This document shows, one piece after another, positions 1-64,000 of a stretch of 64,000 nt of DNA. Source of the DNA: Nitrososphaerales archaeon (GTDB lineage Archaea > Thermoproteota > Nitrososphaeria > Nitrososphaerales > UBA213); contig CBDAOC010000019.1 in the NCBI GenBank assembly GCA_965197925.1, positions 416,001-480,000 on the forward strand, in the 5' to 3' direction. Under the pieces are notes generated by a model. It was given only the letters and a program-made list of their open reading frames with translations, had not been told where the DNA came from and searched no databases. Position 1 is the first letter of the stretch. The number at the start of each line of letters is the position of its first letter. Both the position numbers and the translations under genes were made by a program.

Positions 1-2
1 TA

Positions 3-1118
3 CCGGCAGAGATTCAAGAGAAAAAAAGAAAGGGCTTGCTAAGAACGGGTTATACAACTGGCACATGCTCCACTGCTGCAACAAAGGCTGCATTAATTAC
101 TATGATATATGGAAACCCCGTTGAAGAAGTAACGGTAGATTTACCCAAAGGCAAGATTGTGACGCTAAAGATAAATCGTTGTAAGTTCGTAAACGACCAA
201 ACGGAATGTGTCGTAATAAAGGACGCAGGCGACGACCCCGATGTAACACATGGTGCGGAAATTGTGTCAACTATTTCATGGACAGATAATGTAGGAATTG
301 TGGAAATCTATGGAGGAAAGGGCGTAGGAAAAGTGACTAAACCTGGAGTTGGTCTAGAAATTGGGAAGGCTGCAATAAATCCAACCCCCTTGAGAATGTT
401 AAATGATATAGTTAAGAAGGTTGCAGTCGATCAGTTGAAGACTAGAGGCGTACAAGTTATAATTTCTGTGCCGAAAGGCGAGGAGTTAGCAAAGTTAACT
501 GACAATCCTAGATTAGGAATTGTAGATGGAATATCTATACTTGGTACAAGTGGCATAGTTTTACCATATTCAACAGGCTCCTTCACTGCTAGTATTAGGC
601 AGGGCTTGGATGTTGTTAAAGCAGTAGGCAATGACACTATTGTCCTGACCACTGGGGGAAGGAGTGAAGATTTCGCAAAAGACTTGCTTAGGTTGCCGGA
701 GCATTGTTACGTTCAGATGGGTGATTTCGTTGCCTATTCCGTAAGACAAGCTCTCCTTAAAGGTATGAATAAGGTGGTTATTGCGGGATTCATTGGAAAA
801 TTGTCAAAGATTGCAATGGGGGTCAAACAAACGCATGTAAAGGGATCTCATGTTGATATGGTGTTCATGGCTAATATAGCTAAGGAATGTGGGGCTAATG
901 AAGAGCTTGTCAATAAAATAATAATGGCCAATACAGCAAGACATGTATCAGAAATTGTTATGAGTAGCAAACTAAATGGTTATTTTGATTTGTTATGTGA
1001 AAAAGTACATTTTATGATGACTAATCATATAAAAGGACAGATACATATAGAGTGTATAATGTTTGACTTTGATAATAAGGTTTTAGGAAGATATCCAAAA
1101 AATTGTAATTTATATTAG
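3..1118 (+). CDS. cbiD: cobalt-precorrin-5B C1-methyltransferase (5' end probably outside the window)
   Basis: LRTGYTTGTCSTAA, KDAGDDPDVTHGA and GISILGTSGIV motifs; frame is open back to the window start. Confidence 0.95.
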   Translation, partial: PAEIQEKKRKGLLRTGYTTGTCSTAATKAALITMIYGNPVEEVTVDLPKGKIVTLKINRCKFVNDQTECVVIKDAGDDPDVTHGAEIVSTISWTDNVGIVEIYGGKGVGKVTKPGVGLEIGKAAINPTPLRMLNDIVKKVAVDQLKTRGVQVIISVPKGEELAKLTDNPRLGIVDGISILGTSGIVLPYSTGSFTASIRQGLDVVKAVGNDTIVLTTGGRSEDFAKDLLRLPEHCYVQMGDFVAYSVRQALLKGMNKVVIAGFIGKLSKIAMGVKQTHVKGSHVDMVFMANIAKECGANEELVNKIIMANTARHVSEIVMSSKLNGYFDLLCEKVHFMMTNHIKGQIHIECIMFDFDNKVLGRYPKNCNLY

Positions 1119-1124
1119 TAGTAA

Positions 1125-1593
1125 ATGACAAATCTAATGCAAGGTACCTCGAGAATAGCCGTGATACCACCTATTATTTACTTTTTTCCATTAATTGTGA
1201 GCGTGCTCCTACATTTTTTTGCCCCTTCCACTTCTGTCCAGTTCTTTACATCTTTTAATTGGCCCACTTTTTATTGTGATAGGAATTTTTATGACGGTGT
1301 GGGCCATTGGAAAGTTTCGACAGGTGGGGACGAGTGAGAAGGTCAATAAACCCACTTCAGCAATAGTTACTGATGGACCATACAAATTCACCCGTAATCC
1401 GATGTACCTATCTATAGCACTAGCTTATATTGGAATAGCTATTTCTTTCAATTCACTCATGGCCATGTTTTCCTTACCGTTGGTAATCTTAGTAATGCAG
1501 TTTTATGTAATTAATCGGGAGGAAAAATATCTAGAGAGAAAGTTTGGGAAGGAGTACTTGCACTACAATGCTAGAGTCCGACCCTGGGTCTGA
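1125..1593 (+). pseudogene. isoprenylcysteine carboxylmethyltransferase-family membrane protein, frameshifted
   Basis: N-terminal IAVIPPIIY (ORF 1125) joins the GPYKFTRNPMY...EEKYLERKFGKEY...VRPWV frame (ORF 1219) across a T7 run at 1214-1220; could be a sequencing error. Confidence 0.75.
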
Positions 1594-1635
1594 TCTTGTT
1601 TGTAGAATTTCATACTGTGCCAATTCTTAACTCAC

Positions 1636-1773
1636 CTAAATGATATGGTGTATGAAAGGACTAACTAGATCTGATGCCGCAAGTCTTCTACCACTATTTG
1701 TGGTTACAATTGAACCCACAGAAAGCAATAACGCTAATCCCATTACTATAGCCATAGGTTTGTTTGAATCCAT
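1636..1773 (-). CDS. small hydrophobic ORF or truncated secreted protein (45 aa)
   Basis: MDSNKPMAIVMGLALLLSVGSIV..., signal-peptide-like; read by hand. Confidence 0.3.
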   Translation of the reverse strand: MDSNKPMAIVMGLALLLSVGSIVTTNSGRRLAASDLVSPFIHHII

Positions 1774-1889
1774 GAGTTTCTTGTGTAAAAGAAAAATAAA
1801 AGAGATACCGCCAGCAATTCTACAAAAAATATATTAGAAATAATTTAATACAAGTTAACGGCAATTGTATAGGTTGATAAATGAATTAG

Positions 1890-1987
1890 ATGTTGGAGGG
1901 AGTGTGTAAGGTGAGTAGTTCTGGACGGAGGCAAAAAAGAGAAGGTAATGTTACCAAATATGAACTGTATACGTTAGTATCAACTTA
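1890..1987 (+). pseudogene. 5' piece of the cupredoxin-domain gene split by the IS5 plus integrative element
   Basis: ATG at 1890 reads MLEGVCKVSSSGRRQKREGNVTKYELYTLVST and continues in frame at 12906 (YFRWHAS...) once one TTA duplication is removed. Confidence 0.75.
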
Positions 1988-2154
1988 GAGCCTATCCTAA
2001 AATTCTAGCTGATAGTTAATGATTGGTAGAAATGATAACATTTAGAATGCAAGAATATTAGTTCAAACTGTCGGGTTTAGTTTTCTTACTATTGATTTTA
2101 TTAGTATTGTAGATAGTAGATACTAGAAACAGTTGCATTAACGTGTTTATGACA

Positions 2155-2948
2155 CTACCAATATATCGCTCTATACACTATTAGGCAGTTAGCAAATTCT
2201 ACTAGCGCCTGATAATTTTCCTTCTTCTTCTCGAACCTTACCAATAACTTTCTGAACCTATTATGCCAAGATGCGGTTCTTTCTACAACCCATCTCTTTG
2301 CTTTGTACAAATTCTTTTTCAATACTTCACCCTTATGACGAATGTGATCCACATATCCCCTTCCTAACTCCATACTCTATCTCTGGAAAATCATATCCTA
2401 TTCATGCATATGTTCTGTTTAACTTTGGGCCTATCAACAACAATGCTATCTATTGTAGGAAAGGCTGATTTCATATCGTGTTTATTTGCTTCAGTAATTA
2501 CAGATGAGAGGTACTCCTCTTCTATCAACCAGCATGTGACGTTTGGTACCTAGCTTGCCTCTATCCGTTGGGTTTGCTCCGGTCGTTTTCCCCCTAATGG
2601 GGCCTTCGGTACGCTATCCATGGATTGCCAGTCCCATCCTATACCCTTCAATTCATCATATATTTCCAGCAGCCTCTTCCATACCTTCTTGAATACTCCT
2701 ATCCCAATCCATTCCTGAAATCTTGCATGGCAAGTTGAGCCAGAACCAAATTCTTTCGGCACCTTCTTCCACTGGCATCCAGTTCTTAATACGTACAGTA
2801 TTCCATTCAATACTTTTCTAAATGGTACAGCTGGCCTTCCAACTGTTCTTGCTGGTTTCTCTGGTGGCAACACTAGTTTGAACTCTTCCCATAGATTGTC
2901 TGGTATATGCCATATAGTCGGCATGCTCTTTTTCTTTGATTTTCTCAC
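2155..2948 (-). pseudogene. IS5-family transposase, fragmented
   Basis: orfA LNGILYVLRTGCQW; C-terminal RWVVERTASWHNRFRKLLVRFEK; GGGGAAAA slippery site plus extra frameshifts. Confidence 0.9.
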
Positions 2949-3052
2949 AAATTTAGCTAGAGAGGACAGATCTAGAATATATGAAAACGTAAACTAGCCA
3001 TTTTAAAATTTTGACAAATCTGACGACCATTATATAAGGAGTAAAAATAACT

Positions 3053-3375
3053 GATGTGTCGAATAATTATCCAAAAGATCGTGTTCGGTTGACAGAATAA
3101 GATTTTGATCACCATAACTATGCAGCATCATGCCAGATAGAAACTGGAAAGAATACAATGAGGCACCCGTTAGAAGGGGGGAGATACTGTTGGATATGGA
3201 CTTCATAGATACATGGCCAGATGAGCTGGCAAAAATGAATGATGGAAAGGTAAGGGAAACCATTCGATTACCCGAAATCGCTGACAAGACTACTGGCAAT
3301 TATGCATGCGTATTTGCCGCCATACGGGCAGTCGGAAGGACTTGCATTGACGAGTCATACAGGTTTGAAGGCACC
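3053..3375 (+). mobile_element. IS5-family (IS903-like) 5' remnant
   Basis: RNWKEYNEAPVRRGEILLD motif; left end resembles 45787. Confidence 0.75.
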
Positions 3376-3803
3376 GGCTCTGTAGAAACCATACCATAAA
3401 TACAGTCAACCTATACATGTTGTAGGCTATCACTTTGAACATCAATTCCCTATTCTTCATCTTCACCATTCTTGATGCTATACGGTCACCAAGCATCCTC
3501 TTTACCACGGACAGTATCGTCTCATTCTTGTTCCTCTGATAGTAAAGTTGTTTGTAGAATCTTCTCTTCATCTGCTTCCTATACCCTCCATACGTTCTCC
3601 ATATTGGAACATCTTCATATCTGGCAGGCATGATACTGGCAGCATCAGGTTCTTTTCATACAAATTCATGATTTGCTTCACCATCTTCACTATCATAACC
3701 CTTGTCTGCTACAACGATAGATAATGGCATTATGTTAGATGTTCTTTCCATAATGGGTCTGAAATCTATGGTATCATGCTTAGGAGCACGCCTGATCTTC
3801 ATT
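3376..3803 (-). mobile_element. DDE transposase IS 3' remnant (same family as 58771-59731)
   Basis: Terminal GGCTCTGTAGAAACCATA; ADKGYDSE and YYQRNKNETILSVVKR. Confidence 0.85.
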
Positions 3804-3804
3804 A

Positions 3805-4848
3805 GACCTATTACGTAATTAGGAATCGTAACTACCTTAACCTCAGCCAGATGCTCGCTCTTCATAACATCATTCCTTTACTTCGCATCATTCTGAAGTT
3901 CACCAAACCAGAAACTATATCGGAAGCATTATTGTAGTGTTTTAGCCTATTCCTGAACCTTGTTCCCATTATATTGAACTTCCTTGCTTTGCTTATTGCA
4001 TGCCCAACCACAAACCTCTTCCTTGCAAGCCTTTTATTCTTCCTTCCTTCCGTTTTCGACAGCTTTCTCTTTCTCTTCTTCTTTACCGGTAGAACACACC
4101 CCATGTCAGGAAAGTCATTCTGGACTCCATTGTATCCCAGATCGAAATGATTCTCAACCCGTGAAGGAGTCATGGGATGCTTCCCATAGATTGAATAATC
4201 GTGCTTCCTCACACTCTCATGACCTGTCTTATGGAGTATCAAGCCATTGTCATTCACCATGTACTGGATCTTCAGTATGCCTCTTCCTCTTGCCCGAGTA
4301 GTAGCACTTCCTTCTCCTCTTATTCTTGGGCCTGAGTATCTCCTGCCCTGCAGCATCGATGAATGTCCTGAAACCAGGAAAGTATAGTTCAACCCCTTCC
4401 ATGGCTCTGGCTCTTCTTGACATGCTGTACAGTTTCCTTGGAAGTGGGATGCACTTCTTTACGAGAGATTCCAGCATGTGTATATCTCTATACACATTGC
4501 CCTGGCCAGGATCAAGGAGGAAGCCGGAGAGCGTGTATGTTATGTATAGCTTGTAATAGACCAGAAGCATCAGGAACCTGTCCTTTAGCCCAGGCTTGAA
4601 TTTCCTTCCGGCATCGATATCTCTTTTTCTCCTTTCGGACAGGCGTCTTCTTTCATACTCATACCTTGATGTTATCTCCCTGTAGATGGCATCGAATTCT
4701 GCCACTTCCAGTCCGGTGAATGATTTGAATAACGATGGCTTCCTGAAGAGGCATGTATAGTTCAGCGATGGCATGTATACTATAGATACAAGCCCTGATC
4801 TGATCGTTTCGATTCAGGCTACAGAATTGTCTAATTACGCAATAGGTC
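3805..4848 (-). mobile_element. IS5-family ISL2-like element, frameshifted transposase (3862-4774)
   Basis: TIRs GACCTATTACGTAATTAG / CTAATTACGCAATAGGTC; FKSFTGL, YYSGKRKRHT and DLGY motifs. Confidence 0.85.
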
Positions 4849-4869
4849 TACTGTAGTCAAAATTAGTCA

Positions 4870-5237
4870 TACTGCGGGTTAAGACAAGAATCCGACTCGT
4901 AAGTTTTTCTACCGGCTTCTGACCTTATTTTACTAGAAACCGCATACTCTGGGAAATCATAACAGACATCGTGGATAATATCCATTAACGTCATCTGATT
5001 ACAATGGTCAGCAATTCTTTTCCTCAATTCATTAGCATATCTCTAGTTTTCTTTTCTGAACGGCCCAAATCTTTCACGACCTGCTGGTGTCAGTGCAAAT
5101 CTATCGACCCAGTGGCCAAATGAACTCTTGACTTTATGTTTGTCAGCAAAACCATCTCCAATTGGAGACTCTACATCCTGTGCTAGGCTTGGACTAGGAC
5201 CATGGTTGCTTGCCATCCAATCTTGATAAAACCTTGT
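4870..5237 (-). pseudogene. Panacea/SocA (DUF4065)-like antitoxin-domain remnant
   Basis: Hand translation FYQDWMASNHGPSPSLAQDVE...RFALTPAG...*...LMDIIHDVCYDFPEYAVSSKI; internal stop, 5' end missing. Confidence 0.5.
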
Positions 5238-5299
5238 CTAGGCCTTTTATTTTCTTTGAACCTAAAAACGCATATTTCTGCAATCTAGTTGCACCATCA

Positions 5300-5600
5300 A
5301 TCCAATGTGGTAAAAAACAGATCGTTAGATCGGTTTTGGTAAAAACTGGCAAGAATTCACCAATTCTTTACCTTTACCAGTTTGGTAAAAACCGCTAGGT
5401 GGGGGTTTTTGTAAGCGTGCCAAAATGGTAAATGGTAAGCGTGAAAATGCTATTGGTAAGGAATTTTGAAAATGGCAGGCTCACCATTTTGGTAAACTGT
5501 TTGTGGGATAAAAGCGATAAAAAACATCACCAGTCAAATGGTAAAGATTTTGTGAACCTATTTTATTTTTGTAAAATATTTGAAGTGCAAGTGGTAACAT
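5300..5600. repeat. cluster of TGGTAA/TTACCA motifs in non-coding DNA
   Basis: About ten copies, including the inverted pair TTTACCA-GTT-TGGTAAA. Confidence 0.6.
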
Positions 5601-5776
5601 CACGGATATGATAGGCGTGATTGTGATATTGCAGTCATAAAAAGTCATAAATGATTATTTCCCGAATAGTGTTGTTTGTGATATTTGCAAGTCTAATCAT
5701 AAATGAAAAATTGTATTTTTACACACCATTTGAAAAAATACATCCCTTTCCTGCAACTAGTACCGTGATAGCTACG

Positions 5777-5821
5777 GTTCTGGCAGATTCTAGTGATCAG
5801 ATCACCAGAATCTGCCAGAAC
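5777..5821. repeat. 45-bp near-perfect palindrome
   Basis: GTTCTGGCAGATTCTaGTGATC-A-GATCACcAGAATCTGCCAGAAC, 22-bp arms with one mismatch. Confidence 0.9.
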
Positions 5822-6540
5822 ATGCCCGAACCACGCTCCATCAGTTTTGTTTTAGTTTCAGGTTTTACACATACCGGAGTATCGTCAGATGATTTAAAAA
5901 GCAATTCTAGTTCTTTTTTACATAATAAATCGCTAATCGCAATACCTGAATTGAGTTGTTTTAAGGGAGGAAGCAGACTATAGTATGGTGGTTGTTCTAA
6001 ATCTGCCATTGCACATAAACTAGGTGTGGGAAACATTGACACACCTGAAGCTATCACCTCGATTGTATTGGTATCTGCAGTTAACGGTATTTCCAGGATT
6101 CGTGCCTCATCAGTAGAGTTTTCCTCGTATTCTACCCCGAGCCCGTCAACAAGTACGATGAATATATCGTCTTCGCTAGGTTTTCCATCACGTACGAATT
6201 TCATATCAAGCATCTGTCTTGGTATGTAGATTGTTAAGGTTTCTTCCTTAGCTTCTTGCATATAAATCAATAAATTCGGCCACACACAATCAAGTTCTAT
6301 TTTTTGTATAATTGAATCCGATACCTTATATGGGATGTGATACACATAATGCCCGTATACTAAATAATAGATCTCGTAATTAGGATCGGAAAAAGGATCA
6401 GTATTATCTGTTTCAATAGCAAAAACGGGCAGCAAAAAAAATGTAAATAGAACTAAAGTGGCAATACTAGTGAGTGCAAGAAAGAAATAATTATTTTTAG
6501 AATATGGAAAATAATTTATTTTATTTGTCATCATGACCAT
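5797..6540 (-). CDS. secreted/surface protein, thaumarchaeal PEFG-CTERM-like domain with PLKQ...C...CVKP...ERG tail
   Basis: N-terminal TM helix; TLTIYIPRQMLD...FIVLVDG..VEYEE...IEVIAS; the C-terminus runs into the palindrome. Confidence 0.7.
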   Translation of the reverse strand: MVMMTNKINYFPYSKNNYFFLALTSIATLVLFTFFLLPVFAIETDNTDPFSDPNYEIYYLVYGHYVYHIPYKVSDSIIQKIELDCVWPNLLIYMQEAKEETLTIYIPRQMLDMKFVRDGKPSEDDIFIVLVDGLGVEYEENSTDEARILEIPLTADTNTIEVIASGVSMFPTPSLCAMADLEQPPYYSLLPPLKQLNSGIAISDLLCKKELELLFKSSDDTPVCVKPETKTKLMERGSGMFWQILVI

Positions 6541-6584
6541 TTGATTTCACAACAAAAAAAGAAAGAATATTTTTCCTTGTTTTA

Positions 6585-7228
6585 TCATTTACTGATTGTC
6601 CACGTGGTTCTATTCATAGTTATGCAGTTCTCTAGAGAATTTCTATCTGCAGGTGAAGTCGGGGCCTGTGATGTCTCATTTCCAGCAGAATCTAGATACT
6701 TGTATTTGGTAAACTGCATACTAAATGTTGGATAATGAGAACATGTGGTACTTGCTGTTTCTATTCCCATTCTGTGTCCTCCGCCTCCAGTTCCTAAATA
6801 GAGAGTTGTGTTTGGGGCCTGTTGGATCTGATAGCTATTCAATACTCCTTGCGTATGATCCTGATACGCTGCAAGCCAAGTGCCATTGCTATTGAACAGC
6901 GATAATGTGATATCGTGTCCAGCTGGATCAAAGGTCACTGGCTCGTATTTCTCCCATATCTTTGTACCTCCATCTAAATAACCACGCCAGAAGTACCACC
7001 CCTCTCGGTCATACCAGATATATCCTTAACGTATATAAAATTACATTCAACGTAATTCCCACGAGGATTTTCAAGATATGCAAGCAGTTGTGGTCCTGAT
7101 GCCCAAGAATTTGAATTAATTGCTATAGTTTTCAAAGCACTTGGAAGCACACCTCTTGTTCTGTTTCCGTATGGCACAGGCGTGGTATTTGGCCACTGCA
7201 TCAAAAATCGAAATCCAACATTAGCCAT
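6585..7228 (-). pseudogene. hypothetical beta-rich protein, frameshifted near 7010
   Basis: ORFs 6974-7228 and 6585-6938 join via DREGWYFWRGYLDGGTKIWEKYEPV. Confidence 0.5.
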
Positions 7229-7439
7229 TGTCTCTTACCTTTCTTTTCTACAATATAAAAGCTTTCACGACTTATTCCAATAAGCGGATTTACATTTAGG
7301 ACACAAAACACAGAGTATCTAGGAATATTAATACAATAGTTATAAGTGATGTTTTTGTTTAGTTACAGTAATTCTTAATAGAATAACTAAGCGGTATTTG
7401 AATTACTGCATTTTTAGACCAAGATAGAAGAATTAAAAA

Positions 7440-7593
7440 TTCTAGAACCATAGTTTTTAGCCCATTGTATAGAAATATAGAATATAGAATTACACCATTA
7501 GATCAATGTAAGATTTCATTCATGCCTATGCATGAAAGAATCACGATACGTGAAACTTGCAGAAACGATACTCAATGTCTTGATAAGGGCTAG
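7440..7593 (+). mobile_element. 5' stub of the 58771-type IS
   Basis: Encodes MKESRYVKLAETILNVLIRAR; upstream matches the 59645-59731 end. Confidence 0.75.
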
Positions 7594-7621
7594 AAGTTAA
7601 CAGAACTAAGCCTAACAGTAT

Positions 7622-7990
7622 GTGAACAAAGGATCTAAATCTAATACAGATAATATATCATACATGTTCGTTGGACTAGATATACGCAAGAACTACATAC
7701 AAGCAGCTATTATGGATGAACAAGGAAGTATAGGAAGAGAAGTATTCAAAACAATGTACATGATATTGAGAAATTCTTTACCAACATTACGGATGCCAAG
7801 GTAGTTATGGAGCCATCAAGCATATGGTACCACATATACAAGCTCTTGAGCAAAGTACCAAGTTGTCTTAATCCTATCAAGACAAAAGCCATTGCATCTA
7901 CAAAGACAAATAGATAGATGCTAGAATACTTGCTGATCTTCTACGGGGAGGATACATAGCCGAGTGTTATGTTCCTGATGAAACTGTCGA
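7622..7990 (+). pseudogene. IS110-family transposase N-terminal remnant
   Basis: FVGLDIRKNYIQAAIMDEQG...VMEPS...DARILADLLRGG across frames. Confidence 0.75.
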
Positions 7991-8099
7991 CAGAAACGCT
8001 TAAGAGCAGTTCACATGGGTATCCGAAAATCCTATTTCAGAGATTGTATTCTTATCGATGCTCTTATACCGCCAATAATTATATCGGAATGTGATAGAT

Positions 8100-8465
8100 G
8101 GACTTACCAGTGAATTGCTCTTTATACTATTATTAGACAGTTAACAAATTGCTCTTCCAAATGCCCGATAATTCTCTTTCTTCTTCTCATATCTTGTTAA
8201 CAACTTGAACCTGTTATGTTATGACGCTGTCCTCCCTACAACCTATCGTTTTGACCTAGGATTTTCTTCTTTATCATTATTCTTTATCATACCTTCTGTC
8301 TAATGTGATCAATATGTCCCTGATCAATATGTCCTCTCTCCATCGACTCTTCTTGTATTTCAGGAAAACTTGTCCATACACACATATTCTATTCTGTTTT
8401 AGATCTATCAATTACGATATTGTCTATTGCAGGAAAGATTGATTTCATATCGTGCCTGTTTCAGT
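8100..8465 (-). pseudogene. IS5-family transposase C-terminal remnant
   Basis: Degenerate match to 62815-63155 (KR*VVGRTAS*HNRFKLLTRYEKKENY). Confidence 0.7.
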
Positions 8466-8698
8466 TCGTGAAATGTCTGCATTATTGGGCATGTAATCTT
8501 GTTAGGTTTCCAGATGCAGTATTTCAGCCCCGTAATTCCTGGATTTTGTTCCGTCACTGTCTTATTACGCAGGCACTTGAGAATGAAGCCTTTGAACTTC
8601 CTGTTAATACTCTCAACATCTGTATCTGCAAGTAATCGCTCTAATTCCTCAGCTTCTTCGGCGGTCCATATTAAAAACGAGCGATATTTGCTGGGCAT
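8408..8698 (-). CDS. element hypothetical protein downstream of the integrase (C-terminus IS-derived)
   Basis: Starts 4 nt after the integrase stop. Confidence 0.5.
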   Translation of the reverse strand: MPSKYRSFLIWTAEEAEELERLLADTDVESINRKFKGFILKCLRNKTVTEQNPGITGLKYCIWKPNKITCPIMQTFHELKQARYEINLSCNRQYRN

Positions 8699-8702
8699 CT
8701 AC

Positions 8703-10103
8703 TTACTCCCTCAAATGTGGTGCGGAACCATTGTGGTAGTATCCTATGGCGCAACGCATGCTGCAAAAATAATCATAATTCTCATCTTTGATTTCTGGTG
8801 GATTATGGAAGTAGCAAACGTCCTGCATGAGTATGGCCTCTGCAGTTGTGCGTGCGTACACCTTTAGCAGTGTGTTGACATCATCCCATCCCATTGATGC
8901 TACAAGGGTTGCATTGCTTGCCGTCCTGCGCATCGCCACATGCGCCCCGCTGTGCCTTAACACGTATACTAGCTTGTTTGCCCAGTACCATTCATCAGTT
9001 CCTTTGGGATAACTCCACTTCTGGTGCATGCCATTGTGCTCGTCATAATGTGACCTGTCAATTTTGCCTAGGGATACATAATAATCACTTAGTGCAGATG
9101 CAAGTTCGCTCTCCAATGCGACGACGCGGGTATTGTTACCGACATAGCTGCCACAGAATGTTGCACCGTGCTTCACACGCTTGATTATTTCAATCACCTT
9201 GGGATGTATTGCCATCTTGTCAAAGGCACGGTCTGTTTTGGATTCATACAATTGCATGATTGCATATTCACCATGAACGCCCTTGGCATCGATTGGCTTG
9301 ATCTCAAATTTGTTCACCATCGTGATTCCCGTCTTGGTCCTGGGAAAGACCTCGTGCAGCACGGCAAACAATTCCTCAAAACCATAACCATGCATGAACT
9401 TGAGCCCCCGTTCAAACTCCCTGTCCGTAAGCTTCACATTGGCATATGCGCCAAAACGCTTCTTCCTGCCTGACATGATACCTGTGATCCCACGTGGAAT
9501 AGCGATGCCATTCCTGATCATGAAATTACGGGTCGATGATATGTAACGGGTTATCTCCCTGGAACTGAAATCGATATTATTGAGTTGATGTGCGTACCTT
9601 GCCTCTCCTGCCTTGAACATTCTTTCAAACTCCTTTAGCAAGGCAACGCTTGTGTCAATGTCCTGCAGGAATGCATCCGGGTGAACATTCAGCGTGTTGC
9701 ATACAACGTTCAGGCCTTGTATCATATGGTTAACCGATACCACTGGCTGCCCATTCTTTCCAGCGGTCATCAAGTCGTTGAACCATTTCTGGACTGATGG
9801 AATCTGCAGGAATTCAGACTTTGCCATTTCTGCATATTGTACCTGCTTCCTGTCCTGTTCTGACCTGAGTAGATGACCAGTATTGGGATCTTTTTGTAGT
9901 TTCCCAGCCTTGACTAATTTATTCCATTCCAACCATACCCATTGTTCTGAACGATTCATGAGGGAGGCAATTTCGCTCCTGCTCTTTGATGAAATGCCTT
10001 TGGACTTGTTGCCGATTGTATGTTCATATACCATCTGGGTTAGTTGCTGTTGATCTTCCTCGCCACCGGCACGGTTCTTCTGCCAGGAGAATCTAGTTCT
10101 TAT
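8703..10103 (-). CDS. tyrosine recombinase/integrase with N-terminal HTH and C-terminal Cys motif (first ATG at 10034, probable ATA start at 10103)
   Basis: FPR (Arg), ESKT (Lys), YVLRHSGA, MGW and KVYA (Tyr) motifs in canonical order. Confidence 0.8.
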   Translation of the reverse strand: MRTRFSWQKNRAGGEEDQQQLTQMVYEHTIGNKSKGISSKSRSEIASLMNRSEQWVWLEWNKLVKAGKLQKDPNTGHLLRSEQDRKQVQYAEMAKSEFLQIPSVQKWFNDLMTAGKNGQPVVSVNHMIQGLNVVCNTLNVHPDAFLQDIDTSVALLKEFERMFKAGEARYAHQLNNIDFSSREITRYISSTRNFMIRNGIAIPRGITGIMSGRKKRFGAYANVKLTDREFERGLKFMHGYGFEELFAVLHEVFPRTKTGITMVNKFEIKPIDAKGVHGEYAIMQLYESKTDRAFDKMAIHPKVIEIIKRVKHGATFCGSYVGNNTRVVALESELASALSDYYVSLGKIDRSHYDEHNGMHQKWSYPKGTDEWYWANKLVYVLRHSGAHVAMRRTASNATLVASMGWDDVNTLLKVYARTTAEAILMQDVCYFHNPPEIKDENYDYFCSMRCAIGYYHNGSAPHLRE

Positions 10104-10243
10104 GTTCCCTCACCTTGACGGCATTCCATGCACAAAAATTCACGATCGGCTGGATTCGAGCAGTCGCACTTCCCTATCGTGCTGTGAAAGCTGCATCCAG
10201 CGCATCTTATCTTATGCTCATGTATCGATACATTGGTAGTCAT
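10100..10243 (-). CDS. 47-aa zinc-finger microprotein (possible excisionase or regulator)
   Basis: MTTNVSIHEHKIRCAGC...CDC...FLCMEC; ATGA overlap with the upstream RHH gene; conserved at 41407-41550. Confidence 0.75.
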   Translation of the reverse strand: MTTNVSIHEHKIRCAGCSFHSTIGKCDCSNPADREFLCMECRQGEGT

Positions 10244-10428
10244 GCTTCCACCTCGGTTTTACGGTTCATTTGAGTGGCCTCATGATAGTCTACCTCTTTT
10301 CGTAAATCATGCTGAACCAATTGTGAAAAATTAGTAAATGGTTTGTTATGACCGCATATTTCATCACAATAAAATTTCAAACTTCTAGGAATTTTTATTG
10401 TGATCCAATCATCAGTTGTTTGTTTCAT
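10240..10428 (-). CDS. ribbon-helix-helix regulator
   Basis: WITIKIPRSL...FTNFSQLVQHDLRKEV. Confidence 0.7.
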   Translation of the reverse strand: MKQTTDDWITIKIPRSLKFYCDEICGHNKPFTNFSQLVQHDLRKEVDYHEATQMNRKTEVEA

Positions 10429-10537
10429 ATGTTATATATTACATATACATCTATTTATAGATTATGTAACATTTTGCATAAAATAGTTCAATAAAAAAAC
10501 ATATAAAATTAATAAACAAATATGTAAAGTTTAACAC

Positions 10538-10915
10538 ATGGTAGAATGGGAAACAGTGGCAATACCTAAATCGTTAGTAGAACAGATTGAAAAAATCATA
10601 AATTCAGAATATGGAGCAAAAATAGGCTTACGAAATAAAAATCAATTTGTGACAGATGCTGTTAAAAAACTAATTCAAGAATGTTCAGAACGCCTCAAGC
10701 ATATAAACATGTACGATGACCACGTAAAAATTATGGACAACAAGCTTGGTAAATTGGGCAGAATCGTATCGGTATACTTTAAAAAAGGAAATAATCCATG
10801 GTGCGACTACTGCGAGGAGCCAGACTGCATCCATGTCCAGTACGCATGGGAGATTGCAGGCGTGCGGAAGATTCTGGAAAAATATAGGTTTAGTCCTCCT
10901 CCGTCAAGGGTCTAA
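10538..10915 (+). CDS. RHH regulator with C-terminal CxxC...CxH zinc domain
   Basis: WETVAIPKSLVEQI...NQFVTDAVKKLI; WCDYCEEPDCIH. Confidence 0.8.
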   Translation: MVEWETVAIPKSLVEQIEKIINSEYGAKIGLRNKNQFVTDAVKKLIQECSERLKHINMYDDHVKIMDNKLGKLGRIVSVYFKKGNNPWCDYCEEPDCIHVQYAWEIAGVRKILEKYRFSPPPSRV

Positions 10916-11338
10916 CTTTCATTGGCGGATAGTTTGATTTTAGGTACATGATACATTCGCCCTAGGTTCCTGAATTTTTTGGATTACTTATTTCGTCTTT
11001 CCTTTTTGTTTGCCCTTTTTGGTTCCAGTATTATCTAGTGACCCCAATGAATTTACATACCGTGGCATGAATTGGCCAAACGCTGCGGCAAGCGGTCTGT
11101 TGGTCACCTTCCATTTGCGCATCCAGCGCTTGATATATTCAGGTGCATCTGACACACGCAATGGTGGTATATAGATACCTGTTGGTGCAGATTGATTGTT
11201 CTGAAGTTATCGGTATTAGTATCTCTGGAGAGCAGACCGCTGGTCATAGTACAAACAAGCTATGGTCATGCCGGCTCATTGAATGGAAAAGCCAGTGGTT
11301 CTAGTAGTTGGCAGTTCACAGAAAGAATACTGAATTGA

Positions 11339-11707
11339 TTATAGCGTTGTTATATTATCATGGATGTAAGCCAGGATTTCATGCCTGGGAAGGTTCTGCA
11401 TCCAGAGGGCGATGATCTTGACTGGAATTTTATGGGTTACCCCCTTGCGTTCTATTGTGATAGAAATGTTGTCCTCCGGGAACAACATGAATCTTTCCGC
11501 TTGCCTCTTGTATTGTCTTACAGCAAGATTTAATGTGCTTTCCAGCCACCTGTTATTTTTTTTGTACAGCTTGACCTTGCCGAAACAGCATACATACCGA
11601 TTCCCGGTTACGCTGACATGATGCCTGCAGTACTCACAGAATATTATATGCTTCCGGCGATCCCTGAAGCTTGATTTGATTTTTCTGCACTTAACCTAGA
11701 TGCTTAT
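11339..11707 (-). pseudogene. Cys-rich element protein (homologue of 42249-42620), early nonsense codon
   Basis: FCEYCRHH...VCCFGKV...; TAG where copy 2 has CAA. Confidence 0.7.
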
Positions 11708-12076
11708 TCCTGCTCACCCTTGGGAGCAAACATCTTCTTGATGCCCTTCTTGCCCTTTACATCATCGTACTCATAGCGCACCTTGGTCTGTGTCAGCTCC
11801 TTTATCAAGGCACCATTGATTGACTTGGTCGCAGTCAGTGACCTGATGAACAGGTTGTAATAATTTATTGCGAGATGTTTTAATTTGTATGGCAGTGCAT
11901 GAATCAATAACGGTATGTGTTCTATCTCAAAAACTGCCAGGGGAAGTGCATCAGTGCTTATCATTGAAGAGTAGAGTTGCCTCATAGGGTCGGGTAGTAA
12001 CTATCGCCCTGCCTGTTGCTCTCCTGTATAAGCTCCATCAACCGATCGCTGGACAATGGTTGATATTATACAGCAT
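11704..12076 (-). pseudogene. element protein (homologue of 42617-42997), frameshifted N-terminus
   Basis: RSLTATKSINGALIKELT shared with copy 2. Confidence 0.75.
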
Positions 12077-12159
12077 ATGGTTATGACGTTGAATTTTTTA
12101 CTTGAACAACCGCTCTGTTAATAGTTTATAGAGCGACCTACCAGCCCATATCATTCAGG

Positions 12160-12215
12160 ATGCCCAGCAGCGTCATGGTCCTCTCGCCGGAACGCTGTTG
12201 TTGTTGATCGCTCAT
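12160..12215 (-). pseudogene. 5' stub of the element ATPase (rest deleted in copy 1)
   Basis: MSDQQQQRSGERTMTLLGI matches the start at 44031. Confidence 0.7.
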
Positions 12216-12498
12216 AGTTCCATATCCTTGAATGTGTTCTGTAGGTATTCGCTGATCGTATCCTCGAGTTTTGGCAGCGCCTCGTTAGCCACTCCCATTG
12301 TGCGGTGCTCATTGATGACGGTCTTGTATTATCCCTGCTAGGTGGCCTGGGTAGTTCGCATCGTGCTGGTTTTGGCAGGACGCTGTTCATTGAGTTGATA
12401 CATAGCATAATATCATATACCTTCCCCTGCTGGATAGCGAATACTATACCCTGCCTGTATTGCTGTAATGCAGTAGTGAGTATCTGTAGTAAGCCCAT
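12212..12498 (-). pseudogene. element ORF1 (about 95 aa), 1-nt frameshift
   Basis: Restoring one G gives ...AQWEWANEALPKLEDTISEYLQNTFKDMEL* with an ATGA overlap onto the ATPase. Confidence 0.7.
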
Positions 12499-12682
12499 GG
12501 GGTAGTATAGGGAGGGGAGTATATGACGTTGAATTTCTAAAACAGTAATAATATACTATATGTATATAGGGACCTCGGTCCTTCGTATCGTCTGACTACC
12601 CCCCGAAAAATGTAAATATTATTGACTTAATACTTTACTTTTAATGCATCATAGTACAGCGCTAGCACAGCACTATTAGCAT

Positions 12683-12771
12683 AATTTAGGTAGCACACTT
12701 TTACGTAAAGGTGTGCTACCTAGTACACACCTTTTTGCAAAAGGTGTGCTACTAGGTGTGCTACCTAATTT
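12683..12771. repeat. tandem palindromes near the element right end (origin, packaging or recombination site candidate)
   Basis: TAGGTAGCACACTTTTACGTAAAGGTGTGCTACCTA followed by a second TGCA-centred palindrome; covaries with 44495-44569. Confidence 0.85.
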
Positions 12772-12907
12772 CAAAAACCGTGCTATTTTATGCCCTATTT
12801 TATGGTAAACATAAAATACCGTGCCTGTAAAATGCTAATAGTACTATTCTAGATCTGTTTCGGTATAAACAATTAGGCTATGATGTTAATTTTCGGATAA
12901 GCTCTTA

Positions 12908-13934
12908 TTTTAGGTGGCATGCCTCCTGTTCAAATTTCAATGACGCGGAATGGAATAAGGTCAGGGCTGGAGTATGTATTGGGGACGTAGTTTATGATTT
13001 TAAAAATGAACGGACATTATATCTAGGAACAGTTGATGAAGGAGGGCGAAGAGAGAAGAGTCTATTCATTCTTAACGGATCACATCATCGCAGTCATCAT
13101 AAATCTAATATGAAAAGTGAGAGTCTTATGTTTATAGACGATGAAGGAGTGTATACACCGGCAACAATCGGAAAATCTTTGAAGCACTATGTTCCCACCA
13201 TACATGCGGCTTTTGTGTTTGAGCCAATATTGGATTTAGAGGAAGATTTAGGATTTAAAATATTGAAGAAAATACCGCAAGGAAGCAAGGTTCATAGAAT
13301 TGTAATAATGGATGGTGCCAATAAGTTAGGTGTTAGGGAAACTTTTTCCCCTAAAGAGATAACACTACAGGAAGGAGACGTTGTTGAGTGGACCAGCAAA
13401 GAAAAAATATCTGCTCATGTCTTGATGAGCGGATCACATAGCAATTGGAAAAGCATGGGAAAGACCTTCATAAGTCCTATGATAAAGCCGGAAGGAGTGT
13501 TTAGATGGCAATTTAACACATTTGGTGAGTTTCGATATTGTAGCGCTACCTACAAGCATGTAGAAGGTAAGATTATAGTTAAACATGTAACTGTAATTCC
13601 ACCTCCGGGAAAAGCTGCTATTTCTATAGCGATAAAGATGACCAAGAAATTAACCCTATTGGCAGTCAAAAACAATGATGAATTCCCAATTTATGGTCTT
13701 GAGTTAAAATCTACCAATGGTGGTATAAGGCATGTTAAAGCAAGAGCCAAAGGCTGGGGGAGAAGAAGGGTGGACCCGAATACCGTGATTATACAAACAG
13801 ATGACGAACCTATAACCAAAGGGAGAAGGTTGATAGTTTTGCTATTACCAAGCGGAAAAATTGCAGATTTGGAATGGAAAGCTTTTGACTCAGGAAATAA
13901 CAATATTGCTACTGGAGTATTACCTGCAGAATGA
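12908..13934 (+). pseudogene. cupredoxin-like domain protein, 3' part (reconstructed gene about 374 aa)
   Basis: FSPKEITLQEGDVVEW...F.SP...FNTFGEFRYC...GKIIV; frame is open from the IS junction. Confidence 0.75.
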
Positions 13935-14334
13935 TAGAAATTACTAGACTGGCATAGACGTCGTCATATATTCTCAGTATAGGTGGCTGTCATTCAATTG
14001 AGAGGGATAATTTGTGATGAAAGAAGTCCTTTAACAATTAGTGACTATCAAGATAGGTAATCACTAGAGTATATACTTTCAAACTTCTTTTCTAGCAGTA
14101 AGGCGGTCTACCTTTTCTTCTATGAACTCTACGTTTCTAACAGCCCCCATTTCCTATATTTATTTTCTGACTTCCCGTATCTCTTAAAAGTGCCCAATTA
14201 AAATAACCCAAAGAGTCATAAATTCAGTATTGTTACATTAATTCCCCTTAGGACAGCTAGATTAAATCAAAAGACTTTAAGAACATAAGGATTGTTTTGA
14301 AAACAATCTTAAATACGAATCCACAAGTTCCATT

Positions 14335-15108
14335 ATGCACACAGAACTAATCCCAATCAAAATAGATTTGAAGGAAAATGTGTTTGATTTGTTTGAAACT
14401 ATAGTGCAGAGCATAAAACAAAGTGGCGATCAGATATGTGACAGAGATATCATTGTTATATCAAGCAAATTTGTAGCTGTGAGTCAAGGATCTGTTGTTA
14501 AATTGAGTTCAGTAATTCCCAGTGAAAGGGCAGATCGGATGGCTGAAAAATTTACAATGGATCCTAGAGTTGTAGAGATTGTATTGCAGGAATCAGATAC
14601 TATCCTCAATGGTATCGAAGGTTTCATACTCGCGGTCAAAGATGGTGTTATTGCCCCAAATGCAGGAATTGATAGATCCAATGTTCAACAAGGTCATGTC
14701 GTACTACACCCTAGAGATCCATTCAATATGGCACGAACGTTGAGAAGGAAGTTTTTTGAGAATTTGGGCAAACATGTTGGTATAGTATTATCAGACAGTA
14801 GATTAATGCCTATGCGAATTGGAACGATCGGTATTGCAGTTGCAGTTGCAGGTTTTGAACCAACTCAAGATTTACGCGGTAAGGAAGATCTGTTTGGCAA
14901 TATTCTAAGAGTGACACTCAAAGCCACGGCTGACAGCATTGCAACTTCAGCAAATATGATTATGGGAGAAAGTAGTGAATCTATTCCTTTGGTAATAGTG
15001 AGAAATTTCAAAGTGAAGATGAGTGATAACTCCTATTGCTGGAAGGATCTTGCCATATCGAACGAACAATGTATTTATATCAGGGGATTGAGTAGGGGTG
15101 AGAATTGA
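14335..15108 (+). CDS. cofE: coenzyme F420-0:L-glutamate ligase
   Basis: SSKFVA, APNAGIDRSN, DLRGKEDLFG and MGE motifs. Confidence 0.93.
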   Translation: MHTELIPIKIDLKENVFDLFETIVQSIKQSGDQICDRDIIVISSKFVAVSQGSVVKLSSVIPSERADRMAEKFTMDPRVVEIVLQESDTILNGIEGFILAVKDGVIAPNAGIDRSNVQQGHVVLHPRDPFNMARTLRRKFFENLGKHVGIVLSDSRLMPMRIGTIGIAVAVAGFEPTQDLRGKEDLFGNILRVTLKATADSIATSANMIMGESSESIPLVIVRNFKVKMSDNSYCWKDLAISNEQCIYIRGLSRGEN

Positions 15109-15186
15109 TTTGAGGCCATACTTATTATGCCAGGTATCATATAATACAGGCACAGCATTTTAATATGCCAATAAAGTAGGCTGGAT

Positions 15187-15738
15187 ATGAGTGATTATTC
15201 GTTACTGTATCCCAAGACAGTAGGATTGATGAAAGGACTTATTGATCTGATTAAGAATGATGAGGTGCATATGGAATCTTTGAACTTGATTGTAAGGAAG
15301 AAAGCTGAAGATATAGTACGTATCTTACTATCTGAGGGGTTTCATAGACTCAAATTCTGCGAAAGCAAAAAACCGATGCAAATAGGAAGTGGTTTTACAA
15401 AGATGTTAGATAGAACTTGGGAAATACACGTGAGACTGATTGATATGAAGGAGGGTCTTGTTGCAATTCAGGGAGAAATAGAAATTTCCAGAAGATATGT
15501 CCAACACGTAGTTAGTAGCAGAACTCCGGTAATATATGAACTTGTTAATATATTGAAGAAAAATAGCATTGATTACAGTATATGGAATAATAAGATAAAT
15601 GATTATGTTGCAAACATTTTTGATAACCATCAGATAAAAATGAAAGGTATACAAGTTCCAGTCCCGTGGATACCTGTATGTGTAATTTTCCCTTCTATAG
15701 GCTTATGGTTTCTGCTTAAGTACCTAGGTGTGTTTTAG
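15187..15738 (+). CDS. hypothetical protein with C-terminal TM helix
   Basis: 183-aa ORF, host-like composition. Confidence 0.8.
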   Translation: MSDYSLLYPKTVGLMKGLIDLIKNDEVHMESLNLIVRKKAEDIVRILLSEGFHRLKFCESKKPMQIGSGFTKMLDRTWEIHVRLIDMKEGLVAIQGEIEISRRYVQHVVSSRTPVIYELVNILKKNSIDYSIWNNKINDYVANIFDNHQIKMKGIQVPVPWIPVCVIFPSIGLWFLLKYLGVF

Positions 15739-15775
15739 AGAAGACTCATAACGTAAGCACCCATTTTACTTTGTA

Positions 15776-16303
15776 TTGAGCGAATGCGGTGGATCTATTA
15801 TTATGCAATATTCAGGTTTATCATTGGGAGAAATTGAAGTACTCTTCACTATGCTGCAAGATACCTTCCCCGTTAGTGATCAAATTGAAGAAATATCTGA
15901 TGAAAGAAATGTGAGCGAGGTCAAACTTTCCTTCCCACTGTCATATAACGAGGAATTCTTCAGAATGTTTGGGATAGACAGATGGGAGGGGCTCAAGGGA
16001 GTTTTGAAAAATATTAAATGGCGTAGAGGAAAGAAACCTATAAAACTCGTATTAAGCTTTGGAAGTAACCCAACAGTGTTATTTGTTATTTGTACTGATA
16101 ATAACAAAATGTTTGGGAAGGCGTTAGATACTCTAGAATATCTTGTAGATTTAATACTATTACAGATAGATGCAAAAAAATTGCCCTCGAACACGAAAGA
16201 GATACATTATAAGTGTGATAAAAATGATTATAGATGGCACCCAAATAAGGCGATAGGTGACAAGGAATATATCTTTCTCAGAGATGAATGGACTCAAATG
16301 TAG
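15776..16303 (+). CDS. hypothetical protein
   Basis: 175-aa ORF co-oriented with the previous gene. Confidence 0.8.
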   Translation: MSECGGSIIMQYSGLSLGEIEVLFTMLQDTFPVSDQIEEISDERNVSEVKLSFPLSYNEEFFRMFGIDRWEGLKGVLKNIKWRRGKKPIKLVLSFGSNPTVLFVICTDNNKMFGKALDTLEYLVDLILLQIDAKKLPSNTKEIHYKCDKNDYRWHPNKAIGDKEYIFLRDEWTQM

Positions 16304-16559
16304 TTTCGAAAACTTTGTTTATATTTCTTATTAATCTTCCTGGATTCAATTGTTATTTTATACGGATAATCTATTCTCAATCGATACATTTGTTAGGAAA
16401 TAACTTACTGAAACTTTAGGAATCTTCTTTAGGGTTCTTACTACCAAATATTTCAGGAAACAAAACTATTGGATGCAAGCAAGATAACAATGTATTTCGT
16501 GAGCAGTTTGGAACTAAAGTCGAAACATGGGAGAAAAGTTTATGGTTGTTTAAATAATT

Positions 16560-18533
16560 GAGGCTTGGGCATAATTCAATAATAATAATATTTGATATTG
16601 TTTCTTTAGCTTCCCAACATGTGCTTCAATGCCCTTAATGGTCTTCCTGTCAAGTAGTTGTAGTATACCATCAGCTGGTATAGCAATATAGAAATCAGAA
16701 CGATGCTCCTAGCTTTATCGAACCCTCTAACAGGTAGTGGGTCTATATCAAATACATCCTTTATCTACTCTATCAATGGTTCAACGCTTATGCTCCTCCG
16801 AGAATATACATGCTGTCCAAATTCAGATTGATAGAACTGCAGCAATGCCAGTCTATTATTATCTGTAGAAGTCATCCCAATACTCTCCAATACATCATAA
16901 TCGACGAAATGATAACAAATGCCAGATAGTTTTGTGCATTCTTCTCATATCTGATCCTGGTTCTGTGGAACCCATTCTTCAACCAGGCAAAGAATCTCTC
17001 CACAACATAGCGCGTCTTGCCGTATAGGTATTGTTCTGTATCATCATTTTGTTGTTGTGTCTTACTGTTTTTTCTGTAAGGTATGCAGTCAGAGATTTTT
17101 CTTTTGGTGAGGTATTTCCTGATGAATTCTGCATCATAGCCCTTGTCTGCTTGGCACCGCGCAATTTTTCTGATAGATCTCTCATCCAGATATTGTGAGA
17201 TGCCATCCATCACGTCTACAAATCTTGCAGAGTCATGCTGATTTGCAGGATCCATCACTACTGAGACTGGCAGTCCGTTTTGTTCCACCGCAACGTGTAT
17301 TTTTGTGCCTGAAATCCTGTTGAATCCGTTGTATCTTATGACGCTTCCCCTTTTTTGGCCGGAACTGATGACGAATCGACCGTTTTTTGCAGCTGCATCT
17401 TGCCTGATCTGTGGGCTGATTTGACTGCAGCGGAGAGGATATTCTTCCATATTCCACGTCGCTGCCAGTTCTGCAGTCTGCGGTGCGCAGTTGATTTGGA
17501 GCCGTACCTTTGTGACATCCCAGTCCACCTGCATCCTGTTATCCCGACAAACAGGATTCCGTTGACTGTCTTTCTGTCGTCTGCCCTTGGCCTTCCGGTT
17601 CTGGCTGGCTTGGGGAGATGCGGTGATATCATCTTCCATTGTTCACCTGTTATCTCCTGAAATTTCATGATCTGCTACGGGCAGCATTGCAAATAGATCC
17701 AAATGATCGTCAATTATTCACTAAGTGATCAGTTTTGGGATCAGTTGGTAGTATGCCTATACCTTTCCAATGGGAATACTGGATGCCCTCTATACCTGCT
17801 GAAATCACATAACTTGTGATCATCATATCCTTCATCTCCTACAACATACCTTACCATTCCTGTAGGCAATGAAGATGTTATGCTTTCATACATCTTGTTA
17901 TCAGTAATGTTAGCTGTTGTGAAATCAGCTGATAATGGAACTATCAATGAACCTGTGCTACATGCTAGATGCAGTTTGTATCCGAATATCCATCCCTTGG
18001 TTCTGCTGTAGCCCCATCGAGCATCTGTATCTATACCGGAGCGTGGCACTTCATTCTTCTTCATGTTTGATCTATGCCATACATGTCCCTTTGCTTTCAA
18101 CAAGGAACTATCAACGGATACTATGGCTGGGTCTACCAACCCATCTTTTATGAAGAGCATACCCATAACATCTATCCTTGATCTTATGTCAATTGATATG
18201 GCCTTGAACCTTCTATCAAACGTCCTTCTGTCTGGCAACCTATCAAGACCACATGCCTTCATTACCTTCCTGTTGTATGGCATGTCTATCGAAAAATATT
18301 GATGCAAAGCATTGTTGCTTGGTATTCTTATCCATACTCTAACGATGAAGCATCTCACCATTACTGTAGGAGAATAGTAGAATGGTCTACCCCTTTTCCT
18401 ATTTGGTTTTGACTAGAATCACGTCAATCAAAAATAATATACGAAGGAGTATAGAGTCTGAGCTAAACATATTACCAATGAAAATTGAAACCTGATCTTA
18501 TCGTTTCGATCGGCTTAATTATGCCCAAGCCTC
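16560..18533 (-). mobile_element. DDE_Tnp_1-type (IS982/IS1182-like) IS copy 1, interrupted by an IS5 element
   Basis: TIRs GAGGCTTGGGCATAATT; DARWGYSRTKGWIFGYKLH and GDEGYD; homologous to 51913-52999. Confidence 0.9.
16868..17747 (-). mobile_element. IS5-family (IS427-like) element with two-ORF transposase (16872-17668)
   Basis: TIRs CAACTGATCCCAAAAC / GAAGTCATCCCAATAC; GTA duplication at 16865-16867 and 17748-17750; AAAAAAGGGG slippery site; ADKGYD. Confidence 0.9.
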
Positions 18534-18563
18534 AATTATTTAAAAGTAATAAATTTTTTGATG

Positions 18564-19376
18564 CTATATCCTTATATCAATATTGTTCATTTGAAGATAT
18601 TCCTTTACCTGTGAGACTGTATATCTTTCATAATGAAAGATAGATGCTGCCAATGCTGCATCTGCATCTCCCCTATTGAACACATCGAGTATATGCTTTG
18701 GTTCACCACATCCACCCGATGCTATTACAGGTATATTGACAGCATTGCTTATCGATTTAGTTAAATCCACATCATAACCATTATTTGTACCATCTGTATC
18801 GATACTTGTTAACAATATCTCTCCTGCACCCAACTGTTCTGCTTTTCTTGCCCAGGTAATCGCATCAATCCCTGTTGATTTCTTTCCACCAAAGATGTAA
18901 ACTTCATACCAGAACTTCTTTCGGCTTCCCTTCTTAATGTTCTTCTTATTAAAATCAACTAATGTACGCTTCGCATCAATAGCAACAACTACACACTGTT
19001 TTCCAAAAATTTTCTGTAATTTGGTAATTAAATCAGGATTACTGACAGCTGCAGTGTTTATTGATACTTTGTCCGCTCCCCGAAGTAGAATATTTCTACC
19101 ATCTTCCATATTGCTTATTCCACCTCCTACAGTGAACGGAATATCTATCACTGTAGCAACTTCTTTCACAATATTCCACATTATCTTCCTCCGCTGTTCA
19201 GAGGCAGTTATATCCAAAAAAACAAGTTCATCTGCACCTTCCTCACTATAGCGTCTTGCAAGCTGGACGGGGTCTCCACTATCCTTTGGATTATTGAAAT
19301 GAATCCCTTTCACAACTCTCCCATTGTCCACGTCTAAACATGGGATTATTCTTTTTGCTAAGGTCATAATTTTCAC
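18564..19376 (-). CDS. hisF: imidazole glycerol phosphate synthase cyclase subunit
   Basis: [30 protein letters not shown]. Confidence 0.97.
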
Positions 19377-20104
19377 ATAGTGTTGCTATTAGTTATAGCC
19401 CTAATGCTCTTAATGTTTATCTTTCCATCATAAAGTGCTTTACCAAGTATTACTGCATAAGCACCCATTTTCTTCACTTTTATTATATCTTCGTCCTCCG
19501 AGATACCACCGCTAGCAATAATATTTACATTTTTGAAACTACATGCTTTATTCAGTATATCAAAATCTGGGCCCAACAACATACCGTCTCTTTCTATGCT
19601 TGTGAGTAGAAAGTAATTTACACCAATTTCGTTGTATTTTTTAATTGCATCAAAAATGTTGATACAGGCCGAATTCCTCCAACCATTTATCATTACCATA
19701 TTGTCTTTTTGATCTATAGCGAGAACTATTCTATCACTCCCAAACTCTATTGTAAGTTTTTCAACTATTCTTGGATCCTTATATGCTAGTGTACCTATCA
19801 CGATCTTATCTACAACCTTCAACAATTTTTGAGCAAGTTCAAAACTTCTAATTCCACCTGCAAACTGAACAGGTATGTTGACCTTTTCAATTATTTTGTT
19901 CGCCACTTCAAGATTATTACCACTCGTTAGGGTCGCATCCAGATCTACTATATGCAATGATTGGATCCCCTCTCTCTCCCACTTCTCCGCAATGCCTATT
20001 GGATCATTGCTGTATACTACTTTTTTGTTAGGATTCCCCTTTGCAAGCCTAACAACCTTTCCCTCAAACAAGTCAATTGCAGCAAATACCTTCAGGTTTA
20101 GCAC
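19373..20104 (-). CDS. hisA: ProFAR isomerase
   Basis: AAIDLFEGKVVRL, LHIVDLD, GGIRS. Confidence 0.95.
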   Translation of the reverse strand: MLNLKVFAAIDLFEGKVVRLAKGNPNKKVVYSNDPIGIAEKWEREGIQSLHIVDLDATLTSGNNLEVANKIIEKVNIPVQFAGGIRSFELAQKLLKVVDKIVIGTLAYKDPRIVEKLTIEFGSDRIVLAIDQKDNMVMINGWRNSACINIFDAIKKYNEIGVNYFLLTSIERDGMLLGPDFDILNKACSFKNVNIIASGGISEDEDIIKVKKMGAYAVILGKALYDGKINIKSIRAITNSNTM

Positions 20105-20697
20105 TCTCGTAAAAAGTTTTTCAACATTAACGCACCAGCCCTACTAGATTTTTCAGGGTGAAATTGCGTGCCAAAGAAATTCTCAAATTCTATTACTGCT
20201 GGAAACTCTATTCCATATTCAGACTCTGCAACTATAACCTTGCTGTTTCTTGGCTTAACATAGTAAGAGTGCACGAAGTAGAACCAATTGTTGTCATTCA
20301 AACCTTTTAGTAGTCTACTATCTTTAACTAGCCTGATCTTATTCCATCCCATATGAGGTATTTTCTTTTTCTTAGGTAACAATACCACTTCACCATCAAG
20401 TATGCTCAAACCCTTCATCCTACCTTCTTCGCTTTCATTAAAAATTATTTCCATACCCAAGCAAATACCTAAGATAGGGATACTATCTTTAATTATACCA
20501 TGAATTTGCTTCGTATAATTCCTTATACTCTTTATAGCGGGATCAAAAGTACCAACCCCTGGTAAAATCAACCCGTTGAATTTATTTAGATCTAGAATCT
20601 CATGTATTATTTGTACTTCTGCATTTAGTCGTTCGAGTGCAACTTTGAGACTGAATAGATTACCAGATCCGAAATCAAATATCGCTACATTGACCAA
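20098..20697 (-). CDS. hisH: imidazole glycerol phosphate synthase glutaminase subunit
   Basis: LPGVG, GICLG, PHMGWN, QFHPEKS. Confidence 0.97.
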   Translation of the reverse strand: MVNVAIFDFGSGNLFSLKVALERLNAEVQIIHEILDLNKFNGLILPGVGTFDPAIKSIRNYTKQIHGIIKDSIPILGICLGMEIIFNESEEGRMKGLSILDGEVVLLPKKKKIPHMGWNKIRLVKDSRLLKGLNDNNWFYFVHSYYVKPRNSKVIVAESEYGIEFPAVIEFENFFGTQFHPEKSSRAGALMLKNFLREC

Positions 20698-21279
20698 TTA
20701 CATCGAACCTTTTGTACTTGGAATAAATCTTCCCTTCTTATCTATATTAATTGCTTCACGTAATGCTACAGCAAGTGCCTTAACTGCAGCTTCCACTTTG
20801 TGGTGATCACTTTCCCCATATTGGACAGTGATATGTATACAGGCATTTACATTCTGTACAAACGTTCGGAAGAAATGCTCTAGATCTTCTTTCGACATTC
20901 CTTCAATATTCATTCTACTTAACTTCAGATCTATTAGGTAGTAGTCTCTCTTTATCAAGTCTATGGCAGCATAAGCTAGCGAATCATCCATGGGGACTAT
21001 GGCATGACCAAAGCGATACACTCTAGATCTATCGCCTAGTGCTTTATCTATAGCTCTTGCAAAAGTTATTGCAACATCTTCAACTATATGGTGGATTATT
21101 CTATCCTTTGATCTTGCTACTATTTTCAGATTCATCATTGCATGCCTCGCTATACTACCTACAAGGTGATCAAGGAATGGGATGGTAGTTTCTATACTAC
21201 TATTACCCTTGCCATCTATGTTCAGCTCCACTTGAACAGATGTTTCCTTTGTAATCCTCTCGAGTTTGCTTCTTCTCAA
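20698..21279 (-). CDS. hisB: imidazoleglycerol-phosphate dehydratase
   Basis: RITKET, HHIVED, PMDD, HHKVEA, PSTKG. Confidence 0.95.
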   Translation of the reverse strand: MRRSKLERITKETSVQVELNIDGKGNSSIETTIPFLDHLVGSIARHAMMNLKIVARSKDRIIHHIVEDVAITFARAIDKALGDRSRVYRFGHAIVPMDDSLAYAAIDLIKRDYYLIDLKLSRMNIEGMSKEDLEHFFRTFVQNVNACIHITVQYGESDHHKVEAAVKALAVALREAINIDKKGRFIPSTKGSM

Positions 21280-21322
21280 ACGATAGATTGTGATCCAACC
21301 CACTAAAAAGTATTTGGTGGGA

Positions 21323-22348
21323 TTAATGCTCAAACAATGTTAGCAAGCGAGGTAATATGTTCACATTCTCGATTATTACATCAACATCTCTTTTTTTGAA
21401 GGTGTTGAATTGGAAATCTCTATCTGACACAGCTCCATACACACCACAGAATACTGAGTTAGCGTCATCATTTTCCGATGCCTTTTTTGCCATTAACATA
21501 TCTTCTATGGAATCCCCTACGAATAACCCGTTATTGGCATTAAGAACTTGCATCGATTTCAACAAAGCGTAAGGAGATGGCTTCTTAATCTGAGAAGATT
21601 TGATCTTTTCCTCTTTCTCTTCATCTTCAATAAATACGCTAGCGGGAAGATTAAAGTGATTTAATATAGATTTCAATGTATGTTGCGTAGCAAGTCTACT
21701 TCTTCCAGAAACTATAGCAATCTTGCCATTGAAGATGTTAGAAATACTTCTTACACTCTCTTCTGAAATCACTACTTGATCTTTATCAATAAATCCATGC
21801 GAATTATTAAAAATAGGTTCTTTTCTATGCATAATTTTAAAAAGTTCCTTACCATAGAAATATTCATCAAATACTGTGCCAAGTAAATTTGAAGTTCCCA
21901 ACCCGGAATACTTTAATTCATCCTTAACTTTTTTAATAACACCATTACAATTCAAATCAGATAAGTGTTGTTCGATAGACTCTATTCCACGTTCGTCTGC
22001 ATGTGTTATTATATTCGAGATAAACTTTTGTGCAAGTCCAACATCACTGGTATCCGCAGCAATTGCTCCTAATATTGCCACGTAGGTAGTATCAGTGTCA
22101 CTGTTAAAACCGCCTGATATTCTTAACTTCAATATCATTTCGTCTGTAACAAGATCGTACCATTGTTTCCTACCGGTCATTTTTTCAAGGATGAAACCTG
22201 TAGTATGCTTTATACATGCATTATAAGAATTATTTATATTTACCAATGTACCATCACAATCAAATATTACACATTCGAGATCGTTAAATTTTGAAACTAT
22301 GTTATCCTTTACCCATACATTATTAATCACCTCTCTGTAATCACTCAT
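21323..22348 (-). CDS. HAD-family phosphatase (candidate histidinol-phosphatase)
   Basis: FDCDGTL, KPSP and VGDSIED motifs; lies inside the his operon. Confidence 0.85.
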   Translation of the reverse strand: MSDYREVINNVWVKDNIVSKFNDLECVIFDCDGTLVNINNSYNACIKHTTGFILEKMTGRKQWYDLVTDEMILKLRISGGFNSDTDTTYVAILGAIAADTSDVGLAQKFISNIITHADERGIESIEQHLSDLNCNGVIKKVKDELKYSGLGTSNLLGTVFDEYFYGKELFKIMHRKEPIFNNSHGFIDKDQVVISEESVRSISNIFNGKIAIVSGRSRLATQHTLKSILNHFNLPASVFIEDEEKEEKIKSSQIKKPSPYALLKSMQVLNANNGLFVGDSIEDMLMAKKASENDDANSVFCGVYGAVSDRDFQFNTFKKRDVDVIIENVNILPRLLTLFEH

Positions 22349-23409
22349 TTACAAACAACTTTTAACGCTTTTAGGAACTTGTCGTTCATTAATCGTGTGC
22401 CAATAGTTACTCTTAAACAACCCAAATGTTGGCCAATATCTCCAATATTTCTGATAACTACCCCTTGCCTAATTAAGTTTCTATACATTTCTTGATATTT
22501 CTTACCGGCTTCGAACAAAATAAAGTTAGTATCTGATCCAAATGCACCTAGTTCATCAATAGAATTAATCTCATCAAAAACACGCTTCCGCTCTCTCATG
22601 ACATTTTTTATTGTTGTGTTTATATAATTCAATTTTGAGAGAGCAATACTGGCAGCGCTTAGCGACAAGCTACTCAGTGGATATGGATATTGTATCTTGT
22701 TAACAAATAACTCTGCAACTTTATTATTTGATATCATATAACCGACACGGGCCCCAGCAAGACCAAATGCTTTTGACATCGTCCTTAACACTACCAAGTT
22801 ATCGTAGCTCCTTACAAGATCTGCAAGAGAATAGGGAGCAAATTCAACATAGGCCTCATCAACAATCACCAGACCGTCGAAAGAATTTATTACTTCCAGA
22901 AGTGTCTTCTTTTCGAATTGATTCCCCGTAGGATTGTTTGGTGAACATATGTAACAGATCATTCCACCTTTAGACATTGAAAGGAATTTCTTAGCTCCAA
23001 AAGAAAAATTGTTATCAAGAGGAATACACTTTATCTTTATTGAACGCAAGTTACATCTATCTTTGTAAAATGTAAAACTAGGTTCTAATGTTAATGCCCC
23101 TAAATCGGTTGTAAAGGTTGAGAGGAGTAAATCAATTATTTGATCTGAACCGCATCCTATTGCTATACACTCACTTGCCACATTAAGATATTTACCTAAA
23201 CTTTTTCTTAACTCATCATACTCGTAGCTAGGATACTCACGAAGATCCATTTTTTGTGAAGCCTCTCTAATTATTCTTGTTATGAAGGTTTTGGAAAGGG
23301 CTAAATTCTCATTAGTATCCATCCTAATCGCGTCGGCATATCTTTCTGGTTTTTGGTAACCTGATATTTTTGTCAAAGAGGACACTCTTGACCTTACCCA
23401 TTTATTCAT
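22345..23409 (-). CDS. hisC: histidinol-phosphate aminotransferase
   Basis: CSPNNPTG, VDEAYVEF, RTMSKAFGLAGARVGY. Confidence 0.96.
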   Translation of the reverse strand: MNKWVRSRVSSLTKISGYQKPERYADAIRMDTNENLALSKTFITRIIREASQKMDLREYPSYEYDELRKSLGKYLNVASECIAIGCGSDQIIDLLLSTFTTDLGALTLEPSFTFYKDRCNLRSIKIKCIPLDNNFSFGAKKFLSMSKGGMICYICSPNNPTGNQFEKKTLLEVINSFDGLVIVDEAYVEFAPYSLADLVRSYDNLVVLRTMSKAFGLAGARVGYMISNNKVAELFVNKIQYPYPLSSLSLSAASIALSKLNYINTTIKNVMRERKRVFDEINSIDELGAFGSDTNFILFEAGKKYQEMYRNLIRQGVVIRNIGDIGQHLGCLRVTIGTRLMNDKFLKALKVVCK

Positions 23410-24698
23410 CAGAGTCTCTCCAAAATTGCTTTATAATGATTCGGTAGATTTTCTGCTTCACTTAACAACTTGACAGTATTAGATACTTTGTTTAATCCCT
23501 TCCTATTAACTTTAACCACATTCATAAATTTTATGAAGTCTAAACAAGAAAGCGATGCCCTAGATTTACCAAATGCATTAGTCGGTAGAACGTGATTAGA
23601 ACCTAGCGCATAATCGCTAGCAGCAGAAGGAGAGTACTCACCAACAAGTATCAAACCCGCTGATTCTATACTTTTACTTACTTTCTCACCGTTCTTCATA
23701 AGTATTTGCAAATGCTCTGGTGCGATTTCGTTGATAAATTTTATTGCATCAAATATATTCCTACAAAAAGCTATAAAGCCTCTATCTTCTAAACTTTTAC
23801 GCACAATAGCACCCCTATCCACTTTATTTACTAATCTTGATAGTTCCGTAACTACACAGGCAGCAAGTTTTTTGGAGGGTGTTATCAAACCACAAAAAGT
23901 GTCAATACTATGCTCAGCCTGCGAAATCATGTCAAGCGCAATACTCCTTGCTCGTGCCGTCTCATCAGCAAAAACTAACAGTTCTGTTGGACCTGCAAGC
24001 ATATCAATAGCTACCGACCTTGCTGCGAGTGCCTTTGCAACATTTACAAAGGAACCTCCAGGTCCTACAATTTTGCTTACTGGCTTAATAGTTTCTGTTC
24101 CATATGCCATCGCTGCTATTGAATGTGCGCCACCAACTTTGTAAAGTTCATTTACACCACAAAGATCTGCGGCTACAAGAGTCAACGGATCCAGTGTTCC
24201 CTTCTTTGTTGGTGGGGAACATACGACTATTCTTTTGACACCGGCTACTTTTGCAGGGACGGTACACATTATTAAAGTACTTGGGTATCTGGCCTGACCC
24301 CCTGGAACATAACATCCTGCACTTTCTACAGATTTCCTTTGTTTATTGATCTTTGTTCCCTCGATTCGAATTTCAATATTTCTGAGTTTTTTTATTACTG
24401 CTCTTTCAACAGTTTCAAGCCTTTTCTTAATTTCCTTCAGCGCCCTTATCTGTTCCTTAGTTGTAAGTTTGTATGCATGGTCTATCTCCTCACTACTTAC
24501 CGCGATAGAATCAATTTTCACGCCGTCAAAATTCGAGGTATAATAGAATAGTGCTTTATCACCGTCCCGTGCGACTCTCGCCATTATTGCTTTAACCTTT
24601 TTTATCTCCTCATTACCGATACTAGTTTTTACACGTATTCTCGACGCAACTTTGATAGGATCATCTATCGTAAGATTCTTGATACCGAGCTCCATCAT
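23409..24698 (-). CDS. hisD: histidinol dehydrogenase
   Basis: YVPGG, DMLAGPTE, SQAEH, APEH, GSNHVLPT. Confidence 0.97.
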   Translation of the reverse strand: MMELGIKNLTIDDPIKVASRIRVKTSIGNEEIKKVKAIMARVARDGDKALFYYTSNFDGVKIDSIAVSSEEIDHAYKLTTKEQIRALKEIKKRLETVERAVIKKLRNIEIRIEGTKINKQRKSVESAGCYVPGGQARYPSTLIMCTVPAKVAGVKRIVVCSPPTKKGTLDPLTLVAADLCGVNELYKVGGAHSIAAMAYGTETIKPVSKIVGPGGSFVNVAKALAARSVAIDMLAGPTELLVFADETARARSIALDMISQAEHSIDTFCGLITPSKKLAACVVTELSRLVNKVDRGAIVRKSLEDRGFIAFCRNIFDAIKFINEIAPEHLQILMKNGEKVSKSIESAGLILVGEYSPSAASDYALGSNHVLPTNAFGKSRASLSCLDFIKFMNVVKVNRKGLNKVSNTVKLLSEAENLPNHYKAILERL

Positions 24699-24719
24699 AA
24701 ATCATGACCTTCCTATTTG

Positions 24720-25700
24720 CTATTCTTGATCCTCTTGAAAGCTGATTTCTTCTAGTGGTAGTATACCATTAGGTTCATGTACCACAAGCCCTTGAGCAAG
24801 TTTGCGTAACTTAGGGATTATTCTCACAAACTCGTCCTTTCTGATTACCGTATTAACACCAAGCCAACCAACCTCGCTAAGTTCGCTGATTGTAGGCCTT
24901 TTAAGCGCAGGCAAACTCTGAAGCAACAGGTCTAAGTTTTCCTTCCTTACGTTGACGAATATATGAAGTTTCTTTCTACCTTCTATCACGCCCTTAAGTA
25001 AAGTAACTATATCGTAGATCTTCTGTTTCTTCTTGTCTTCTCTCAACGAATATCTATTAGCGACAAGAACAGCTGTAGATTCCATAACAGTATCTATAAC
25101 TTTAAGATTGTTCTGCTCCAGAGTTGTACCTGTTTCAGTTACATCAATTATTGCATCGGCGTCCTCAGGTGGTTTGGCTTCTGTAGCCCCGAAGGAAAGT
25201 ATGACTTGAACTTTCTCGTTGTCACCCTTCCTCCACCAAGGTGTAATTATCATTGGTTCTCTATCACCAAAATTCTTAACGTATTCCTCATCTTGCTTGA
25301 TGTAATTAGCAGAAATGTTAAGGTATTCTGTAGATATACGCAAGATTTTGCCATTAGAGGAATATTCTCTAATCATATCTGATAATGAATTAACATTTTG
25401 AGTTTTTGGTATAGCTATTATGATTTTAATTCTACCATATCCTAAGTCCAACAGAATTTTTACATCAGCGTTAGTCTCTTCAATCCAATCTTTACCAGTT
25501 ATACCGACATCATATAGTCCTTCGCTAACATATGTCGGAATTTCTTGAGGTCTTAGCAGTTTGAGGGAAACCTCAGGATCATTTACAGATATTCTGTAGG
25601 TTCTTCCCTTACCATTTACACTGAACCAAGCTTGTTCCAGAAACCTGAAGGTATGTTCTTCGATACTACCTTTAGGGATAGCGAATCTAACTTTTACCAT
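24720..25700 (-). CDS. hisG: ATP phosphoribosyltransferase (long form)
   Basis: AIPKG, GATEA, DVTETGTTL. Confidence 0.96.
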   Translation of the reverse strand: MVKVRFAIPKGSIEEHTFRFLEQAWFSVNGKGRTYRISVNDPEVSLKLLRPQEIPTYVSEGLYDVGITGKDWIEETNADVKILLDLGYGRIKIIIAIPKTQNVNSLSDMIREYSSNGKILRISTEYLNISANYIKQDEEYVKNFGDREPMIITPWWRKGDNEKVQVILSFGATEAKPPEDADAIIDVTETGTTLEQNNLKVIDTVMESTAVLVANRYSLREDKKKQKIYDIVTLLKGVIEGRKKLHIFVNVRKENLDLLLQSLPALKRPTISELSEVGWLGVNTVIRKDEFVRIIPKLRKLAQGLVVHEPNGILPLEEISFQEDQE

Positions 25701-25825
25701 ATCCAGCAGAAAATAGAAATAGTTTAGGCTATATGTATTTGGTGTTTTATCTAGTAACTAGTATTCTAGCTGGAAAACCCTCAAAATTATTCCCTTGGGT
25801 TGAAACAAATCAATAGGATGATTTT

Positions 25826-27085
25826 CTATCTCCGTTTCTTTAGAGTCTTTAGAACTTGCTTTGCCCTCTGCGTTGTAATGTTTCCTTCATCTGTGATCTT
25901 CTTAGCAACTGTGCCTATCAATTTTCCCTCTGCGCCGCTCATCATAGCAATGTTCCTTGCATGCAAGCTCATATGACCTTGTTGTATACCCTCAGATACT
26001 AGTGCTCGCAAGGCGGCAAAATTCTGTGCGAGTCCCACAGATGCTAAAACGTATGAAAGCTCCTGAGCAGTTTTGACACGTAAGATTTTCAAACATGTTT
26101 TTGCTACAGGATGCATTGAAGATACACCGCCTATAACGCCAACAGCCAGCGGTATTTCTATACCACCAACAAGATCGCCATTCCTATTTCTACACCAAGA
26201 TGTTATCGGCGAATATCTGCCACTTCTCGCAGCGTAAGAATGTACCCCCGCCTCTATGGCTCTACTATCTTGTCCTGTAGCATTAGCTGTTGCTATAATA
26301 CCATTCATAACACCCTTGTTTTGCGTTACACACCTATATTGGTCAGACATAGCAAAAGATTGGGCCAGCAATATACCTTCAACGACTTCACTGCCGATTT
26401 CATCTTTACTAAACACTGCTCTGGCCCTTGCTAATCGTTTCGTTGTATAATTAGACAATATTTTCAATAAAGTCTTCCCTCCAGTTATATATTCAATATA
26501 AGGAGCTACAGCTTCGCACATACTGTTAACAATATTAGCACCCATAGCATCACTCACATTTACTATTAGTTCAACTATGAGCATCTTTCCCCGAGCCGTA
26601 TCTATCACTCGGAAGGTAACATTTTTAGCACCTGCACATTTCTTTGTGAGTGTTTGGCTTTTATTGTTTGCCAATTCAATAATTTTACTCTTAACTGCTA
26701 TGACTTTCTGTCCACTTTTCTTAGGTTCCGGCAATCCTACTATTTGCACCTGACCGATCATCATTGATTGGTCCGCACTCGCAACAAAACCACCTTTTAA
26801 GCGTGCGATCTTTGCGGCCTTGCTTGCTCCCGCTATTACAGAAGGTTCTTCGATCACCATAGGTATCAGATAATCTCTACCGTTGATCAAGAAATTGGTT
26901 CCTATACCAAGGGGAAGAGCCATCATGCCTATTGCATTCTCCACCATATTATTGGCAATGTTTAATGATAATCCTACAGCCTTCAATATCTTGATATCAC
27001 TATCTGTAAGATTTGCAAAGTTTTTCACTATTTGTAACCGCTGCTTTGGACTCATCTGATAAAATTTTCTTATCTCACTCTTCAA
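25826..27085 (-). CDS. hmgA: HMG-CoA reductase (class II-like)
   Basis: ENAIG, EEPSV, DAMGAN, NKGVMNG, GHMSLH. Confidence 0.93.
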   Translation of the reverse strand: MKSEIRKFYQMSPKQRLQIVKNFANLTDSDIKILKAVGLSLNIANNMVENAIGMMALPLGIGTNFLINGRDYLIPMVIEEPSVIAGASKAAKIARLKGGFVASADQSMMIGQVQIVGLPEPKKSGQKVIAVKSKIIELANNKSQTLTKKCAGAKNVTFRVIDTARGKMLIVELIVNVSDAMGANIVNSMCEAVAPYIEYITGGKTLLKILSNYTTKRLARARAVFSKDEIGSEVVEGILLAQSFAMSDQYRCVTQNKGVMNGIIATANATGQDSRAIEAGVHSYAARSGRYSPITSWCRNRNGDLVGGIEIPLAVGVIGGVSSMHPVAKTCLKILRVKTAQELSYVLASVGLAQNFAALRALVSEGIQQGHMSLHARNIAMMSGAEGKLIGTVAKKITDEGNITTQRAKQVLKTLKKRR

Positions 27086-27089
27086 TGAT

Positions 27090-28190
27090 TTATCTAGGCT
27101 GGGTTATCCTTAAAATCTTATCATCGTCCGATGAAGGGAAGCCTCTTCCATCTCTGTTGCTTGTAATAATGTATAAGTATCCATCAGGGCCATGAACTAC
27201 ATCCCTAATCCTTCCAAAACCATCTAGAAAAGTTTCTAGTTTTAGTGCATCATTTTTATTATCAAATACAATATGTTCTACATGTTCGCCTCGAAGAGTT
27301 CCAAAGAAAAATTGGTCCTTGTAAGGTAATTTATTTGATGAATAAAAAGTTGCGCCTGCAGGAGCTATACTGACCTCATAGCATACAATCGGTGGCACAA
27401 ACTCTTTAGCGACACATCGCTCTATTGGCCATCCATAATTCATCCCAGGTTTAATTACATTAATTTCATCATTCCCTACAGGACCATGTTCAGTTGAATA
27501 GAGCTCATTTGTAGAAGGACGCCAAGCAATACCCTGTGGATTTCTATGACCATATGAGTAAACAGGTGAATTGGGGAATGGGTTATCATCAGGAATAGAA
27601 CCATTTGGATTTATTCGTAAAATCTTGCCTGCTAGAGAATTCAAGTTCTGTGGTAGACTGAGATCTGCGGCATCACCAGTTGTAATGTATAATTTACCGT
27701 CGGGAGCAAACTTTATTCGACCTCCATTATGTGTTGCTGCTCCTGGTATCTTATCTACCAAAACCTCCTCATTTGATGCTATATTATCCTGTTCTTCCAA
27801 TCTCACAACTTTGTTCCATAGACTGCCTTTTGTATCAACATAAGTATAATACACATAAATGAAATGGTTCTTATCAAAATTTGGGTCAAGTGCCAGGCCT
27901 AACATCCCTGCTTCACTAAACTTTGCAACATCTGTAGCAAAAACTGGCCTTTCAACCAACTCACCATCCATGATTACCCTAATAATTCCAGTTCTTTCAG
28001 TAAGAAAAATCCTGCCATCATTGGCGAAATCTAAAGCCCACGGCGCTTGTAGGCCCGATACAACTACATCAATTCCAGTTTCACTAAAATGTCTTGGTGG
28101 AGGGATCGGCACCGGTGCTGTGGGAAAGGACACGAGAGCAGCCCCTATGAAAGCTATTGCAACAACAAAAACTATCACTTTTCTTTTCAT
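27090..28190 (-). CDS. PQQ-dependent sugar dehydrogenase family protein
   Basis: Signal peptide; HNGGRIKF, GKILRI, YGHRNPQG, GRIRDV. Confidence 0.9.
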   Translation of the reverse strand: MKRKVIVFVVAIAFIGAALVSFPTAPVPIPPPRHFSETGIDVVVSGLQAPWALDFANDGRIFLTERTGIIRVIMDGELVERPVFATDVAKFSEAGMLGLALDPNFDKNHFIYVYYTYVDTKGSLWNKVVRLEEQDNIASNEEVLVDKIPGAATHNGGRIKFAPDGKLYITTGDAADLSLPQNLNSLAGKILRINPNGSIPDDNPFPNSPVYSYGHRNPQGIAWRPSTNELYSTEHGPVGNDEINVIKPGMNYGWPIERCVAKEFVPPIVCYEVSIAPAGATFYSSNKLPYKDQFFFGTLRGEHVEHIVFDNKNDALKLETFLDGFGRIRDVVHGPDGYLYIITSNRDGRGFPSSDDDKILRITQPR

Positions 28191-28673
28191 ACTTGATGTT
28201 AAGAAAATAGTGGACTGTAATGTAAAAGTTTACTGTCCCTGAAAGTGTATCTACCCCACCTTATTACTTTACAGAACTTCTTTTCTAACTTTGAATAGGA
28301 TTTCACCCAAAGATGAAGAGTATGAGTCCGTAGTAATTGATTAGTTTTGACCATGTAAATTGATAAGTATATTTTCACTTATCCACGGATTATTAGATAT
28401 AATCTCCTTGCCCTATGCATATTGCATCCTTTCAATGAAAAGAATTAAGAAATTGTTTCTAGCACTGAAGAAATCGTTGCTGATTTGTTATGTTTTTGAA
28501 TCTCAAAATTGTACAATTAGAACTTATAGATTTTAATAAACCTAAGATCGTTACTAAACATAATGACTTCAGTAAATAATAAAACAGAAACCTGAGTAGA
28601 CCGCAAAAGAGGATGCTATTATCTATGATAAAATTTTAAACATAAATTTCAATTTATCAGATACATACATTGC

Positions 28674-29547
28674 CAACTCATCTCAAAACCCTACAATACA
28701 TCAAAAATGATGCAAGATTAACAAATGCCAGGTAGTTTTCTGCCGTTCTTTCATACCTGATTCTTGTTCTGTGAAATCCATTCTTGAGCCATGCAAGGAA
28801 TCTCTCAACTACAAATCTTGTCTTGTTGCAATGTTTGCAATCATTATTTTGCAAGATGAACTTGGAATTTATTTTGTATGGGATGCAACATGCAATATTT
28901 CTATCCCACAAATACATTCTGATGTATTTTGCATCATTTTGTCTGCATAAACTGGTTCTATCTGTTGTATTGAATCATCATCAAGATAGTCTGAAATTGA
29001 TCCTGTAACATCCATGCATTTTGTACTGTCATGTTCATTTGCTGGACTCAACAGTATGGATATTGGAAATCCGTTACTCTCTACTGCGGCATGTATTTTT
29101 GTACCTGTTATTCTCTTGAATCCATTATATCCAGTTACATTGCCCCTTTTTTATCAGGAATGGATGAAGAGTCAACTGATATTTTTTGTAGATTAATTTT
29201 GCCAGATTTATGTGCTGAGTGAATAGTACGCGATAGAATCTTTTTCCAGATTCCTTTTTGTTGCCATTTGTTTAACCTTCTGTTTGCAGTAGAATCATCA
29301 CCATATCTTTTTGGCATATCGTCCCATCGGCATCCAGTAGTTAGAACATGGATTATTCCGTTAATGATTTTTCTATCATAATCCCTAGGCCTGCCAGTTT
29401 TTGCATGTGGTGGTATGTGTGATTCCATCATACTCCACTGTTTGTCTGATAATTCTTGGAATTTCATAAAATAATTTTAGATGTCGCTATTCATAGATCT
29501 AAATGGCCGCTAAAAATTGTCTAAATGGTTAGTTTTGAGATGAGTTG
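28674..29547 (-). mobile_element. IS5-family (IS427-like) element X, broken transposase
   Basis: TIRs CAACTCATCTCAAAAC; near-identical to 39511-40381. Confidence 0.92.
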
Positions 29548-30093
29548 AGTGACTGCCACACTATTTTTGGCAGTTATCTCTTAATCCCGTGGGAACTGGC
29601 AACAACAACATTTTACCCCCATAATTTATCTTCTAATGGCTGGACACCATACGCAGTCTCTTAAATATTTTTAAATAATCTTCCTTTCTGAGATCAGAAG
29701 CTACATTGTCTATTTCTTGTTTAAGCTCCTGCTACATATACTTCTTAAATTGAACGGCGGGCCCATCTTGCTACTTTTATGCTGGGAATTTTATTATTAG
29801 TAAAGCTCTGGGTAAATTATTGTTTTTGAAATATTGTTACCAATTGCCAGTTCGCGTTGATACCACGTCAAGCGAGTAAATAAAAGCTTACTTCCAATTT
29901 ACGACCAACCCTGAATAATAAATATTGTTTAAGATAACGGTGACAAGACCAATGATAGGTAGTTATTATTCAATGAGATGAAGAATTATCATTGAATTAA
30001 ATAGGATTATAAATCACTCTTCGTTTTCTAGCATCATGCAATCTTCGAAACTTGTTGCGTGGATTTCAAATTACCTTCAAAGGCGATAACAAT

Positions 30094-31299
30094 ATGAAAC
30101 TAAAGAATTATCCATTAAATGGTAAATTTGGCAAATTTGGAGGAAGATTTGTGCCGGAAACTCTTATCCCTGCATTGGAAGAGCTTGAGAAGTCTTATTT
30201 GAAGTTTAGAAAACAGAATAAATTTAATCAACAACTGGAATATTATCTGAAAGAATATGCTGGTAGACCCACTCCGCTATATTTAGCTAGTAATTTAACT
30301 AAAGCTGTGGGAGGAGCGAAGATCTATTTAAAACGTGAAGATTTGTTGCATGGCGGTGCACATAAGATAAACAATACTATCGGACAAGCTTTGCTAGCAA
30401 AAAAGATGGGAAAAGAGCGGGTGATAGCTGAAACTGGCGCAGGACAGCATGGAGTAGCAACTGCAATGGCTTGCTCATCTCTTGGTCTAAAGTGTGAAGT
30501 CTACATGGGTTCCAAAGACGTCGAAAGGCAAAAGTTGAATGTATTTCGTATGAAACTCCTAGGAGCAGAAATACATCCAGTACATACAGGTTCACAAACA
30601 CTGAAAGATGCGATTAACGAATCCCTACGGGACTGGATTACAAATATAAGATCAACCTATTACCTGCTTGGTTCTGTGGTTGGCCCACATCCATATCCTA
30701 TGATAGTCCGAAATTTCCAGAGAGTAATTGGGAGGGAGATAAAACAACAAGCAAAAAAACTGGAGAAAAAAATGCCAAATGCGATAATAGCATGTGTGGG
30801 AGGTGGAAGCAACGCCATTGGAGCCTTTTATGAATTCTTAGACAATATAGTTCCCTTGTATGGGGTTGAAGCAGGTGGTGAAGGTTTAAACACGGAGAAG
30901 CATTCAGCAACTTTATGTGCAGGAACTGAAGGAATATTGCATGGTATGTTCACATATCTGCTTCAGAATGGTGACGGTCAAATTATTGATACGCATAGTA
31001 TTGCAGCAGGGTTAGACTATCCTGGTGTGGGGCCAGAACACTCATTCTTGAAAAGCATGAAGCGTGTAAAATACACAAATGTTAATGATGTAGATGCTGT
31101 GAAGGCCTTTCTTGCATTGTCGAAGTATGAAGGTATAATACCAGCACTAGAGCCGGCACATGCGATTGGATATGCAATGAAAATTGCGAAAAACTACAAT
31201 AAGAACGATTTCATTGTAGTAGCTTTGTCTGGCAGAGGAGACAAAGATGTGCAAGTTGTAGAACGACAATTAGGGATTAATGATGACCAGAATCAGTGA
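30094..31299 (+). CDS. trpB: tryptophan synthase beta chain
   Basis: [34 protein letters not shown]. Confidence 0.98.
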
Positions 31300-32089
31300 A
31301 ACTTTTTTAGATTTAAATTCTAGGGGAGAGCGTGCATTAATAGGATATGCTGTAGCCGGTTACCCGGATATTGATACTTCAATTGATGTAATCAATGCGA
31401 TGGTTAATGGTGGTGTTGACATAGTTGAAATCGGAATACCTTTTTCAGATCCAATAGCTGACGGGCCAACAATACAGAAAGCTTCTTATCATGCGCTACA
31501 AAAGGGAATGACTCCTGGTAAAGCCTTAAACATAGCAAAACAGATCAATGATAGCCTTAACATTCCTTTAGTAATTATGACCTACTGTAACTTATTATAC
31601 AGACCTGGTTTTGATAATTTCTTGAGAACAGCTAAATCGAATGGAATAGATGGCTTGATAATACCTGATCTAAATGTTGAAGAATCTATGGAATTAAGGA
31701 AATATGCGTCAAAAAATGATCTCGATTCTATATTCTTAGTTTCACCAAATACAAGTGACAGTAGGTTGAAAGCAATAGTAAAAGCGACATCAGGTTTTTT
31801 GTATCTGGTATCAGTCTACGGGACAACTGGGGAACGAAAGGGCTTTGAAGATTACACTATAAAAGCAATAAATCATGTTAAAAAATTTTCTAAGGATAGG
31901 GTACCTCTAGCAGTTGGATTTGGTATAAGTAAAAGTGAGCATGTGAAGTTCATGCTAAAGAATGGTGCTGACGCTATTATAGTAGGAAGTGCGTTTATTA
32001 ATACAGTTAGCCAAAATATTAGGCAGGAAATGATGATAAAGGTAGAAGCATTAGCAAGAACTCTAAAGGATGCTACCAAGCAAATATAG
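31280..32089 (+). CDS. trpA: tryptophan synthase alpha chain
   Basis: [22 protein letters not shown]. Confidence 0.97.
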
Positions 32090-32125
32090 AATAACGATTA
32101 AAAAGCTGTATTGCAATACCTGAAT

Positions 32126-33751
32126 ATGCAGAAAACAGAGACAAATTCTGACACAAAATATATTTTTGTCACTGGTGGTGTCATGTCCGGTTTGGGCAAG
32201 GGTATTACTACAGCTTCCCTTGCAAAACTACTGCAGTTATGCGGTTTAAAGGTTTCATGTATAAAGATTGATCCCTACTTGAATTTTGATGCCGGCACAA
32301 TGAACCCTATTACGCATGGAGAGGTATTTGTGACCAAAGATGGTGGTGAATGTGATATGGATATTGGAACTTATGAACGATTTTTGGATATCGATTTATT
32401 GAAGGACCATAACATCACCACAGCACAGATTTATTCCAAAGTAATAGAAAGGGAGAGGAGGGGAAAATATCTGGGACATTGTGTACAGATAATTCCACAT
32501 ATAACAGACGAGATAAAAAACAGAATCAGAACTACAGCGAAAAGTGATAATGTAGATGTGATGGTTGTAGAATGTGGTGGTACTGTTGGTGATATGGAAA
32601 GCCTTCCATTTCTAGAAGCAATGAGGCAAATGCGGTTGCAAGATGGTATAGATAATACGTTATTCGTGCATGTTACTTTGGCACCAATACTTGATGTTGT
32701 TGGTGAGATTAAAACCAAACCTACACAACACAGCGTTCAGGAGTTGCGAAGAATCGGAATACAGCCTGACATCATTGCAATAAGATCCAAGATCCCTTTA
32801 GATGGTGGCGTGATAAGGAAGATATCTATGTTTACAAATGTTGAAGAAAAAGCTGTAATTTCTAATCATGATTCCGTTTCTATTTATACAATTCCCGAAA
32901 TTTTGGAGGCCCAAGGTCTACACCTTACTATTATACGGAAGCTCAATCTTGATACGCAACCATTCAGGTGGAATGATTGGTCTGAAGTTTTAAATTCTTA
33001 CAAACATTTTGAGGATAAAGTAAAGATATTGATGGTTGGTAAGTATGTGAATTTAGAAGATAGTTATGTTAGTATTAACCATGCTCTTAGCAACGCTGGA
33101 GCAAAACTTGGATATGAAACAGATATAGAATTTGTAGATTCAGAACAACTTGAAGATGGTAATTTACAAATTTTAGATCATCATGATGGGATACTTGTTC
33201 CAGGAGGATTTGGCAAGCGTGGAAGTGAAGGAATAATAAACACGGCAAATTATGCAAGAGTGAAGAACATTCCCTTCTTGGGAATTTGTTTTGGTTTTCA
33301 ATTGGCCATTGTTGCTTTTGCAAGATATGAGTGTAATCTATCAGACGCAAATTCAACAGAAATTGATCCAGATACTAGAAATCCTGTAATCGATTTATTG
33401 CCAGAACAGAATGGTATTGATAACATGGGGGGTACGATGAGACTTGGTACACATGAAATTGATATAGTGCCAAATACAATTGCACACAATCTTTACAAAT
33501 TCAATAAGATAATGAAGAGACATAGACATAGATATGAGTTCAACCAGCAATATAGAGAGCAATTTGAGAAACTTGGGATGATATTTTCTGGTGCTAGTGA
33601 TGGCAGCAGGAGAATGGAAATATTGGAAATACCATATCAAAACTTCTATTTTGCGGTGCAGTATCATGCAGAATTTACAAGCAGACCAGCCAACCCAGAA
33701 GAAGCGTTTCTATCGTTCGTAAAAGCATCTATAAAGAATAAAAAGATTTAG
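32126..33751 (+). CDS. pyrG: CTP synthase
   Basis: FVTGGVMSGLGKG, KTKPTQHSV, GICFG, RHRHRYE. Confidence 0.98.
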   Translation: MQKTETNSDTKYIFVTGGVMSGLGKGITTASLAKLLQLCGLKVSCIKIDPYLNFDAGTMNPITHGEVFVTKDGGECDMDIGTYERFLDIDLLKDHNITTAQIYSKVIERERRGKYLGHCVQIIPHITDEIKNRIRTTAKSDNVDVMVVECGGTVGDMESLPFLEAMRQMRLQDGIDNTLFVHVTLAPILDVVGEIKTKPTQHSVQELRRIGIQPDIIAIRSKIPLDGGVIRKISMFTNVEEKAVISNHDSVSIYTIPEILEAQGLHLTIIRKLNLDTQPFRWNDWSEVLNSYKHFEDKVKILMVGKYVNLEDSYVSINHALSNAGAKLGYETDIEFVDSEQLEDGNLQILDHHDGILVPGGFGKRGSEGIINTANYARVKNIPFLGICFGFQLAIVAFARYECNLSDANSTEIDPDTRNPVIDLLPEQNGIDNMGGTMRLGTHEIDIVPNTIAHNLYKFNKIMKRHRHRYEFNQQYREQFEKLGMIFSGASDGSRRMEILEIPYQNFYFAVQYHAEFTSRPANPEEAFLSFVKASIKNKKI

Positions 33752-34746
33752 ATCTTAAGTTCATATGTTCTTTGTCTTGCATCCCTCAACGAAATTTTCT
33801 TCCTTACATAACCCTTATCCAATAAATAGCTCAAAGCAAGACGAACAGTTCTTTCAGGAAGCATGCTCCTTGATGCCAGCTCCTTCTGACCTAAAGCTCC
33901 TTCGTACTCAAGTGTTTTAAGTACTAATTTAGCACTTGGAGACATGCCAAGGAGATCTTCTGCTAGCCGTACTTTTTTTGCTATAAGTGATGTCGCAACA
34001 GAGTCCTCTGTAAGACTAATTAGCCTAGCTGGGAACTGGTGTTTCGAACACTCAAGCATTTTTCTTACCCTCAAACGCTTTCCGCCATCTAAAATTACCT
34101 CACAATGATACCTACTTGTAATATCGTTAATCTCAACTAAACTATCATCGGGCACAACTAGGGGTCTCCGTGTAACGTCAACGGAGCTTACAGATACTAT
34201 AACGAAAACTTTTGCCTTAGGAAGAACCATTGGACCACCAGCAGACATTGAATATGCAGTAGAACCTATTGGAGTGGATGCTATGATACCATCACTGTTA
34301 TCATGCCAAACATCTTCACCATTGACCTTCAACTTATGCTCCATCAAAATTGCACTTTTAGATGGAAAAATTGCAACATCGTTTAGAACCGGCTCTATAT
34401 CTTTGCCATCCACTTTAACTCCTATACGTGTAACTTCGTCAATATTGAAATCACCAGCTTTTAATCTAGTGATTGCCTTATTCAAGTTCTTGATCTCAAT
34501 TTGGGACAGGAAACCTGTAGAATCTGATTCGTGGACACCTAACACCGGAGGTGAATCAGTGATTATCTGATGAAAATAATGTAGTATTCCTTTATCTCCT
34601 CCTAAAACCATTACGATATCGGCATCTTTAGATGTGGCATAATGCCTCCCCATAACAAATGTTTGAATTCCCATACCTTCAAGCGTCTTTTTTATAAGAA
34701 TAAGGATATCATTGTTGAACTCGCCATCCATAATTGCAATACGCAT
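33748..34746 (-). CDS. NAD kinase with C-terminal winged-helix domain
   Basis: LGGDKG, VLND, DGII.STPIGSTAYSMSAGGP; SPSAKLVLKTLE wHTH. Confidence 0.88.
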   Translation of the reverse strand: MRIAIMDGEFNNDILILIKKTLEGMGIQTFVMGRHYATSKDADIVMVLGGDKGILHYFHQIITDSPPVLGVHESDSTGFLSQIEIKNLNKAITRLKAGDFNIDEVTRIGVKVDGKDIEPVLNDVAIFPSKSAILMEHKLKVNGEDVWHDNSDGIIASTPIGSTAYSMSAGGPMVLPKAKVFVIVSVSSVDVTRRPLVVPDDSLVEINDITSRYHCEVILDGGKRLRVRKMLECSKHQFPARLISLTEDSVATSLIAKKVRLAEDLLGMSPSAKLVLKTLEYEGALGQKELASRSMLPERTVRLALSYLLDKGYVRKKISLRDARQRTYELKI

Positions 34747-34787
34747 TAAAATTCATACTTGAATACTTTAATTTAAGTTTAGAAGTT

Positions 34788-35021
34788 TCAATCCTCAACT
34801 ACCATCATTGTTAAAGTAGATTTTATATGTGTCAGTTGTCTCACTTTCTCGAATACAGTTTCCTTTATTATTGACTGTGAATTACCTTCCATCATGACAA
34901 TGATATCATATGCACCATAAACCTCATAAATTTGTTTCACATTATCAATCTGTTTTAATTCATTTATTACTTCAGTATCTGTACCTGAATCCACGGAAAG
35001 CAGTACAATGGCTTTGGCCAT
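34788..35021 (-). CDS. Lrp/AsnC ligand-binding domain protein
   Basis: VYGAYDII...STLTMMV. Confidence 0.9.
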   Translation of the reverse strand: MAKAIVLLSVDSGTDTEVINELKQIDNVKQIYEVYGAYDIIVMMEGNSQSIIKETVFEKVRQLTHIKSTLTMMVVED

Positions 35022-35055
35022 AACATTAGTATAAGATACTAAATAAAAAACCTGC

Positions 35056-35934
35056 TTATCTGGTAAGCGATCTAATATTGTTATGAAGTATTGAAGCGTA
35101 CTCCTCCACTTCTTTTCTGGCGGGTAATTTTTCTATTCCTACCTTGTTTGTTTTCAATGCTACAATCGAAGCTGCAACTCCATGGCATAACGCCCATTGC
35201 ACGTCATTTGACTTCATATATGCAGACACATATGCGCCAGCAAAAATATCACCAGCGCCAGTTGAATCAATGGCGTCAACAGTTTCCGTAATAATTTCAT
35301 ATAAGTGCTGGTTATGCAACATCAGCGTTCTGTTATCGATCGTCATTATTGCAGTCTTGACATATAATTTGTATATAGCATCTATACCACGTAGGCCTGT
35401 GAGTGCAAAAGCCTCTTCCTTATCAACCTTGATTACATCTATGTTTAATTTGGAAAGATCAATTATGGATTTTTCAACATAACACCTACCCCCATCTCTA
35501 ACTTTCCTTAATAGACCTTGAGGATCAAGGAACATAATGTTTGTTCTTTTAGACAATTTGTTTATTACATCACCATTTACTTCTCCAATTATAGGACTTA
35601 CTATACATCCATCACTATCAACATTAACGTCATGAACAGTTAAATCAGCACATCTTTCTAGAAGGAAAAGCTTTCTTTCATTTCCATTAATCACAATCTT
35701 AAATCTGGTGGTAAGCTCATCTGTTTGGCAGTTATCTGAGATGAAGAGACCCCTTCTACTTAACAGATCCTTATAATCAAAGTCAATACCGATTTTGGTC
35801 AGCAGATTCACATCATGAGAGAATGATTTTATCATTAACCCACTATAGGTAACGGGACCGCCAACAGTTTCCTTATTTAACCTATTACTCTGAATGTGAT
35901 CAATGGTCATATGCGAAACGACAGTTACATCCAC
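35056..35934 (-). CDS. PfkB-family carbohydrate kinase
   Basis: GGPVTYS, DPQG, DSTGAGD. Confidence 0.92.
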   Translation of the reverse strand: MDVTVVSHMTIDHIQSNRLNKETVGGPVTYSGLMIKSFSHDVNLLTKIGIDFDYKDLLSRRGLFISDNCQTDELTTRFKIVINGNERKLFLLERCADLTVHDVNVDSDGCIVSPIIGEVNGDVINKLSKRTNIMFLDPQGLLRKVRDGGRCYVEKSIIDLSKLNIDVIKVDKEEAFALTGLRGIDAIYKLYVKTAIMTIDNRTLMLHNQHLYEIITETVDAIDSTGAGDIFAGAYVSAYMKSNDVQWALCHGVAASIVALKTNKVGIEKLPARKEVEEYASILHNNIRSLTR

Positions 35935-36460
35935 AATAATATTTCTTGAGTATGATAATATAATTTATAGGGAAATCTGATATTATCATAGACAAACTCT
36001 GGATGAGATCTCTCAAGGCAAGATTTATTCTATTATAGAAGGTAATACATAACGTCTCAAAATATGTTTTGAATGTTTAGAACGATCTGGCATCTCCGTA
36101 AAGACAAGAAGACAAATTTTTTAAAATCTATTTTTTATACAAACTATTACTAGATAATATTATTGGTAAGTCTAGAGATATGAAAAGAGCGTTAGATAAT
36201 ACAATTTTATACTTTCAAGTTTTTATCTGCTTGGAATTGATGAAGGTATTATTATTTGATTAGAACAATCACATTAGATAACTTTCTAAATTGTTCGATA
36301 TCAATATATTTAACCGATGCCATTTATTGAGTTCAGAATTGGATTGGTTCTAAATTCAATTGAATCTTAACCATACACTTTCCCACTTCAATTCTATTCC
36401 ATTGTATTATACCAATAAAGGAACACAACACTTAAAACATATTGCCAGGGTGTGAAATAC

Positions 36461-36748
36461 ATGCCAAAGAAAAGAACCAGCAGGGGTCGTTCTAAGGGTG
36501 GAAAGGGTCGTGCAAGTTTAATTCAATGTACCAATTGCGCTCGATGGGTTCCTCGAGATAAGGCAAAGAAGGTTACCCAGAGGTTAAGTTTGGTAGAACC
36601 ACAATTGGCAAAGGAACTTAGGGCAAGTGGAACATACATCGCGGCCCCAACTATAGTAAAAACCTACTGTGTATCATGTGCAGTGTTCTTCGGTGTCGTG
36701 AAGGTTAGGTCGGAGAAGGATCGAAGAATGACAGGTAGACTGCGTTAA
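36461..36748 (+). CDS. rps26e: 30S ribosomal protein S26e
   Basis: MPKKRTSRGR, CTNC..VPRDKAKK, YCVSCA. Confidence 0.97.
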   Translation: MPKKRTSRGRSKGGKGRASLIQCTNCARWVPRDKAKKVTQRLSLVEPQLAKELRASGTYIAAPTIVKTYCVSCAVFFGVVKVRSEKDRRMTGRLR

Positions 36749-37329
36749 GTTTGCTTCATGTGTGAAACAACGAAAACGAGTCTCTGAATAAAGGTTATGC
36801 CTGCTATTATCGCTACTACCATTATTCCATATTGGATTAAACCAGCAATGCTAAAGATGGCTATAACAATCAAGCGTTCGGCTCTTTCACCGATTCCTAT
36901 CCCTTTAAGCTCAATCTTTAGTGATTCGGCTCTTGCTCTGGTATAACTGACCAATAAGGAGAGGGCTAATGCAAGTAACACCAATTTATCATCCGCAAAT
37001 CCGCCATAAAGTATGCCAAGAAATATAGCAGTTTCTGCAACCTTGTCAAAAGTCGAATCCAAAAATGCTCCCTTGGATGAGACTTGTTTAGTTGCTCTAG
37101 CAACACTACCATCAACGATATCGAAGAAACCTGAGATCAGTAAAGCTATGCCACCGTAAATTGGTGCATACATTATTCCGACCTTAACACTTGTATATAA
37201 TAGTGAAGATAAAATTGCAAGTGTAAAACTAATAATAGTACAGATATTCGGAGATAGTCCGCTGGCAGCGAGCTTCAGTCCCAGCTTATTCATTGCTGGT
37301 TCTATTCTATCCCTTAATCGGTTCAGCAA
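36745..37329 (-). CDS. CDP-alcohol phosphatidyltransferase
   Basis: DIVDGSVARA...GAFLDSTFD, SYTRARAE. Confidence 0.92.
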   Translation of the reverse strand: MLNRLRDRIEPAMNKLGLKLAASGLSPNICTIISFTLAILSSLLYTSVKVGIMYAPIYGGIALLISGFFDIVDGSVARATKQVSSKGAFLDSTFDKVAETAIFLGILYGGFADDKLVLLALALSLLVSYTRARAESLKIELKGIGIGERAERLIVIAIFSIAGLIQYGIMVVAIIAGITFIQRLVFVVSHMKQT

Positions 37330-37385
37330 TGTTATTTTTGTTATTTAACAAGTATTTATAGGCTAGCGGTAAATGAAGAAAGTGA

Positions 37386-37604
37386 ATGGGTAAGGTTAGT
37401 AAAGGGATAAAATGTAGTGTCAATAATTGTAACGATAACTCAGTTAGATCATTAAGCGCTAACAGAGTAAAAGATGTGGGCCTTGATGTTTATTCTGGCT
37501 CAAAGCAATCTTATCTTTGCAAGGAACATTATAAACAATGGAAGAAAGTAATGAAACAAGAAAAAAAAGATGACGTTTCATTGCGGTATGGTGGAGAATC
37601 CTAG
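37386..37604 (+). CDS. small zinc-binding hypothetical protein
   Basis: CSVNNC...YLCKEHYK. Confidence 0.8.
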   Translation: MGKVSKGIKCSVNNCNDNSVRSLSANRVKDVGLDVYSGSKQSYLCKEHYKQWKKVMKQEKKDDVSLRYGGES

Positions 37605-37650
37605 TCATATTTGTTAGAAAGTTTTAATTCAACATATTTGTTCACTAGAT

Positions 37651-39504
37651 ATGCGAATATTACAATTACATTGCAATTTCATAGAGTATGAACCAATCGA
37701 TAAAGAGATAGTATTGGCTGAGGATATTAAGAAGGAAAAAATTAGACTAGAGGATTTAGTTGTTGTATTGGTTGCTGTTGAAAATGAAGATGATGAGAAT
37801 GTGGTTAGAACAGCAGTTGACGAAATAAAAAAATCCTGCTCGAACTTGAAATGTAATAGCCTATTGATATATCCTTATGCACACCTGAGCTCAAATTTGG
37901 CGACTCCTGGCTCTGCTTTGAATATATTAAAGTCTATGGAATCACTTGCAAAGGATGGAATAGAAGTTTACAGGGCACCCTTTGGATGGACAAAATCATT
38001 TAACATTAGCGTCAAGGGTCATCCGTTGGCTGAGCATTCAAGCGTAATATCAAGACAAACTCCAAAAGAAGGCGTTTCCTCTGCCCTAAAGGCCGAGGAG
38101 AAACTGGTATCATATTGGTATATATTGGATCCAGAGGGTAATTTAACAACCCTGGAGAAATACAATTTTTCACCCAAGGAAAGATTAGAGGTGTTAGCAA
38201 ATTATGAAACTGTAAAGCAACGAACTGGTGACAGCCTATCCCCACATATGATATTAATGAAGAAACTGGCAATAGCAGATTATGAGCCAGCGTCTGATTC
38301 TGGAAACTTGCGTTTTTATCCCAATGGTAGATTGATCAAATCATTAATAGAACAATTTGTTACCAACAAAGTAATGGAATATGGTGGCATAGAAGTTGAG
38401 ACGCCTATAATGTACGATGCAAAACATCCTAGTATGGAGAGTTATTTTAACAGATTCCCTGCCAGACAGTATAACATAACTGAAGAAGGTAAACGATTGT
38501 TTCTAAGATTTGCAGCTTGTTTCGGTCAATTTCTTATGGCTAAAGATTTTCAAATATCATACAAAAATTTACCCCTAAAGCTCTACGAACTAACAAGATA
38601 CAGTTTCAGGAAAGAAAAGAGTGGCGAATTAGTTGGTCTAAGAAGATTACGAGCTTTTACTATGCCTGATTGCCATGCTTTATGTAAAGATATGGAACAA
38701 GCGAAGCAGGAAGCTATACGGAGGTTCAAATTGTCATTAAACGTGATCAACGAGTTGGGGTTAACAATTGACGATATTGAAATGGTTCTACGATGTACTC
38801 AAGAATTTTACTCCTTAAATAAAGAGTTCGTTCATGAGCTCGTAAGAATGTTTGGTAAACCCATTTTGGTGGAGTATTGGAAGGAGAGGTTTTTTTATTT
38901 CACTTTAAAATGGGAATTCAATTTCATTGATAATTTAGGTAAAGCATCTGCGTTATCAACAGACCAGATAGATGTAGAAAATGGCGCAAGATATAATATA
39001 TTTTTTGTTGATGAAGATGGTTCCAAAAAAAATCCCATCATTCTTCATAATTCTCCAAGTGGGGCAGTAGAGCGTATTATTTACACACTGCTAGAAAAGG
39101 CTGCCAAAGCTCAGAAGGAAGGTAAAACACCCACTTTGCCAATTTGGCTTGCGCCTACACAGATCAGAATTCTACCGGTTTCGAATAAATACCTTCAGAT
39201 TTGTGAAAAACTACTGGAAAAGTTGGAAAAAACACAGATAAGGATTGATCTCGATGATAGGGACGAAACACTTGGAAAAAGAATAAGAGAGGCGGAAAAA
39301 GAATGGATACCGTATATAATAGTAATAGGAGATAAAGAAATGAAGAGTGACAAGTTAAGTGTTAGGGATAGATTTTCAGGCAAAGTAAGGGAAATAAAAA
39401 CTAGTGAACTCATAAAGGAGATCAATGATGCAAGTATTGACAAGCCATTCATGCCTTTGAATATGGTCAAGTATATATCAAAAAGACCACAAATAGCGGT
39501 GTAG
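37651..39504 (+). CDS. thrS: threonine--tRNA ligase, archaeal type
   Basis: YPYAHLS editing domain, LRFAACFG, RLRAFTMPDCH. Confidence 0.97.
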   Translation: MRILQLHCNFIEYEPIDKEIVLAEDIKKEKIRLEDLVVVLVAVENEDDENVVRTAVDEIKKSCSNLKCNSLLIYPYAHLSSNLATPGSALNILKSMESLAKDGIEVYRAPFGWTKSFNISVKGHPLAEHSSVISRQTPKEGVSSALKAEEKLVSYWYILDPEGNLTTLEKYNFSPKERLEVLANYETVKQRTGDSLSPHMILMKKLAIADYEPASDSGNLRFYPNGRLIKSLIEQFVTNKVMEYGGIEVETPIMYDAKHPSMESYFNRFPARQYNITEEGKRLFLRFAACFGQFLMAKDFQISYKNLPLKLYELTRYSFRKEKSGELVGLRRLRAFTMPDCHALCKDMEQAKQEAIRRFKLSLNVINELGLTIDDIEMVLRCTQEFYSLNKEFVHELVRMFGKPILVEYWKERFFYFTLKWEFNFIDNLGKASALSTDQIDVENGARYNIFFVDEDGSKKNPIILHNSPSGAVERIIYTLLEKAAKAQKEGKTPTLPIWLAPTQIRILPVSNKYLQICEKLLEKLEKTQIRIDLDDRDETLGKRIREAEKEWIPYIIVIGDKEMKSDKLSVRDRFSGKVREIKTSELIKEINDASIDKPFMPLNMVKYISKRPQIAV

Positions 39505-39510
39505 TATGCA

Positions 39511-40381
39511 CAACTCATCTCAAAACTAACCATTTAGACAATTTTTAGCGGCCATTTAGATCTATGAATAGCGACATCTAAAATTATTTTATGAAATTCC
39601 AAGAATTATCAGACAAACAGTGGAGTATGATGGAATCACACATACCACCACATGCAAAAACTGGCAGGCCTAGGGATTATGATAGAAAAATCATTAACGG
39701 AATAATCCATGTTCTAACTACTGGATGCCGATGGGACGATATGCCAAAAAGATATGGTGATGATTCTACTGCAAACAGAAGGTTAAACAAATGGCAACAA
39801 AAAGGAATCTGGAAAAAGATTCTATCGCGTACTATTCACTCAGCACATAAATCTGGCAAAATTAATCTACAAATATCAGTTGACTCTTCATCCATTCCTG
39901 ATAAAAAAGGGGCAATGTAACTGGATATAATGGATTCAAGAGAATAACAGGTACAAAAATACATGCCGCAGTAGAGAGTAACGGATTTCCAATATCCATA
40001 CTGTTGAGTCCAGCAAATGAACATGACAGTACAAAATGCATGGATGTTACAGGATCAATTTCAGACTATCTTGATGATGATTCAATACAACAGATAGAAC
40101 CAGTTTATGCAGACAAAATGATGCAAAATACATCAGAATGTATTTGTGGGATAGAAATATTGCATGTTGCATCCCATACAAAATAAATTCCAAGTTCATC
40201 TTGCAAAATAATGATTGCAAACATTACAGCAAGACAAGATTTGTAGTTGAGAGATTCCTTGCATGGCTCAAGAATGGATTTCACAGAACAAGAATCAGAT
40301 ATGAAAGAACGGCAGAAAACTACCTGGCATTTGTTAATCTTGCATCATTTTTGATGTATTGTAGGGTTTTGAGATGAGTTG
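39511..40381 (+). mobile_element. IS5-family (IS427-like) element Y, truncates the copy-2 integrase
   Basis: TIRs CAACTCATCTCAAAAC; inverted relative to X. Confidence 0.92.
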
Positions 40382-41410
40382 ATAATAATCACTTAATGCC
40401 GATGCAAGTTCTCTCTCCAATGCGATGACACGTGCATTGTTGCCAATATCACTAGTACAAAATGTTGCACCGTGCTTCACACGCTTGATTATTTCAATGA
40501 CCTTGGGATGTATTGCCATCTTGTCGAAAGCACGGTCTGTCTTGGACTCGTATAACGGCATGATTGCGTATTCATCATGAACGCCCCTGGCATCGATTGG
40601 CTTGATCTCAAATTTGTTCACCATTGTAATCCCCGTCTTGGTCCTGGGAAAGACCTCGTGCATCACTCCAAATAATTCTTCAAAACCATAACCATGCATG
40701 AACTTCAACCCTCGTTCAAACTCCCTATCTGTAAGCTTCACATTGGCATATGCGCCAAAACGCTTCTTCTTGCCAGACATGATGCCTGTGATTCCACGTG
40801 GAATTGCAACACCATTCCTGATCATGAAATTACGGGTTGATGATACATAATTGGTTATCTCTCTGGCACCAAAATCGATATTATTGTTGAATTGATGTGC
40901 ATGCCTTGTCTCACCTGCCTTGAACATTCTTTCAAACTCCTTTAGCAGGGCAACGCTTGTATCAATATCTTGTAGGAATGCATCCGGGTGAACATTCAGC
41001 GTGTTGCATACAACGTTCAAACCCTGTATCATATGATTAACCGATACCGCTGGCTGCCCATTCTTTCCAGCGGTCATCAAGTCGTTGAACCATTTCTGGA
41101 CTGATGGAATCTGTAAGAATTGAGACTTTGCCATTTCTGCATATTGTACCTGCTTCCTGTCCTGTTCTGACCTAAGTAGACGACCAGTTGTAGGATCTTT
41201 TTGTAGCTTGCCTTCCCTGACCAACATTTGCCATAGTTCCCATACCCACTGTTCCGAACGGTTGATCAACTTTGCAATCTCCTGCCTGTTCTTTGGCATG
41301 ATACCCTTCGATCGATTGCCGACCGTATGCTCATAGACTTGCTGCAGTAGTTGTTGTTTATCCTGTGGTTTCTTTACACGTTGTTTATCCCAGGAGAATC
41401 TAGTTCTTAT
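40382..41410 (-). pseudogene. integrase copy 2, catalytic C-terminus removed
   Basis: High identity to 8703-10103 up to ALSDYY, then IS. Confidence 0.85.
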
Positions 41411-41550
41411 GCTCCCTCACCTTGATGGCATTCCATGCACAAAAATTCATGGTTGGTTGGATTCGAGCAATCGCACCTCTCTATCGTACTGTGAAAGTTA
41501 CATCCAGCGCATCTTATCTTATGCTCATGTATTGATGTGTTGGTAGTCAT
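41407..41550 (-). CDS. 47-aa zinc-finger microprotein
   Basis: MTTNTSIHEHKIRCAGCNFHSTIERCDCSNPTNHEFLCMECHQGEGA. Confidence 0.75.
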   Translation of the reverse strand: MTTNTSIHEHKIRCAGCNFHSTIERCDCSNPTNHEFLCMECHQGEGA

Positions 41551-41708
41551 GCTTTGGTCTCCAGCTTGTCTAGTTTTTCACGAATAACTAAATCGATAAA
41601 TTGGTTAGTATTAGTCATGCTTGGGTCGGTCTTCTTTTTGATTAGATCTTTGATTCTTTTTGCTAACTCATCTCTTAGCCGTGCTGTCGTCCAACCTTTT
41701 ACTGTCAT
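41547..41708 (-). CDS. ribbon-helix-helix regulator (53 aa)
   Basis: MTVKGWTTARLRDELAKRIKDLI...NQFIDLVIREKL; same position as 10240-10428. Confidence 0.7.
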   Translation of the reverse strand: MTVKGWTTARLRDELAKRIKDLIKKKTDPSMTNTNQFIDLVIREKLDKLETKA

Positions 41709-41760
41709 ACTATAAATATACTATAAATCCTATTTAAATGTTTATAGTATATTTATAGTA
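41708..41760. promoter_or_regulatory. operator-like repeats in the divergent promoter
   Basis: TACTATAAA twice, TATTTAAA, then TTTATAGTA twice (inverted). Confidence 0.6.
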
Positions 41761-41827
41761 TTTTTTCACAACATAGAATTAAAAATCAGGCATAGCCTTT
41801 TATTAAAATATCTGGTAATAATACTAT

Positions 41828-42214
41828 ATGGTAAAAGAAACATGGTCAGCAGCTAATGTGAGAATTTCGTTACTTCGCAGAATTAAAAAAGCGTTAGAGT
41901 CAGAAGAAGCAAAAGAAGAAGGGTTAAACAACGTTAATCAATTCATTGATTCGGCAATACGAGATCTATTAGAAAAATTAGAATCCGAACGCTTCAAGCA
42001 TATAAACATGTACAACGACCACGTAAAAATTATGGACAACAAGCTTGGTAAATTGGGCAGAATCGTATCTGTATACTTTAAGAAAGGAGGTAATCAATGG
42101 TGCGACTACTGTGAGGAATCAGACTGTATCCATGTCCAGTACGCATGGGAGATTGCAGACGTACGGAAGATTCTGGAAAAACGTGGGTTTAGTCCTCCTC
42201 CGTCAAGGGTCTGA
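41828..42214 (+). CDS. RHH regulator with C-terminal zinc domain
   Basis: C-terminal half near-identical to 10538-10915; N-terminal half different. Confidence 0.8.
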   Translation: MVKETWSAANVRISLLRRIKKALESEEAKEEGLNNVNQFIDSAIRDLLEKLESERFKHINMYNDHVKIMDNKLGKLGRIVSVYFKKGGNQWCDYCEESDCIHVQYAWEIADVRKILEKRGFSPPPSRV

Positions 42215-42248
42215 CTCTTGCTAGATAGTTTGATTTCAGAATCCTGAA

Positions 42249-42620
42249 TTACAGTGTAGTTATATTATCATGGGAATAAGCCAGGGTTTCATGCCTGGGG
42301 AGGTTCTGCATCCAGAGGGCGATGATCTTGATTGGAATTTTATAGGTTACCCCCTTGCGTTCTATTGTGACAGAGATGTTGTGCTCCGGGAACAACATGA
42401 ATCTTTCCGCCTGCCGCCTGTATTGTCTTGCCGCAAGATTTAATGTGCCTTCCAGCCACCTGTTATTTTTTTTGTACAGCCTGACCTTGCCGAAACAGCA
42501 TACACACCGATCCTCGATTACGCTGGCATGATGCCTGCAGTTCTCACAGAACACTACATGCCTTCGTCTATCTTTAAAACTTGATTTGAGTTTTCTGCAT
42601 TTAATTTGAACACTGTTTAT
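42249..42620 (-). CDS. Cys-rich element protein (GTG at 42554 or ATA at 42620)
   Basis: FCENCRHH...CVCC; conserved in copy 1. Confidence 0.7.
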   Translation of the reverse strand: MNSVQIKCRKLKSSFKDRRRHVVFCENCRHHASVIEDRCVCCFGKVRLYKKNNRWLEGTLNLAARQYRRQAERFMLFPEHNISVTIERKGVTYKIPIKIIALWMQNLPRHETLAYSHDNITTL

Positions 42621-42997
42621 TCCTGCCCATCCTTGGGGGCAAACATCTTGTTGATGTCTTTCTTGCCCTTTACATCACCATCGTACTCATAGCGCACCTT
42701 GGTCTGTGTCAGCTCCTTTATCAAGGCACCATTGATTGACCTGGTCGCAGTCAGTGACCTGATGAACAGGTTGTAATAATCCCTTGCAAGGTGCCTTAGT
42801 TTCGGCGGCAGTGCATGAATCAATAACGGTATGTGCTCTATCTCAAAAACTACCAGGGGAAGTGCATCCGTGCTTATCATTGAAGAGTAGAGCTGTCTCA
42901 GGAGATCCGGGTAGTAGCTATCGCCCTGCCTGTTGCTGTTGCTCTCCTGTATAAGTTCCATCAGCCTATCGCTGGACATGTCCTGGTTATGCAGCAC
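42617..42997 (-). CDS. element hypothetical protein
   Basis: 126 aa; conserved in copy 1. Confidence 0.75.
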   Translation of the reverse strand: MLHNQDMSSDRLMELIQESNSNRQGDSYYPDLLRQLYSSMISTDALPLVVFEIEHIPLLIHALPPKLRHLARDYYNLFIRSLTATRSINGALIKELTQTKVRYEYDGDVKGKKDINKMFAPKDGQE

Positions 42998-43015
42998 ATG
43001 GTTATAACGTTGAAA

Positions 43016-44031
43016 TTAGATTGCGTCATTCACGGTTGTCTTTTCCTGTGCCACCCTGACCAGGGTTTCATGTCGTTTTTTCCTTTCCTGCCATAACTCC
43101 TCACGCAGTATTTTCTCAACCTCTTCCCAGTCAATTTTGCATTCATGTGCATACCTGTTTATCGCATTGAATATAGAGCGTGTCCTGCTTTCAATTGCAC
43201 CGGTTCTATTCTGGTTGAAGTATAGGTACCACCACAGGCATGCCCATACCTTGTCCCGGCCATTTTCTGCGAGCAATTTATCCATGAGATCCCTTGCAGG
43301 CATTTCCGCCCCGTGAAAATCCTTGGCGCACTTGTTGCATCCATCCCGGTAATAGAGTATACCATGTAATTTACCTAGCTCACTAATCAATGCAATGCGG
43401 AATGGGTTGTGCGTGTGATAAGTGTATTTTCCTATCCTGAACTGCTTGCGCAGCAGCATCGAGCGGTACAGCCTGGTGAACCTGTGCAGTTTCATTGCGT
43501 TCTTGTACCCAAATAACTTCTGGAAGTTGTCCATCTCCTCATCCGATATCGAGGTAACAATCTTGAAATCCGTGTCACGGAAGAACTTCTCAAGTGCCTT
43601 GCTATAGTGGATGTTCATGAACACGATTACCGGGTTCCTCACCTCGTGCCTTATCGTCGTCAGGCCTGCCGCCAGCTTGTTGCGCTCGGGTTCAGACATC
43701 TCTGCAAAGGTATAACTGGCATCATCGAATTTCAATATTGATGGTGCCTTTGGCATCTTCTTTATGATGTTGTGAACATCCATCAGTTCATCCGCCCCGT
43801 AATCGTAGACTGCAAAGTTCTTCCTCTCATGCAGCAAGTGGGATAACAGGGAAATTATCGTGTTTTTCCGGACCCGCTGTGCCCTATCGATAGTATGCCC
43901 GTGTAGCCGCTTAATGAGTTGTGGTTGAGGATATTGTTGATTACCAGGTTCGGTGAGTGCTTCTGCAGGATTGGGATGCCTAGCAGCGTCGTGGTCCTCT
44001 CACCGAAACGCTGTTGTTCTTGGTCGCTCAT
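43016..44031 (-). pseudogene. P-loop ATPase (A32/Zot-like motif layout), 1-nt frameshift just after Walker A
   Basis: GHSGSGKT, frameshift near 43860, then TIISLL; Walker B ILKFDD; IRH...VFMNIH...LEKFFR. Confidence 0.75.
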
Positions 44032-44311
44032 AATTCCATATCCTTGAATGTGCTCTGGAGGTATTCGCTGATGGTATCTTCCAGTTTTGGCAGTGCGTCG
44101 TTAGCCCACTCCACTGGGCAATGCCCATTGACGACGGTCTTGTATCATCCCTGCTCGGTGGCCTGGGTAGTTTACACCGTGCTGGTTTTGGCAGGACGCT
44201 GTTCATTGCGTTGATGCATAGCATGATATCATATACCTTGCCCTGCTGGATGGCAAATACTATGCCCTGCCTGTATTGTTGTAGTGCCGTTGTAAGTATC
44301 TGTAGCCCCAT
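44028..44311 (-). pseudogene. element ORF1 (about 94 aa), 1-nt frameshift
   Basis: Homologue of 12212-12498. Confidence 0.7.
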
Positions 44312-44494
44312 GTAGTAGTAGTAGTAGGGGGAGGTAGTTAATGACGTTGAAAAGCATTATAACATATTATATATATTATAGGCACTTCGTTCCTTCGTAT
44401 CGTCTGGCTACCCCCTGAAAAATGTTAATGTTTTTGACTTATTACTTAACTTTTTTAGTTCACTTTAACTGTTCCAGAACAGTTAATATCCCGT

Positions 44495-44569
44495 AATTTA
44501 GGTAGCCCCCTTTACGTAAAGAGGGCTACCTAGTACACACCTTTTTGCAAAAGGGGGGCTACCTAAATT
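44495..44569. repeat. tandem palindromes near the element right end, copy 2
   Basis: AATTTAGGTAGCCCCC...GGGGGCTACCTAAATT with internal TTTACGTAAA and TTTTGCAAAA. Confidence 0.85.
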
Positions 44570-44607
44570 GAAAAACCTGTTAACTTCCCCCTACTTTATG
44601 CCAAACG

Positions 44608-45627
44608 TCAAGTTACAGGCACGTTATTCCCGATATACTGTCTTCTAGATTTATTTCCATACTTTATTGGTGAATCTTTTTCCCAAGCTACATACTCCCA
44701 TTTCCAATGTGTATGATTATTGTCATATTCAACCATAGCATGATTCGATGTATTCACAAAAACCACAGGATTGTTTTTTGAAAGATACCAATGCAATATT
44801 GATCTTTCAGGTGCAGGAGGTTCATCCTCATGTATACTGTCATAATAAAGGCAGTAGCCTCCACTGTGAATATCTTCAAAAATAAAATGAATAGCTACAT
44901 TATTTTCTGACTTGATCTTGAATGACTCAATATCCTTTATTCTACCATATCTTATCTTCCGATAAAGTCTATAAGGCCAATCGAAGACCCAATGTTTTCG
45001 AAGCCTTTCATCGTTAAAAACCAAGGATATATCAAAGTATCCGTTGTTATTATTATGACAATGAATTTCACGCAGGAAATTTTTCCAAGCATCTACATAC
45101 GGCTGGTAAATTACTGGTATTAGCCTGTCATCAGGAGGAGAACCTGTATCAAAAATAACATCATGACCTTCTTTCCTCGGTTTTTTTGAAACATATTCCA
45201 ATTCTTCAAACAAATTCTCAAGAGAATCGTCCCTTTCTCCTTCAAGTTGCCAAATCTCACATTGATCAAGGGATCTATCATCTTTCTCAAGGTCATTTTC
45301 TATTTTCAGCTTGATTACTTGTCTTTGATTTTCAGTTTGAGGAATGTTATTTCCAATTAGTGCTTCTGATACTAGCTTTGGTCTTTCAAAATTGATCACT
45401 ATTACACTCATCATTGAATCAACCGAAATCTCTCTCTGTTTAAATCTGCTGTAAATTCTCTCCCTCCTCCTAATTACCACTCTTACCTTTTGATTTCCAA
45501 GTGGTATTAAAGTAAACCTACAATTATCCCAATTCCAACTGCTTTTCTCTTTTGTCCAAAATTCCTCAAAACTTTTCTTTTTAGGTTCGTATTTTTCTTG
45601 GGTATAAGAAAACCAAAGATTTCCCAT
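44608..45627 (-). CDS. hypothetical protein; last about 11 codons supplied by element copy 2
   Basis: 339-aa ORF; the TCTAGA junction encodes SR near the C-terminus. Confidence 0.75.
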   Translation of the reverse strand: MGNLWFSYTQEKYEPKKKSFEEFWTKEKSSWNWDNCRFTLIPLGNQKVRVVIRRRERIYSRFKQREISVDSMMSVIVINFERPKLVSEALIGNNIPQTENQRQVIKLKIENDLEKDDRSLDQCEIWQLEGERDDSLENLFEELEYVSKKPRKEGHDVIFDTGSPPDDRLIPVIYQPYVDAWKNFLREIHCHNNNNGYFDISLVFNDERLRKHWVFDWPYRLYRKIRYGRIKDIESFKIKSENNVAIHFIFEDIHSGGYCLYYDSIHEDEPPAPERSILHWYLSKNNPVVFVNTSNHAMVEYDNNHTHWKWEYVAWEKDSPIKYGNKSRRQYIGNNVPVT

Positions 45628-45786
45628 TATGTTAACATAAGTTTGTACCGATAGATAAGTGATTTCAGGATAATTTCAAGGGTTGTTTTTCATGATAAAT
45701 TTGTCTCCATAATTACAAAAGGTATCAAGATCCCTTAACAACAATATAATCAAATTGGGGTCTAATAGTATTTGAACAATTGATCT

Positions 45787-46775
45787 ACTGTATCGAATAA
45801 TCAACCAGAAGATCGTGAATATTTGATAGAATGTGATTGTGATCAGTTATTATAATTGAGATTCATCCCTGATAGGAATTAGAAAAGGTATTATGTACTG
45901 GTACGAGTGAGAGATACTTCTTGATATGGATTTCATAGATTCACGGCCGGCTAATTAGTGAGAATAAATGAAGGTAAAGTAAGCAAGCAATTCGTGTATC
46001 TAGAATCATTCCTAGCGATGCTTTCTGTTGTGCAGGCTTATCTGCTAACAAACAGGCAGTTAGAAGGATTCACAAGGATGTTAACCAAAAATGTTGACCG
46101 TTCAGATACACCTGAATTCACAAACATAGCATGGAAAGTAGCGAAGATGGATATTAAGATAGACCCATCAATTATGGAAGAGGCTGTTATTATAATAGCT
46201 GCAGATTCCTCTTGCATAAAGGTAGAAAACAGGGGAGAATGGACAAGGAAGAAGTGGTATGTATGGGGATTCATCAAGATGCGTACAGCTATAGGTAAGG
46301 AAAGCAAAGAGATAGTTGTAAAGAGGGTAACTAGGAATGTACCTGAAGGCAAGAAGATGATACCCATGATATAAGGTGTTGAAGATAGGTATCGTGACCA
46401 AAGTGATACTAGATGGGGCTTATCATTCTAGAAGGAACTTCAGATTCCTTATCGATAACTATATTGAATCCACTGATAAAGATGAGAAGATTGCATCGCT
46501 CAAAGCAAAAGGAGGTATATGACCAGGAAGCTATCAGTACCAAAGCAGTAGGAGGATTTTGATGCATGGAAGAAGAATCATGAATATGGACATAGATGGG
46601 CTGCAGTATCGGTTTTCTCTGCATTCAAGGTATTTTTGGTGAACATATGAGGGCAGTCAAATGGTAGAATATGGTAAAGGAACTAATGCTAAACGCATTC
46701 ATATACAACATGTTCATTGCAATGAATCCAAAAAGGTTTGGATAATGCTATAATATAGTAATTATTCGACATAGT
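45787..46775 (+). mobile_element. IS5-family (IS903-like) element, decayed
   Basis: TIRs ACTGTATCGAATAAT / ATTATTCGACATAGT; AADSS.IK...RGEW, DGAY. Confidence 0.8.
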
Positions 46776-46833
46776 GGATATTCCGAAATCTTCATAAGGC
46801 ATTTCAAACTATAAGATGAATCGATAATAATGG

Positions 46834-48198
46834 GTGGACCTGTTTGGAGAAATTAACCCAGACCGCATAAGATTTAAGCGCTTATTCGTAAATGAGAAAC
46901 CTTTTGAATTATATCAAAAACTACAGTCAAAATATAAATATGCATTTATTTTAGAATCATTAACAGGACCGAAAGAAATGTCGGAAATGTCAGTAATAGG
47001 ATTCGACCCCATGTTAATTATTACTGCTAATGAAGGCAAGCTTGCAATAACAGACTATGATGGTAATGAGGAAAAATACGAGGTCACGGAGCCAATGGAG
47101 CAAATTCGTAAATTAATACCTATAGTAAAAGATGACACCTTTAGGTACTTGGGTGGCGCAGTTGGTTATGTGAGTTATGATGCGGTAAGATATTGGGAGA
47201 ATATACCAATGAAGCATGTGAGGACTGGTTACCCAGATATTGAGTTTGGAATATACACTGACGGTATATTATTCAACCATATAGACAATCGAGTTTATTA
47301 CTTCTATTTAGATAAATCTCGAATAGACGATGTAGAGTTTGATGATGCTACTAATGATTCATTCATCTATAATGAACCAACAAGAAATGTTAACGAAGAT
47401 AAATTTGGAAAGATGGTGGATAGAGCGAAGGAATACATTTATGATGGTAACATATACCAAGTGGTTCTCTGCAAGCGGTTCAATTTCAATATAGAGGGAA
47501 ATCCTATATTGGTTTACGAGAAACTTAGAGAAATTAACCCATCACCCTACATGTATTGTCTGAAGATGGCTGATAGATCTATAATTGGGTCGAGTCCAGA
47601 AATGTTGGTAAGGGTAAACGCCAGCAATATAGAAACATTTCCTATTGCTGGTACAAGGGCAACCAGCGTTCATCCTGAAAAAAATATGCAGTTAAGAGAA
47701 GATATGCTTAATGACGAGAAAGAACTTGCGGAGCATACTATGCTAGTTGATCTTGCAAGAAATGATATAGGGAGGGTATGCAGGTGGGGCACCGTTAAGG
47801 TTGATCAGTTAATGACAGTGAAAGAGTTCAGTCATGTACAACATTTAGTTTCTCATGTTGTCGGGAAGCTTAAGAATAACTATGATTCTTATGATGCGTT
47901 CAAGAGTGTATTTCCCGCAGGGACAGTTTCTGGGGCACCAAAAGTGAGGGCAATGGAGATAATTGATGAACTTGAAACTGACGCAAGAGGACCATACGCA
48001 GGCGCACTCGGATACTTTTCATTAAATGGAAACTGTGACTTTGCTATCGTTATAAGGTCAATGTTTGTAAATTCGAATAAAGCATTTATACAGGCAGGAG
48101 CAGGGATTGTCGCTGATTCAGATCCTGAAAAGGAATGGATGGAAACAGAACATAAAGTAAACGCTTTGATGGAAGCTCTGATGAGGGCATCTAAATGA
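46834..48198 (+). CDS. trpE: anthranilate synthase component I
   Basis: NPSPYM, GSSPE, EHTMLVDLARND, PAGTVSGAPK. Confidence 0.95.
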   Translation: MDLFGEINPDRIRFKRLFVNEKPFELYQKLQSKYKYAFILESLTGPKEMSEMSVIGFDPMLIITANEGKLAITDYDGNEEKYEVTEPMEQIRKLIPIVKDDTFRYLGGAVGYVSYDAVRYWENIPMKHVRTGYPDIEFGIYTDGILFNHIDNRVYYFYLDKSRIDDVEFDDATNDSFIYNEPTRNVNEDKFGKMVDRAKEYIYDGNIYQVVLCKRFNFNIEGNPILVYEKLREINPSPYMYCLKMADRSIIGSSPEMLVRVNASNIETFPIAGTRATSVHPEKNMQLREDMLNDEKELAEHTMLVDLARNDIGRVCRWGTVKVDQLMTVKEFSHVQHLVSHVVGKLKNNYDSYDAFKSVFPAGTVSGAPKVRAMEIIDELETDARGPYAGALGYFSLNGNCDFAIVIRSMFVNSNKAFIQAGAGIVADSDPEKEWMETEHKVNALMEALMRASK

Positions 48199-48782
48199 AA
48201 CTACTTGTGATAGATAACTACGATTCATTTACTTACAATTTAGCACAACTATTAGGAGAGTTAAAAACGGAACCAATAGTCATAAGAAATGATATGATAA
48301 CTTTGGAGGAGGTAGATAAAATGAACCCAGATGCTATTGTAATATCCCCAGGACCGGGACATCCTGCCAATAAGAGAGATTTTGGTGTTTGCGCAGATAT
48401 TATAACTAAACTCGGATCCAAATTTCCCATACTAGGCGTATGTCTAGGACACCAAGGTATAATGCATCTCTACGGGGGGATTGTAGGTCACGCGAAGAAG
48501 TTAAGACATGGTAAAACAAGTTATATTGAACATTGGAACACAGATATCTTCGAGGGTCTAACCAATCCTTTCAGGGCTACAAGGTACCACTCACTCGTAG
48601 CTATGTCTAATGCCATACCAAAATGTATAGAAGTCACTGCAAGATCCCTTGACGATGGTGAGATCATGGGGGTAAGGCATAAAGAGCACTTAATAATGGG
48701 TGTTCAATTTCATCCAGAATCTATTCTGACTCATGAGGGTAATAAACTCCTCACGAATTTTCTAAAGCTGGTGAAACGATGA
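48195..48782 (+). CDS. trpG: anthranilate synthase component II
   Basis: IDNYDSFTYN, SPGPG, GVCLGHQ, QFHPES. Confidence 0.95.
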   Translation: MKLLVIDNYDSFTYNLAQLLGELKTEPIVIRNDMITLEEVDKMNPDAIVISPGPGHPANKRDFGVCADIITKLGSKFPILGVCLGHQGIMHLYGGIVGHAKKLRHGKTSYIEHWNTDIFEGLTNPFRATRYHSLVAMSNAIPKCIEVTARSLDDGEIMGVRHKEHLIMGVQFHPESILTHEGNKLLTNFLKLVKR

Positions 48783-49837
48783 TTAGAGACTCGATGAAAA
48801 AATTAGAGGAGCGTCAATCCCTGAAATATGATGAAATGATGGAATGTATGTGTGAAATAATGGAAGGGAATATTGATGATATGTCTATAGCTAACTTCCT
48901 ACTTGCATTGAAAATTAAAGGGGAAACGGTCGATGAATTGAAGGCAATGTTCAGCGTAATGAACGAGTACAGTATCAAGATAAGACCAGTGGTAAGGGGC
49001 AGCCTAATTGATACTTGTGGTACTGGTGGGGACAAGATAAAGACATTCAACATCAGCACTGCGGCTGCTTTCATTGCAGCTGGTGCTGGCGTAAATGTAG
49101 CTAAACATGGAAACAGATCTTCATCTGGTTTGTGTGGAAGTGCTGATGTTTTGGAGTTTTATGGATTTGACCTGAATACCGAACCTGGTATGGTAGAAAA
49201 ATCTATAGAACAACTGGGAATAGGGTTTATGTTTGCACCAAAGTTCCACCCCGCAATGAAGAACGCTTCAAATGCAAGGAAACAACTTGGAACCAAGACC
49301 GCTTTCAACATCCTTGGTCCTTTGAGCAATCCTGCAAACATAAATGCACAAGTTGTAGGGGTTTCCAATGTTGAGTTGATAGACAAGATCATACAACTTC
49401 TAAGAGAAGAAGGTAGGGAACAAGCAATGGTATTTCACTCCATTGATGGTTTTGATGAAATATCGAATACATGCGCTAACCAGATGGTGTGGTTAAGAAA
49501 TGACAATGTAGAGAAATTCGATCTTAATCCTACTAGTTTCAACGTATCTATTGCTGAGGTTACTGATCATAGTGTGTATAGCAAAAAGCAATCAGCAGAA
49601 TATACATTTAGGGTATTGAACGGAACCGCGGATGAGAAAAAAACTGACATAGTTCTCCTGAATGCAGCTGCAGCACTGGTAGTTGCAGATAAAGTTGACT
49701 CATTTAAAGATGGTATAGAACTTGCGAGAAAGACTGTTCAGAATGGAGAAGCCTATGAGAAGCTAAGATCCTTGGTCAAATTCTGTGGTGATATGGGGGT
49801 GTTGGAGGAGATCGAAAAAAAATGGGAAAATTCCTGA
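48779..49837 (+). CDS. trpD: anthranilate phosphoribosyltransferase
   Basis: DTCGTGGD, NIST, KHGNRS. Confidence 0.97.
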   Translation: MIRDSMKKLEERQSLKYDEMMECMCEIMEGNIDDMSIANFLLALKIKGETVDELKAMFSVMNEYSIKIRPVVRGSLIDTCGTGGDKIKTFNISTAAAFIAAGAGVNVAKHGNRSSSGLCGSADVLEFYGFDLNTEPGMVEKSIEQLGIGFMFAPKFHPAMKNASNARKQLGTKTAFNILGPLSNPANINAQVVGVSNVELIDKIIQLLREEGREQAMVFHSIDGFDEISNTCANQMVWLRNDNVEKFDLNPTSFNVSIAEVTDHSVYSKKQSAEYTFRVLNGTADEKKTDIVLLNAAAALVVADKVDSFKDGIELARKTVQNGEAYEKLRSLVKFCGDMGVLEEIEKKWENS

Positions 49838-50616
49838 AGACATTGGTAGATAATGCTAAGAAAGCAATTGATGACCAGAATTACGATTTAAATTTCACAA
49901 TTTACAAACCAGTATTGAGTATGAAAAATGCTATTAAAAACTGTGAATTTGTTCCAATACTGGGAGAAATAAAATTTGCGTCACCATCAGTTGGCGTTAT
50001 AAGAGAGTATGCATCCCCCCAAAATATAGCTGCCGATATGATAGAAGCTGGATGCATAGGATTATCGGTATTGACACAGCCTTATTTATTCAACGGTTCA
50101 GTAGACTATCTTGCTAACATTAGAATGATAACTAACGCCCCTATACTTATGAAGGACATAATAATTAGTGAAATTCAGGTTGAAGCTGCAAAGAAGATAG
50201 GCGCTGACTGTATATTACTTATAGCTTCTATATTCAACGAAAATTTATGCCAAAATAGCATAGATTATTTTACAGAAAAGGCACATAAACTCGGGTTGGA
50301 AGTTCTGCTAGAGACTCATACGGAGGCGGAATTTAAACTGGGAATGGAAACATATGTAGATCTAGTAGGAATAAACAATAGAAATTTGGATACCATGAAT
50401 GTTGATATTAGGACTACTGGAAAAATACTTAAGGGATGTGAGAAGAAGAAATTTGTGATAAGCGAGAGCGGGGTATCTCAAGCTGATCAAATAAGGTACC
50501 TTGTAGGTGTTGGCGTTGATGCGTTTCTCATCGGAACAAGCATTATGCAATCCAATAGTATTCAGGACAAGGTAAGAGAACTAGTAATGGCTGAAGTGCC
50601 TAAAAAAGGCAGTTAA
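49822..50616 (+). CDS. trpC: indole-3-glycerol phosphate synthase
   Basis: EIKFASPS, GINNRNL, ISESG. Confidence 0.95.
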   Translation: MGKFLKTLVDNAKKAIDDQNYDLNFTIYKPVLSMKNAIKNCEFVPILGEIKFASPSVGVIREYASPQNIAADMIEAGCIGLSVLTQPYLFNGSVDYLANIRMITNAPILMKDIIISEIQVEAAKKIGADCILLIASIFNENLCQNSIDYFTEKAHKLGLEVLLETHTEAEFKLGMETYVDLVGINNRNLDTMNVDIRTTGKILKGCEKKKFVISESGVSQADQIRYLVGVGVDAFLIGTSIMQSNSIQDKVRELVMAEVPKKGS

Positions 50617-50633
50617 TTTAATTTTATTATAAT

Positions 50634-51035
50634 TACGATTTCCCGGAGATAGAAGAAGGTGAAAGTGGAAGAGATACATGGAACACATTTACCATAAGGG
50701 TGAAAAGATAGTAAGCAGGAATTTGAACAAAGCATAGTTATGGATTGTAGAAAGAAATGCTTCTTGGCATAAGGTTTAGAAAGTTATTGATAAGGTTCGA
50801 GAAGAAGGATGAGAAATTTCAGACATTAATAGTACTGGCTAACTGTATACTAGTGTATCGAGTGATACAGTGGCAGTCTCATAAACATGTTATTACAGCT
50901 ATTTCTAGCACCTACCATCTACCATACCAACAAGGTCATTAAAAATTAAACTAGGCATTATCAAGCTATATTCTTGGGTATCAATACTTATTTCTACTAA
51001 TTGTTAATTATCAGATAGAATTTTGGGATAAACCC
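50634..51035 (+). mobile_element. IS5-family 3' remnant with right TIR
   Basis: RFRKLLIRFEKK; AATTTTGGGATAAACCC followed by TAA. Confidence 0.75.
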
Positions 51036-51137
51036 TAATCGCATTGTCCTACTTAGGACATCCTTATCAATAAAGGAATTTGTATTTTAAAGTATCAATT
51101 CACAAACTTAATTAGATAAAGTCTCTACATTAGTTTA

Positions 51138-51689
51138 TTGCTAAGATTGGAGAAAATGGGGTTGAGTATAGGGGTTATCTTTGCAAGCGTTATGGTAATA
51201 TTTGCTATCAACCCTATGCAAGATACGGATGATCTTGTCGTAAATTCTGTTAATGAAGAAATTATCAAGCAGAGGGGATCTTTAGGAGAAATTCAAGAAA
51301 GTAATTATGGAGAAGTAGTGTTGAATTATAACAAGCGGCTGCAAGAGATATCTGACTCTCATAACAGTTTATGGAATAGATGGGAGAATAAAGAAATTAC
51401 AGCTGAAGATTACAGTAAAACCACTCTGGTTGAAATGGAGACGATTATTAATCTTGCAGAGAAGATAAGTATTAACATTCCACAAGAATGGGAAGAATTC
51501 TCCAAATACGCGCGGTATCATGTAACGGAATATTTATCATATTTACAGTTAACTTATATGTATGCGAAAGGGGTCGAATCAGGTTCTCTAGAATCATCAT
51601 TGGTAGAGATAGAAAGGGCGATGACAAATCGTCTGGATGCATCTGATCATTATCTTGCACTTGCTAAAGACACAATGCCCGAAACTTAA
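51138..51689 (+). CDS. membrane-anchored helical hypothetical protein
   Basis: N-terminal TM, 183 aa. Confidence 0.7.
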   Translation: MLRLEKMGLSIGVIFASVMVIFAINPMQDTDDLVVNSVNEEIIKQRGSLGEIQESNYGEVVLNYNKRLQEISDSHNSLWNRWENKEITAEDYSKTTLVEMETIINLAEKISINIPQEWEEFSKYARYHVTEYLSYLQLTYMYAKGVESGSLESSLVEIERAMTNRLDASDHYLALAKDTMPET

Positions 51690-51912
51690 TCAAAAAGAAT
51701 TATCTTATTTTGTACGGTGTAGTTAATATTTGAAATAATTTCCTACTTATCCCCATTGGGCTGATAATGGATGATGTAGATTTGTAATCAGTCGTAGCAA
51801 CTATACAATACTGCTGTACCAAGATGAATTTTCTTTATTATTTTAGAAAATAATTTTCAGCATAAGATCCAAAATGGAATTGAATATAACTTAATTTGTT
51901 TGATGATTATCT

Positions 51913-52999
51913 GAGGCTTGGGCGTAATTTAGTTCGAAACGATAAGATCAGGTTCTAGTTTTTATTGTTGATATGTTTAGCTCAGACTCGATACTTCTTC
52001 ATATATTATTTTTGATTGACGTGATTCGGACAAAACCTAATAGGAAAAGAGGTAGACCATTCTACTATTCTCCTACAGTTATGGTAGATGCTTCATCGTT
52101 AGAGTATGGGTAAGAATACCAGGCAACAATGTGTTACATCAATATTTTTCGTTAGACATGCCATACAACAGGAAGGTAATGAAGGCATGTGGTCTTAATA
52201 GATTACCAGACAGAAGAACATTCGACAGAAGGTTCAAGACCATATCAATTGACATAAGATCAAGGATAGGTGCTATGGGTATGCTCTTCATAAAAGATGG
52301 GTTGGTAGACCCAGCCATAGTATCCGTTGACAGTTCATTGTTGAAAGCAAAGGGACATGTATGGCATAGATCAAACATGAAGAAGAATGAAGTGCCACGC
52401 TCCGGTATAGATACAGATGCTCGATGGGGATTCAGCAGAACCAAGGATGGATATTCGGATACAAGATGCATCTAGCATGTAGCACAGGTTCGTTGATAGT
52501 TCCATTATCAGCTGATTTCACAACAGCTAACATTACTGATAACAAGATGTATGAAAGCATAACATCTTCATTGCCTACAGGAATGGTAAGGTATGTTGTA
52601 GGAGATGAAGGATATGATGATCACAAGTTATGTGATTTCAGCAGGTATAGAGGGCATCCAGTATTCCCATTGGAAAGGTACAAGCATACTACAGATAATA
52701 ATAGACTGGCATTGCTGCAGTTCTATAACTCTGAATTTGGACAGCATGTATATTCTCGGAGGAGCATAAGCGTTGAGCCATTGATAGAGCAGATAAAGGA
52801 TGTATTTGATATAGACCCACTACCTGTTAGAGGATTTGATAAGGTAAGGAGTATAGTGTTGTTATCAGTATTGTTGTATCAGGTAATGGTTTACTACAAC
52901 TACTTGACAGGAAGGCCTCTTAGGGCATTGAAGTATATGTTGGGAAACTAATAGTAATAATTTCAAAATAATATTATAATTGAATTATGCCCAAGTCTC
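51913..52999 (+). mobile_element. DDE_Tnp_1-type IS copy 2, frameshifted
   Basis: TIRs GAGGCTTGGGCGTAATT / AATTATGCCCAAGTCTC. Confidence 0.9.
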
Positions 53000-53094
53000 A
53001 AATAATTATTGAATTATTATGTAAATGTCGTCAAATGGGGAGGTTCAAAGAAACCTGGGAGTACTTATTAATAGAATAGAATGAAGGTTTACAC

Positions 53095-53424
53095 ATGAAT
53101 AGAGTGCAAAAAGATATAGACTTTAACAAAGAAGGAGGTTTGGTTCCAGTCATAGTTCAGGACATTGGTACAAAGGATATACTTATGCTTGCCTATGCAG
53201 ATAAAGAAGCTCTTGAGAGTACCATAGAAAGTGGAAAGGCATGTTTCTGGAGTAGATCTAGAAATAAAAAATGGATAAAGGGTGAGGAGTCGGGTAATTT
53301 TCAGATAGTAAAGAAGATTATGGTAGATTGCGATTCCGACGCTTTGGTATACCTGGTGGAACCAACCGGTCCTGCATGTCACACAGGCAACGAAACTTGC
53401 TTTCATAACGAACTACACGGATGA
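53095..53424 (+). CDS. hisI: phosphoribosyl-AMP cyclohydrolase
   Basis: WSRSR...KGEESG, DCDSD, ACHTG..TCF. Confidence 0.96.
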   Translation: MNRVQKDIDFNKEGGLVPVIVQDIGTKDILMLAYADKEALESTIESGKACFWSRSRNKKWIKGEESGNFQIVKKIMVDCDSDALVYLVEPTGPACHTGNETCFHNELHG

Positions 53425-53441
53425 TGTCTTTTCGAAATATC

Positions 53442-53627
53442 TTATGTCATGGATGTGTTGTCCAGATTGGTAATTAACATCGTTCGCAGTATATCTAATT
53501 CTGGATTTGGCTTGTTAACGAAATTGTAACAAAGTAGGCAATAGCATCCAACACAGATCTTGTGACCAATAAAATCTATGTTAAGATCAACCATGGAAAT
53601 ATCTTTATCGTGTTTTTTGCAGTACAT
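53442..53627 (-). CDS. small Cys-rich hypothetical protein
   Basis: 61 aa, ATG start. Confidence 0.35.
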   Translation of the reverse strand: MYCKKHDKDISMVDLNIDFIGHKICVGCYCLLCYNFVNKPNPELDILRTMLITNLDNTSMT

Positions 53628-53913
53628 TCATTACTATGATATCAAGTCTACTCATAAGGAGTTGTTTGTCATTGAAAAGAACATGCTTCCTTGAGTGACG
53701 GTCTTAAGCAAGTGTTAAAAATTGAATAATATTACTTCTAATTCTGAAATTATTATATTATCATTGTACATAATTTATAATTCTAGATGATGTTTTTAGT
53801 GTTATCACAGTTAATAGTGTTTAATAATACTACACTAGGATATGCAATAATTAATTTATATTAAACTTTATCTTAGTTATACTTATCTATGGTATTGTGG
53901 AGGTGCATTCGCT

Positions 53914-55131
53914 ATGGGTATTGTCAAGGCATTGAAGTGTAGAGAGTGCGGAAATGAATTTAATAAAAAGCTGATCTATATTTGCGAGGAATGCTTCGGC
54001 CCGCTGGAAATTATTTATGAAGACATCAAAGTTAGTCGAGAGATGTTTGCCTCAAGAGAGAAAACTTACTGGCGATATTTTGAACTTCTACCAATTCATG
54101 ATAGATCAAATATAGTGAATTTGAATGCTGGGTTCACGCCATTACAGAAGGCTGAAAGATTAGCTAGTGCGCTAGGTGTGAGAAATCTGTACATAAAAAA
54201 CGACAGCGTTAATCCGACATTCTCTTTCAAGGATAGACCAGCTGGTGTAGCGGTATCCAAAGCCAGGGAATTTAAATTAAACGCTGTTGGCTGTGCATCT
54301 ACTGGCAATCTAGCTAGTGCTACTGCTGCACATGCTGCAAAGGCAAATATGAGCTGTTATATTTTTGCACCAAGTGATATAGAACAGGCTAAGATATCAC
54401 AAAGTTTAACATATGGCGCTGAATTCATAGGTGTTGAAGGAACTTATGACGATGCTAATAGACTAGCAACACAGATTGCCGATAGCAAAGGCATAGGCAT
54501 AGCCAATGTTAATATGCGTCCTTTTTATGTAGAGGGCTCTAAAACTCTTGCATTCGAGGTGGCAGAGCAATTATCTTGGACTGTTCCTGATCATGTGGTG
54601 ATACCTGTGGCTAGTGGTGCGATGCTCCACTCAATATGTCAGGGTTTTGAAGAGTTATATGACTTGGGATTGTTGAGAGATTTCTCAAATCTGAAAGTTA
54701 CAGCAGGCCAGGGTAGGGGATGTGCTCCAATAGTCGATGCATTCAAACGAAACAATGAGGAGATCATTCCAGTAGAGCACCCTAATACAATAGCAAAAAG
54801 CTTGGCCATAGGCGATCCCGGTGATGGCTTGTATGCTTTAAGAAAAATTAAACAATATAATGGCTTTGCAGAAGATGTAACTGATAGGGAGATAATGGAC
54901 GCTGTTGTTCTGTTGGCGAAAACAGAAGGTATATTTACGGAACCTGCAGGTGGTGTTGCAGTAGCAACTTTGAAGAAACTTGTTGAAGATGGCAAGATAG
55001 AACGAAACGAATCAATAGTGTGCTATGTAACAGGTAATGGCTTGAAGGCAACAGATGCTCTAATTGATTTTATACCCAAACCAAAGATTGTCAAACCTGA
55101 TATTGCACAGGTATCAGCTATAGTAAGGTGA
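53914..55131 (+). CDS. thrC: threonine synthase-family PLP enzyme
   Basis: N-terminal CxxC pairs, NPTFSFKDR, CASTGN, TGNGLK. Confidence 0.9.
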   Translation: MGIVKALKCRECGNEFNKKLIYICEECFGPLEIIYEDIKVSREMFASREKTYWRYFELLPIHDRSNIVNLNAGFTPLQKAERLASALGVRNLYIKNDSVNPTFSFKDRPAGVAVSKAREFKLNAVGCASTGNLASATAAHAAKANMSCYIFAPSDIEQAKISQSLTYGAEFIGVEGTYDDANRLATQIADSKGIGIANVNMRPFYVEGSKTLAFEVAEQLSWTVPDHVVIPVASGAMLHSICQGFEELYDLGLLRDFSNLKVTAGQGRGCAPIVDAFKRNNEEIIPVEHPNTIAKSLAIGDPGDGLYALRKIKQYNGFAEDVTDREIMDAVVLLAKTEGIFTEPAGGVAVATLKKLVEDGKIERNESIVCYVTGNGLKATDALIDFIPKPKIVKPDIAQVSAIVR

Positions 55132-55135
55132 TGGA

Positions 55136-56455
55136 ATGGCAAAGATTGAGTTCACCATACCTTCAGTTTTGAACAAGGGAGAAGGAGAGAAGAAGGTGAG
55201 TGTAGATGTGGATACATTACAGGATGCAGTAAACTCCATAGGTTCTTTATTTGGTGAAGAATTTACGAGACGTATTCTAGATGCAAATGGGAAGCCACGG
55301 TCATTGATCAACATTTACATTAACGGAAAAAATATGCGTTTTACGGGTGGCATGACAACTTCTCTTAAGGATGGGGATCAAATAGTGATTCTACCTGCGG
55401 TTGCAGGAGGCATAGATTTCACTGACCATGAACTTGAGAGGTATTCAAGGCAGATAATGCTAGAAGGCATTGGGTATGATGGGCAAATGAAATTAAGAGA
55501 TGCCAAGGTATGCGTTATCGGTGTGGGGGGTTTGGGAACTCCTATTGTTGCTCAGTTAACAGCAATGGGTATTGGTCATTTAAGGATAATTGATAGAGAT
55601 GTTGTGGAACTATCGAATTTCCACAGGCAGACATTATACAATGATTCAGACATTGGGCAAGTAAAGGTAGAGGCAGCTGCCAAGAAGCTGAGAGCAATGA
55701 ATCCTAATGTTCATATTGAGGCAATGCCTGTTTCAATTAGTGAGCACACAGCTCTAAGAATAGTTGAAGGATGTAACGTAGTTATCGATGGCTTGGATAG
55801 CGTAATGGCAAGATATGCTATTAATGATGCATGTATTCGGTCCAAAATACCATATATTTACGGTGGTGCAATTGGATTGTTAGGATCTGCTTGCACCATA
55901 ATTCCCAACAAGACAGCATGTCTCCGTTGCATATTCCCGAGTTTGGCGGATGAAGAAATGCCTACGTGTAGCACCGAAGGAATACACCCATCGGTATTAT
56001 CAGTCATAGCTGGTACACAAGTGTCTGAAGCAGTCAAGATACTTGTAGGCCAGAAACCTCGATTGATAAATAAATTGCTTTACTTCGATTTAGCCGACTT
56101 AACTTTTGATATGATTGAGGTCAAAAGGAACGAAGAATGTAATTCTTGTGGCAGCGGCGCGGATCAAACTCATATGACTAGAGATAAAATAATGATCGAA
56201 GAATTGTGTGGTAGGGATCGTGGTAAACGAACGTATTCTATAACTCCAGCAGATTTGTTAGATGTTGATATCGAAAGTGTGTCGGATCAGGCAATAAGAA
56301 CAGGATTCAATATTGAAAGTAAGGGCGCAATGGGTGTAACACTGCGTAACACCAAGATATCATTAAGTTTGTTGAAGAGTGGTGCTGTTGTAATTGTCGG
56401 AGCGAAGGATGAGAATGATGCCCTTAGTATATTTAAAGAATTTGTGGATGTTTAA
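55136..56455 (+). CDS. MoaD/ThiS ubiquitin-like domain fused to a ThiF/MoeB E1-like adenylyltransferase
   Basis: ILPAVAGG then ERYSRQ, GVGGLG, SNFHRQ, CLRC. Confidence 0.92.
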   Translation: MAKIEFTIPSVLNKGEGEKKVSVDVDTLQDAVNSIGSLFGEEFTRRILDANGKPRSLINIYINGKNMRFTGGMTTSLKDGDQIVILPAVAGGIDFTDHELERYSRQIMLEGIGYDGQMKLRDAKVCVIGVGGLGTPIVAQLTAMGIGHLRIIDRDVVELSNFHRQTLYNDSDIGQVKVEAAAKKLRAMNPNVHIEAMPVSISEHTALRIVEGCNVVIDGLDSVMARYAINDACIRSKIPYIYGGAIGLLGSACTIIPNKTACLRCIFPSLADEEMPTCSTEGIHPSVLSVIAGTQVSEAVKILVGQKPRLINKLLYFDLADLTFDMIEVKRNEECNSCGSGADQTHMTRDKIMIEELCGRDRGKRTYSITPADLLDVDIESVSDQAIRTGFNIESKGAMGVTLRNTKISLSLLKSGAVVIVGAKDENDALSIFKEFVDV

Positions 56456-57049
56456 TTAAGATATTAATATAGTCATTTTACTTTTTATGCGAATGCCACT
56501 TTTCTATTTGTTATCTCAAGGCTTGGTCAAGATTAAGTAGAGCATAGAATGATATTATTGAAGATCCTATTATATATTAGAATTGGTGACTGATGAATAT
56601 ATAATATTGGTAAATTTGTTCATGAAAATGTTTTTGTATCTGATATTAAAGGCAGTCCAACCATATCCTTTGGTTAAGAATGCTAGGCCTAGTGAACCAC
56701 TCTGAGCATAGTACGAAGGTTATCACAACAGTGATCAACACCTACCTATATCAAAGCAATTTATCGGAGATTTAACCAAATTTTATCATTGTTCACAGGT
56801 TAATTTTCTGTCTAGAGAATAACAAAATAATGAATTATTTAAACAACCTTGAATGATATAAGTTTATCATATGAGACAAACAAATAATTGTTGATAAATA
56901 TCTAAATGGATCACCTGGACAAAGTTTGTATCGTGTATAGAACTTGATCAAAGAATACCATAGTGCTTCCCGTACTTACTTTTTTCACTAATTCTCTGAA
57001 TTAAGTGGAATAAGGTATCGTATTCATTCAAGAAAAGTTAATTACATTC

Positions 57050-57703
57050 TTGGAAGATTTAGTTCACATGGGTTCTAAACCTATGATAATTGGTGCAATA
57101 TCAATCGGTATCGCTATAGGTTATGTGGGAGGATTTCTAACTTTTTACCAAGAGTTAAGTGACGTGGAAAGTGGACGCGCCGTAATGGTAGGAAATGAAC
57201 TTGAATCTTTGAAGGGGGATCTTGAAATTGCTAATAGTAGGGTTTCTTTGCTAAATGTGGACAATGAGGAGCTACGTTCTTCCCTTTCTGAGGTAGAGGC
57301 CAGTTATGAAGTCTTAAGGAAGCAGGCTGATTCCTTACAATTCTCACTTAAAACAGATGGACCGTTCACTAGAATTGAAGAGGGAGTGATGCTTATTCGT
57401 ATGGTGACAGGAATCATGCCTTTTGAAAGTAATGAATTATCTGAATGGAGACTTTCCGTTTTGAATGATACTGCCAAACTAGATCCGACATTGGTTCCTT
57501 TAATATTAAGATTGGTTGATTCTTGGGTTGATATAGTGCAATTGGAAGAAAACGAGCCCGAACGAGGATCTACAACCTGGGCTCAGTGGAATATTGAGTG
57601 GCAGCACAAAGCATTAGAATACATCGATGCTCATAATACAGCTGTTTCTAGACTTGCGGTTGTCGTATTGAAGGAGATTGAATCGCTAAAACCTCTTATT
57701 TAG
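57050..57703 (+). CDS. membrane-anchored coiled-coil hypothetical protein
   Basis: N-terminal TM then heptad-rich segment. Confidence 0.75.
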   Translation: MEDLVHMGSKPMIIGAISIGIAIGYVGGFLTFYQELSDVESGRAVMVGNELESLKGDLEIANSRVSLLNVDNEELRSSLSEVEASYEVLRKQADSLQFSLKTDGPFTRIEEGVMLIRMVTGIMPFESNELSEWRLSVLNDTAKLDPTLVPLILRLVDSWVDIVQLEENEPERGSTTWAQWNIEWQHKALEYIDAHNTAVSRLAVVVLKEIESLKPLI

Positions 57704-58481
57704 TTCTACGTTCAGTTGCAATCATTTCAAAGAAGCCCAATCTAGTTAGTGTTAGCAACACAATTGTTATCGATATTGGCAATATTATGATAGGACCAAG
57801 CCTTATCATAAATACTACTATTGATATCAACAATACTGATAATGCTATTGCTATTGATGATGCATAGCTCAAGTCCTTGGCACTGCTTAATGCTGCAGAT
57901 GCAATTAATATAGTAATTACATACAACGGTATTGAAACGTAAACATTGTCAATCCAAGAAAGCGTAACCACAGGTATTGTCGACAAAGATATTCCAGCTG
58001 CTAATGCGAGAATTCCATGTCCAATTTTTGCTCCCGAGGCTATACTAAATCCTTCAGCAACTAATATTGAGAGAATCAAACCAAAAAAAATTGATTCTAT
58101 CACACTACTGTGTTTTACAGGTAGTAACAATATTTGACTTGAATCAACATAAACCAATAAGTATAACTGTAGTACGGCTATTATCGTTATGAGTGATGCA
58201 TACTTGCTCTGTATTGCTGGAATAATAAAACTAACATACCAAGGCTGTTTCTGCACTTTCAACAGGTCCTGCTTTTCAAAGAATTCACGACCTTGTTGGG
58301 ACAACAAATAACGCTTTTGTTCGTCCTGTATTACATATTGTTCTAATTTTGACAAATGATGGTATAGAGATCCAACACTAATTCCAGTATCATGTCTAAG
58401 ATCTTTTATTGTAATAGGCCCTTTTTTGGCAATCAACTCAAGCAGTTTTTGCCTTGGATTAGCCTCCTTGCTGATTGGCAT
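57696..58481 (-). CDS. winged-helix domain plus multi-pass membrane protein
   Basis: ITIKDLRHDTGISVGSLYHHLSKL then several TM helices. Confidence 0.85.
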   Translation of the reverse strand: MPISKEANPRQKLLELIAKKGPITIKDLRHDTGISVGSLYHHLSKLEQYVIQDEQKRYLLSQQGREFFEKQDLLKVQKQPWYVSFIIPAIQSKYASLITIIAVLQLYLLVYVDSSQILLLPVKHSSVIESIFFGLILSILVAEGFSIASGAKIGHGILALAAGISLSTIPVVTLSWIDNVYVSIPLYVITILIASAALSSAKDLSYASSIAIALSVLLISIVVFMIRLGPIIILPISITIVLLTLTRLGFFEMIATERRTK

Positions 58482-58770
58482 AAGCTACCATTCGCAATCT
58501 CTGATTAAAAATGTGTTCTAAAAAATACTAAAGATTGGATACAAATAATCCAATAACCAATAAGAGTAGATCAAAATAAATTAAGAGCCTTAATAGATAC
58601 TCCTATCACTAGCGAATATCACTTCATTTCTATCATATGTTATGAAGGGTAGTGTCAATAAATTGTGTTTACCTAGATTTTGTTACTTACTGACATTCTT
58701 TGACACATTCACAATGCAAGAAAATGTAAGAACACCCAAAAATATCACTCTATTAGTTACCAGTGATTAC

Positions 58771-59731
58771 GGCTCTGTAGAAACCATACCAAAAATACAG
58801 TTAATCTATGCATGTTGTAGGCAATTACTCTGAAGAACAGCTCCCTGTTCTGCATTCTAACAGATCTTGATAGTATATGCTCACCAAACATTCTCTTTAC
58901 CACAGACAGTATGGTTTCGTTCTTGTTACTCTGACAGTAAAGTTCCTTGTAGAATCTCCTCTCCATCTGCTTCCTGTATCTTCCATGCGTTCTCCATACT
59001 GGTACATCTCCATATCTAGCAGGGACTGCTCACAGCACCTAGATACTCTCTAACAAATTCGTGATTTGCTTCGCTATCATAGCCTTTATCAGCTGCAACT
59101 ATAGACAATAGCATTATACTTGATGCCCTTTGCAGCAATGGTGTGAAATCTATAGTATCGTGTCTTGGCCCTCTTCTTATCTTCAAAGAACATGCCAGCT
59201 GCTCTCTCACTTCAGCACCTATAGACAGCTTGATGTAACGCTTCCTTATTCCTGCTACATCAGTATAATATGATGAAGCGTTACTGGATTTGAATCCAGA
59301 CGCATCTATTCCCACAAACATCTTCCTTACCTTCGTAAGAAGGATGAATGAACTGATTATCCTGTACAGAAGCATGTCATTCATCCTTGAAGCAAACTTC
59401 TGCAGTGTTGTATAATGGGGTACTATATCTAGATGTAGAAAGATCCTCAGGTAGTATGCTTCATGCAGCCATTCCACAAACCTCCTGTAGCTCTTCCCTT
59501 CATACTGCCTTAATGCCAGAAGGATTGTATGCTGCCATACAGTGTAGATATGATTGCTCTTCTTGTGTATGTACAGGGATATCCTGGCCTTTATCAAAAC
59601 ATTGAGCATGGTTCTAGCAAGTTTGACATACCTTGACTCTTTCATGCATAGGCAGGAGTTATATGTGATACATTGATCTCATGGTGCAATTCAGTGCACA
59701 ACAGGCTAAAATCTATGGTTTCTACACAACC
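58771..59731 (-). mobile_element. IS4/IS5-type DDE element, frameshifted transposase
   Basis: TIRs GGCTCTGTAGAAACCATA / TATGGTTTCTACACAACC; IDASG, ADKGYDSE. Confidence 0.88.
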
Positions 59732-59935
59732 AATGAAGTCTTTTCTCCTATAAATATAGGGAAAACATAAAAATCCCCTCAATCTAGACATAAATAATTT
59801 CCCGCTAGGTCTTCGTTACGGGAGTTACCTGGTTAGGCCACTTTTGAAAACAGTAAACAATCGTGTTAGTATTTTGATATATAAATTGAAAGAGAATAGT
59901 AAAAATTAAATTTCCAATGATTTTACTTGATCCAA

Positions 59936-60277
59936 ATGAAAAGCGGCGAAAATGGCTTGAAGAGCTATGAAGGTAGCACAAAAAAAGTGGTTGTTTACAA
60001 TACATATGCAGATGATTATAAGATCCACTTCGACGTCTTCATCCCTACAGAAGAGAAAAGTGCGGCTAAGATTGCAAATGAAATCAACGACAGGGCTGTG
60101 GAATATGCAAAGGAGTTCCTACAACTGATAGGAAAACCATCTGAGAACGTCCAAGTCAATATGTGTGAAAGGTGTCATATTGACAACACTGATCTATATT
60201 CTAATCAACTATGGCAGCTACCTGGCAAGGAAGTATATGTTTGGCCTTTGGAAGGTTGTCCAAAACCAACACAATAA
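59936..60277 (+). CDS. DUF2024-like protein
   Basis: IHFDVFIP, AVEYAKEFL..IG, CERCH. Confidence 0.7.
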   Translation: MKSGENGLKSYEGSTKKVVVYNTYADDYKIHFDVFIPTEEKSAAKIANEINDRAVEYAKEFLQLIGKPSENVQVNMCERCHIDNTDLYSNQLWQLPGKEVYVWPLEGCPKPTQ

Positions 60278-60658
60278 TTTTTTGAGAATATATATTAAAA
60301 ATAATTATAGTTAGTGATATTATGAATTGACTACCCTATTAATTACGATGTCTGAATAACTATGGAAGAATAATCAAACAAGGAATGGTTCTTATGATCA
60401 TAGTGAATAATAAAAATAATCAGAAGAAATTTACTAGGAAATAATTGAAGGTTGCGAGTAACAAGGAGTAACGAACCAATACCAGTCGGGGAGGTTATTG
60501 ATTACTTGATGCGGGTTTTTAGATAAAAACTTCAATATTTGTTGAACCACATATGACCATCATCTATTCTTATTAGTAGAGTGGCTCATGTAAATCATTA
60601 GTTGCTTATAATATTCATATAGGATTGATGCTCGAGCTTCATAGAAGGTGATGAAGCA

Positions 60659-61549
60659 TTGAAAGCTAAATTTGATGTCGCAGTGTGGGGACAGGATATC
60701 GATACCGTGAAAGATATCTGCATTGAGTGTGAAAGACTAGGTTACAACGCTTTCTATTACGGTGAAGGACTAGGGCCAGAATGTTTTACGACTCTTGCTC
60801 ACCTGACTGGAATTACAGAGAAGATAAGGCTTGGGCCTGGTATAAGCTTCCTTTCATATAGACATCCCGTTCTTTTAGGGAAAATTGCTGCTACCTTGGA
60901 TGTTTTGAGTGGGGGAAGATTCGAACTTAGGGTGGGTGCAGGAGGCGTGCCTGGTTATGGAATAGAACGACCGCCTCCTGAAGTGCGAGTGTCCCAAATG
61001 GCAGAGGGACTACAAATTGTAAAAATGTTGTGGAAAAAAGGCAAAGCCACATTCGATGGACGTTTCTATCAGGTTGAAAATGCTGTATGCGATCCTCTTC
61101 CAGTTCAACGATCCCATCCGCCTATCACAATTGCCGCCAAAGGCACAAAAATGTTGGAGGTAACTGCTCTCCATGCAGACATTTGGGAAGGATATTTCCC
61201 ACCAGAGGTTTATGCCTCTAAAACTGCATTGCTCGATAAGCAGTGTCTATCCCTACATAGAAACCCCTCTGATCTTGAAAGGTCATTGATGCTTAGGGTA
61301 TTTATCGGAAGGAATAACGATGATGCTAAAGATAGTATGAGGCGTTACATCACTAGGCGGGGTATTTCTGAAGAACGATTAGAGCGGTCTCGAGGTAGGG
61401 ATGCAGTAGGAGAGGCATCACAGTGTGCTGAAAAGTTTTTGGAATATCTACACCTAGGTGTAAATCGATTTACACTTTTAGTTGGAGATGCAGAAAAGTT
61501 AGAATCTCTAAGGTTATTCTCCGATAAAGTTATTCCAATGTTATCATAG
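60659..61549 (+). CDS. LLM-class flavin/F420-dependent oxidoreductase
   Basis: YRHPVLLGKIAATLDVLSGGRFELRVGAG. Confidence 0.9.
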   Translation: MKAKFDVAVWGQDIDTVKDICIECERLGYNAFYYGEGLGPECFTTLAHLTGITEKIRLGPGISFLSYRHPVLLGKIAATLDVLSGGRFELRVGAGGVPGYGIERPPPEVRVSQMAEGLQIVKMLWKKGKATFDGRFYQVENAVCDPLPVQRSHPPITIAAKGTKMLEVTALHADIWEGYFPPEVYASKTALLDKQCLSLHRNPSDLERSLMLRVFIGRNNDDAKDSMRRYITRRGISEERLERSRGRDAVGEASQCAEKFLEYLHLGVNRFTLLVGDAEKLESLRLFSDKVIPMLS

Positions 61550-61564
61550 GCCGAATATGTATTT

Positions 61565-63682
61565 GAGGCAAAGTCGTAAATTAGTTCGAAACGATAAGAA
61601 CAGGTTCTAGTTTTTATTGTTGAAATTTTTATTCAGACTCTATACTTCTTCATATATTATTTTTGATTGATGTGATTCCTTGGCCAAAACTTATAGGAAA
61701 AGAAGCAGTCTTTTTACTACTCACCATAAGTAATGGTGAGATGCTTCACCGTTAGAGTGTGGCTAAGAATCCCAAGCAACAATGCTTTGCATCAATATTT
61801 TTCGTTAGATATTGTATACAACAGGAGAGTAATGAAATTATATGGGTTGGATAGGTAGTCAGACAGAAGAAATTTCGACAGAAGTTCCAAGAGCATATCA
61901 TTTTAAAGTCAAGAATAGATTTAATGGCAATCCTGTTTGTAAGAGAAGGATTGGTAGACCCAATCATTATATCTGTTGACGCTTGCTTATTGAAACCAAA
62001 GGGATGTGTATAGCACAAATTAAGCATGATGAAGAATATAATTCCACACTCTGGAATATATACAGATGCAAGATGGTGCTACAGCAAAACCAAAGGATGG
62101 ATATTTGGATACAAGCTGCATATGACATCTAGTTCAGATTCATTGATTGTACCATCGTCTGCTGAACTCACTACCATCAATATTCGTGACAATAATATCT
62201 ATCAGAGTATAACAATATCATTGCCAGAAGGAATTAGGTACGTGGCTGCAGATGAGGGATATGATAATCATGGACTAAGAGCTTATCCTAAAATTAACAT
62301 CATAGCCTAATTGTTTATACCGAAACAGATCTAGATCTGTCCTCTCTAGCTAAATTTGTGAGAAAATCAAAGAAAAAGAGCATGCCGACCATATGGCATA
62401 TACCAGACAATCTATGGGTAGAGTTCAAACTAGTGCTGCCGCCAGGGAAACCAGCAAGAACAGTTGGAAGACAGGCTGTGCCATTTAGAAAAGTATTGAA
62501 TGGAATACTGTACGTATTAAGAACTGGATGCCAGTGGAAGAAGGTATCGAAAGAATTTGGTTCTGGCTCAACTTGCCACGCAAGATTTCAGGAATGGATT
62601 GGGATAGGAGTATTCAAGAAGGTATGGAAGAGGCTGCTGGAAATATATGATGAATTGAAGGGTATAGGATGGGACTGGCAATCCATGGATAGCGTACCGA
62701 AGGCCCCATTAGGGGGAAAACGACCGGAGCAAACCCAACGGATAGAGGCAAGCTAGGTACCAAACGTCACATGCTGGTTGATAGAAGAGGTATTCCTCTC
62801 TCATCTGTAATTACTGGAGCAAATAAACACGATATGAAATCAGCCTTTCCTACAATAGATAGCATTGTTGTTGATAGGCCCAAAGTTAAACAGAACATAT
62901 GCATGAATAGGATATGATATGATTTCCCTGAGATAGAGTATGGAGTTAGGAAGGGGATATGTGGATCACATTCGTCGTAAGGGTGAAGTGTTGAAAAAGA
63001 ATTTGTACAAAGCAAAGAGATGGGTTGTAGAAAGAACCGCATCTTGGCATAACAGGTTCAGAAAGTTATTGGTAAGGTTCGAGAAGAAGGAAAATTATCA
63101 GGCGCTAGTAGAATTTGCTAACTGCCTAATAGTGTATAGAGCGATATATTGGTAGTGTCATAAACACGTTAATGCAACTGTTTCTAGTATCTACTATCTA
63201 CAATACTAATAAAATCAATAGTAAGAAAACTAAACCCGACAGTTTGAACTAATATTCTTGCATTCTAAATGTTATCATTTCTACCAATCGTTAACTATCG
63301 GCTAGAATTTTAGGATAGGCTCTAAATCAGTTCAGCAAGTAAAGTATTCCTTCTTGCCTCCCTATAGAAAGTTATGGACATACAAAGTATGATAGAATAG
63401 CATTAATATGATTCTATCAATCTAAAATTGGGTAGTATGTATATTGGCAAAGCATTAGCGTTGAGCTATTGATAGAGTAGATAAAGGATGTATTTGACAG
63501 ACCCAATATCAGATAGAGAATTTGATAAAGCTAGGGGCATCGTTCTGATTTCTATATTGCTACGTAAGCTGACGGTATATTTCAACTGCTTAACAGGAGG
63601 CCTTAAGGGCATAGATGTACACGCTGGGAAGTTAAAGAAGTAATTTCAAAATATTATTATTATTGACTTATGTCCAAGCCTC
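61565..63682 (+). mobile_element. DDE_Tnp_1-type IS copy 3, decayed, interrupted by IS5 copy B
   Basis: Degenerate TIRs; ADEGYDNHGL continues as NQFSK after the IS5. Confidence 0.8.
62279..63322 (+). mobile_element. IS5-family element copy B (complete ends)
   Basis: TIRs GAGCTTATCCTAAAATT / AATTTTAGGATAGGCTC; TAA duplication at 62276-62278 and 63323-63325. Confidence 0.93.
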
Positions 63683-63703
63683 AAATAATCATGCCTGACA
63701 ATA

Positions 63704-63898
63704 TTATTTGAAGGGGGTAGTATAATAAAAATCGTGATTGGATTTTCTCATCCCAATGTTAATCTTCTGCTTCTGGGTCAAAGTATTGCATGAGGGACAT
63801 CTATTGCCTTTAGAACTGTAGAATGTTGCTGACCAGTAACATGATGGGCACAATAGAAAACAAGTCAACCTCCTTCTGCTGGTAGTAATATTAATCAA
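63704..63898 (-). CDS. small zinc-ribbon protein
   Basis: CFLLCPSCYWSA...CPSC. Confidence 0.55.
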   Translation of the reverse strand: MINITTSRRRLTCFLLCPSCYWSATFYSSKGNRCPSCNTLTQKQKINIGMRKSNHDFYYTTPFK

Positions 63899-64000
63899 TA
63901 CAGATCCCTCTACCTCAATTTCTCCTCAATTTGAGCTCGAAGGATTTCCCGTAACCTATTACGTATAGGATCTACCCCTCTCTTATACAGGTATAGTGCT

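Follow-up and report, generated by a model that had tools for sequence, protein, structure and literature searches.

The window, a 64,000-nucleotide stretch of the genome of a Nitrososphaerales archaeon, contains two diverged copies of related DNA that end at the same hexamer, TCTAGA, and the question raised by this locus is whether these ends mark independent integrations of a mobile element and what such an element recognizes in its target. The window contains two decayed copies of one integrative element family (Table 1). We consider it likely that the family is driven by a tyrosine recombinase, that it uses a self-complementary 6-bp TCTAGA core, and that it is strongly biased to a site within an insertion sequence (IS), with occasional use of host sites such as that occupied by copy 2.

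Table 1. Features of the two element copies, their flanks, and an empty target site (positions in the window)
Feature	Position	Strand	Remarks
Transposase-bearing half of IS5-family target split by copy 1	1985..2976	-	
Copy 1 in full	2971..12853		Left end, cargo and IS debris, recombinase module, right end
True left end of copy 1	2971..3050	+	attL core TCTAGA at 2971-2976; 14 copies in genome
Intact tyrosine recombinase of copy 1	8703..10034	-	R232, K266, Y357, R360, H361, W383, Y393
TCTAGA core, copy 1 right junction	12848..12853		
Left 58 bp of the split IS (terminal repeat and TATA-like box)	12848..12905	-	Outer 3-bp flanks of halves match
Second IS5-family element, which truncated copy 2	39511..40381	+	60 full-length copies; 3-bp flanks unmatched (GCA/ATA)
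Tyrosine recombinase of copy 2	40334..41299	-	Cut by the IS5-family copy after ~residue 324 of 443; lacks C-terminal catalytic residues
Copy 2, left-truncated integrative-element remnant	40382..44649		
53-aa small ORF	41547..41708	-	No family match; presumably a ribbon-helix-helix-like regulator
128-aa divergent ORF	41828..42214	+	Copy 1 orthologue matches phrog_38461 (E 5e-7); we take it to have a ribbon-helix-helix-like N terminus and a SWIM-like zinc motif
101-aa cysteine-rich (zinc-finger-like) ORF	42249..42554	-	Kept among copies
119-126-aa ORF	42617..42997	-	Kept among copies
P-loop ATPase	43016..44031	-	Two reading frames in copy 2; intact (337-339 aa) in copies C, D, and F
First gene from right end	44000..44311	-	95 aa in intact copies
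Inverted- and direct-repeat cluster	44494..44570		~75-150 bp inside right end; arms co-vary among copies
Host gene	44608..45627	-	Last 8 residues (KQLDDEYS) lost; 11 residues and a new stop supplied by the element
TCTAGA core, right junction (attR) of copy 2	44644..44649		Codes S-R of host ORF
Empty target, 16-bp palindrome ACAGATCTAGATCTGT	62325..62340		In intact IS copy ~62278-63323, between TATA-like box (62314) and transposase start

Insertion of copy 2 into a host gene

At the right end of copy 2, the hexamer lies 55 bp after a CCCTA(T/C)TTTATG block (44589 to 44644), a spacing identical to that in copy 1 (12793 to 12848), and the intervening bases have diverged, the two right ends being ~55% identical over the last 60 alignment columns. 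The first-pass annotation had described this arrangement accurately, together with the flanks, TCTAGATCTGTTTC and TCTAGATTTATTTC, which belong to unrelated loci, one flank being the left terminus of a member of the IS5 family and the other the 3' end of ORF 44608-45627. It was right that the DNA beside copy 1 is IS DNA but wrong to treat it as an ordinary host flank, as it is one half of an IS that has been split. Position 40382, previously given as the left coordinate of copy 2, is not an element end; the recombinase gene is cut there by the IS5-family copy at 39511-40381. Because the 3-bp flanks of that IS copy are mismatched, we attribute the loss of the left part of copy 2 to a later rearrangement, and its left end was not found in this genome.

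The proposal that homologues of the host gene would part from it after KSR was borne out by P0157 (96% identical) and P0278, which diverge exactly at that point, reading KSR-KQLDDEYS against KSR-RQYIGNNVPVT at the copy 2 locus. Homologues natively ending in RQYIGNNVPVT were not seen, RQYIGNN occurring in 0 of the 120 homologues listed. Element-free alleles of the gene are represented by P0157, P0278, X10 record 7, and X11 record 16, with the empty allele present in contigs from two other studies, and the filled allele is bridged in contigs of X3 and X9; the comparison covered contigs from four of 22 runs. The copy 2 junction is the true right end of the element, and copy 2 is one of few host-gene insertions, in which the tail of the gene has been swapped. 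Divergence after KSR, the empty alleles, and the further junctions at TCTAGA described below uphold the earlier suggestion of independent integrations at this hexamer.

The longer preference suggested for the target, TCTAGATyTrTTTC, did not survive comparison. Its 57 matches in the genome comprise 56 instances of the same IS end and copy 2 itself, and at the six other host half-sites next to element ends the scores are 5, 5, 3, 5, 2, and 5 of 8, the background averaging 2.9; with these held-out flanks fitting at 2-5 of 8 positions, the TyTrTTTC extension was rejected. The other native half of the copy 2 site, which would start AAR-CAR as judged from KQ, breaks the pattern. The six flanks display a mild T-rich lean (simulated P of 0.016), with values of 0.048 for the five non-IS flanks and 0.42 after the addition of four orphan junctions. 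The observed arrangement goes beyond chance: all eight right ends in the genome stop at TTCTAGA, and among 1788 TCTAGA half-sites outside the IS just 14 (0.8%), the copy 2 flank included, agree with the IS flank in at least 6 of 8 positions.

Gene content and nature of the element

The mobile element family is decayed and perhaps viral in nature. Copy D carries a virus-like block with genes for an ATPase, a glycosyltransferase-like membrane protein, a 1298-aa PKD protein, and a basic protein, together with four or five small hydrophobic ORFs. The P-loop ATPase has sub-threshold AAA/nSTAND matches, and its atlas neighbours at 0.96 are 60-91% viral. ORFs of 84 and 92 aa each contain two hydrophobic stretches; in the atlas, the 84-aa hairpin protein has mostly viral clusters as neighbours (0.90), with a VP1-like cluster at 0.87 (rank 23) that we regard as a lead only. 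The resemblance of the fullest copy to an enveloped, possibly spindle-shaped, provirus is likewise only a lead, and we consider the chances about even that the ancestor of the element was a temperate membrane-containing archaeal virus, possibly spindle-shaped, a view held with less certainty than that of the integration mechanism.

Only a little less probable than a provirus is a plasmid-like or cryptic integrated element, in which a secretion- or conjugation-type membrane module is accompanied by defence cargo. Such a reading accommodates the failure of the capsid candidates to match any capsid family in Pfam, PHROGs, or PDB, the lack of an identified replication gene in the element, the defence-like cargo of the left arms, and the designation of most thaumarchaeal elements as "cryptic" in Krupovic et al. 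(2019, PMC6563490). It sits less well with the mostly viral neighbourhoods of the ATPase and the hairpin protein, VP1-like lead included, and relaxase, VirB4, and VirB6 families found no match among the 26 scanned proteins of copies D and H, both of which are incomplete. Searches of IMG/VR yielded no related virus, and those with the recombinase, ATPase, and capsid-candidate loci yielded no confirmed relative in metagenome, viral, or genome contigs, among which near records may be missing. One metagenome match to the left-end pattern was dismissed as chance: it lay at the terminus of an unrelated, dehydrogenase-like bacterial gene, and BLAST gave no match to the present genome.

Element junctions across the genome

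Eight right ends and 14 left ends were located in the genome. All eight right ends stop at TTCTAGA and 13 of the 14 left ends start at TCTAGA, the exception lying at C19:345395; the junction is thereby confirmed in further copies, with the hexamer conserved at 21/22 element ends. Six of the eight right ends, three in each orientation, and nine of the 13 left ends occupy the IS site, so that 15/21 TCTAGA junctions fall, in both orientations, in a single 16-bp palindrome carried by a multicopy element of the IS5 family. TCTAGA is present at both ends of copies A, E, G, and H. Copies A, E, and H are each flanked by complementary halves of the IS, and the two ends of G lie in a non-IS site. Every intact junction carries the core once, and the target is split there without other duplication. 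Element size ranges from 10 to 28 kb, and no copy is complete. A right end of the copy 2 type is also joined to an IS half in contigs of another study (X10). The right ends of copies A, D, and F are 98-100% identical over the last 60 columns and share the same orientation; these junctions may descend from one insertion, and the independence of junctions is thus uncertain. Two of five orphan IS-half junctions have imperfect cores, indicating that strict core identity is not always needed. A 1.2-kb piece on contig C17 is bounded by two left ends.

It is conceivable that the copy 2 junction arose by a one-ended rearrangement, in which only the right end of a copy already in the genome recombined with a TCTAGA of the chromosome, and we regard this as somewhat unlikely. 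Events of this type could account for the five IS halves that are joined, at TCTAGA or a near-core, to DNA belonging neither to an element end nor to the other IS half, for the C17 piece, and for a copy 2 that has no left end and whose native gene tail is absent from the assembly: KQLDDEYS was not found in the genome at up to two mismatches, and none of the four TCTAGA-AAR-CAR sites in the genome fits the native host tail. The loss is, however, explained by the IS5-family copy with mismatched flanks, and KQLDDEYS occurs at none of the orphan junctions. As the same enzyme and core would be employed either way, a one-ended origin of copy 2 is compatible with recombinase-driven integration as the best explanation for the family.

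The IS palindrome as the probable preferred target

The true extra target preference is the IS palindrome, not TyTrTTTC. The target IS is a member of the IS5 family, NF033580 matching both ORF pieces, each below the whole-protein cutoff; it has terminal repeats, TWA-type flanks, and flanking duplications of its own of 3 bp. The genome contains 951 TCTAGA sites, of which 487 lie outside ORFs of at least 120 aa and ~60 lie in the target IS. At least 9 of 14 events fall in the IS (binomial P of 6e-6 at p = 0.12), and the most cautious count, 4 of 6, gives a P of 0.003. Some of the ~430 other TCTAGA sites outside long ORFs occur in small groups within other repeats, and these sites are rarely used. 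No clear motif was common to target arms and element arms. The outer duplications of split IS halves match exactly in two of four pairs, which is weak evidence because only TAA/TTA occur.

A distribution of this kind could be produced without real IS preference if any TCTAGA were used, in the manner of the 4-6-bp direct repeats used by Cryptons, and the excess in the IS reflected the purging of gene insertions combined with copying or gene conversion of element-carrying IS copies. The six of 21 junctions outside the IS have nothing in common beyond TCTAGA(A/T), the split IS retains both terminal repeats, the ends of A, D, and F are near-identical in one orientation, and the genome has been heavily rearranged by IS elements, all of which suit such an explanation. 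We nevertheless find it distinctly unlikely, given at least four right-end types within the IS, in both orientations, the presence of the B/E end type in three settings (a host gene, the IS, and an IS variant from X10), the scant use of the other TCTAGA sites, and the enrichment that persists in the cautious count. Formation of the junction hexamer by the IS itself, through target duplication or a transposase nick with the recombinase irrelevant, would fit the contact of most junctions with the IS but is highly improbable, as the junction sits 52 bp inside the IS and not at its terminal repeat, IS duplications are 3 bp, and the same core is found at six non-IS junctions, including copy 2.

Recombinase and proposed mechanism

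The element encodes a divergent tyrosine recombinase in which R-K-R-W-Y is conserved and which, according to a high-confidence model, has a fold like that of XerA/Cre. Pfam, PHROGs, and NCBIfam gave no integrase match for the window recombinase itself, and Pfam Phage_integrase matches 9 of 100 family members. The model was built from a 100-sequence alignment (pLDDT of 94.6); a first model from six sequences was dropped (pLDDT of 46.7). The top-ranked Foldseek matches were XerA, XerH, Cre, and lambda Int (best E value of 7e-5), all weak in TM-score (0.23-0.40), with Tn1549 Int among the weak matches. Over the 100 rows of the alignment, R232 is conserved in 99, K266 in 100, R360 in 99, W383 in 94, and Y393 in 99. 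In the recombinase of the element, Tyr stands in place of the first HxxR histidine, a substitution shared by 31 of 100 rows. Copies A, C, E, and G retain an intact integrase gene, which lies kilobases from att, and we infer from linkage that its product acts on these element ends.

We propose that the recombinase would cut and rejoin DNA at the 6-bp core, that the element would be excised as a circle through joining of its two cores, and that the circle could re-integrate at another TCTAGA, in either orientation because the core is self-complementary. Binding by the enzyme would be specific at the element ends and loose at the target arms, with the symmetric IS site as by far the best-used target; insertion there would part the TATA-like box from the transposase, presumably at small cost to the host. 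The repeat cluster inside the right end may represent an origin or arm-type binding sites. A broader and distinctly tentative scenario, which we consider doubtful, is that of a spindle-shaped-like temperate virus of ammonia-oxidising archaea whose integrase adapted to the palindrome in the promoter region of the expanding IS5 element of its host, and which would thereby gain dozens of harmless landing sites, shut off the IS copies that it enters, and capture and shuffle defence genes via one-ended recombination at stray TCTAGA sites.

Comparison with known integrating elements

Elements that target mobile or multicopy DNA, such as res-site hunters, IS in transposon ends, and Dada transposons, exploit a multicopy site of low cost; they use different enzymes, and here a large element enters an IS. 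Known prokaryotic nesting usually involves the entry of a small IS into a large element. If the bias that we describe is enzymatic, this nesting is reversed, with an IS serving as the attachment site of a large integrase-driven element, and our data suggest that one parasite uses another as a landing pad. No case of an IS as the attachment site of an integrase-driven element was found in the literature searched, which included few subscription papers, or in the att table of PMC6563490.

Thaumarchaeal integrated elements, as described in PMC6563490, have a tyrosine recombinase, att sites down to 8 bp, and defence cargo; NitEve-E2 inserts at the 3' end of a protein gene and supplies a new stop, and NitGar-E1/E2 have an 8-bp att, TCCAGAAA, one letter off TCTAGAA. 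The present element resembles them in its tyrosine recombinase, short att, insertion into a protein-gene 3' end with a new stop, and defence cargo. The combination that characterizes the cryptic class, namely, an integrase, short direct repeats, and an empty site, is found here in the ends of A, E, G, and H, the empty IS sites, and the empty host allele. The att table in PMC6563490 contains 0 sites with TCTAGA and names no IS as a target. Thaumarchaeal elements are mostly single-site, in contrast to the 6-7-bp self-complementary core, both orientations, and at least 14 events in one genome seen here. The proviruses in PMC6563490 are of tailed or double-jelly-roll types; if ours is a provirus, the host group would gain a temperate enveloped virus, a kind of provirus not reported in that study. 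Cryptons (Kojima and Jurka 2011, PMC3212892) are tyrosine-recombinase elements whose two termini carry 4-6-bp direct repeats and no inverted repeats; they occupy many sites, and a circular intermediate has been proposed for them. Terminal direct repeats of this length, without terminal inverted repeats, are also features of our element. Cryptons are eukaryotic and recombinase-only, whereas this element is archaeal, measures 10-28 kb, carries cargo and virus-like genes, and is clustered at a single IS site; the likeness is one of junction features, and because the host is prokaryotic we say that the element works like a Crypton, not that it is one.

Fuselloviruses and other spindle-shaped viruses such as SSV1 are temperate and possess an integrase, an AAA-type ATPase, small two-helix hydrophobic proteins, a large surface protein, and zinc-finger and ribbon-helix-helix-like regulators, and the element, putatively temperate as well, has an integrase and candidates for the other gene types. 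Integration of SSV-type viruses into tRNA genes, through a 40-50-bp att, splits the integrase gene (Badel et al. 2021, PMC8371274). In contrast, the integrase gene described here stays whole, with att outside the gene and with IS and host DNA as targets. Integrases of the Tn916/Tn1549 type bind element ends specifically, tolerate loose target arms, and use a 6-bp crossover region at many sites. Their coupling sequences vary, in contrast to the near-invariant core of this element, and no conjugation module was found among the scanned proteins of copies D and H.

Distribution of the recombinase family

The recombinase family is present in 45 of 401 genomes of the order. A word-indexed homologue search returned only seven close relatives; alignment A3 comprised 95 of the 150 representatives listed, short and partial ones being left out. 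Defined ends, a 6-bp core, and an intact enzyme are now available for a recombinase family missed by Pfam and NCBIfam, which bears on target switching by archaeal integrases, and a bidirectional integrase with a 6-bp core may interest tool builders. Multicopy relatives in genome G151 have only ~1.3-1.6 kb in common and no TCTAGA at their ends, and a relative of the same family in G001 gave no usable ends; family-wide use of TCTAGA is therefore not supported by these relatives. ORFs resembling that at 41828..42214, as judged by eye, adjoin recombinase relatives in G026 and G036.

Integration targets and element ends

All eight right ends of the element in this genome terminate in TTCTAGA, and six of them run on into one multicopy IS5-family element (the IS), three each into its left 58 bp and its transposase half; at the junction point, intact IS copies carry the 16-bp palindrome ACAGATCTAGATCTGT. 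Among 62 left halves of the IS, a script scored 46 as intact and inspection by eye added 5 with small indels, for a total of 51; the other 11 join different DNA at the core, TCTAGA, and nine right halves do likewise. These fusions revealed the left end of the element, an 80-bp sequence present in 14 copies, 13 of which start with TCTAGA, and its identification sets the span of copy 1, which splits a single IS (see the table). Copies E and H, elsewhere in the genome, are also flanked by complementary IS halves; copy G occupies a non-IS site. The IS palindrome holds 15 of the 21 TCTAGA junctions and accounts for about 60 of 951 genomic TCTAGA sites, or roughly 12% of the 487 outside long ORFs. 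By minimum event count, 9/14 integrations lie in the IS (P = 6e-6 at p = 0.12), and by right ends collapsed by type 4/6 do so (P = 0.003; 0.04 at p = 0.25), values which presuppose independent events, a property that the copying of composites could break. This bias toward the IS site is our main result.

Coordinates of the features discussed (unprefixed positions are those of the window; C numbers are other contigs of the genome)
Feature	Position
Copy 1 (A)	2971-12853
IS halves flanking copy 1	1985-2976; 12848-12905
Copy 2 (B)	40382-44649
Right-end TCTAGA, copies 1 and 2	12848-12853; 44644-44649
Right-end repeat cluster, copies 1 and 2	12682-12770; 44494-44570
Host ORF at copy 2	44608-45627
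Second IS5-family element	28674-29547; 39511-40381
RHH-like ORF, 96 aa	8408-8698
Palindrome, 45 bp	5777-5821
Palindrome, 55 bp	41707-41761
Piece with two left ends, 1177 bp	C17:33269-34445
IS halves at imperfect cores	C17:117471-118802; C3:6256-8309
Cargo ORF, 324 aa	C15:90030-91010
Left end near tRNA fragment	C20:272023-272120

The first-pass annotation had proposed independent integrations with a preference for TCTAGATyTrTTTC, of which the core stands and the longer consensus does not. Its two sources, the left half of the IS and copy 2, are also its only matches (56 IS ends plus copy 2), and six held-out flanks fit TyTrTTTC at 2-5 of 8 positions, against a background of 2.9. Held-out flanks lean mildly T-rich, a lean that vanishes once four orphan junctions are added. 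The copy 2 flank is unusually IS-like (top 0.8%), a hint that the enzyme may prefer IS-like arms, from a single case that makes no rule.

Among the 46 scored intact IS copies, TCCAGA replaces TCTAGA in five and the right arm of the palindrome is changed in four; in one IS, a short duplication sits at the core. These are possible escape variants or excision footprints. At two loci, IS halves meet DNA at imperfect cores (4/6 and 5/6 letters), and over its first 398 bp the C17 insert matches an internal segment of copy E at 99.5% identity. About 60 bp separate the left end on C20 from a tRNA 3' fragment, so this end is probably within another, tRNA-targeting element.

The copy 2 junction

TCTAGA follows the block common to copies 1 and 2 by 55 bp in both, letters and spacing being as first annotated; the copies align in four blocks at 82-90% identity, and at only about 55% over the last 60 columns. 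The anticipated divergence of homologue C termini after KSR was borne out: the host ORF reads KYGNKSR-RQYIGNNVPVT, whereas homologues P0157 (96%) and P0278 read KYGNKSR-KQLDDEYS, so that the break falls exactly at codons TCT AGA. The RQYIGNNVPVT tail is element DNA, since the end of copy E is 98% identical at another site. Judged from these sequences, 44649 is the true right end of copy 2. Four of 22 public sequencing runs were compared: contigs in X3 and X9 bridge the filled allele, and in two other studies (X10 and X11) 6- to 7-kb contigs follow the host gene to 44639 and continue with about 5.9 kb unlike the element. A search of this assembly for the native tail did not find it. The left part of copy 2 is gone at a copy of the second IS5-family element, whose 3-bp flanks are mismatched; the two inverted copies of that element have apparently exchanged flanks (GCA), suggesting inversion of the intervening 10 kb.

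Source names of the host-protein homologues point to Nitrososphaerota, on which the assignment of the host is based, and no Pfam domains occur among the 120 listed of 126 found. In its C-terminal half, the host protein matches NF047489 (Lsa23 surface adhesin family) below threshold (E = 3e-19).

Mechanism and known systems

One conserved core at both ends, either orientation, IS bias, and gene-tail replacement at copy 2 are observed. Tyrosine-recombinase chemistry, as described in PMC3212892 and PMC8371274, involves a 6- to 8-bp overlap; by this chemistry, the element would excise as a circle and re-integrate, and a self-complementary overlap would permit either orientation. Insertion between the TATA-like box and the transposase start would, from its position, silence that IS copy. 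That the enzyme also produces one-ended rearrangements is suggested by five IS halves that join unrelated DNA, at cores either perfect or nearly so, and by a 1.2-kb piece with a left end on each side; copy 2 could itself be such a product. The 1.2-kb piece (1177 bp), with inward-facing left ends and, by eye, a toxin-antitoxin-like gene pair, lies with a 2.6-kb neighbor inside a split IS and resembles a cassette that the recombinase assembled.

Short att sites and 3'-gene insertions are already known for thaumarchaeal integrated elements (PMC6563490), the att table of which contains no TCTAGA site or IS target. IS elements are likewise absent from the review section on non-tRNA integration targets (PMC8371274, section 19), and among the listed results of our literature searches none described such IS-site integration. 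In acting through a short core at many sites, the element resembles Crypton and Tn916-type elements. The element is a new variant of tyrosine-recombinase integrated elements.

Recombinase, gene content, and right-end repeats

The 443-aa recombinase ORF had no family match in Pfam, PHROGs, or NCBIfam; a profile search gave 183 relatives, and the family is present in 45/401 genomes of the order. Its model (pLDDT 94.6; 100-sequence alignment) best matches XerA, XerH, Cre, and lambda integrase; catalytic residues are conserved, with the first His replaced by Tyr, and the family profile includes an N-terminal helix-turn-helix. Loci with relatives in genomes G026 and G036 hold capsid-like and ATPase genes that, from reading by eye, may be of the double-jelly-roll type. 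Relatives in G151 are short recombinase-only repeats with different ends; four dispersed ones (L063-L066; 1.3-1.6 kb, 74-83% identical) resemble tyrosine-recombinase transposons of IS size belonging to this family. In G093, a relative lies in a 19-kb tandem unit (L061/L062) whose two observed junctions are TCCAGAAA, one letter off the core.

Recombinase, two small regulators, zinc-finger ORF, 119-aa ORF, ATPase, and 95-aa ORF form a module common to the copies, and copy D has an extra 11.5 kb among the genes of this module, encoding a glycosyltransferase-like membrane protein, small hydrophobic ORFs, a 1298-aa PKD protein, and a basic protein. Atlas neighbors of the ATPase are mostly viral, as are those of an 84-aa two-helix ORF (in two left arms, broken in one), one being VP1-like at 0.87. 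These features suggest a decayed enveloped, perhaps spindle-shaped, provirus; searches of Pfam, PHROGs, and PDB gave no capsid hit, and by its integrase it does not qualify as a fusellovirus. Left arms bear varied cargo, including a PDC-S01 defense candidate; the ORF on C15 has, by eye, a candidate PIWI (Argonaute) domain. In copies A and C, the RHH-like ORF immediately follows the recombinase and extends into IS debris; it is missing from this place in copies E and G, whose IS flank is identical. Both tabulated palindromes are near perfect, and the 55-bp one, between two divergent regulator genes, may be their operator.

Paired changes, at 5/12 pairs, preserve the symmetry of the repeat cluster close to the right end; 0/500 shuffles reached the covariation score and 2/500 the pair count, the structure having been derived from the same eight related sequences as were used in the test. 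The cluster may serve as an origin or for arm binding. Across L021-L028, an inverted repeat and two or three direct repeats change in concert, arms and direct repeats carrying each copy's own variant, in the manner of an origin or incompatibility determinant.

Follow-up and report, generated by a model that had tools for sequence, protein, structure and literature searches.

The window, which is the whole 64,000-nucleotide stretch analysed here, corresponds to C19:416001-480000 of a Nitrososphaerales genome (G000) that comprises 2.9 Mb in 20 contigs and contains many insertion sequences (IS). It harbours a mobile element extending from 40382, where a tyrosine integrase gene is truncated by an IS5-family element, to the TCTAGA attachment (att) core at 44644-44649 (Table 1). 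A previous sequence-only reading had proposed an integrative, capsid-less element, a description that holds for this Nitrososphaerales host, and had placed it at 42249..44311, an interval that the element exceeds.

Table 1. Features of the element copy found in the window and of its surroundings.
Feature	Position	Strand	Remarks
IS5-family element	39511..40381	+	16-bp terminal inverted repeats; outside the mobile element
Tyrosine recombinase remnant	40382..41412	-	upstream limit approximate
53-aa small regulator	41547..41708	-	no Pfam match
Perfect 21-nt inverted repeat	41707..41761	no strand	between two divergent regulator genes
128-aa regulator	41828..42214	+	N-terminus paralogous, with a Cys/His motif
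101-aa Cys-rich protein	42249..42554	-	homologue in the G084 provirus sits after the 126-aa homologue
126-aa helical protein	42617..42997	-	start probably 42976; homologue in G084
Deletion junction	43000..43018	-	ATPase stop fused to AACGTCATAACC-type motif preceding the 126-aa gene
FtsK-HerA/A32-type ATPase gene	43016..44031	-	split near 43860, 1-nt deletion after Walker A
ORF1, conserved partner upstream of ATPase	44028..44311	-	95 aa when intact; 1-nt deletion near 44110
AACGTCAT motif upstream of ORF1	44340..44356	-	also at other viral gene starts, that of the capsid-like gene among them
Nested inverted-repeat cluster, TAGGTA+6-mer arms	44495..44569	no strand	also in G084
TCTAGA attachment core	44644..44649	no strand	right end of the element
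Host gene serving as target	44608..45627	-	final codons read through into the element

The IS5-family element removed the 3' end of the integrase gene and the left part of this copy, here named W; the remnant keeps the catalytic R and K and has lost xLRH, GW and Y, while the gene is full length (466 aa) in four other copies. The 53-aa regulator, which we take to be ribbon-helix-helix-like, and the 128-aa regulator, presumably of the RHH/Zn type and encoded by the gene with the greatest divergence of any between copies, are separated by an inverted repeat that is likely an operator. The AACGTCAT motif is probably a promoter or activator site. Copy W was inserted at a TCTAGA outside any IS. This site lies within the 3' end of a host gene, homologues of which terminate 7-19 residues further on, and no left-end partner of the copy was identified. 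Three lesions were found in copy W, namely the 1-nt deletions in the ATPase gene and in ORF1 and the cut of the integrase gene at 40381 by the IS5, so that this copy is dead and unable to act alone. Window positions 39591-40377, 45865-46600 and 52131-52951 contain short repeated elements and members of several IS families, the latter reaching ~110 copies; many of these sequences are frameshifted.

Other copies were found at C19:37-42 kb (A), C19:419-429 kb (B), C20:32-52 kb (C), C20:1009-1021 kb (D) and C19:72-87 kb (E, a long form), together with three partial copies (F, G and H). In all, the genome holds five integrase-bearing copies, eight right ends and 14 left ends, and the copies are 78-94% identical over long blocks. 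TCTAGA is present at all eight right ends and at 13 of the left ends, whose conserved second arm was found 14 times; copies B, C and D have it at both ends. Fifteen of the 22 ends (6 right and 9 left, in both orientations) split one multicopy IS, with ~60 copies in the genome, at an internal palindrome, and 68 of the 951 TCTAGA sites genome-wide lie in this IS context, element junctions included. Since the IS is cut internally, the element was inserted into the IS and not the IS into the element. Intact integrase copies show the R-K-HxxR-H/W-Y catalytic pattern; Pfam Phage_integrase was matched by two of the six aligned members, and the best PDB match was an Int protein (E 0.002). A tRNA integration target was rejected, as no tRNA was found in the window or in 11 loci. 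One pair of ends, at C19:115.6-143.6 kb, is a rearrangement with host genes lying between the two ends.

The sequence-only reading had joined a 273-aa ORF (43837-43016) across a frameshift to an ATG at 44031, thereby gaining a Walker A motif. This was confirmed: the 58-aa ORF at 44031-43855, which ends in GHSGSGKTR and a stop, and the 273-aa ORF are one gene with a single base missing after Walker A, and intact versions of 337-339 aa are present in three other copies of the same genome. Contigs of all four public runs examined, from three studies, span the break without a gap (one run may be the source of the assembly, and library types are not recorded), and an assembly slip was therefore rejected. 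A programmed frameshift was disfavoured, as no canonical slippery heptamer was seen by eye and intact alleles exist. The Walker B motif ILKFDD and the downstream TIRH, VIVFMNIH and LEKFFR, which had also been pointed out, are conserved in the aligned homologues. The protein search recovered 14 homologues among 259 candidates. The ATGA coupling of ORF1 to the ATPase gene stands for the ancestral frame only, as seen in copies A, E and G, and not for copy W, where the ORF1 frame, after its 1-nt deletion, extends 32 nt into the ATPase start.

A structure model of the intact ATPase (alignment A1 with P0002 as first row; pLDDT 76) had as its best BFVD match a Nitrosopumilus spindle-shaped virus protein (A0A514K377; E 6e-11, TM 0.51, 16% identity), and numerous A32-like packaging ATPases ranked lower in the list. 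A wide structural search matched it to VirB4 (Z 14.2, 180 aligned), STIV2 B204 (Z 12.6, 164) and HerA (Z 12.0, 184). VirB4, DndH, STIV2 B204, HerA and TcpA align across residues ~19-231, whereas AAA+ proteins align over residues ~20-160 only, with Z 12.0 or less. A TnsC/DnaA-like AAA+ identity, which the earlier reading had named as evidence against itself, was rejected on this fold extent, despite the weak mixed Foldseek matches in PDB, with AAA+ chains on top (E ~1e-4). The protein has the features by which FtsK-HerA/A32 ATPases are recognised, that is, an ASCE core, Walker A and B, an Arg before strand 4 with a polar residue after it, and C-terminal strands past the AAA+ core. The model thus supports the assignment of the intact sister ATPases to the FtsK-HerA/A32 viral-type motors, as proposed from the motif layout, rather than to TnsC/DnaA AAA+ proteins.

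At the sequence level, this family is related to spindle-virus ATPases including SSV B251. Homologue P0008 matched 12 records, ten of them genes of Nitrosopumilaceae spindle viruses and two, weakly, SSV B251 genes. The family profile matched B251 with a probability of 93% (hhalign, E 2.4e-7), significant only over the N-terminal part, and is colinear with it through Walker A, DDAS and the following Arg; PHROG 5484 (B251) was matched weakly by five of six scanned members (E 1e-4 to 0.017). In a quick tree of 35 rows, built from an unfinished search, the G000 ATPases form a group with metagenome proteins and the ATPase of genome G084, to which the three Nipumfusiviridae rows do not belong. Of 400 other genomes of the order, 5 contain an ATPase match at E 1e-8, and a metagenome scan gave 37 ATPase-family loci out of 185 pattern matches, many with an ORF1 homologue immediately upstream; the long loci inspected look virus-like by eye. 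No relatives were confirmed in viral contigs with the 273-aa ORF or alignment A2 as query, or in genome contigs with P0002. In metagenome contigs L043, L052 and L054 a PCNA-like ORF, recognised by eye, adjoins the ATPase-family gene.

The G084 genome contains a region of ~30 kb, delimited by eye (G084:C1:1133750-1164200; L013, L014, L088, L092), in which ORF1 and the ATPase are followed by membrane and spike-like genes, including a two-helix capsid-like ORF, and then by the 126-aa and 101-aa homologues. The same region holds the best integrase homologue among the 400 other genomes (34%, E 2e-55). It appears to be a complete provirus and is a candidate temperate spindle-shaped virus; no att repeat was found for it. 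Its integrase gene is centrally placed, and by eye the provirus ends near a tRNA-like gene. In the genome under study, long form E (C19:72.3-87.4 kb) carries ~11.5 kb of virion-module genes between the ATPase and 126-aa genes, exactly the interval occupied by virion genes in G084. Four of these genes match G084 and three match NMH1 (E 1e-21 to 0.004, the strongest of which may reflect PKD repeats). An integrase gene is missing from long form E, and its module is devoid of a capsid-like gene.

Capsid-like genes are present elsewhere in the genome, at C19:118531-118785 and, as a second copy, at C13:79377-79796, so the earlier statement that no capsid gene is recognisable is true of copy W and not of the genome. 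The first of them lies in a separate fragment behind the same AACGTCATAACC motif that precedes the 126-aa gene. The protein is 49% identical to the G084 capsid-like protein, the gene having been found with an HMM seeded partly by G084 and G074 candidates, and its nearest named Atlas clusters are SSV VP1/VP3 and the His1 capsid (0.85), which is a lead only. An HMM of the 92-aa family failed to recover the genome's own 92-aa gene, so this link rests on G084. Fragments of virion genes are scattered at five or more loci, and a complete virus is absent from the assembly.

Three further observations concern related loci. A membrane glycosyltransferase gene (PMT_2, E 6e-6) directly follows the ATPase gene in the long form (C19:74147-75178) and is also found at C19:407213-408247 and in the C20 copy G; according to Ni et al. 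(PMC10866085), most Nipumfusiviridae have no confident glycosyltransferase. A more distant provirus-like region in G074:C30 (L017:7400-16000) contains the ATPase, an 87-aa capsid-like ORF and small membrane genes. Possibly another short form is a mosaic island in G036:C72 (L015:12800-17600), where the ATPase is accompanied by a related integrase and by an ORF1 homologue duplicated in tandem; no capsid-like gene was noticed in it.

The virion block is absent, up to the motif before the 126-aa gene, from all five integrase-bearing copies, and its 5' breakpoints differ among W, A/B, C and D. One derived junction, with a leftover of the final gene of the module, is common to copies A and B; its two versions have since diverged (7 substitutions and 2 gaps over 78 columns), and the two copies are oppositely oriented relative to the IS. 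Differing breakpoints, together with the scattered virion-gene fragments, the lesions in most copies, the IS-rich scrambled genome and the lack of any circle seen, would be expected if whole viruses had integrated singly and been trimmed in place by deletion and IS, so that short forms never moved and the selection detected dates from viral life. However, such ordinary decay does not readily account for the loss of the same block up to the same motif in all five copies, for an old junction common to A and B at two sites, or for the att-bounded copies B, C and D, in which both ends are retained, the integrase is intact and the cargoes are unrelated. Decay in place is regarded as unlikely, though a serious rival.

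Viral ancestry of the element is established by these comparisons. Full-length relatives with capsid genes, which the sequence-only reading had set against its model, have a counterpart in G084 with its capsid-like gene, which argues for a deleted virus and not for a plasmid with two captured viral genes. The element arose by deletion from a temperate relative of the Nipumfusiviridae and is no plasmid hybrid of the pSSVx type.

Gene integrity and selection vary among the copies. Copy A has ORF1, the ATPase and the 126-aa gene all intact, and it is the only one of the five integrase-bearing copies with an intact ATPase. Frameshifts interrupt the 126-aa gene of copies B and D, and W, B, C and D each have a damaged ORF1. 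Comparison between copies gave dN/dS values of 0.07-0.41 (integrase), 0.07-0.08 (ATPase) and 0.02-0.23 (126-aa gene, the lowest of any gene compared). The two small conserved genes previously proposed to follow the ATPase (126 and 101 aa) are real, being kept in six copies with dN/dS of 0.02-0.42. The copies are mosaic (ORF1 of A against that of long form E has a dS of 0), which prevents a clean dating of the deletions by dS. The 126-aa protein had no match in Pfam, PHROGs, Atlas or BFVD, and its low-confidence structure model gave no fold match.

It had been suggested that the element is a hijacker like pSSVx, which would keep a viral ATPase and its partner to redirect the packaging of a helper. 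The relationship of the ATPase to B251 and the intact ORF1, ATPase and 126-aa gene of copy A fit this proposal. Against it, the ATPase is lost or broken in four of the five integrase-bearing copies, including all three that are att-bounded (B, C and D, of 9.9, 20.2 and 12.2 kb, with a full integrase and no capsid-like gene), so the ATPase is not the retained hijacking part. In addition, every core gene is matched by one of the full provirus, and no A154-like partner was recovered, the 126-aa protein scoring 0.24% against A154 (hhalign, shallow profiles). An SSV20 ORF (10211-10681) tried as A154 proved C166-like. As the earlier reading had stated, no Rep (or primase) family was recognised among the element's proteins in Pfam and PHROGs, and no conjugation gene was seen in the element. 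A hijacker of this type is considered very unlikely.

Regarding mobility, intact IS bodies have a median identity of 95.9%, and the IS split by copy C is 99.8% identical to an intact copy, which suggests that already-diverged elements arrived in young IS targets, a pattern that IS homogenisation could mimic. The contig with the W junction and the frameshift has ~4x the host-flank depth in runs X3 and X9 and ~1x in X1 and X2, and the depth at the right end of D varies among runs as at the W junction; contig depth is not copy number, so these differences only hint at recent change. No circle or empty-site joint for D was found among the joints listed in the four runs, and contigs lose rare forms. 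A sponge-labelled run with a share of 0.06 was not counted as habitat evidence.

A virus-derived element without any helper might also produce this picture: bound to the cell, it would hop by its own integrase among the ~60 IS copies and be inherited vertically or with IS-bearing DNA. The integrase, intact in four copies and under selection (dN/dS 0.07-0.41), the dispensable ATPase, the abundant IS targets and the ~4x depth of the W block in two of four runs agree with it. Nevertheless, hopping within one genome should yield near-identical copies, whereas the observed differences amount to 6-22%, dS reaching 1 or more, and it leaves aside the viral repeat cluster and the 126-aa gene, both retained in all five integrase-bearing copies. 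We find this scenario unlikely, though again a serious rival.

The repeat cluster at 44495-44569 folds with a z of -3.9, and the 6-mer in its arms varies between copies and is mostly concordant across the arms within one copy. In G084 the same layout is found upstream of ORF1, inverted. Judging by these sequence features, the cluster is likely an origin or a packaging site.

Defence-type genes were found near the left ends: 20 of 34 ORFs matched PADLOC, against 2 of 34 host ORFs of the window, neither set being random and the cargo ORFs having been chosen by eye. The matches comprise type II and ISP restriction genes, Vsr, Cas1-2, Cas4, pAgo, AbiV-like and PD-T7-4; IS-driven rearrangement can place host genes between element ends, as at C19:115.6-143.6 kb. 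Beside a left end at G000:C15:87-93.6 kb (L103:1082-7583) there are a type ISP restriction gene, a short prokaryotic Argonaute gene (PADLOC E 7e-110) and a gene for an unassigned 780-aa P-loop protein, and a Cas1-Cas2 fusion with Cas4 was observed inside copy C (G000:C20:38.9-40.6 kb; L102:2917-4643).

Our preferred explanation, to which we assign a probability of about 0.52, is that copy W is a dead copy of an integrase-bearing element that derives from a temperate spindle-shaped-type virus minus its virion genes, integrates at TCTAGA and likely spreads in helper particles. Deletion of the virion genes would have produced a short element, which the integrase would excise and re-insert at TCTAGA, mostly within one multicopy IS. 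The repeat cluster would serve as origin or packaging signal, read through the copy-specific 6-mer, and the two regulators would set the switch. Motor and capsid would be supplied in trans by a helper, making the element's own ATPase dispensable. The stretch from the left end to the integrase would hold small early-type genes in the virus and defence-type cargo in the element, which would travel between cells in particles of a related helper virus. We infer this satellite-type transfer from the presence of diverged elements in young targets and from the lack of any conjugation gene among those recognised. Several observations speak against this explanation: the assembly holds no complete virus, long form E being devoid of an integrase and the capsid-like gene lying in a separate fragment; neither a circle junction nor an empty site was among the joints listed for D in four runs; the different junctions of W, A/B, C and D are also expected from independent decay; and the 126-aa gene (B, D) and ORF1 (W, B, C, D) are damaged in several copies.

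A wider reading is offered tentatively and with less confidence. A satellite family in ammonia-oxidising archaea might consist of stripped genomes of an unclassified temperate spindle-shaped virus, with the IS palindrome as a self-multiplying landing site, 6-mer identities, module swaps with helpers, and restriction, Argonaute, Cas and abortive-infection genes ferried between hosts in helper particles. Because the integrase site lies inside a multicopy IS, targets multiply with the IS.

The archaeal satellites pSSVx and SRCEs are, in the descriptions consulted, plasmid-virus hybrids. The present case adds another route, in which the virus itself undergoes deletion, and here the parent occurs in the same genome as its derivative. 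It also indicates that temperate, integrase-bearing relatives of Nipumfusiviridae occur as proviruses in Nitrososphaerales. Copies that naturally have or lack the ATPase, or differ in their 6-mers, provide a direct way to ask whether this ATPase, conserved in spindle viruses, has its role in replication or in packaging, and what cis site it recognises. If the satellite reading is true, this would be a new, virus-derived kind of archaeal satellite. No prior description of the element was found in the literature covered, which consisted mostly of papers outside subscription and whose supplements may list relatives.

The closest known viruses are the Nipumfusiviridae (Ni et al. 2024, PMC10866085; ICTV summary, PMC12451623). 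They share with the element and its long relatives a homologous ATPase (E 2e-22 to 3e-24), a partner gene at the same upstream position, NMH1 homologues of three long-form genes, a two-helix capsid-like protein and a Nitrososphaerales host. A closer ATPase homologue is only 24-30% identical to those of Nipumfusiviridae members, and the match of ORF1 to their Zn-binding protein is weak (N-terminal 46 columns, hhalign E 0.009, probability 4.5%), the Zn part being absent. In contrast to that family, the G000 and G084 elements are chromosomal with a tyrosine integrase, for which no match was found in the three Nipumfusiviridae genomes compared; their ATPases fall outside the clade of the three included members in the quick tree; and there is no major capsid gene in the window element or in B, C and D. 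Having no capsid gene, the element is not a member of this family.

Thaspiviridae include the Nitrosopumilus spindle-shaped virus that provided the best structural match of the ATPase. Their genomes are linear, of 27-29 kb (PMC8491892), and NSV1 is reported to encode a family B polymerase (PMC10866085), unlike the present element, in which none was seen. The cryptic integrated elements of Thaumarchaeota (Krupovic 2019, PMC6563490) resemble it in the tyrosine integrase, the very short att and an insertion that hits the 3' end of a protein-coding gene and replaces the C-terminus. The proviruses described in that article are of tailed or double-jelly-roll types, and the targets given in its section 6 are tRNA, intergenic and protein-gene sites, with no IS-internal site listed, although its supplements may list a related element.

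The satellites pSSVx, pSSVi and the haloarchaeal SRCEs are likewise capsid-less, carry a spindle-virus ATPase homologue and presumably use helper particles. In pSSVx and SRCEs, captured viral genes are combined with a Rep or primase of plasmid type (PMC9608457; bioRxiv 10.1101/2025.02.15.638363), and B251 and A154, both also on pSSVx, are implicated in replication and packaging (PMC9608457). The present element differs in having no recognisable Rep, in being wholly virus-derived and multi-copy in the chromosome, and in often dropping the ATPase. It likely works as a defective-interfering, satellite-like island rather than as pSSVx does.

P4-like and PICI phage satellites combine an integrase, regulators, a cis site and variable defence cargo with the absence of a full virion module, an organisation that the element resembles. 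They belong to a different virus realm and host, and the satellite-like form described here differs from them as the direct deletion product of its presumed helper.
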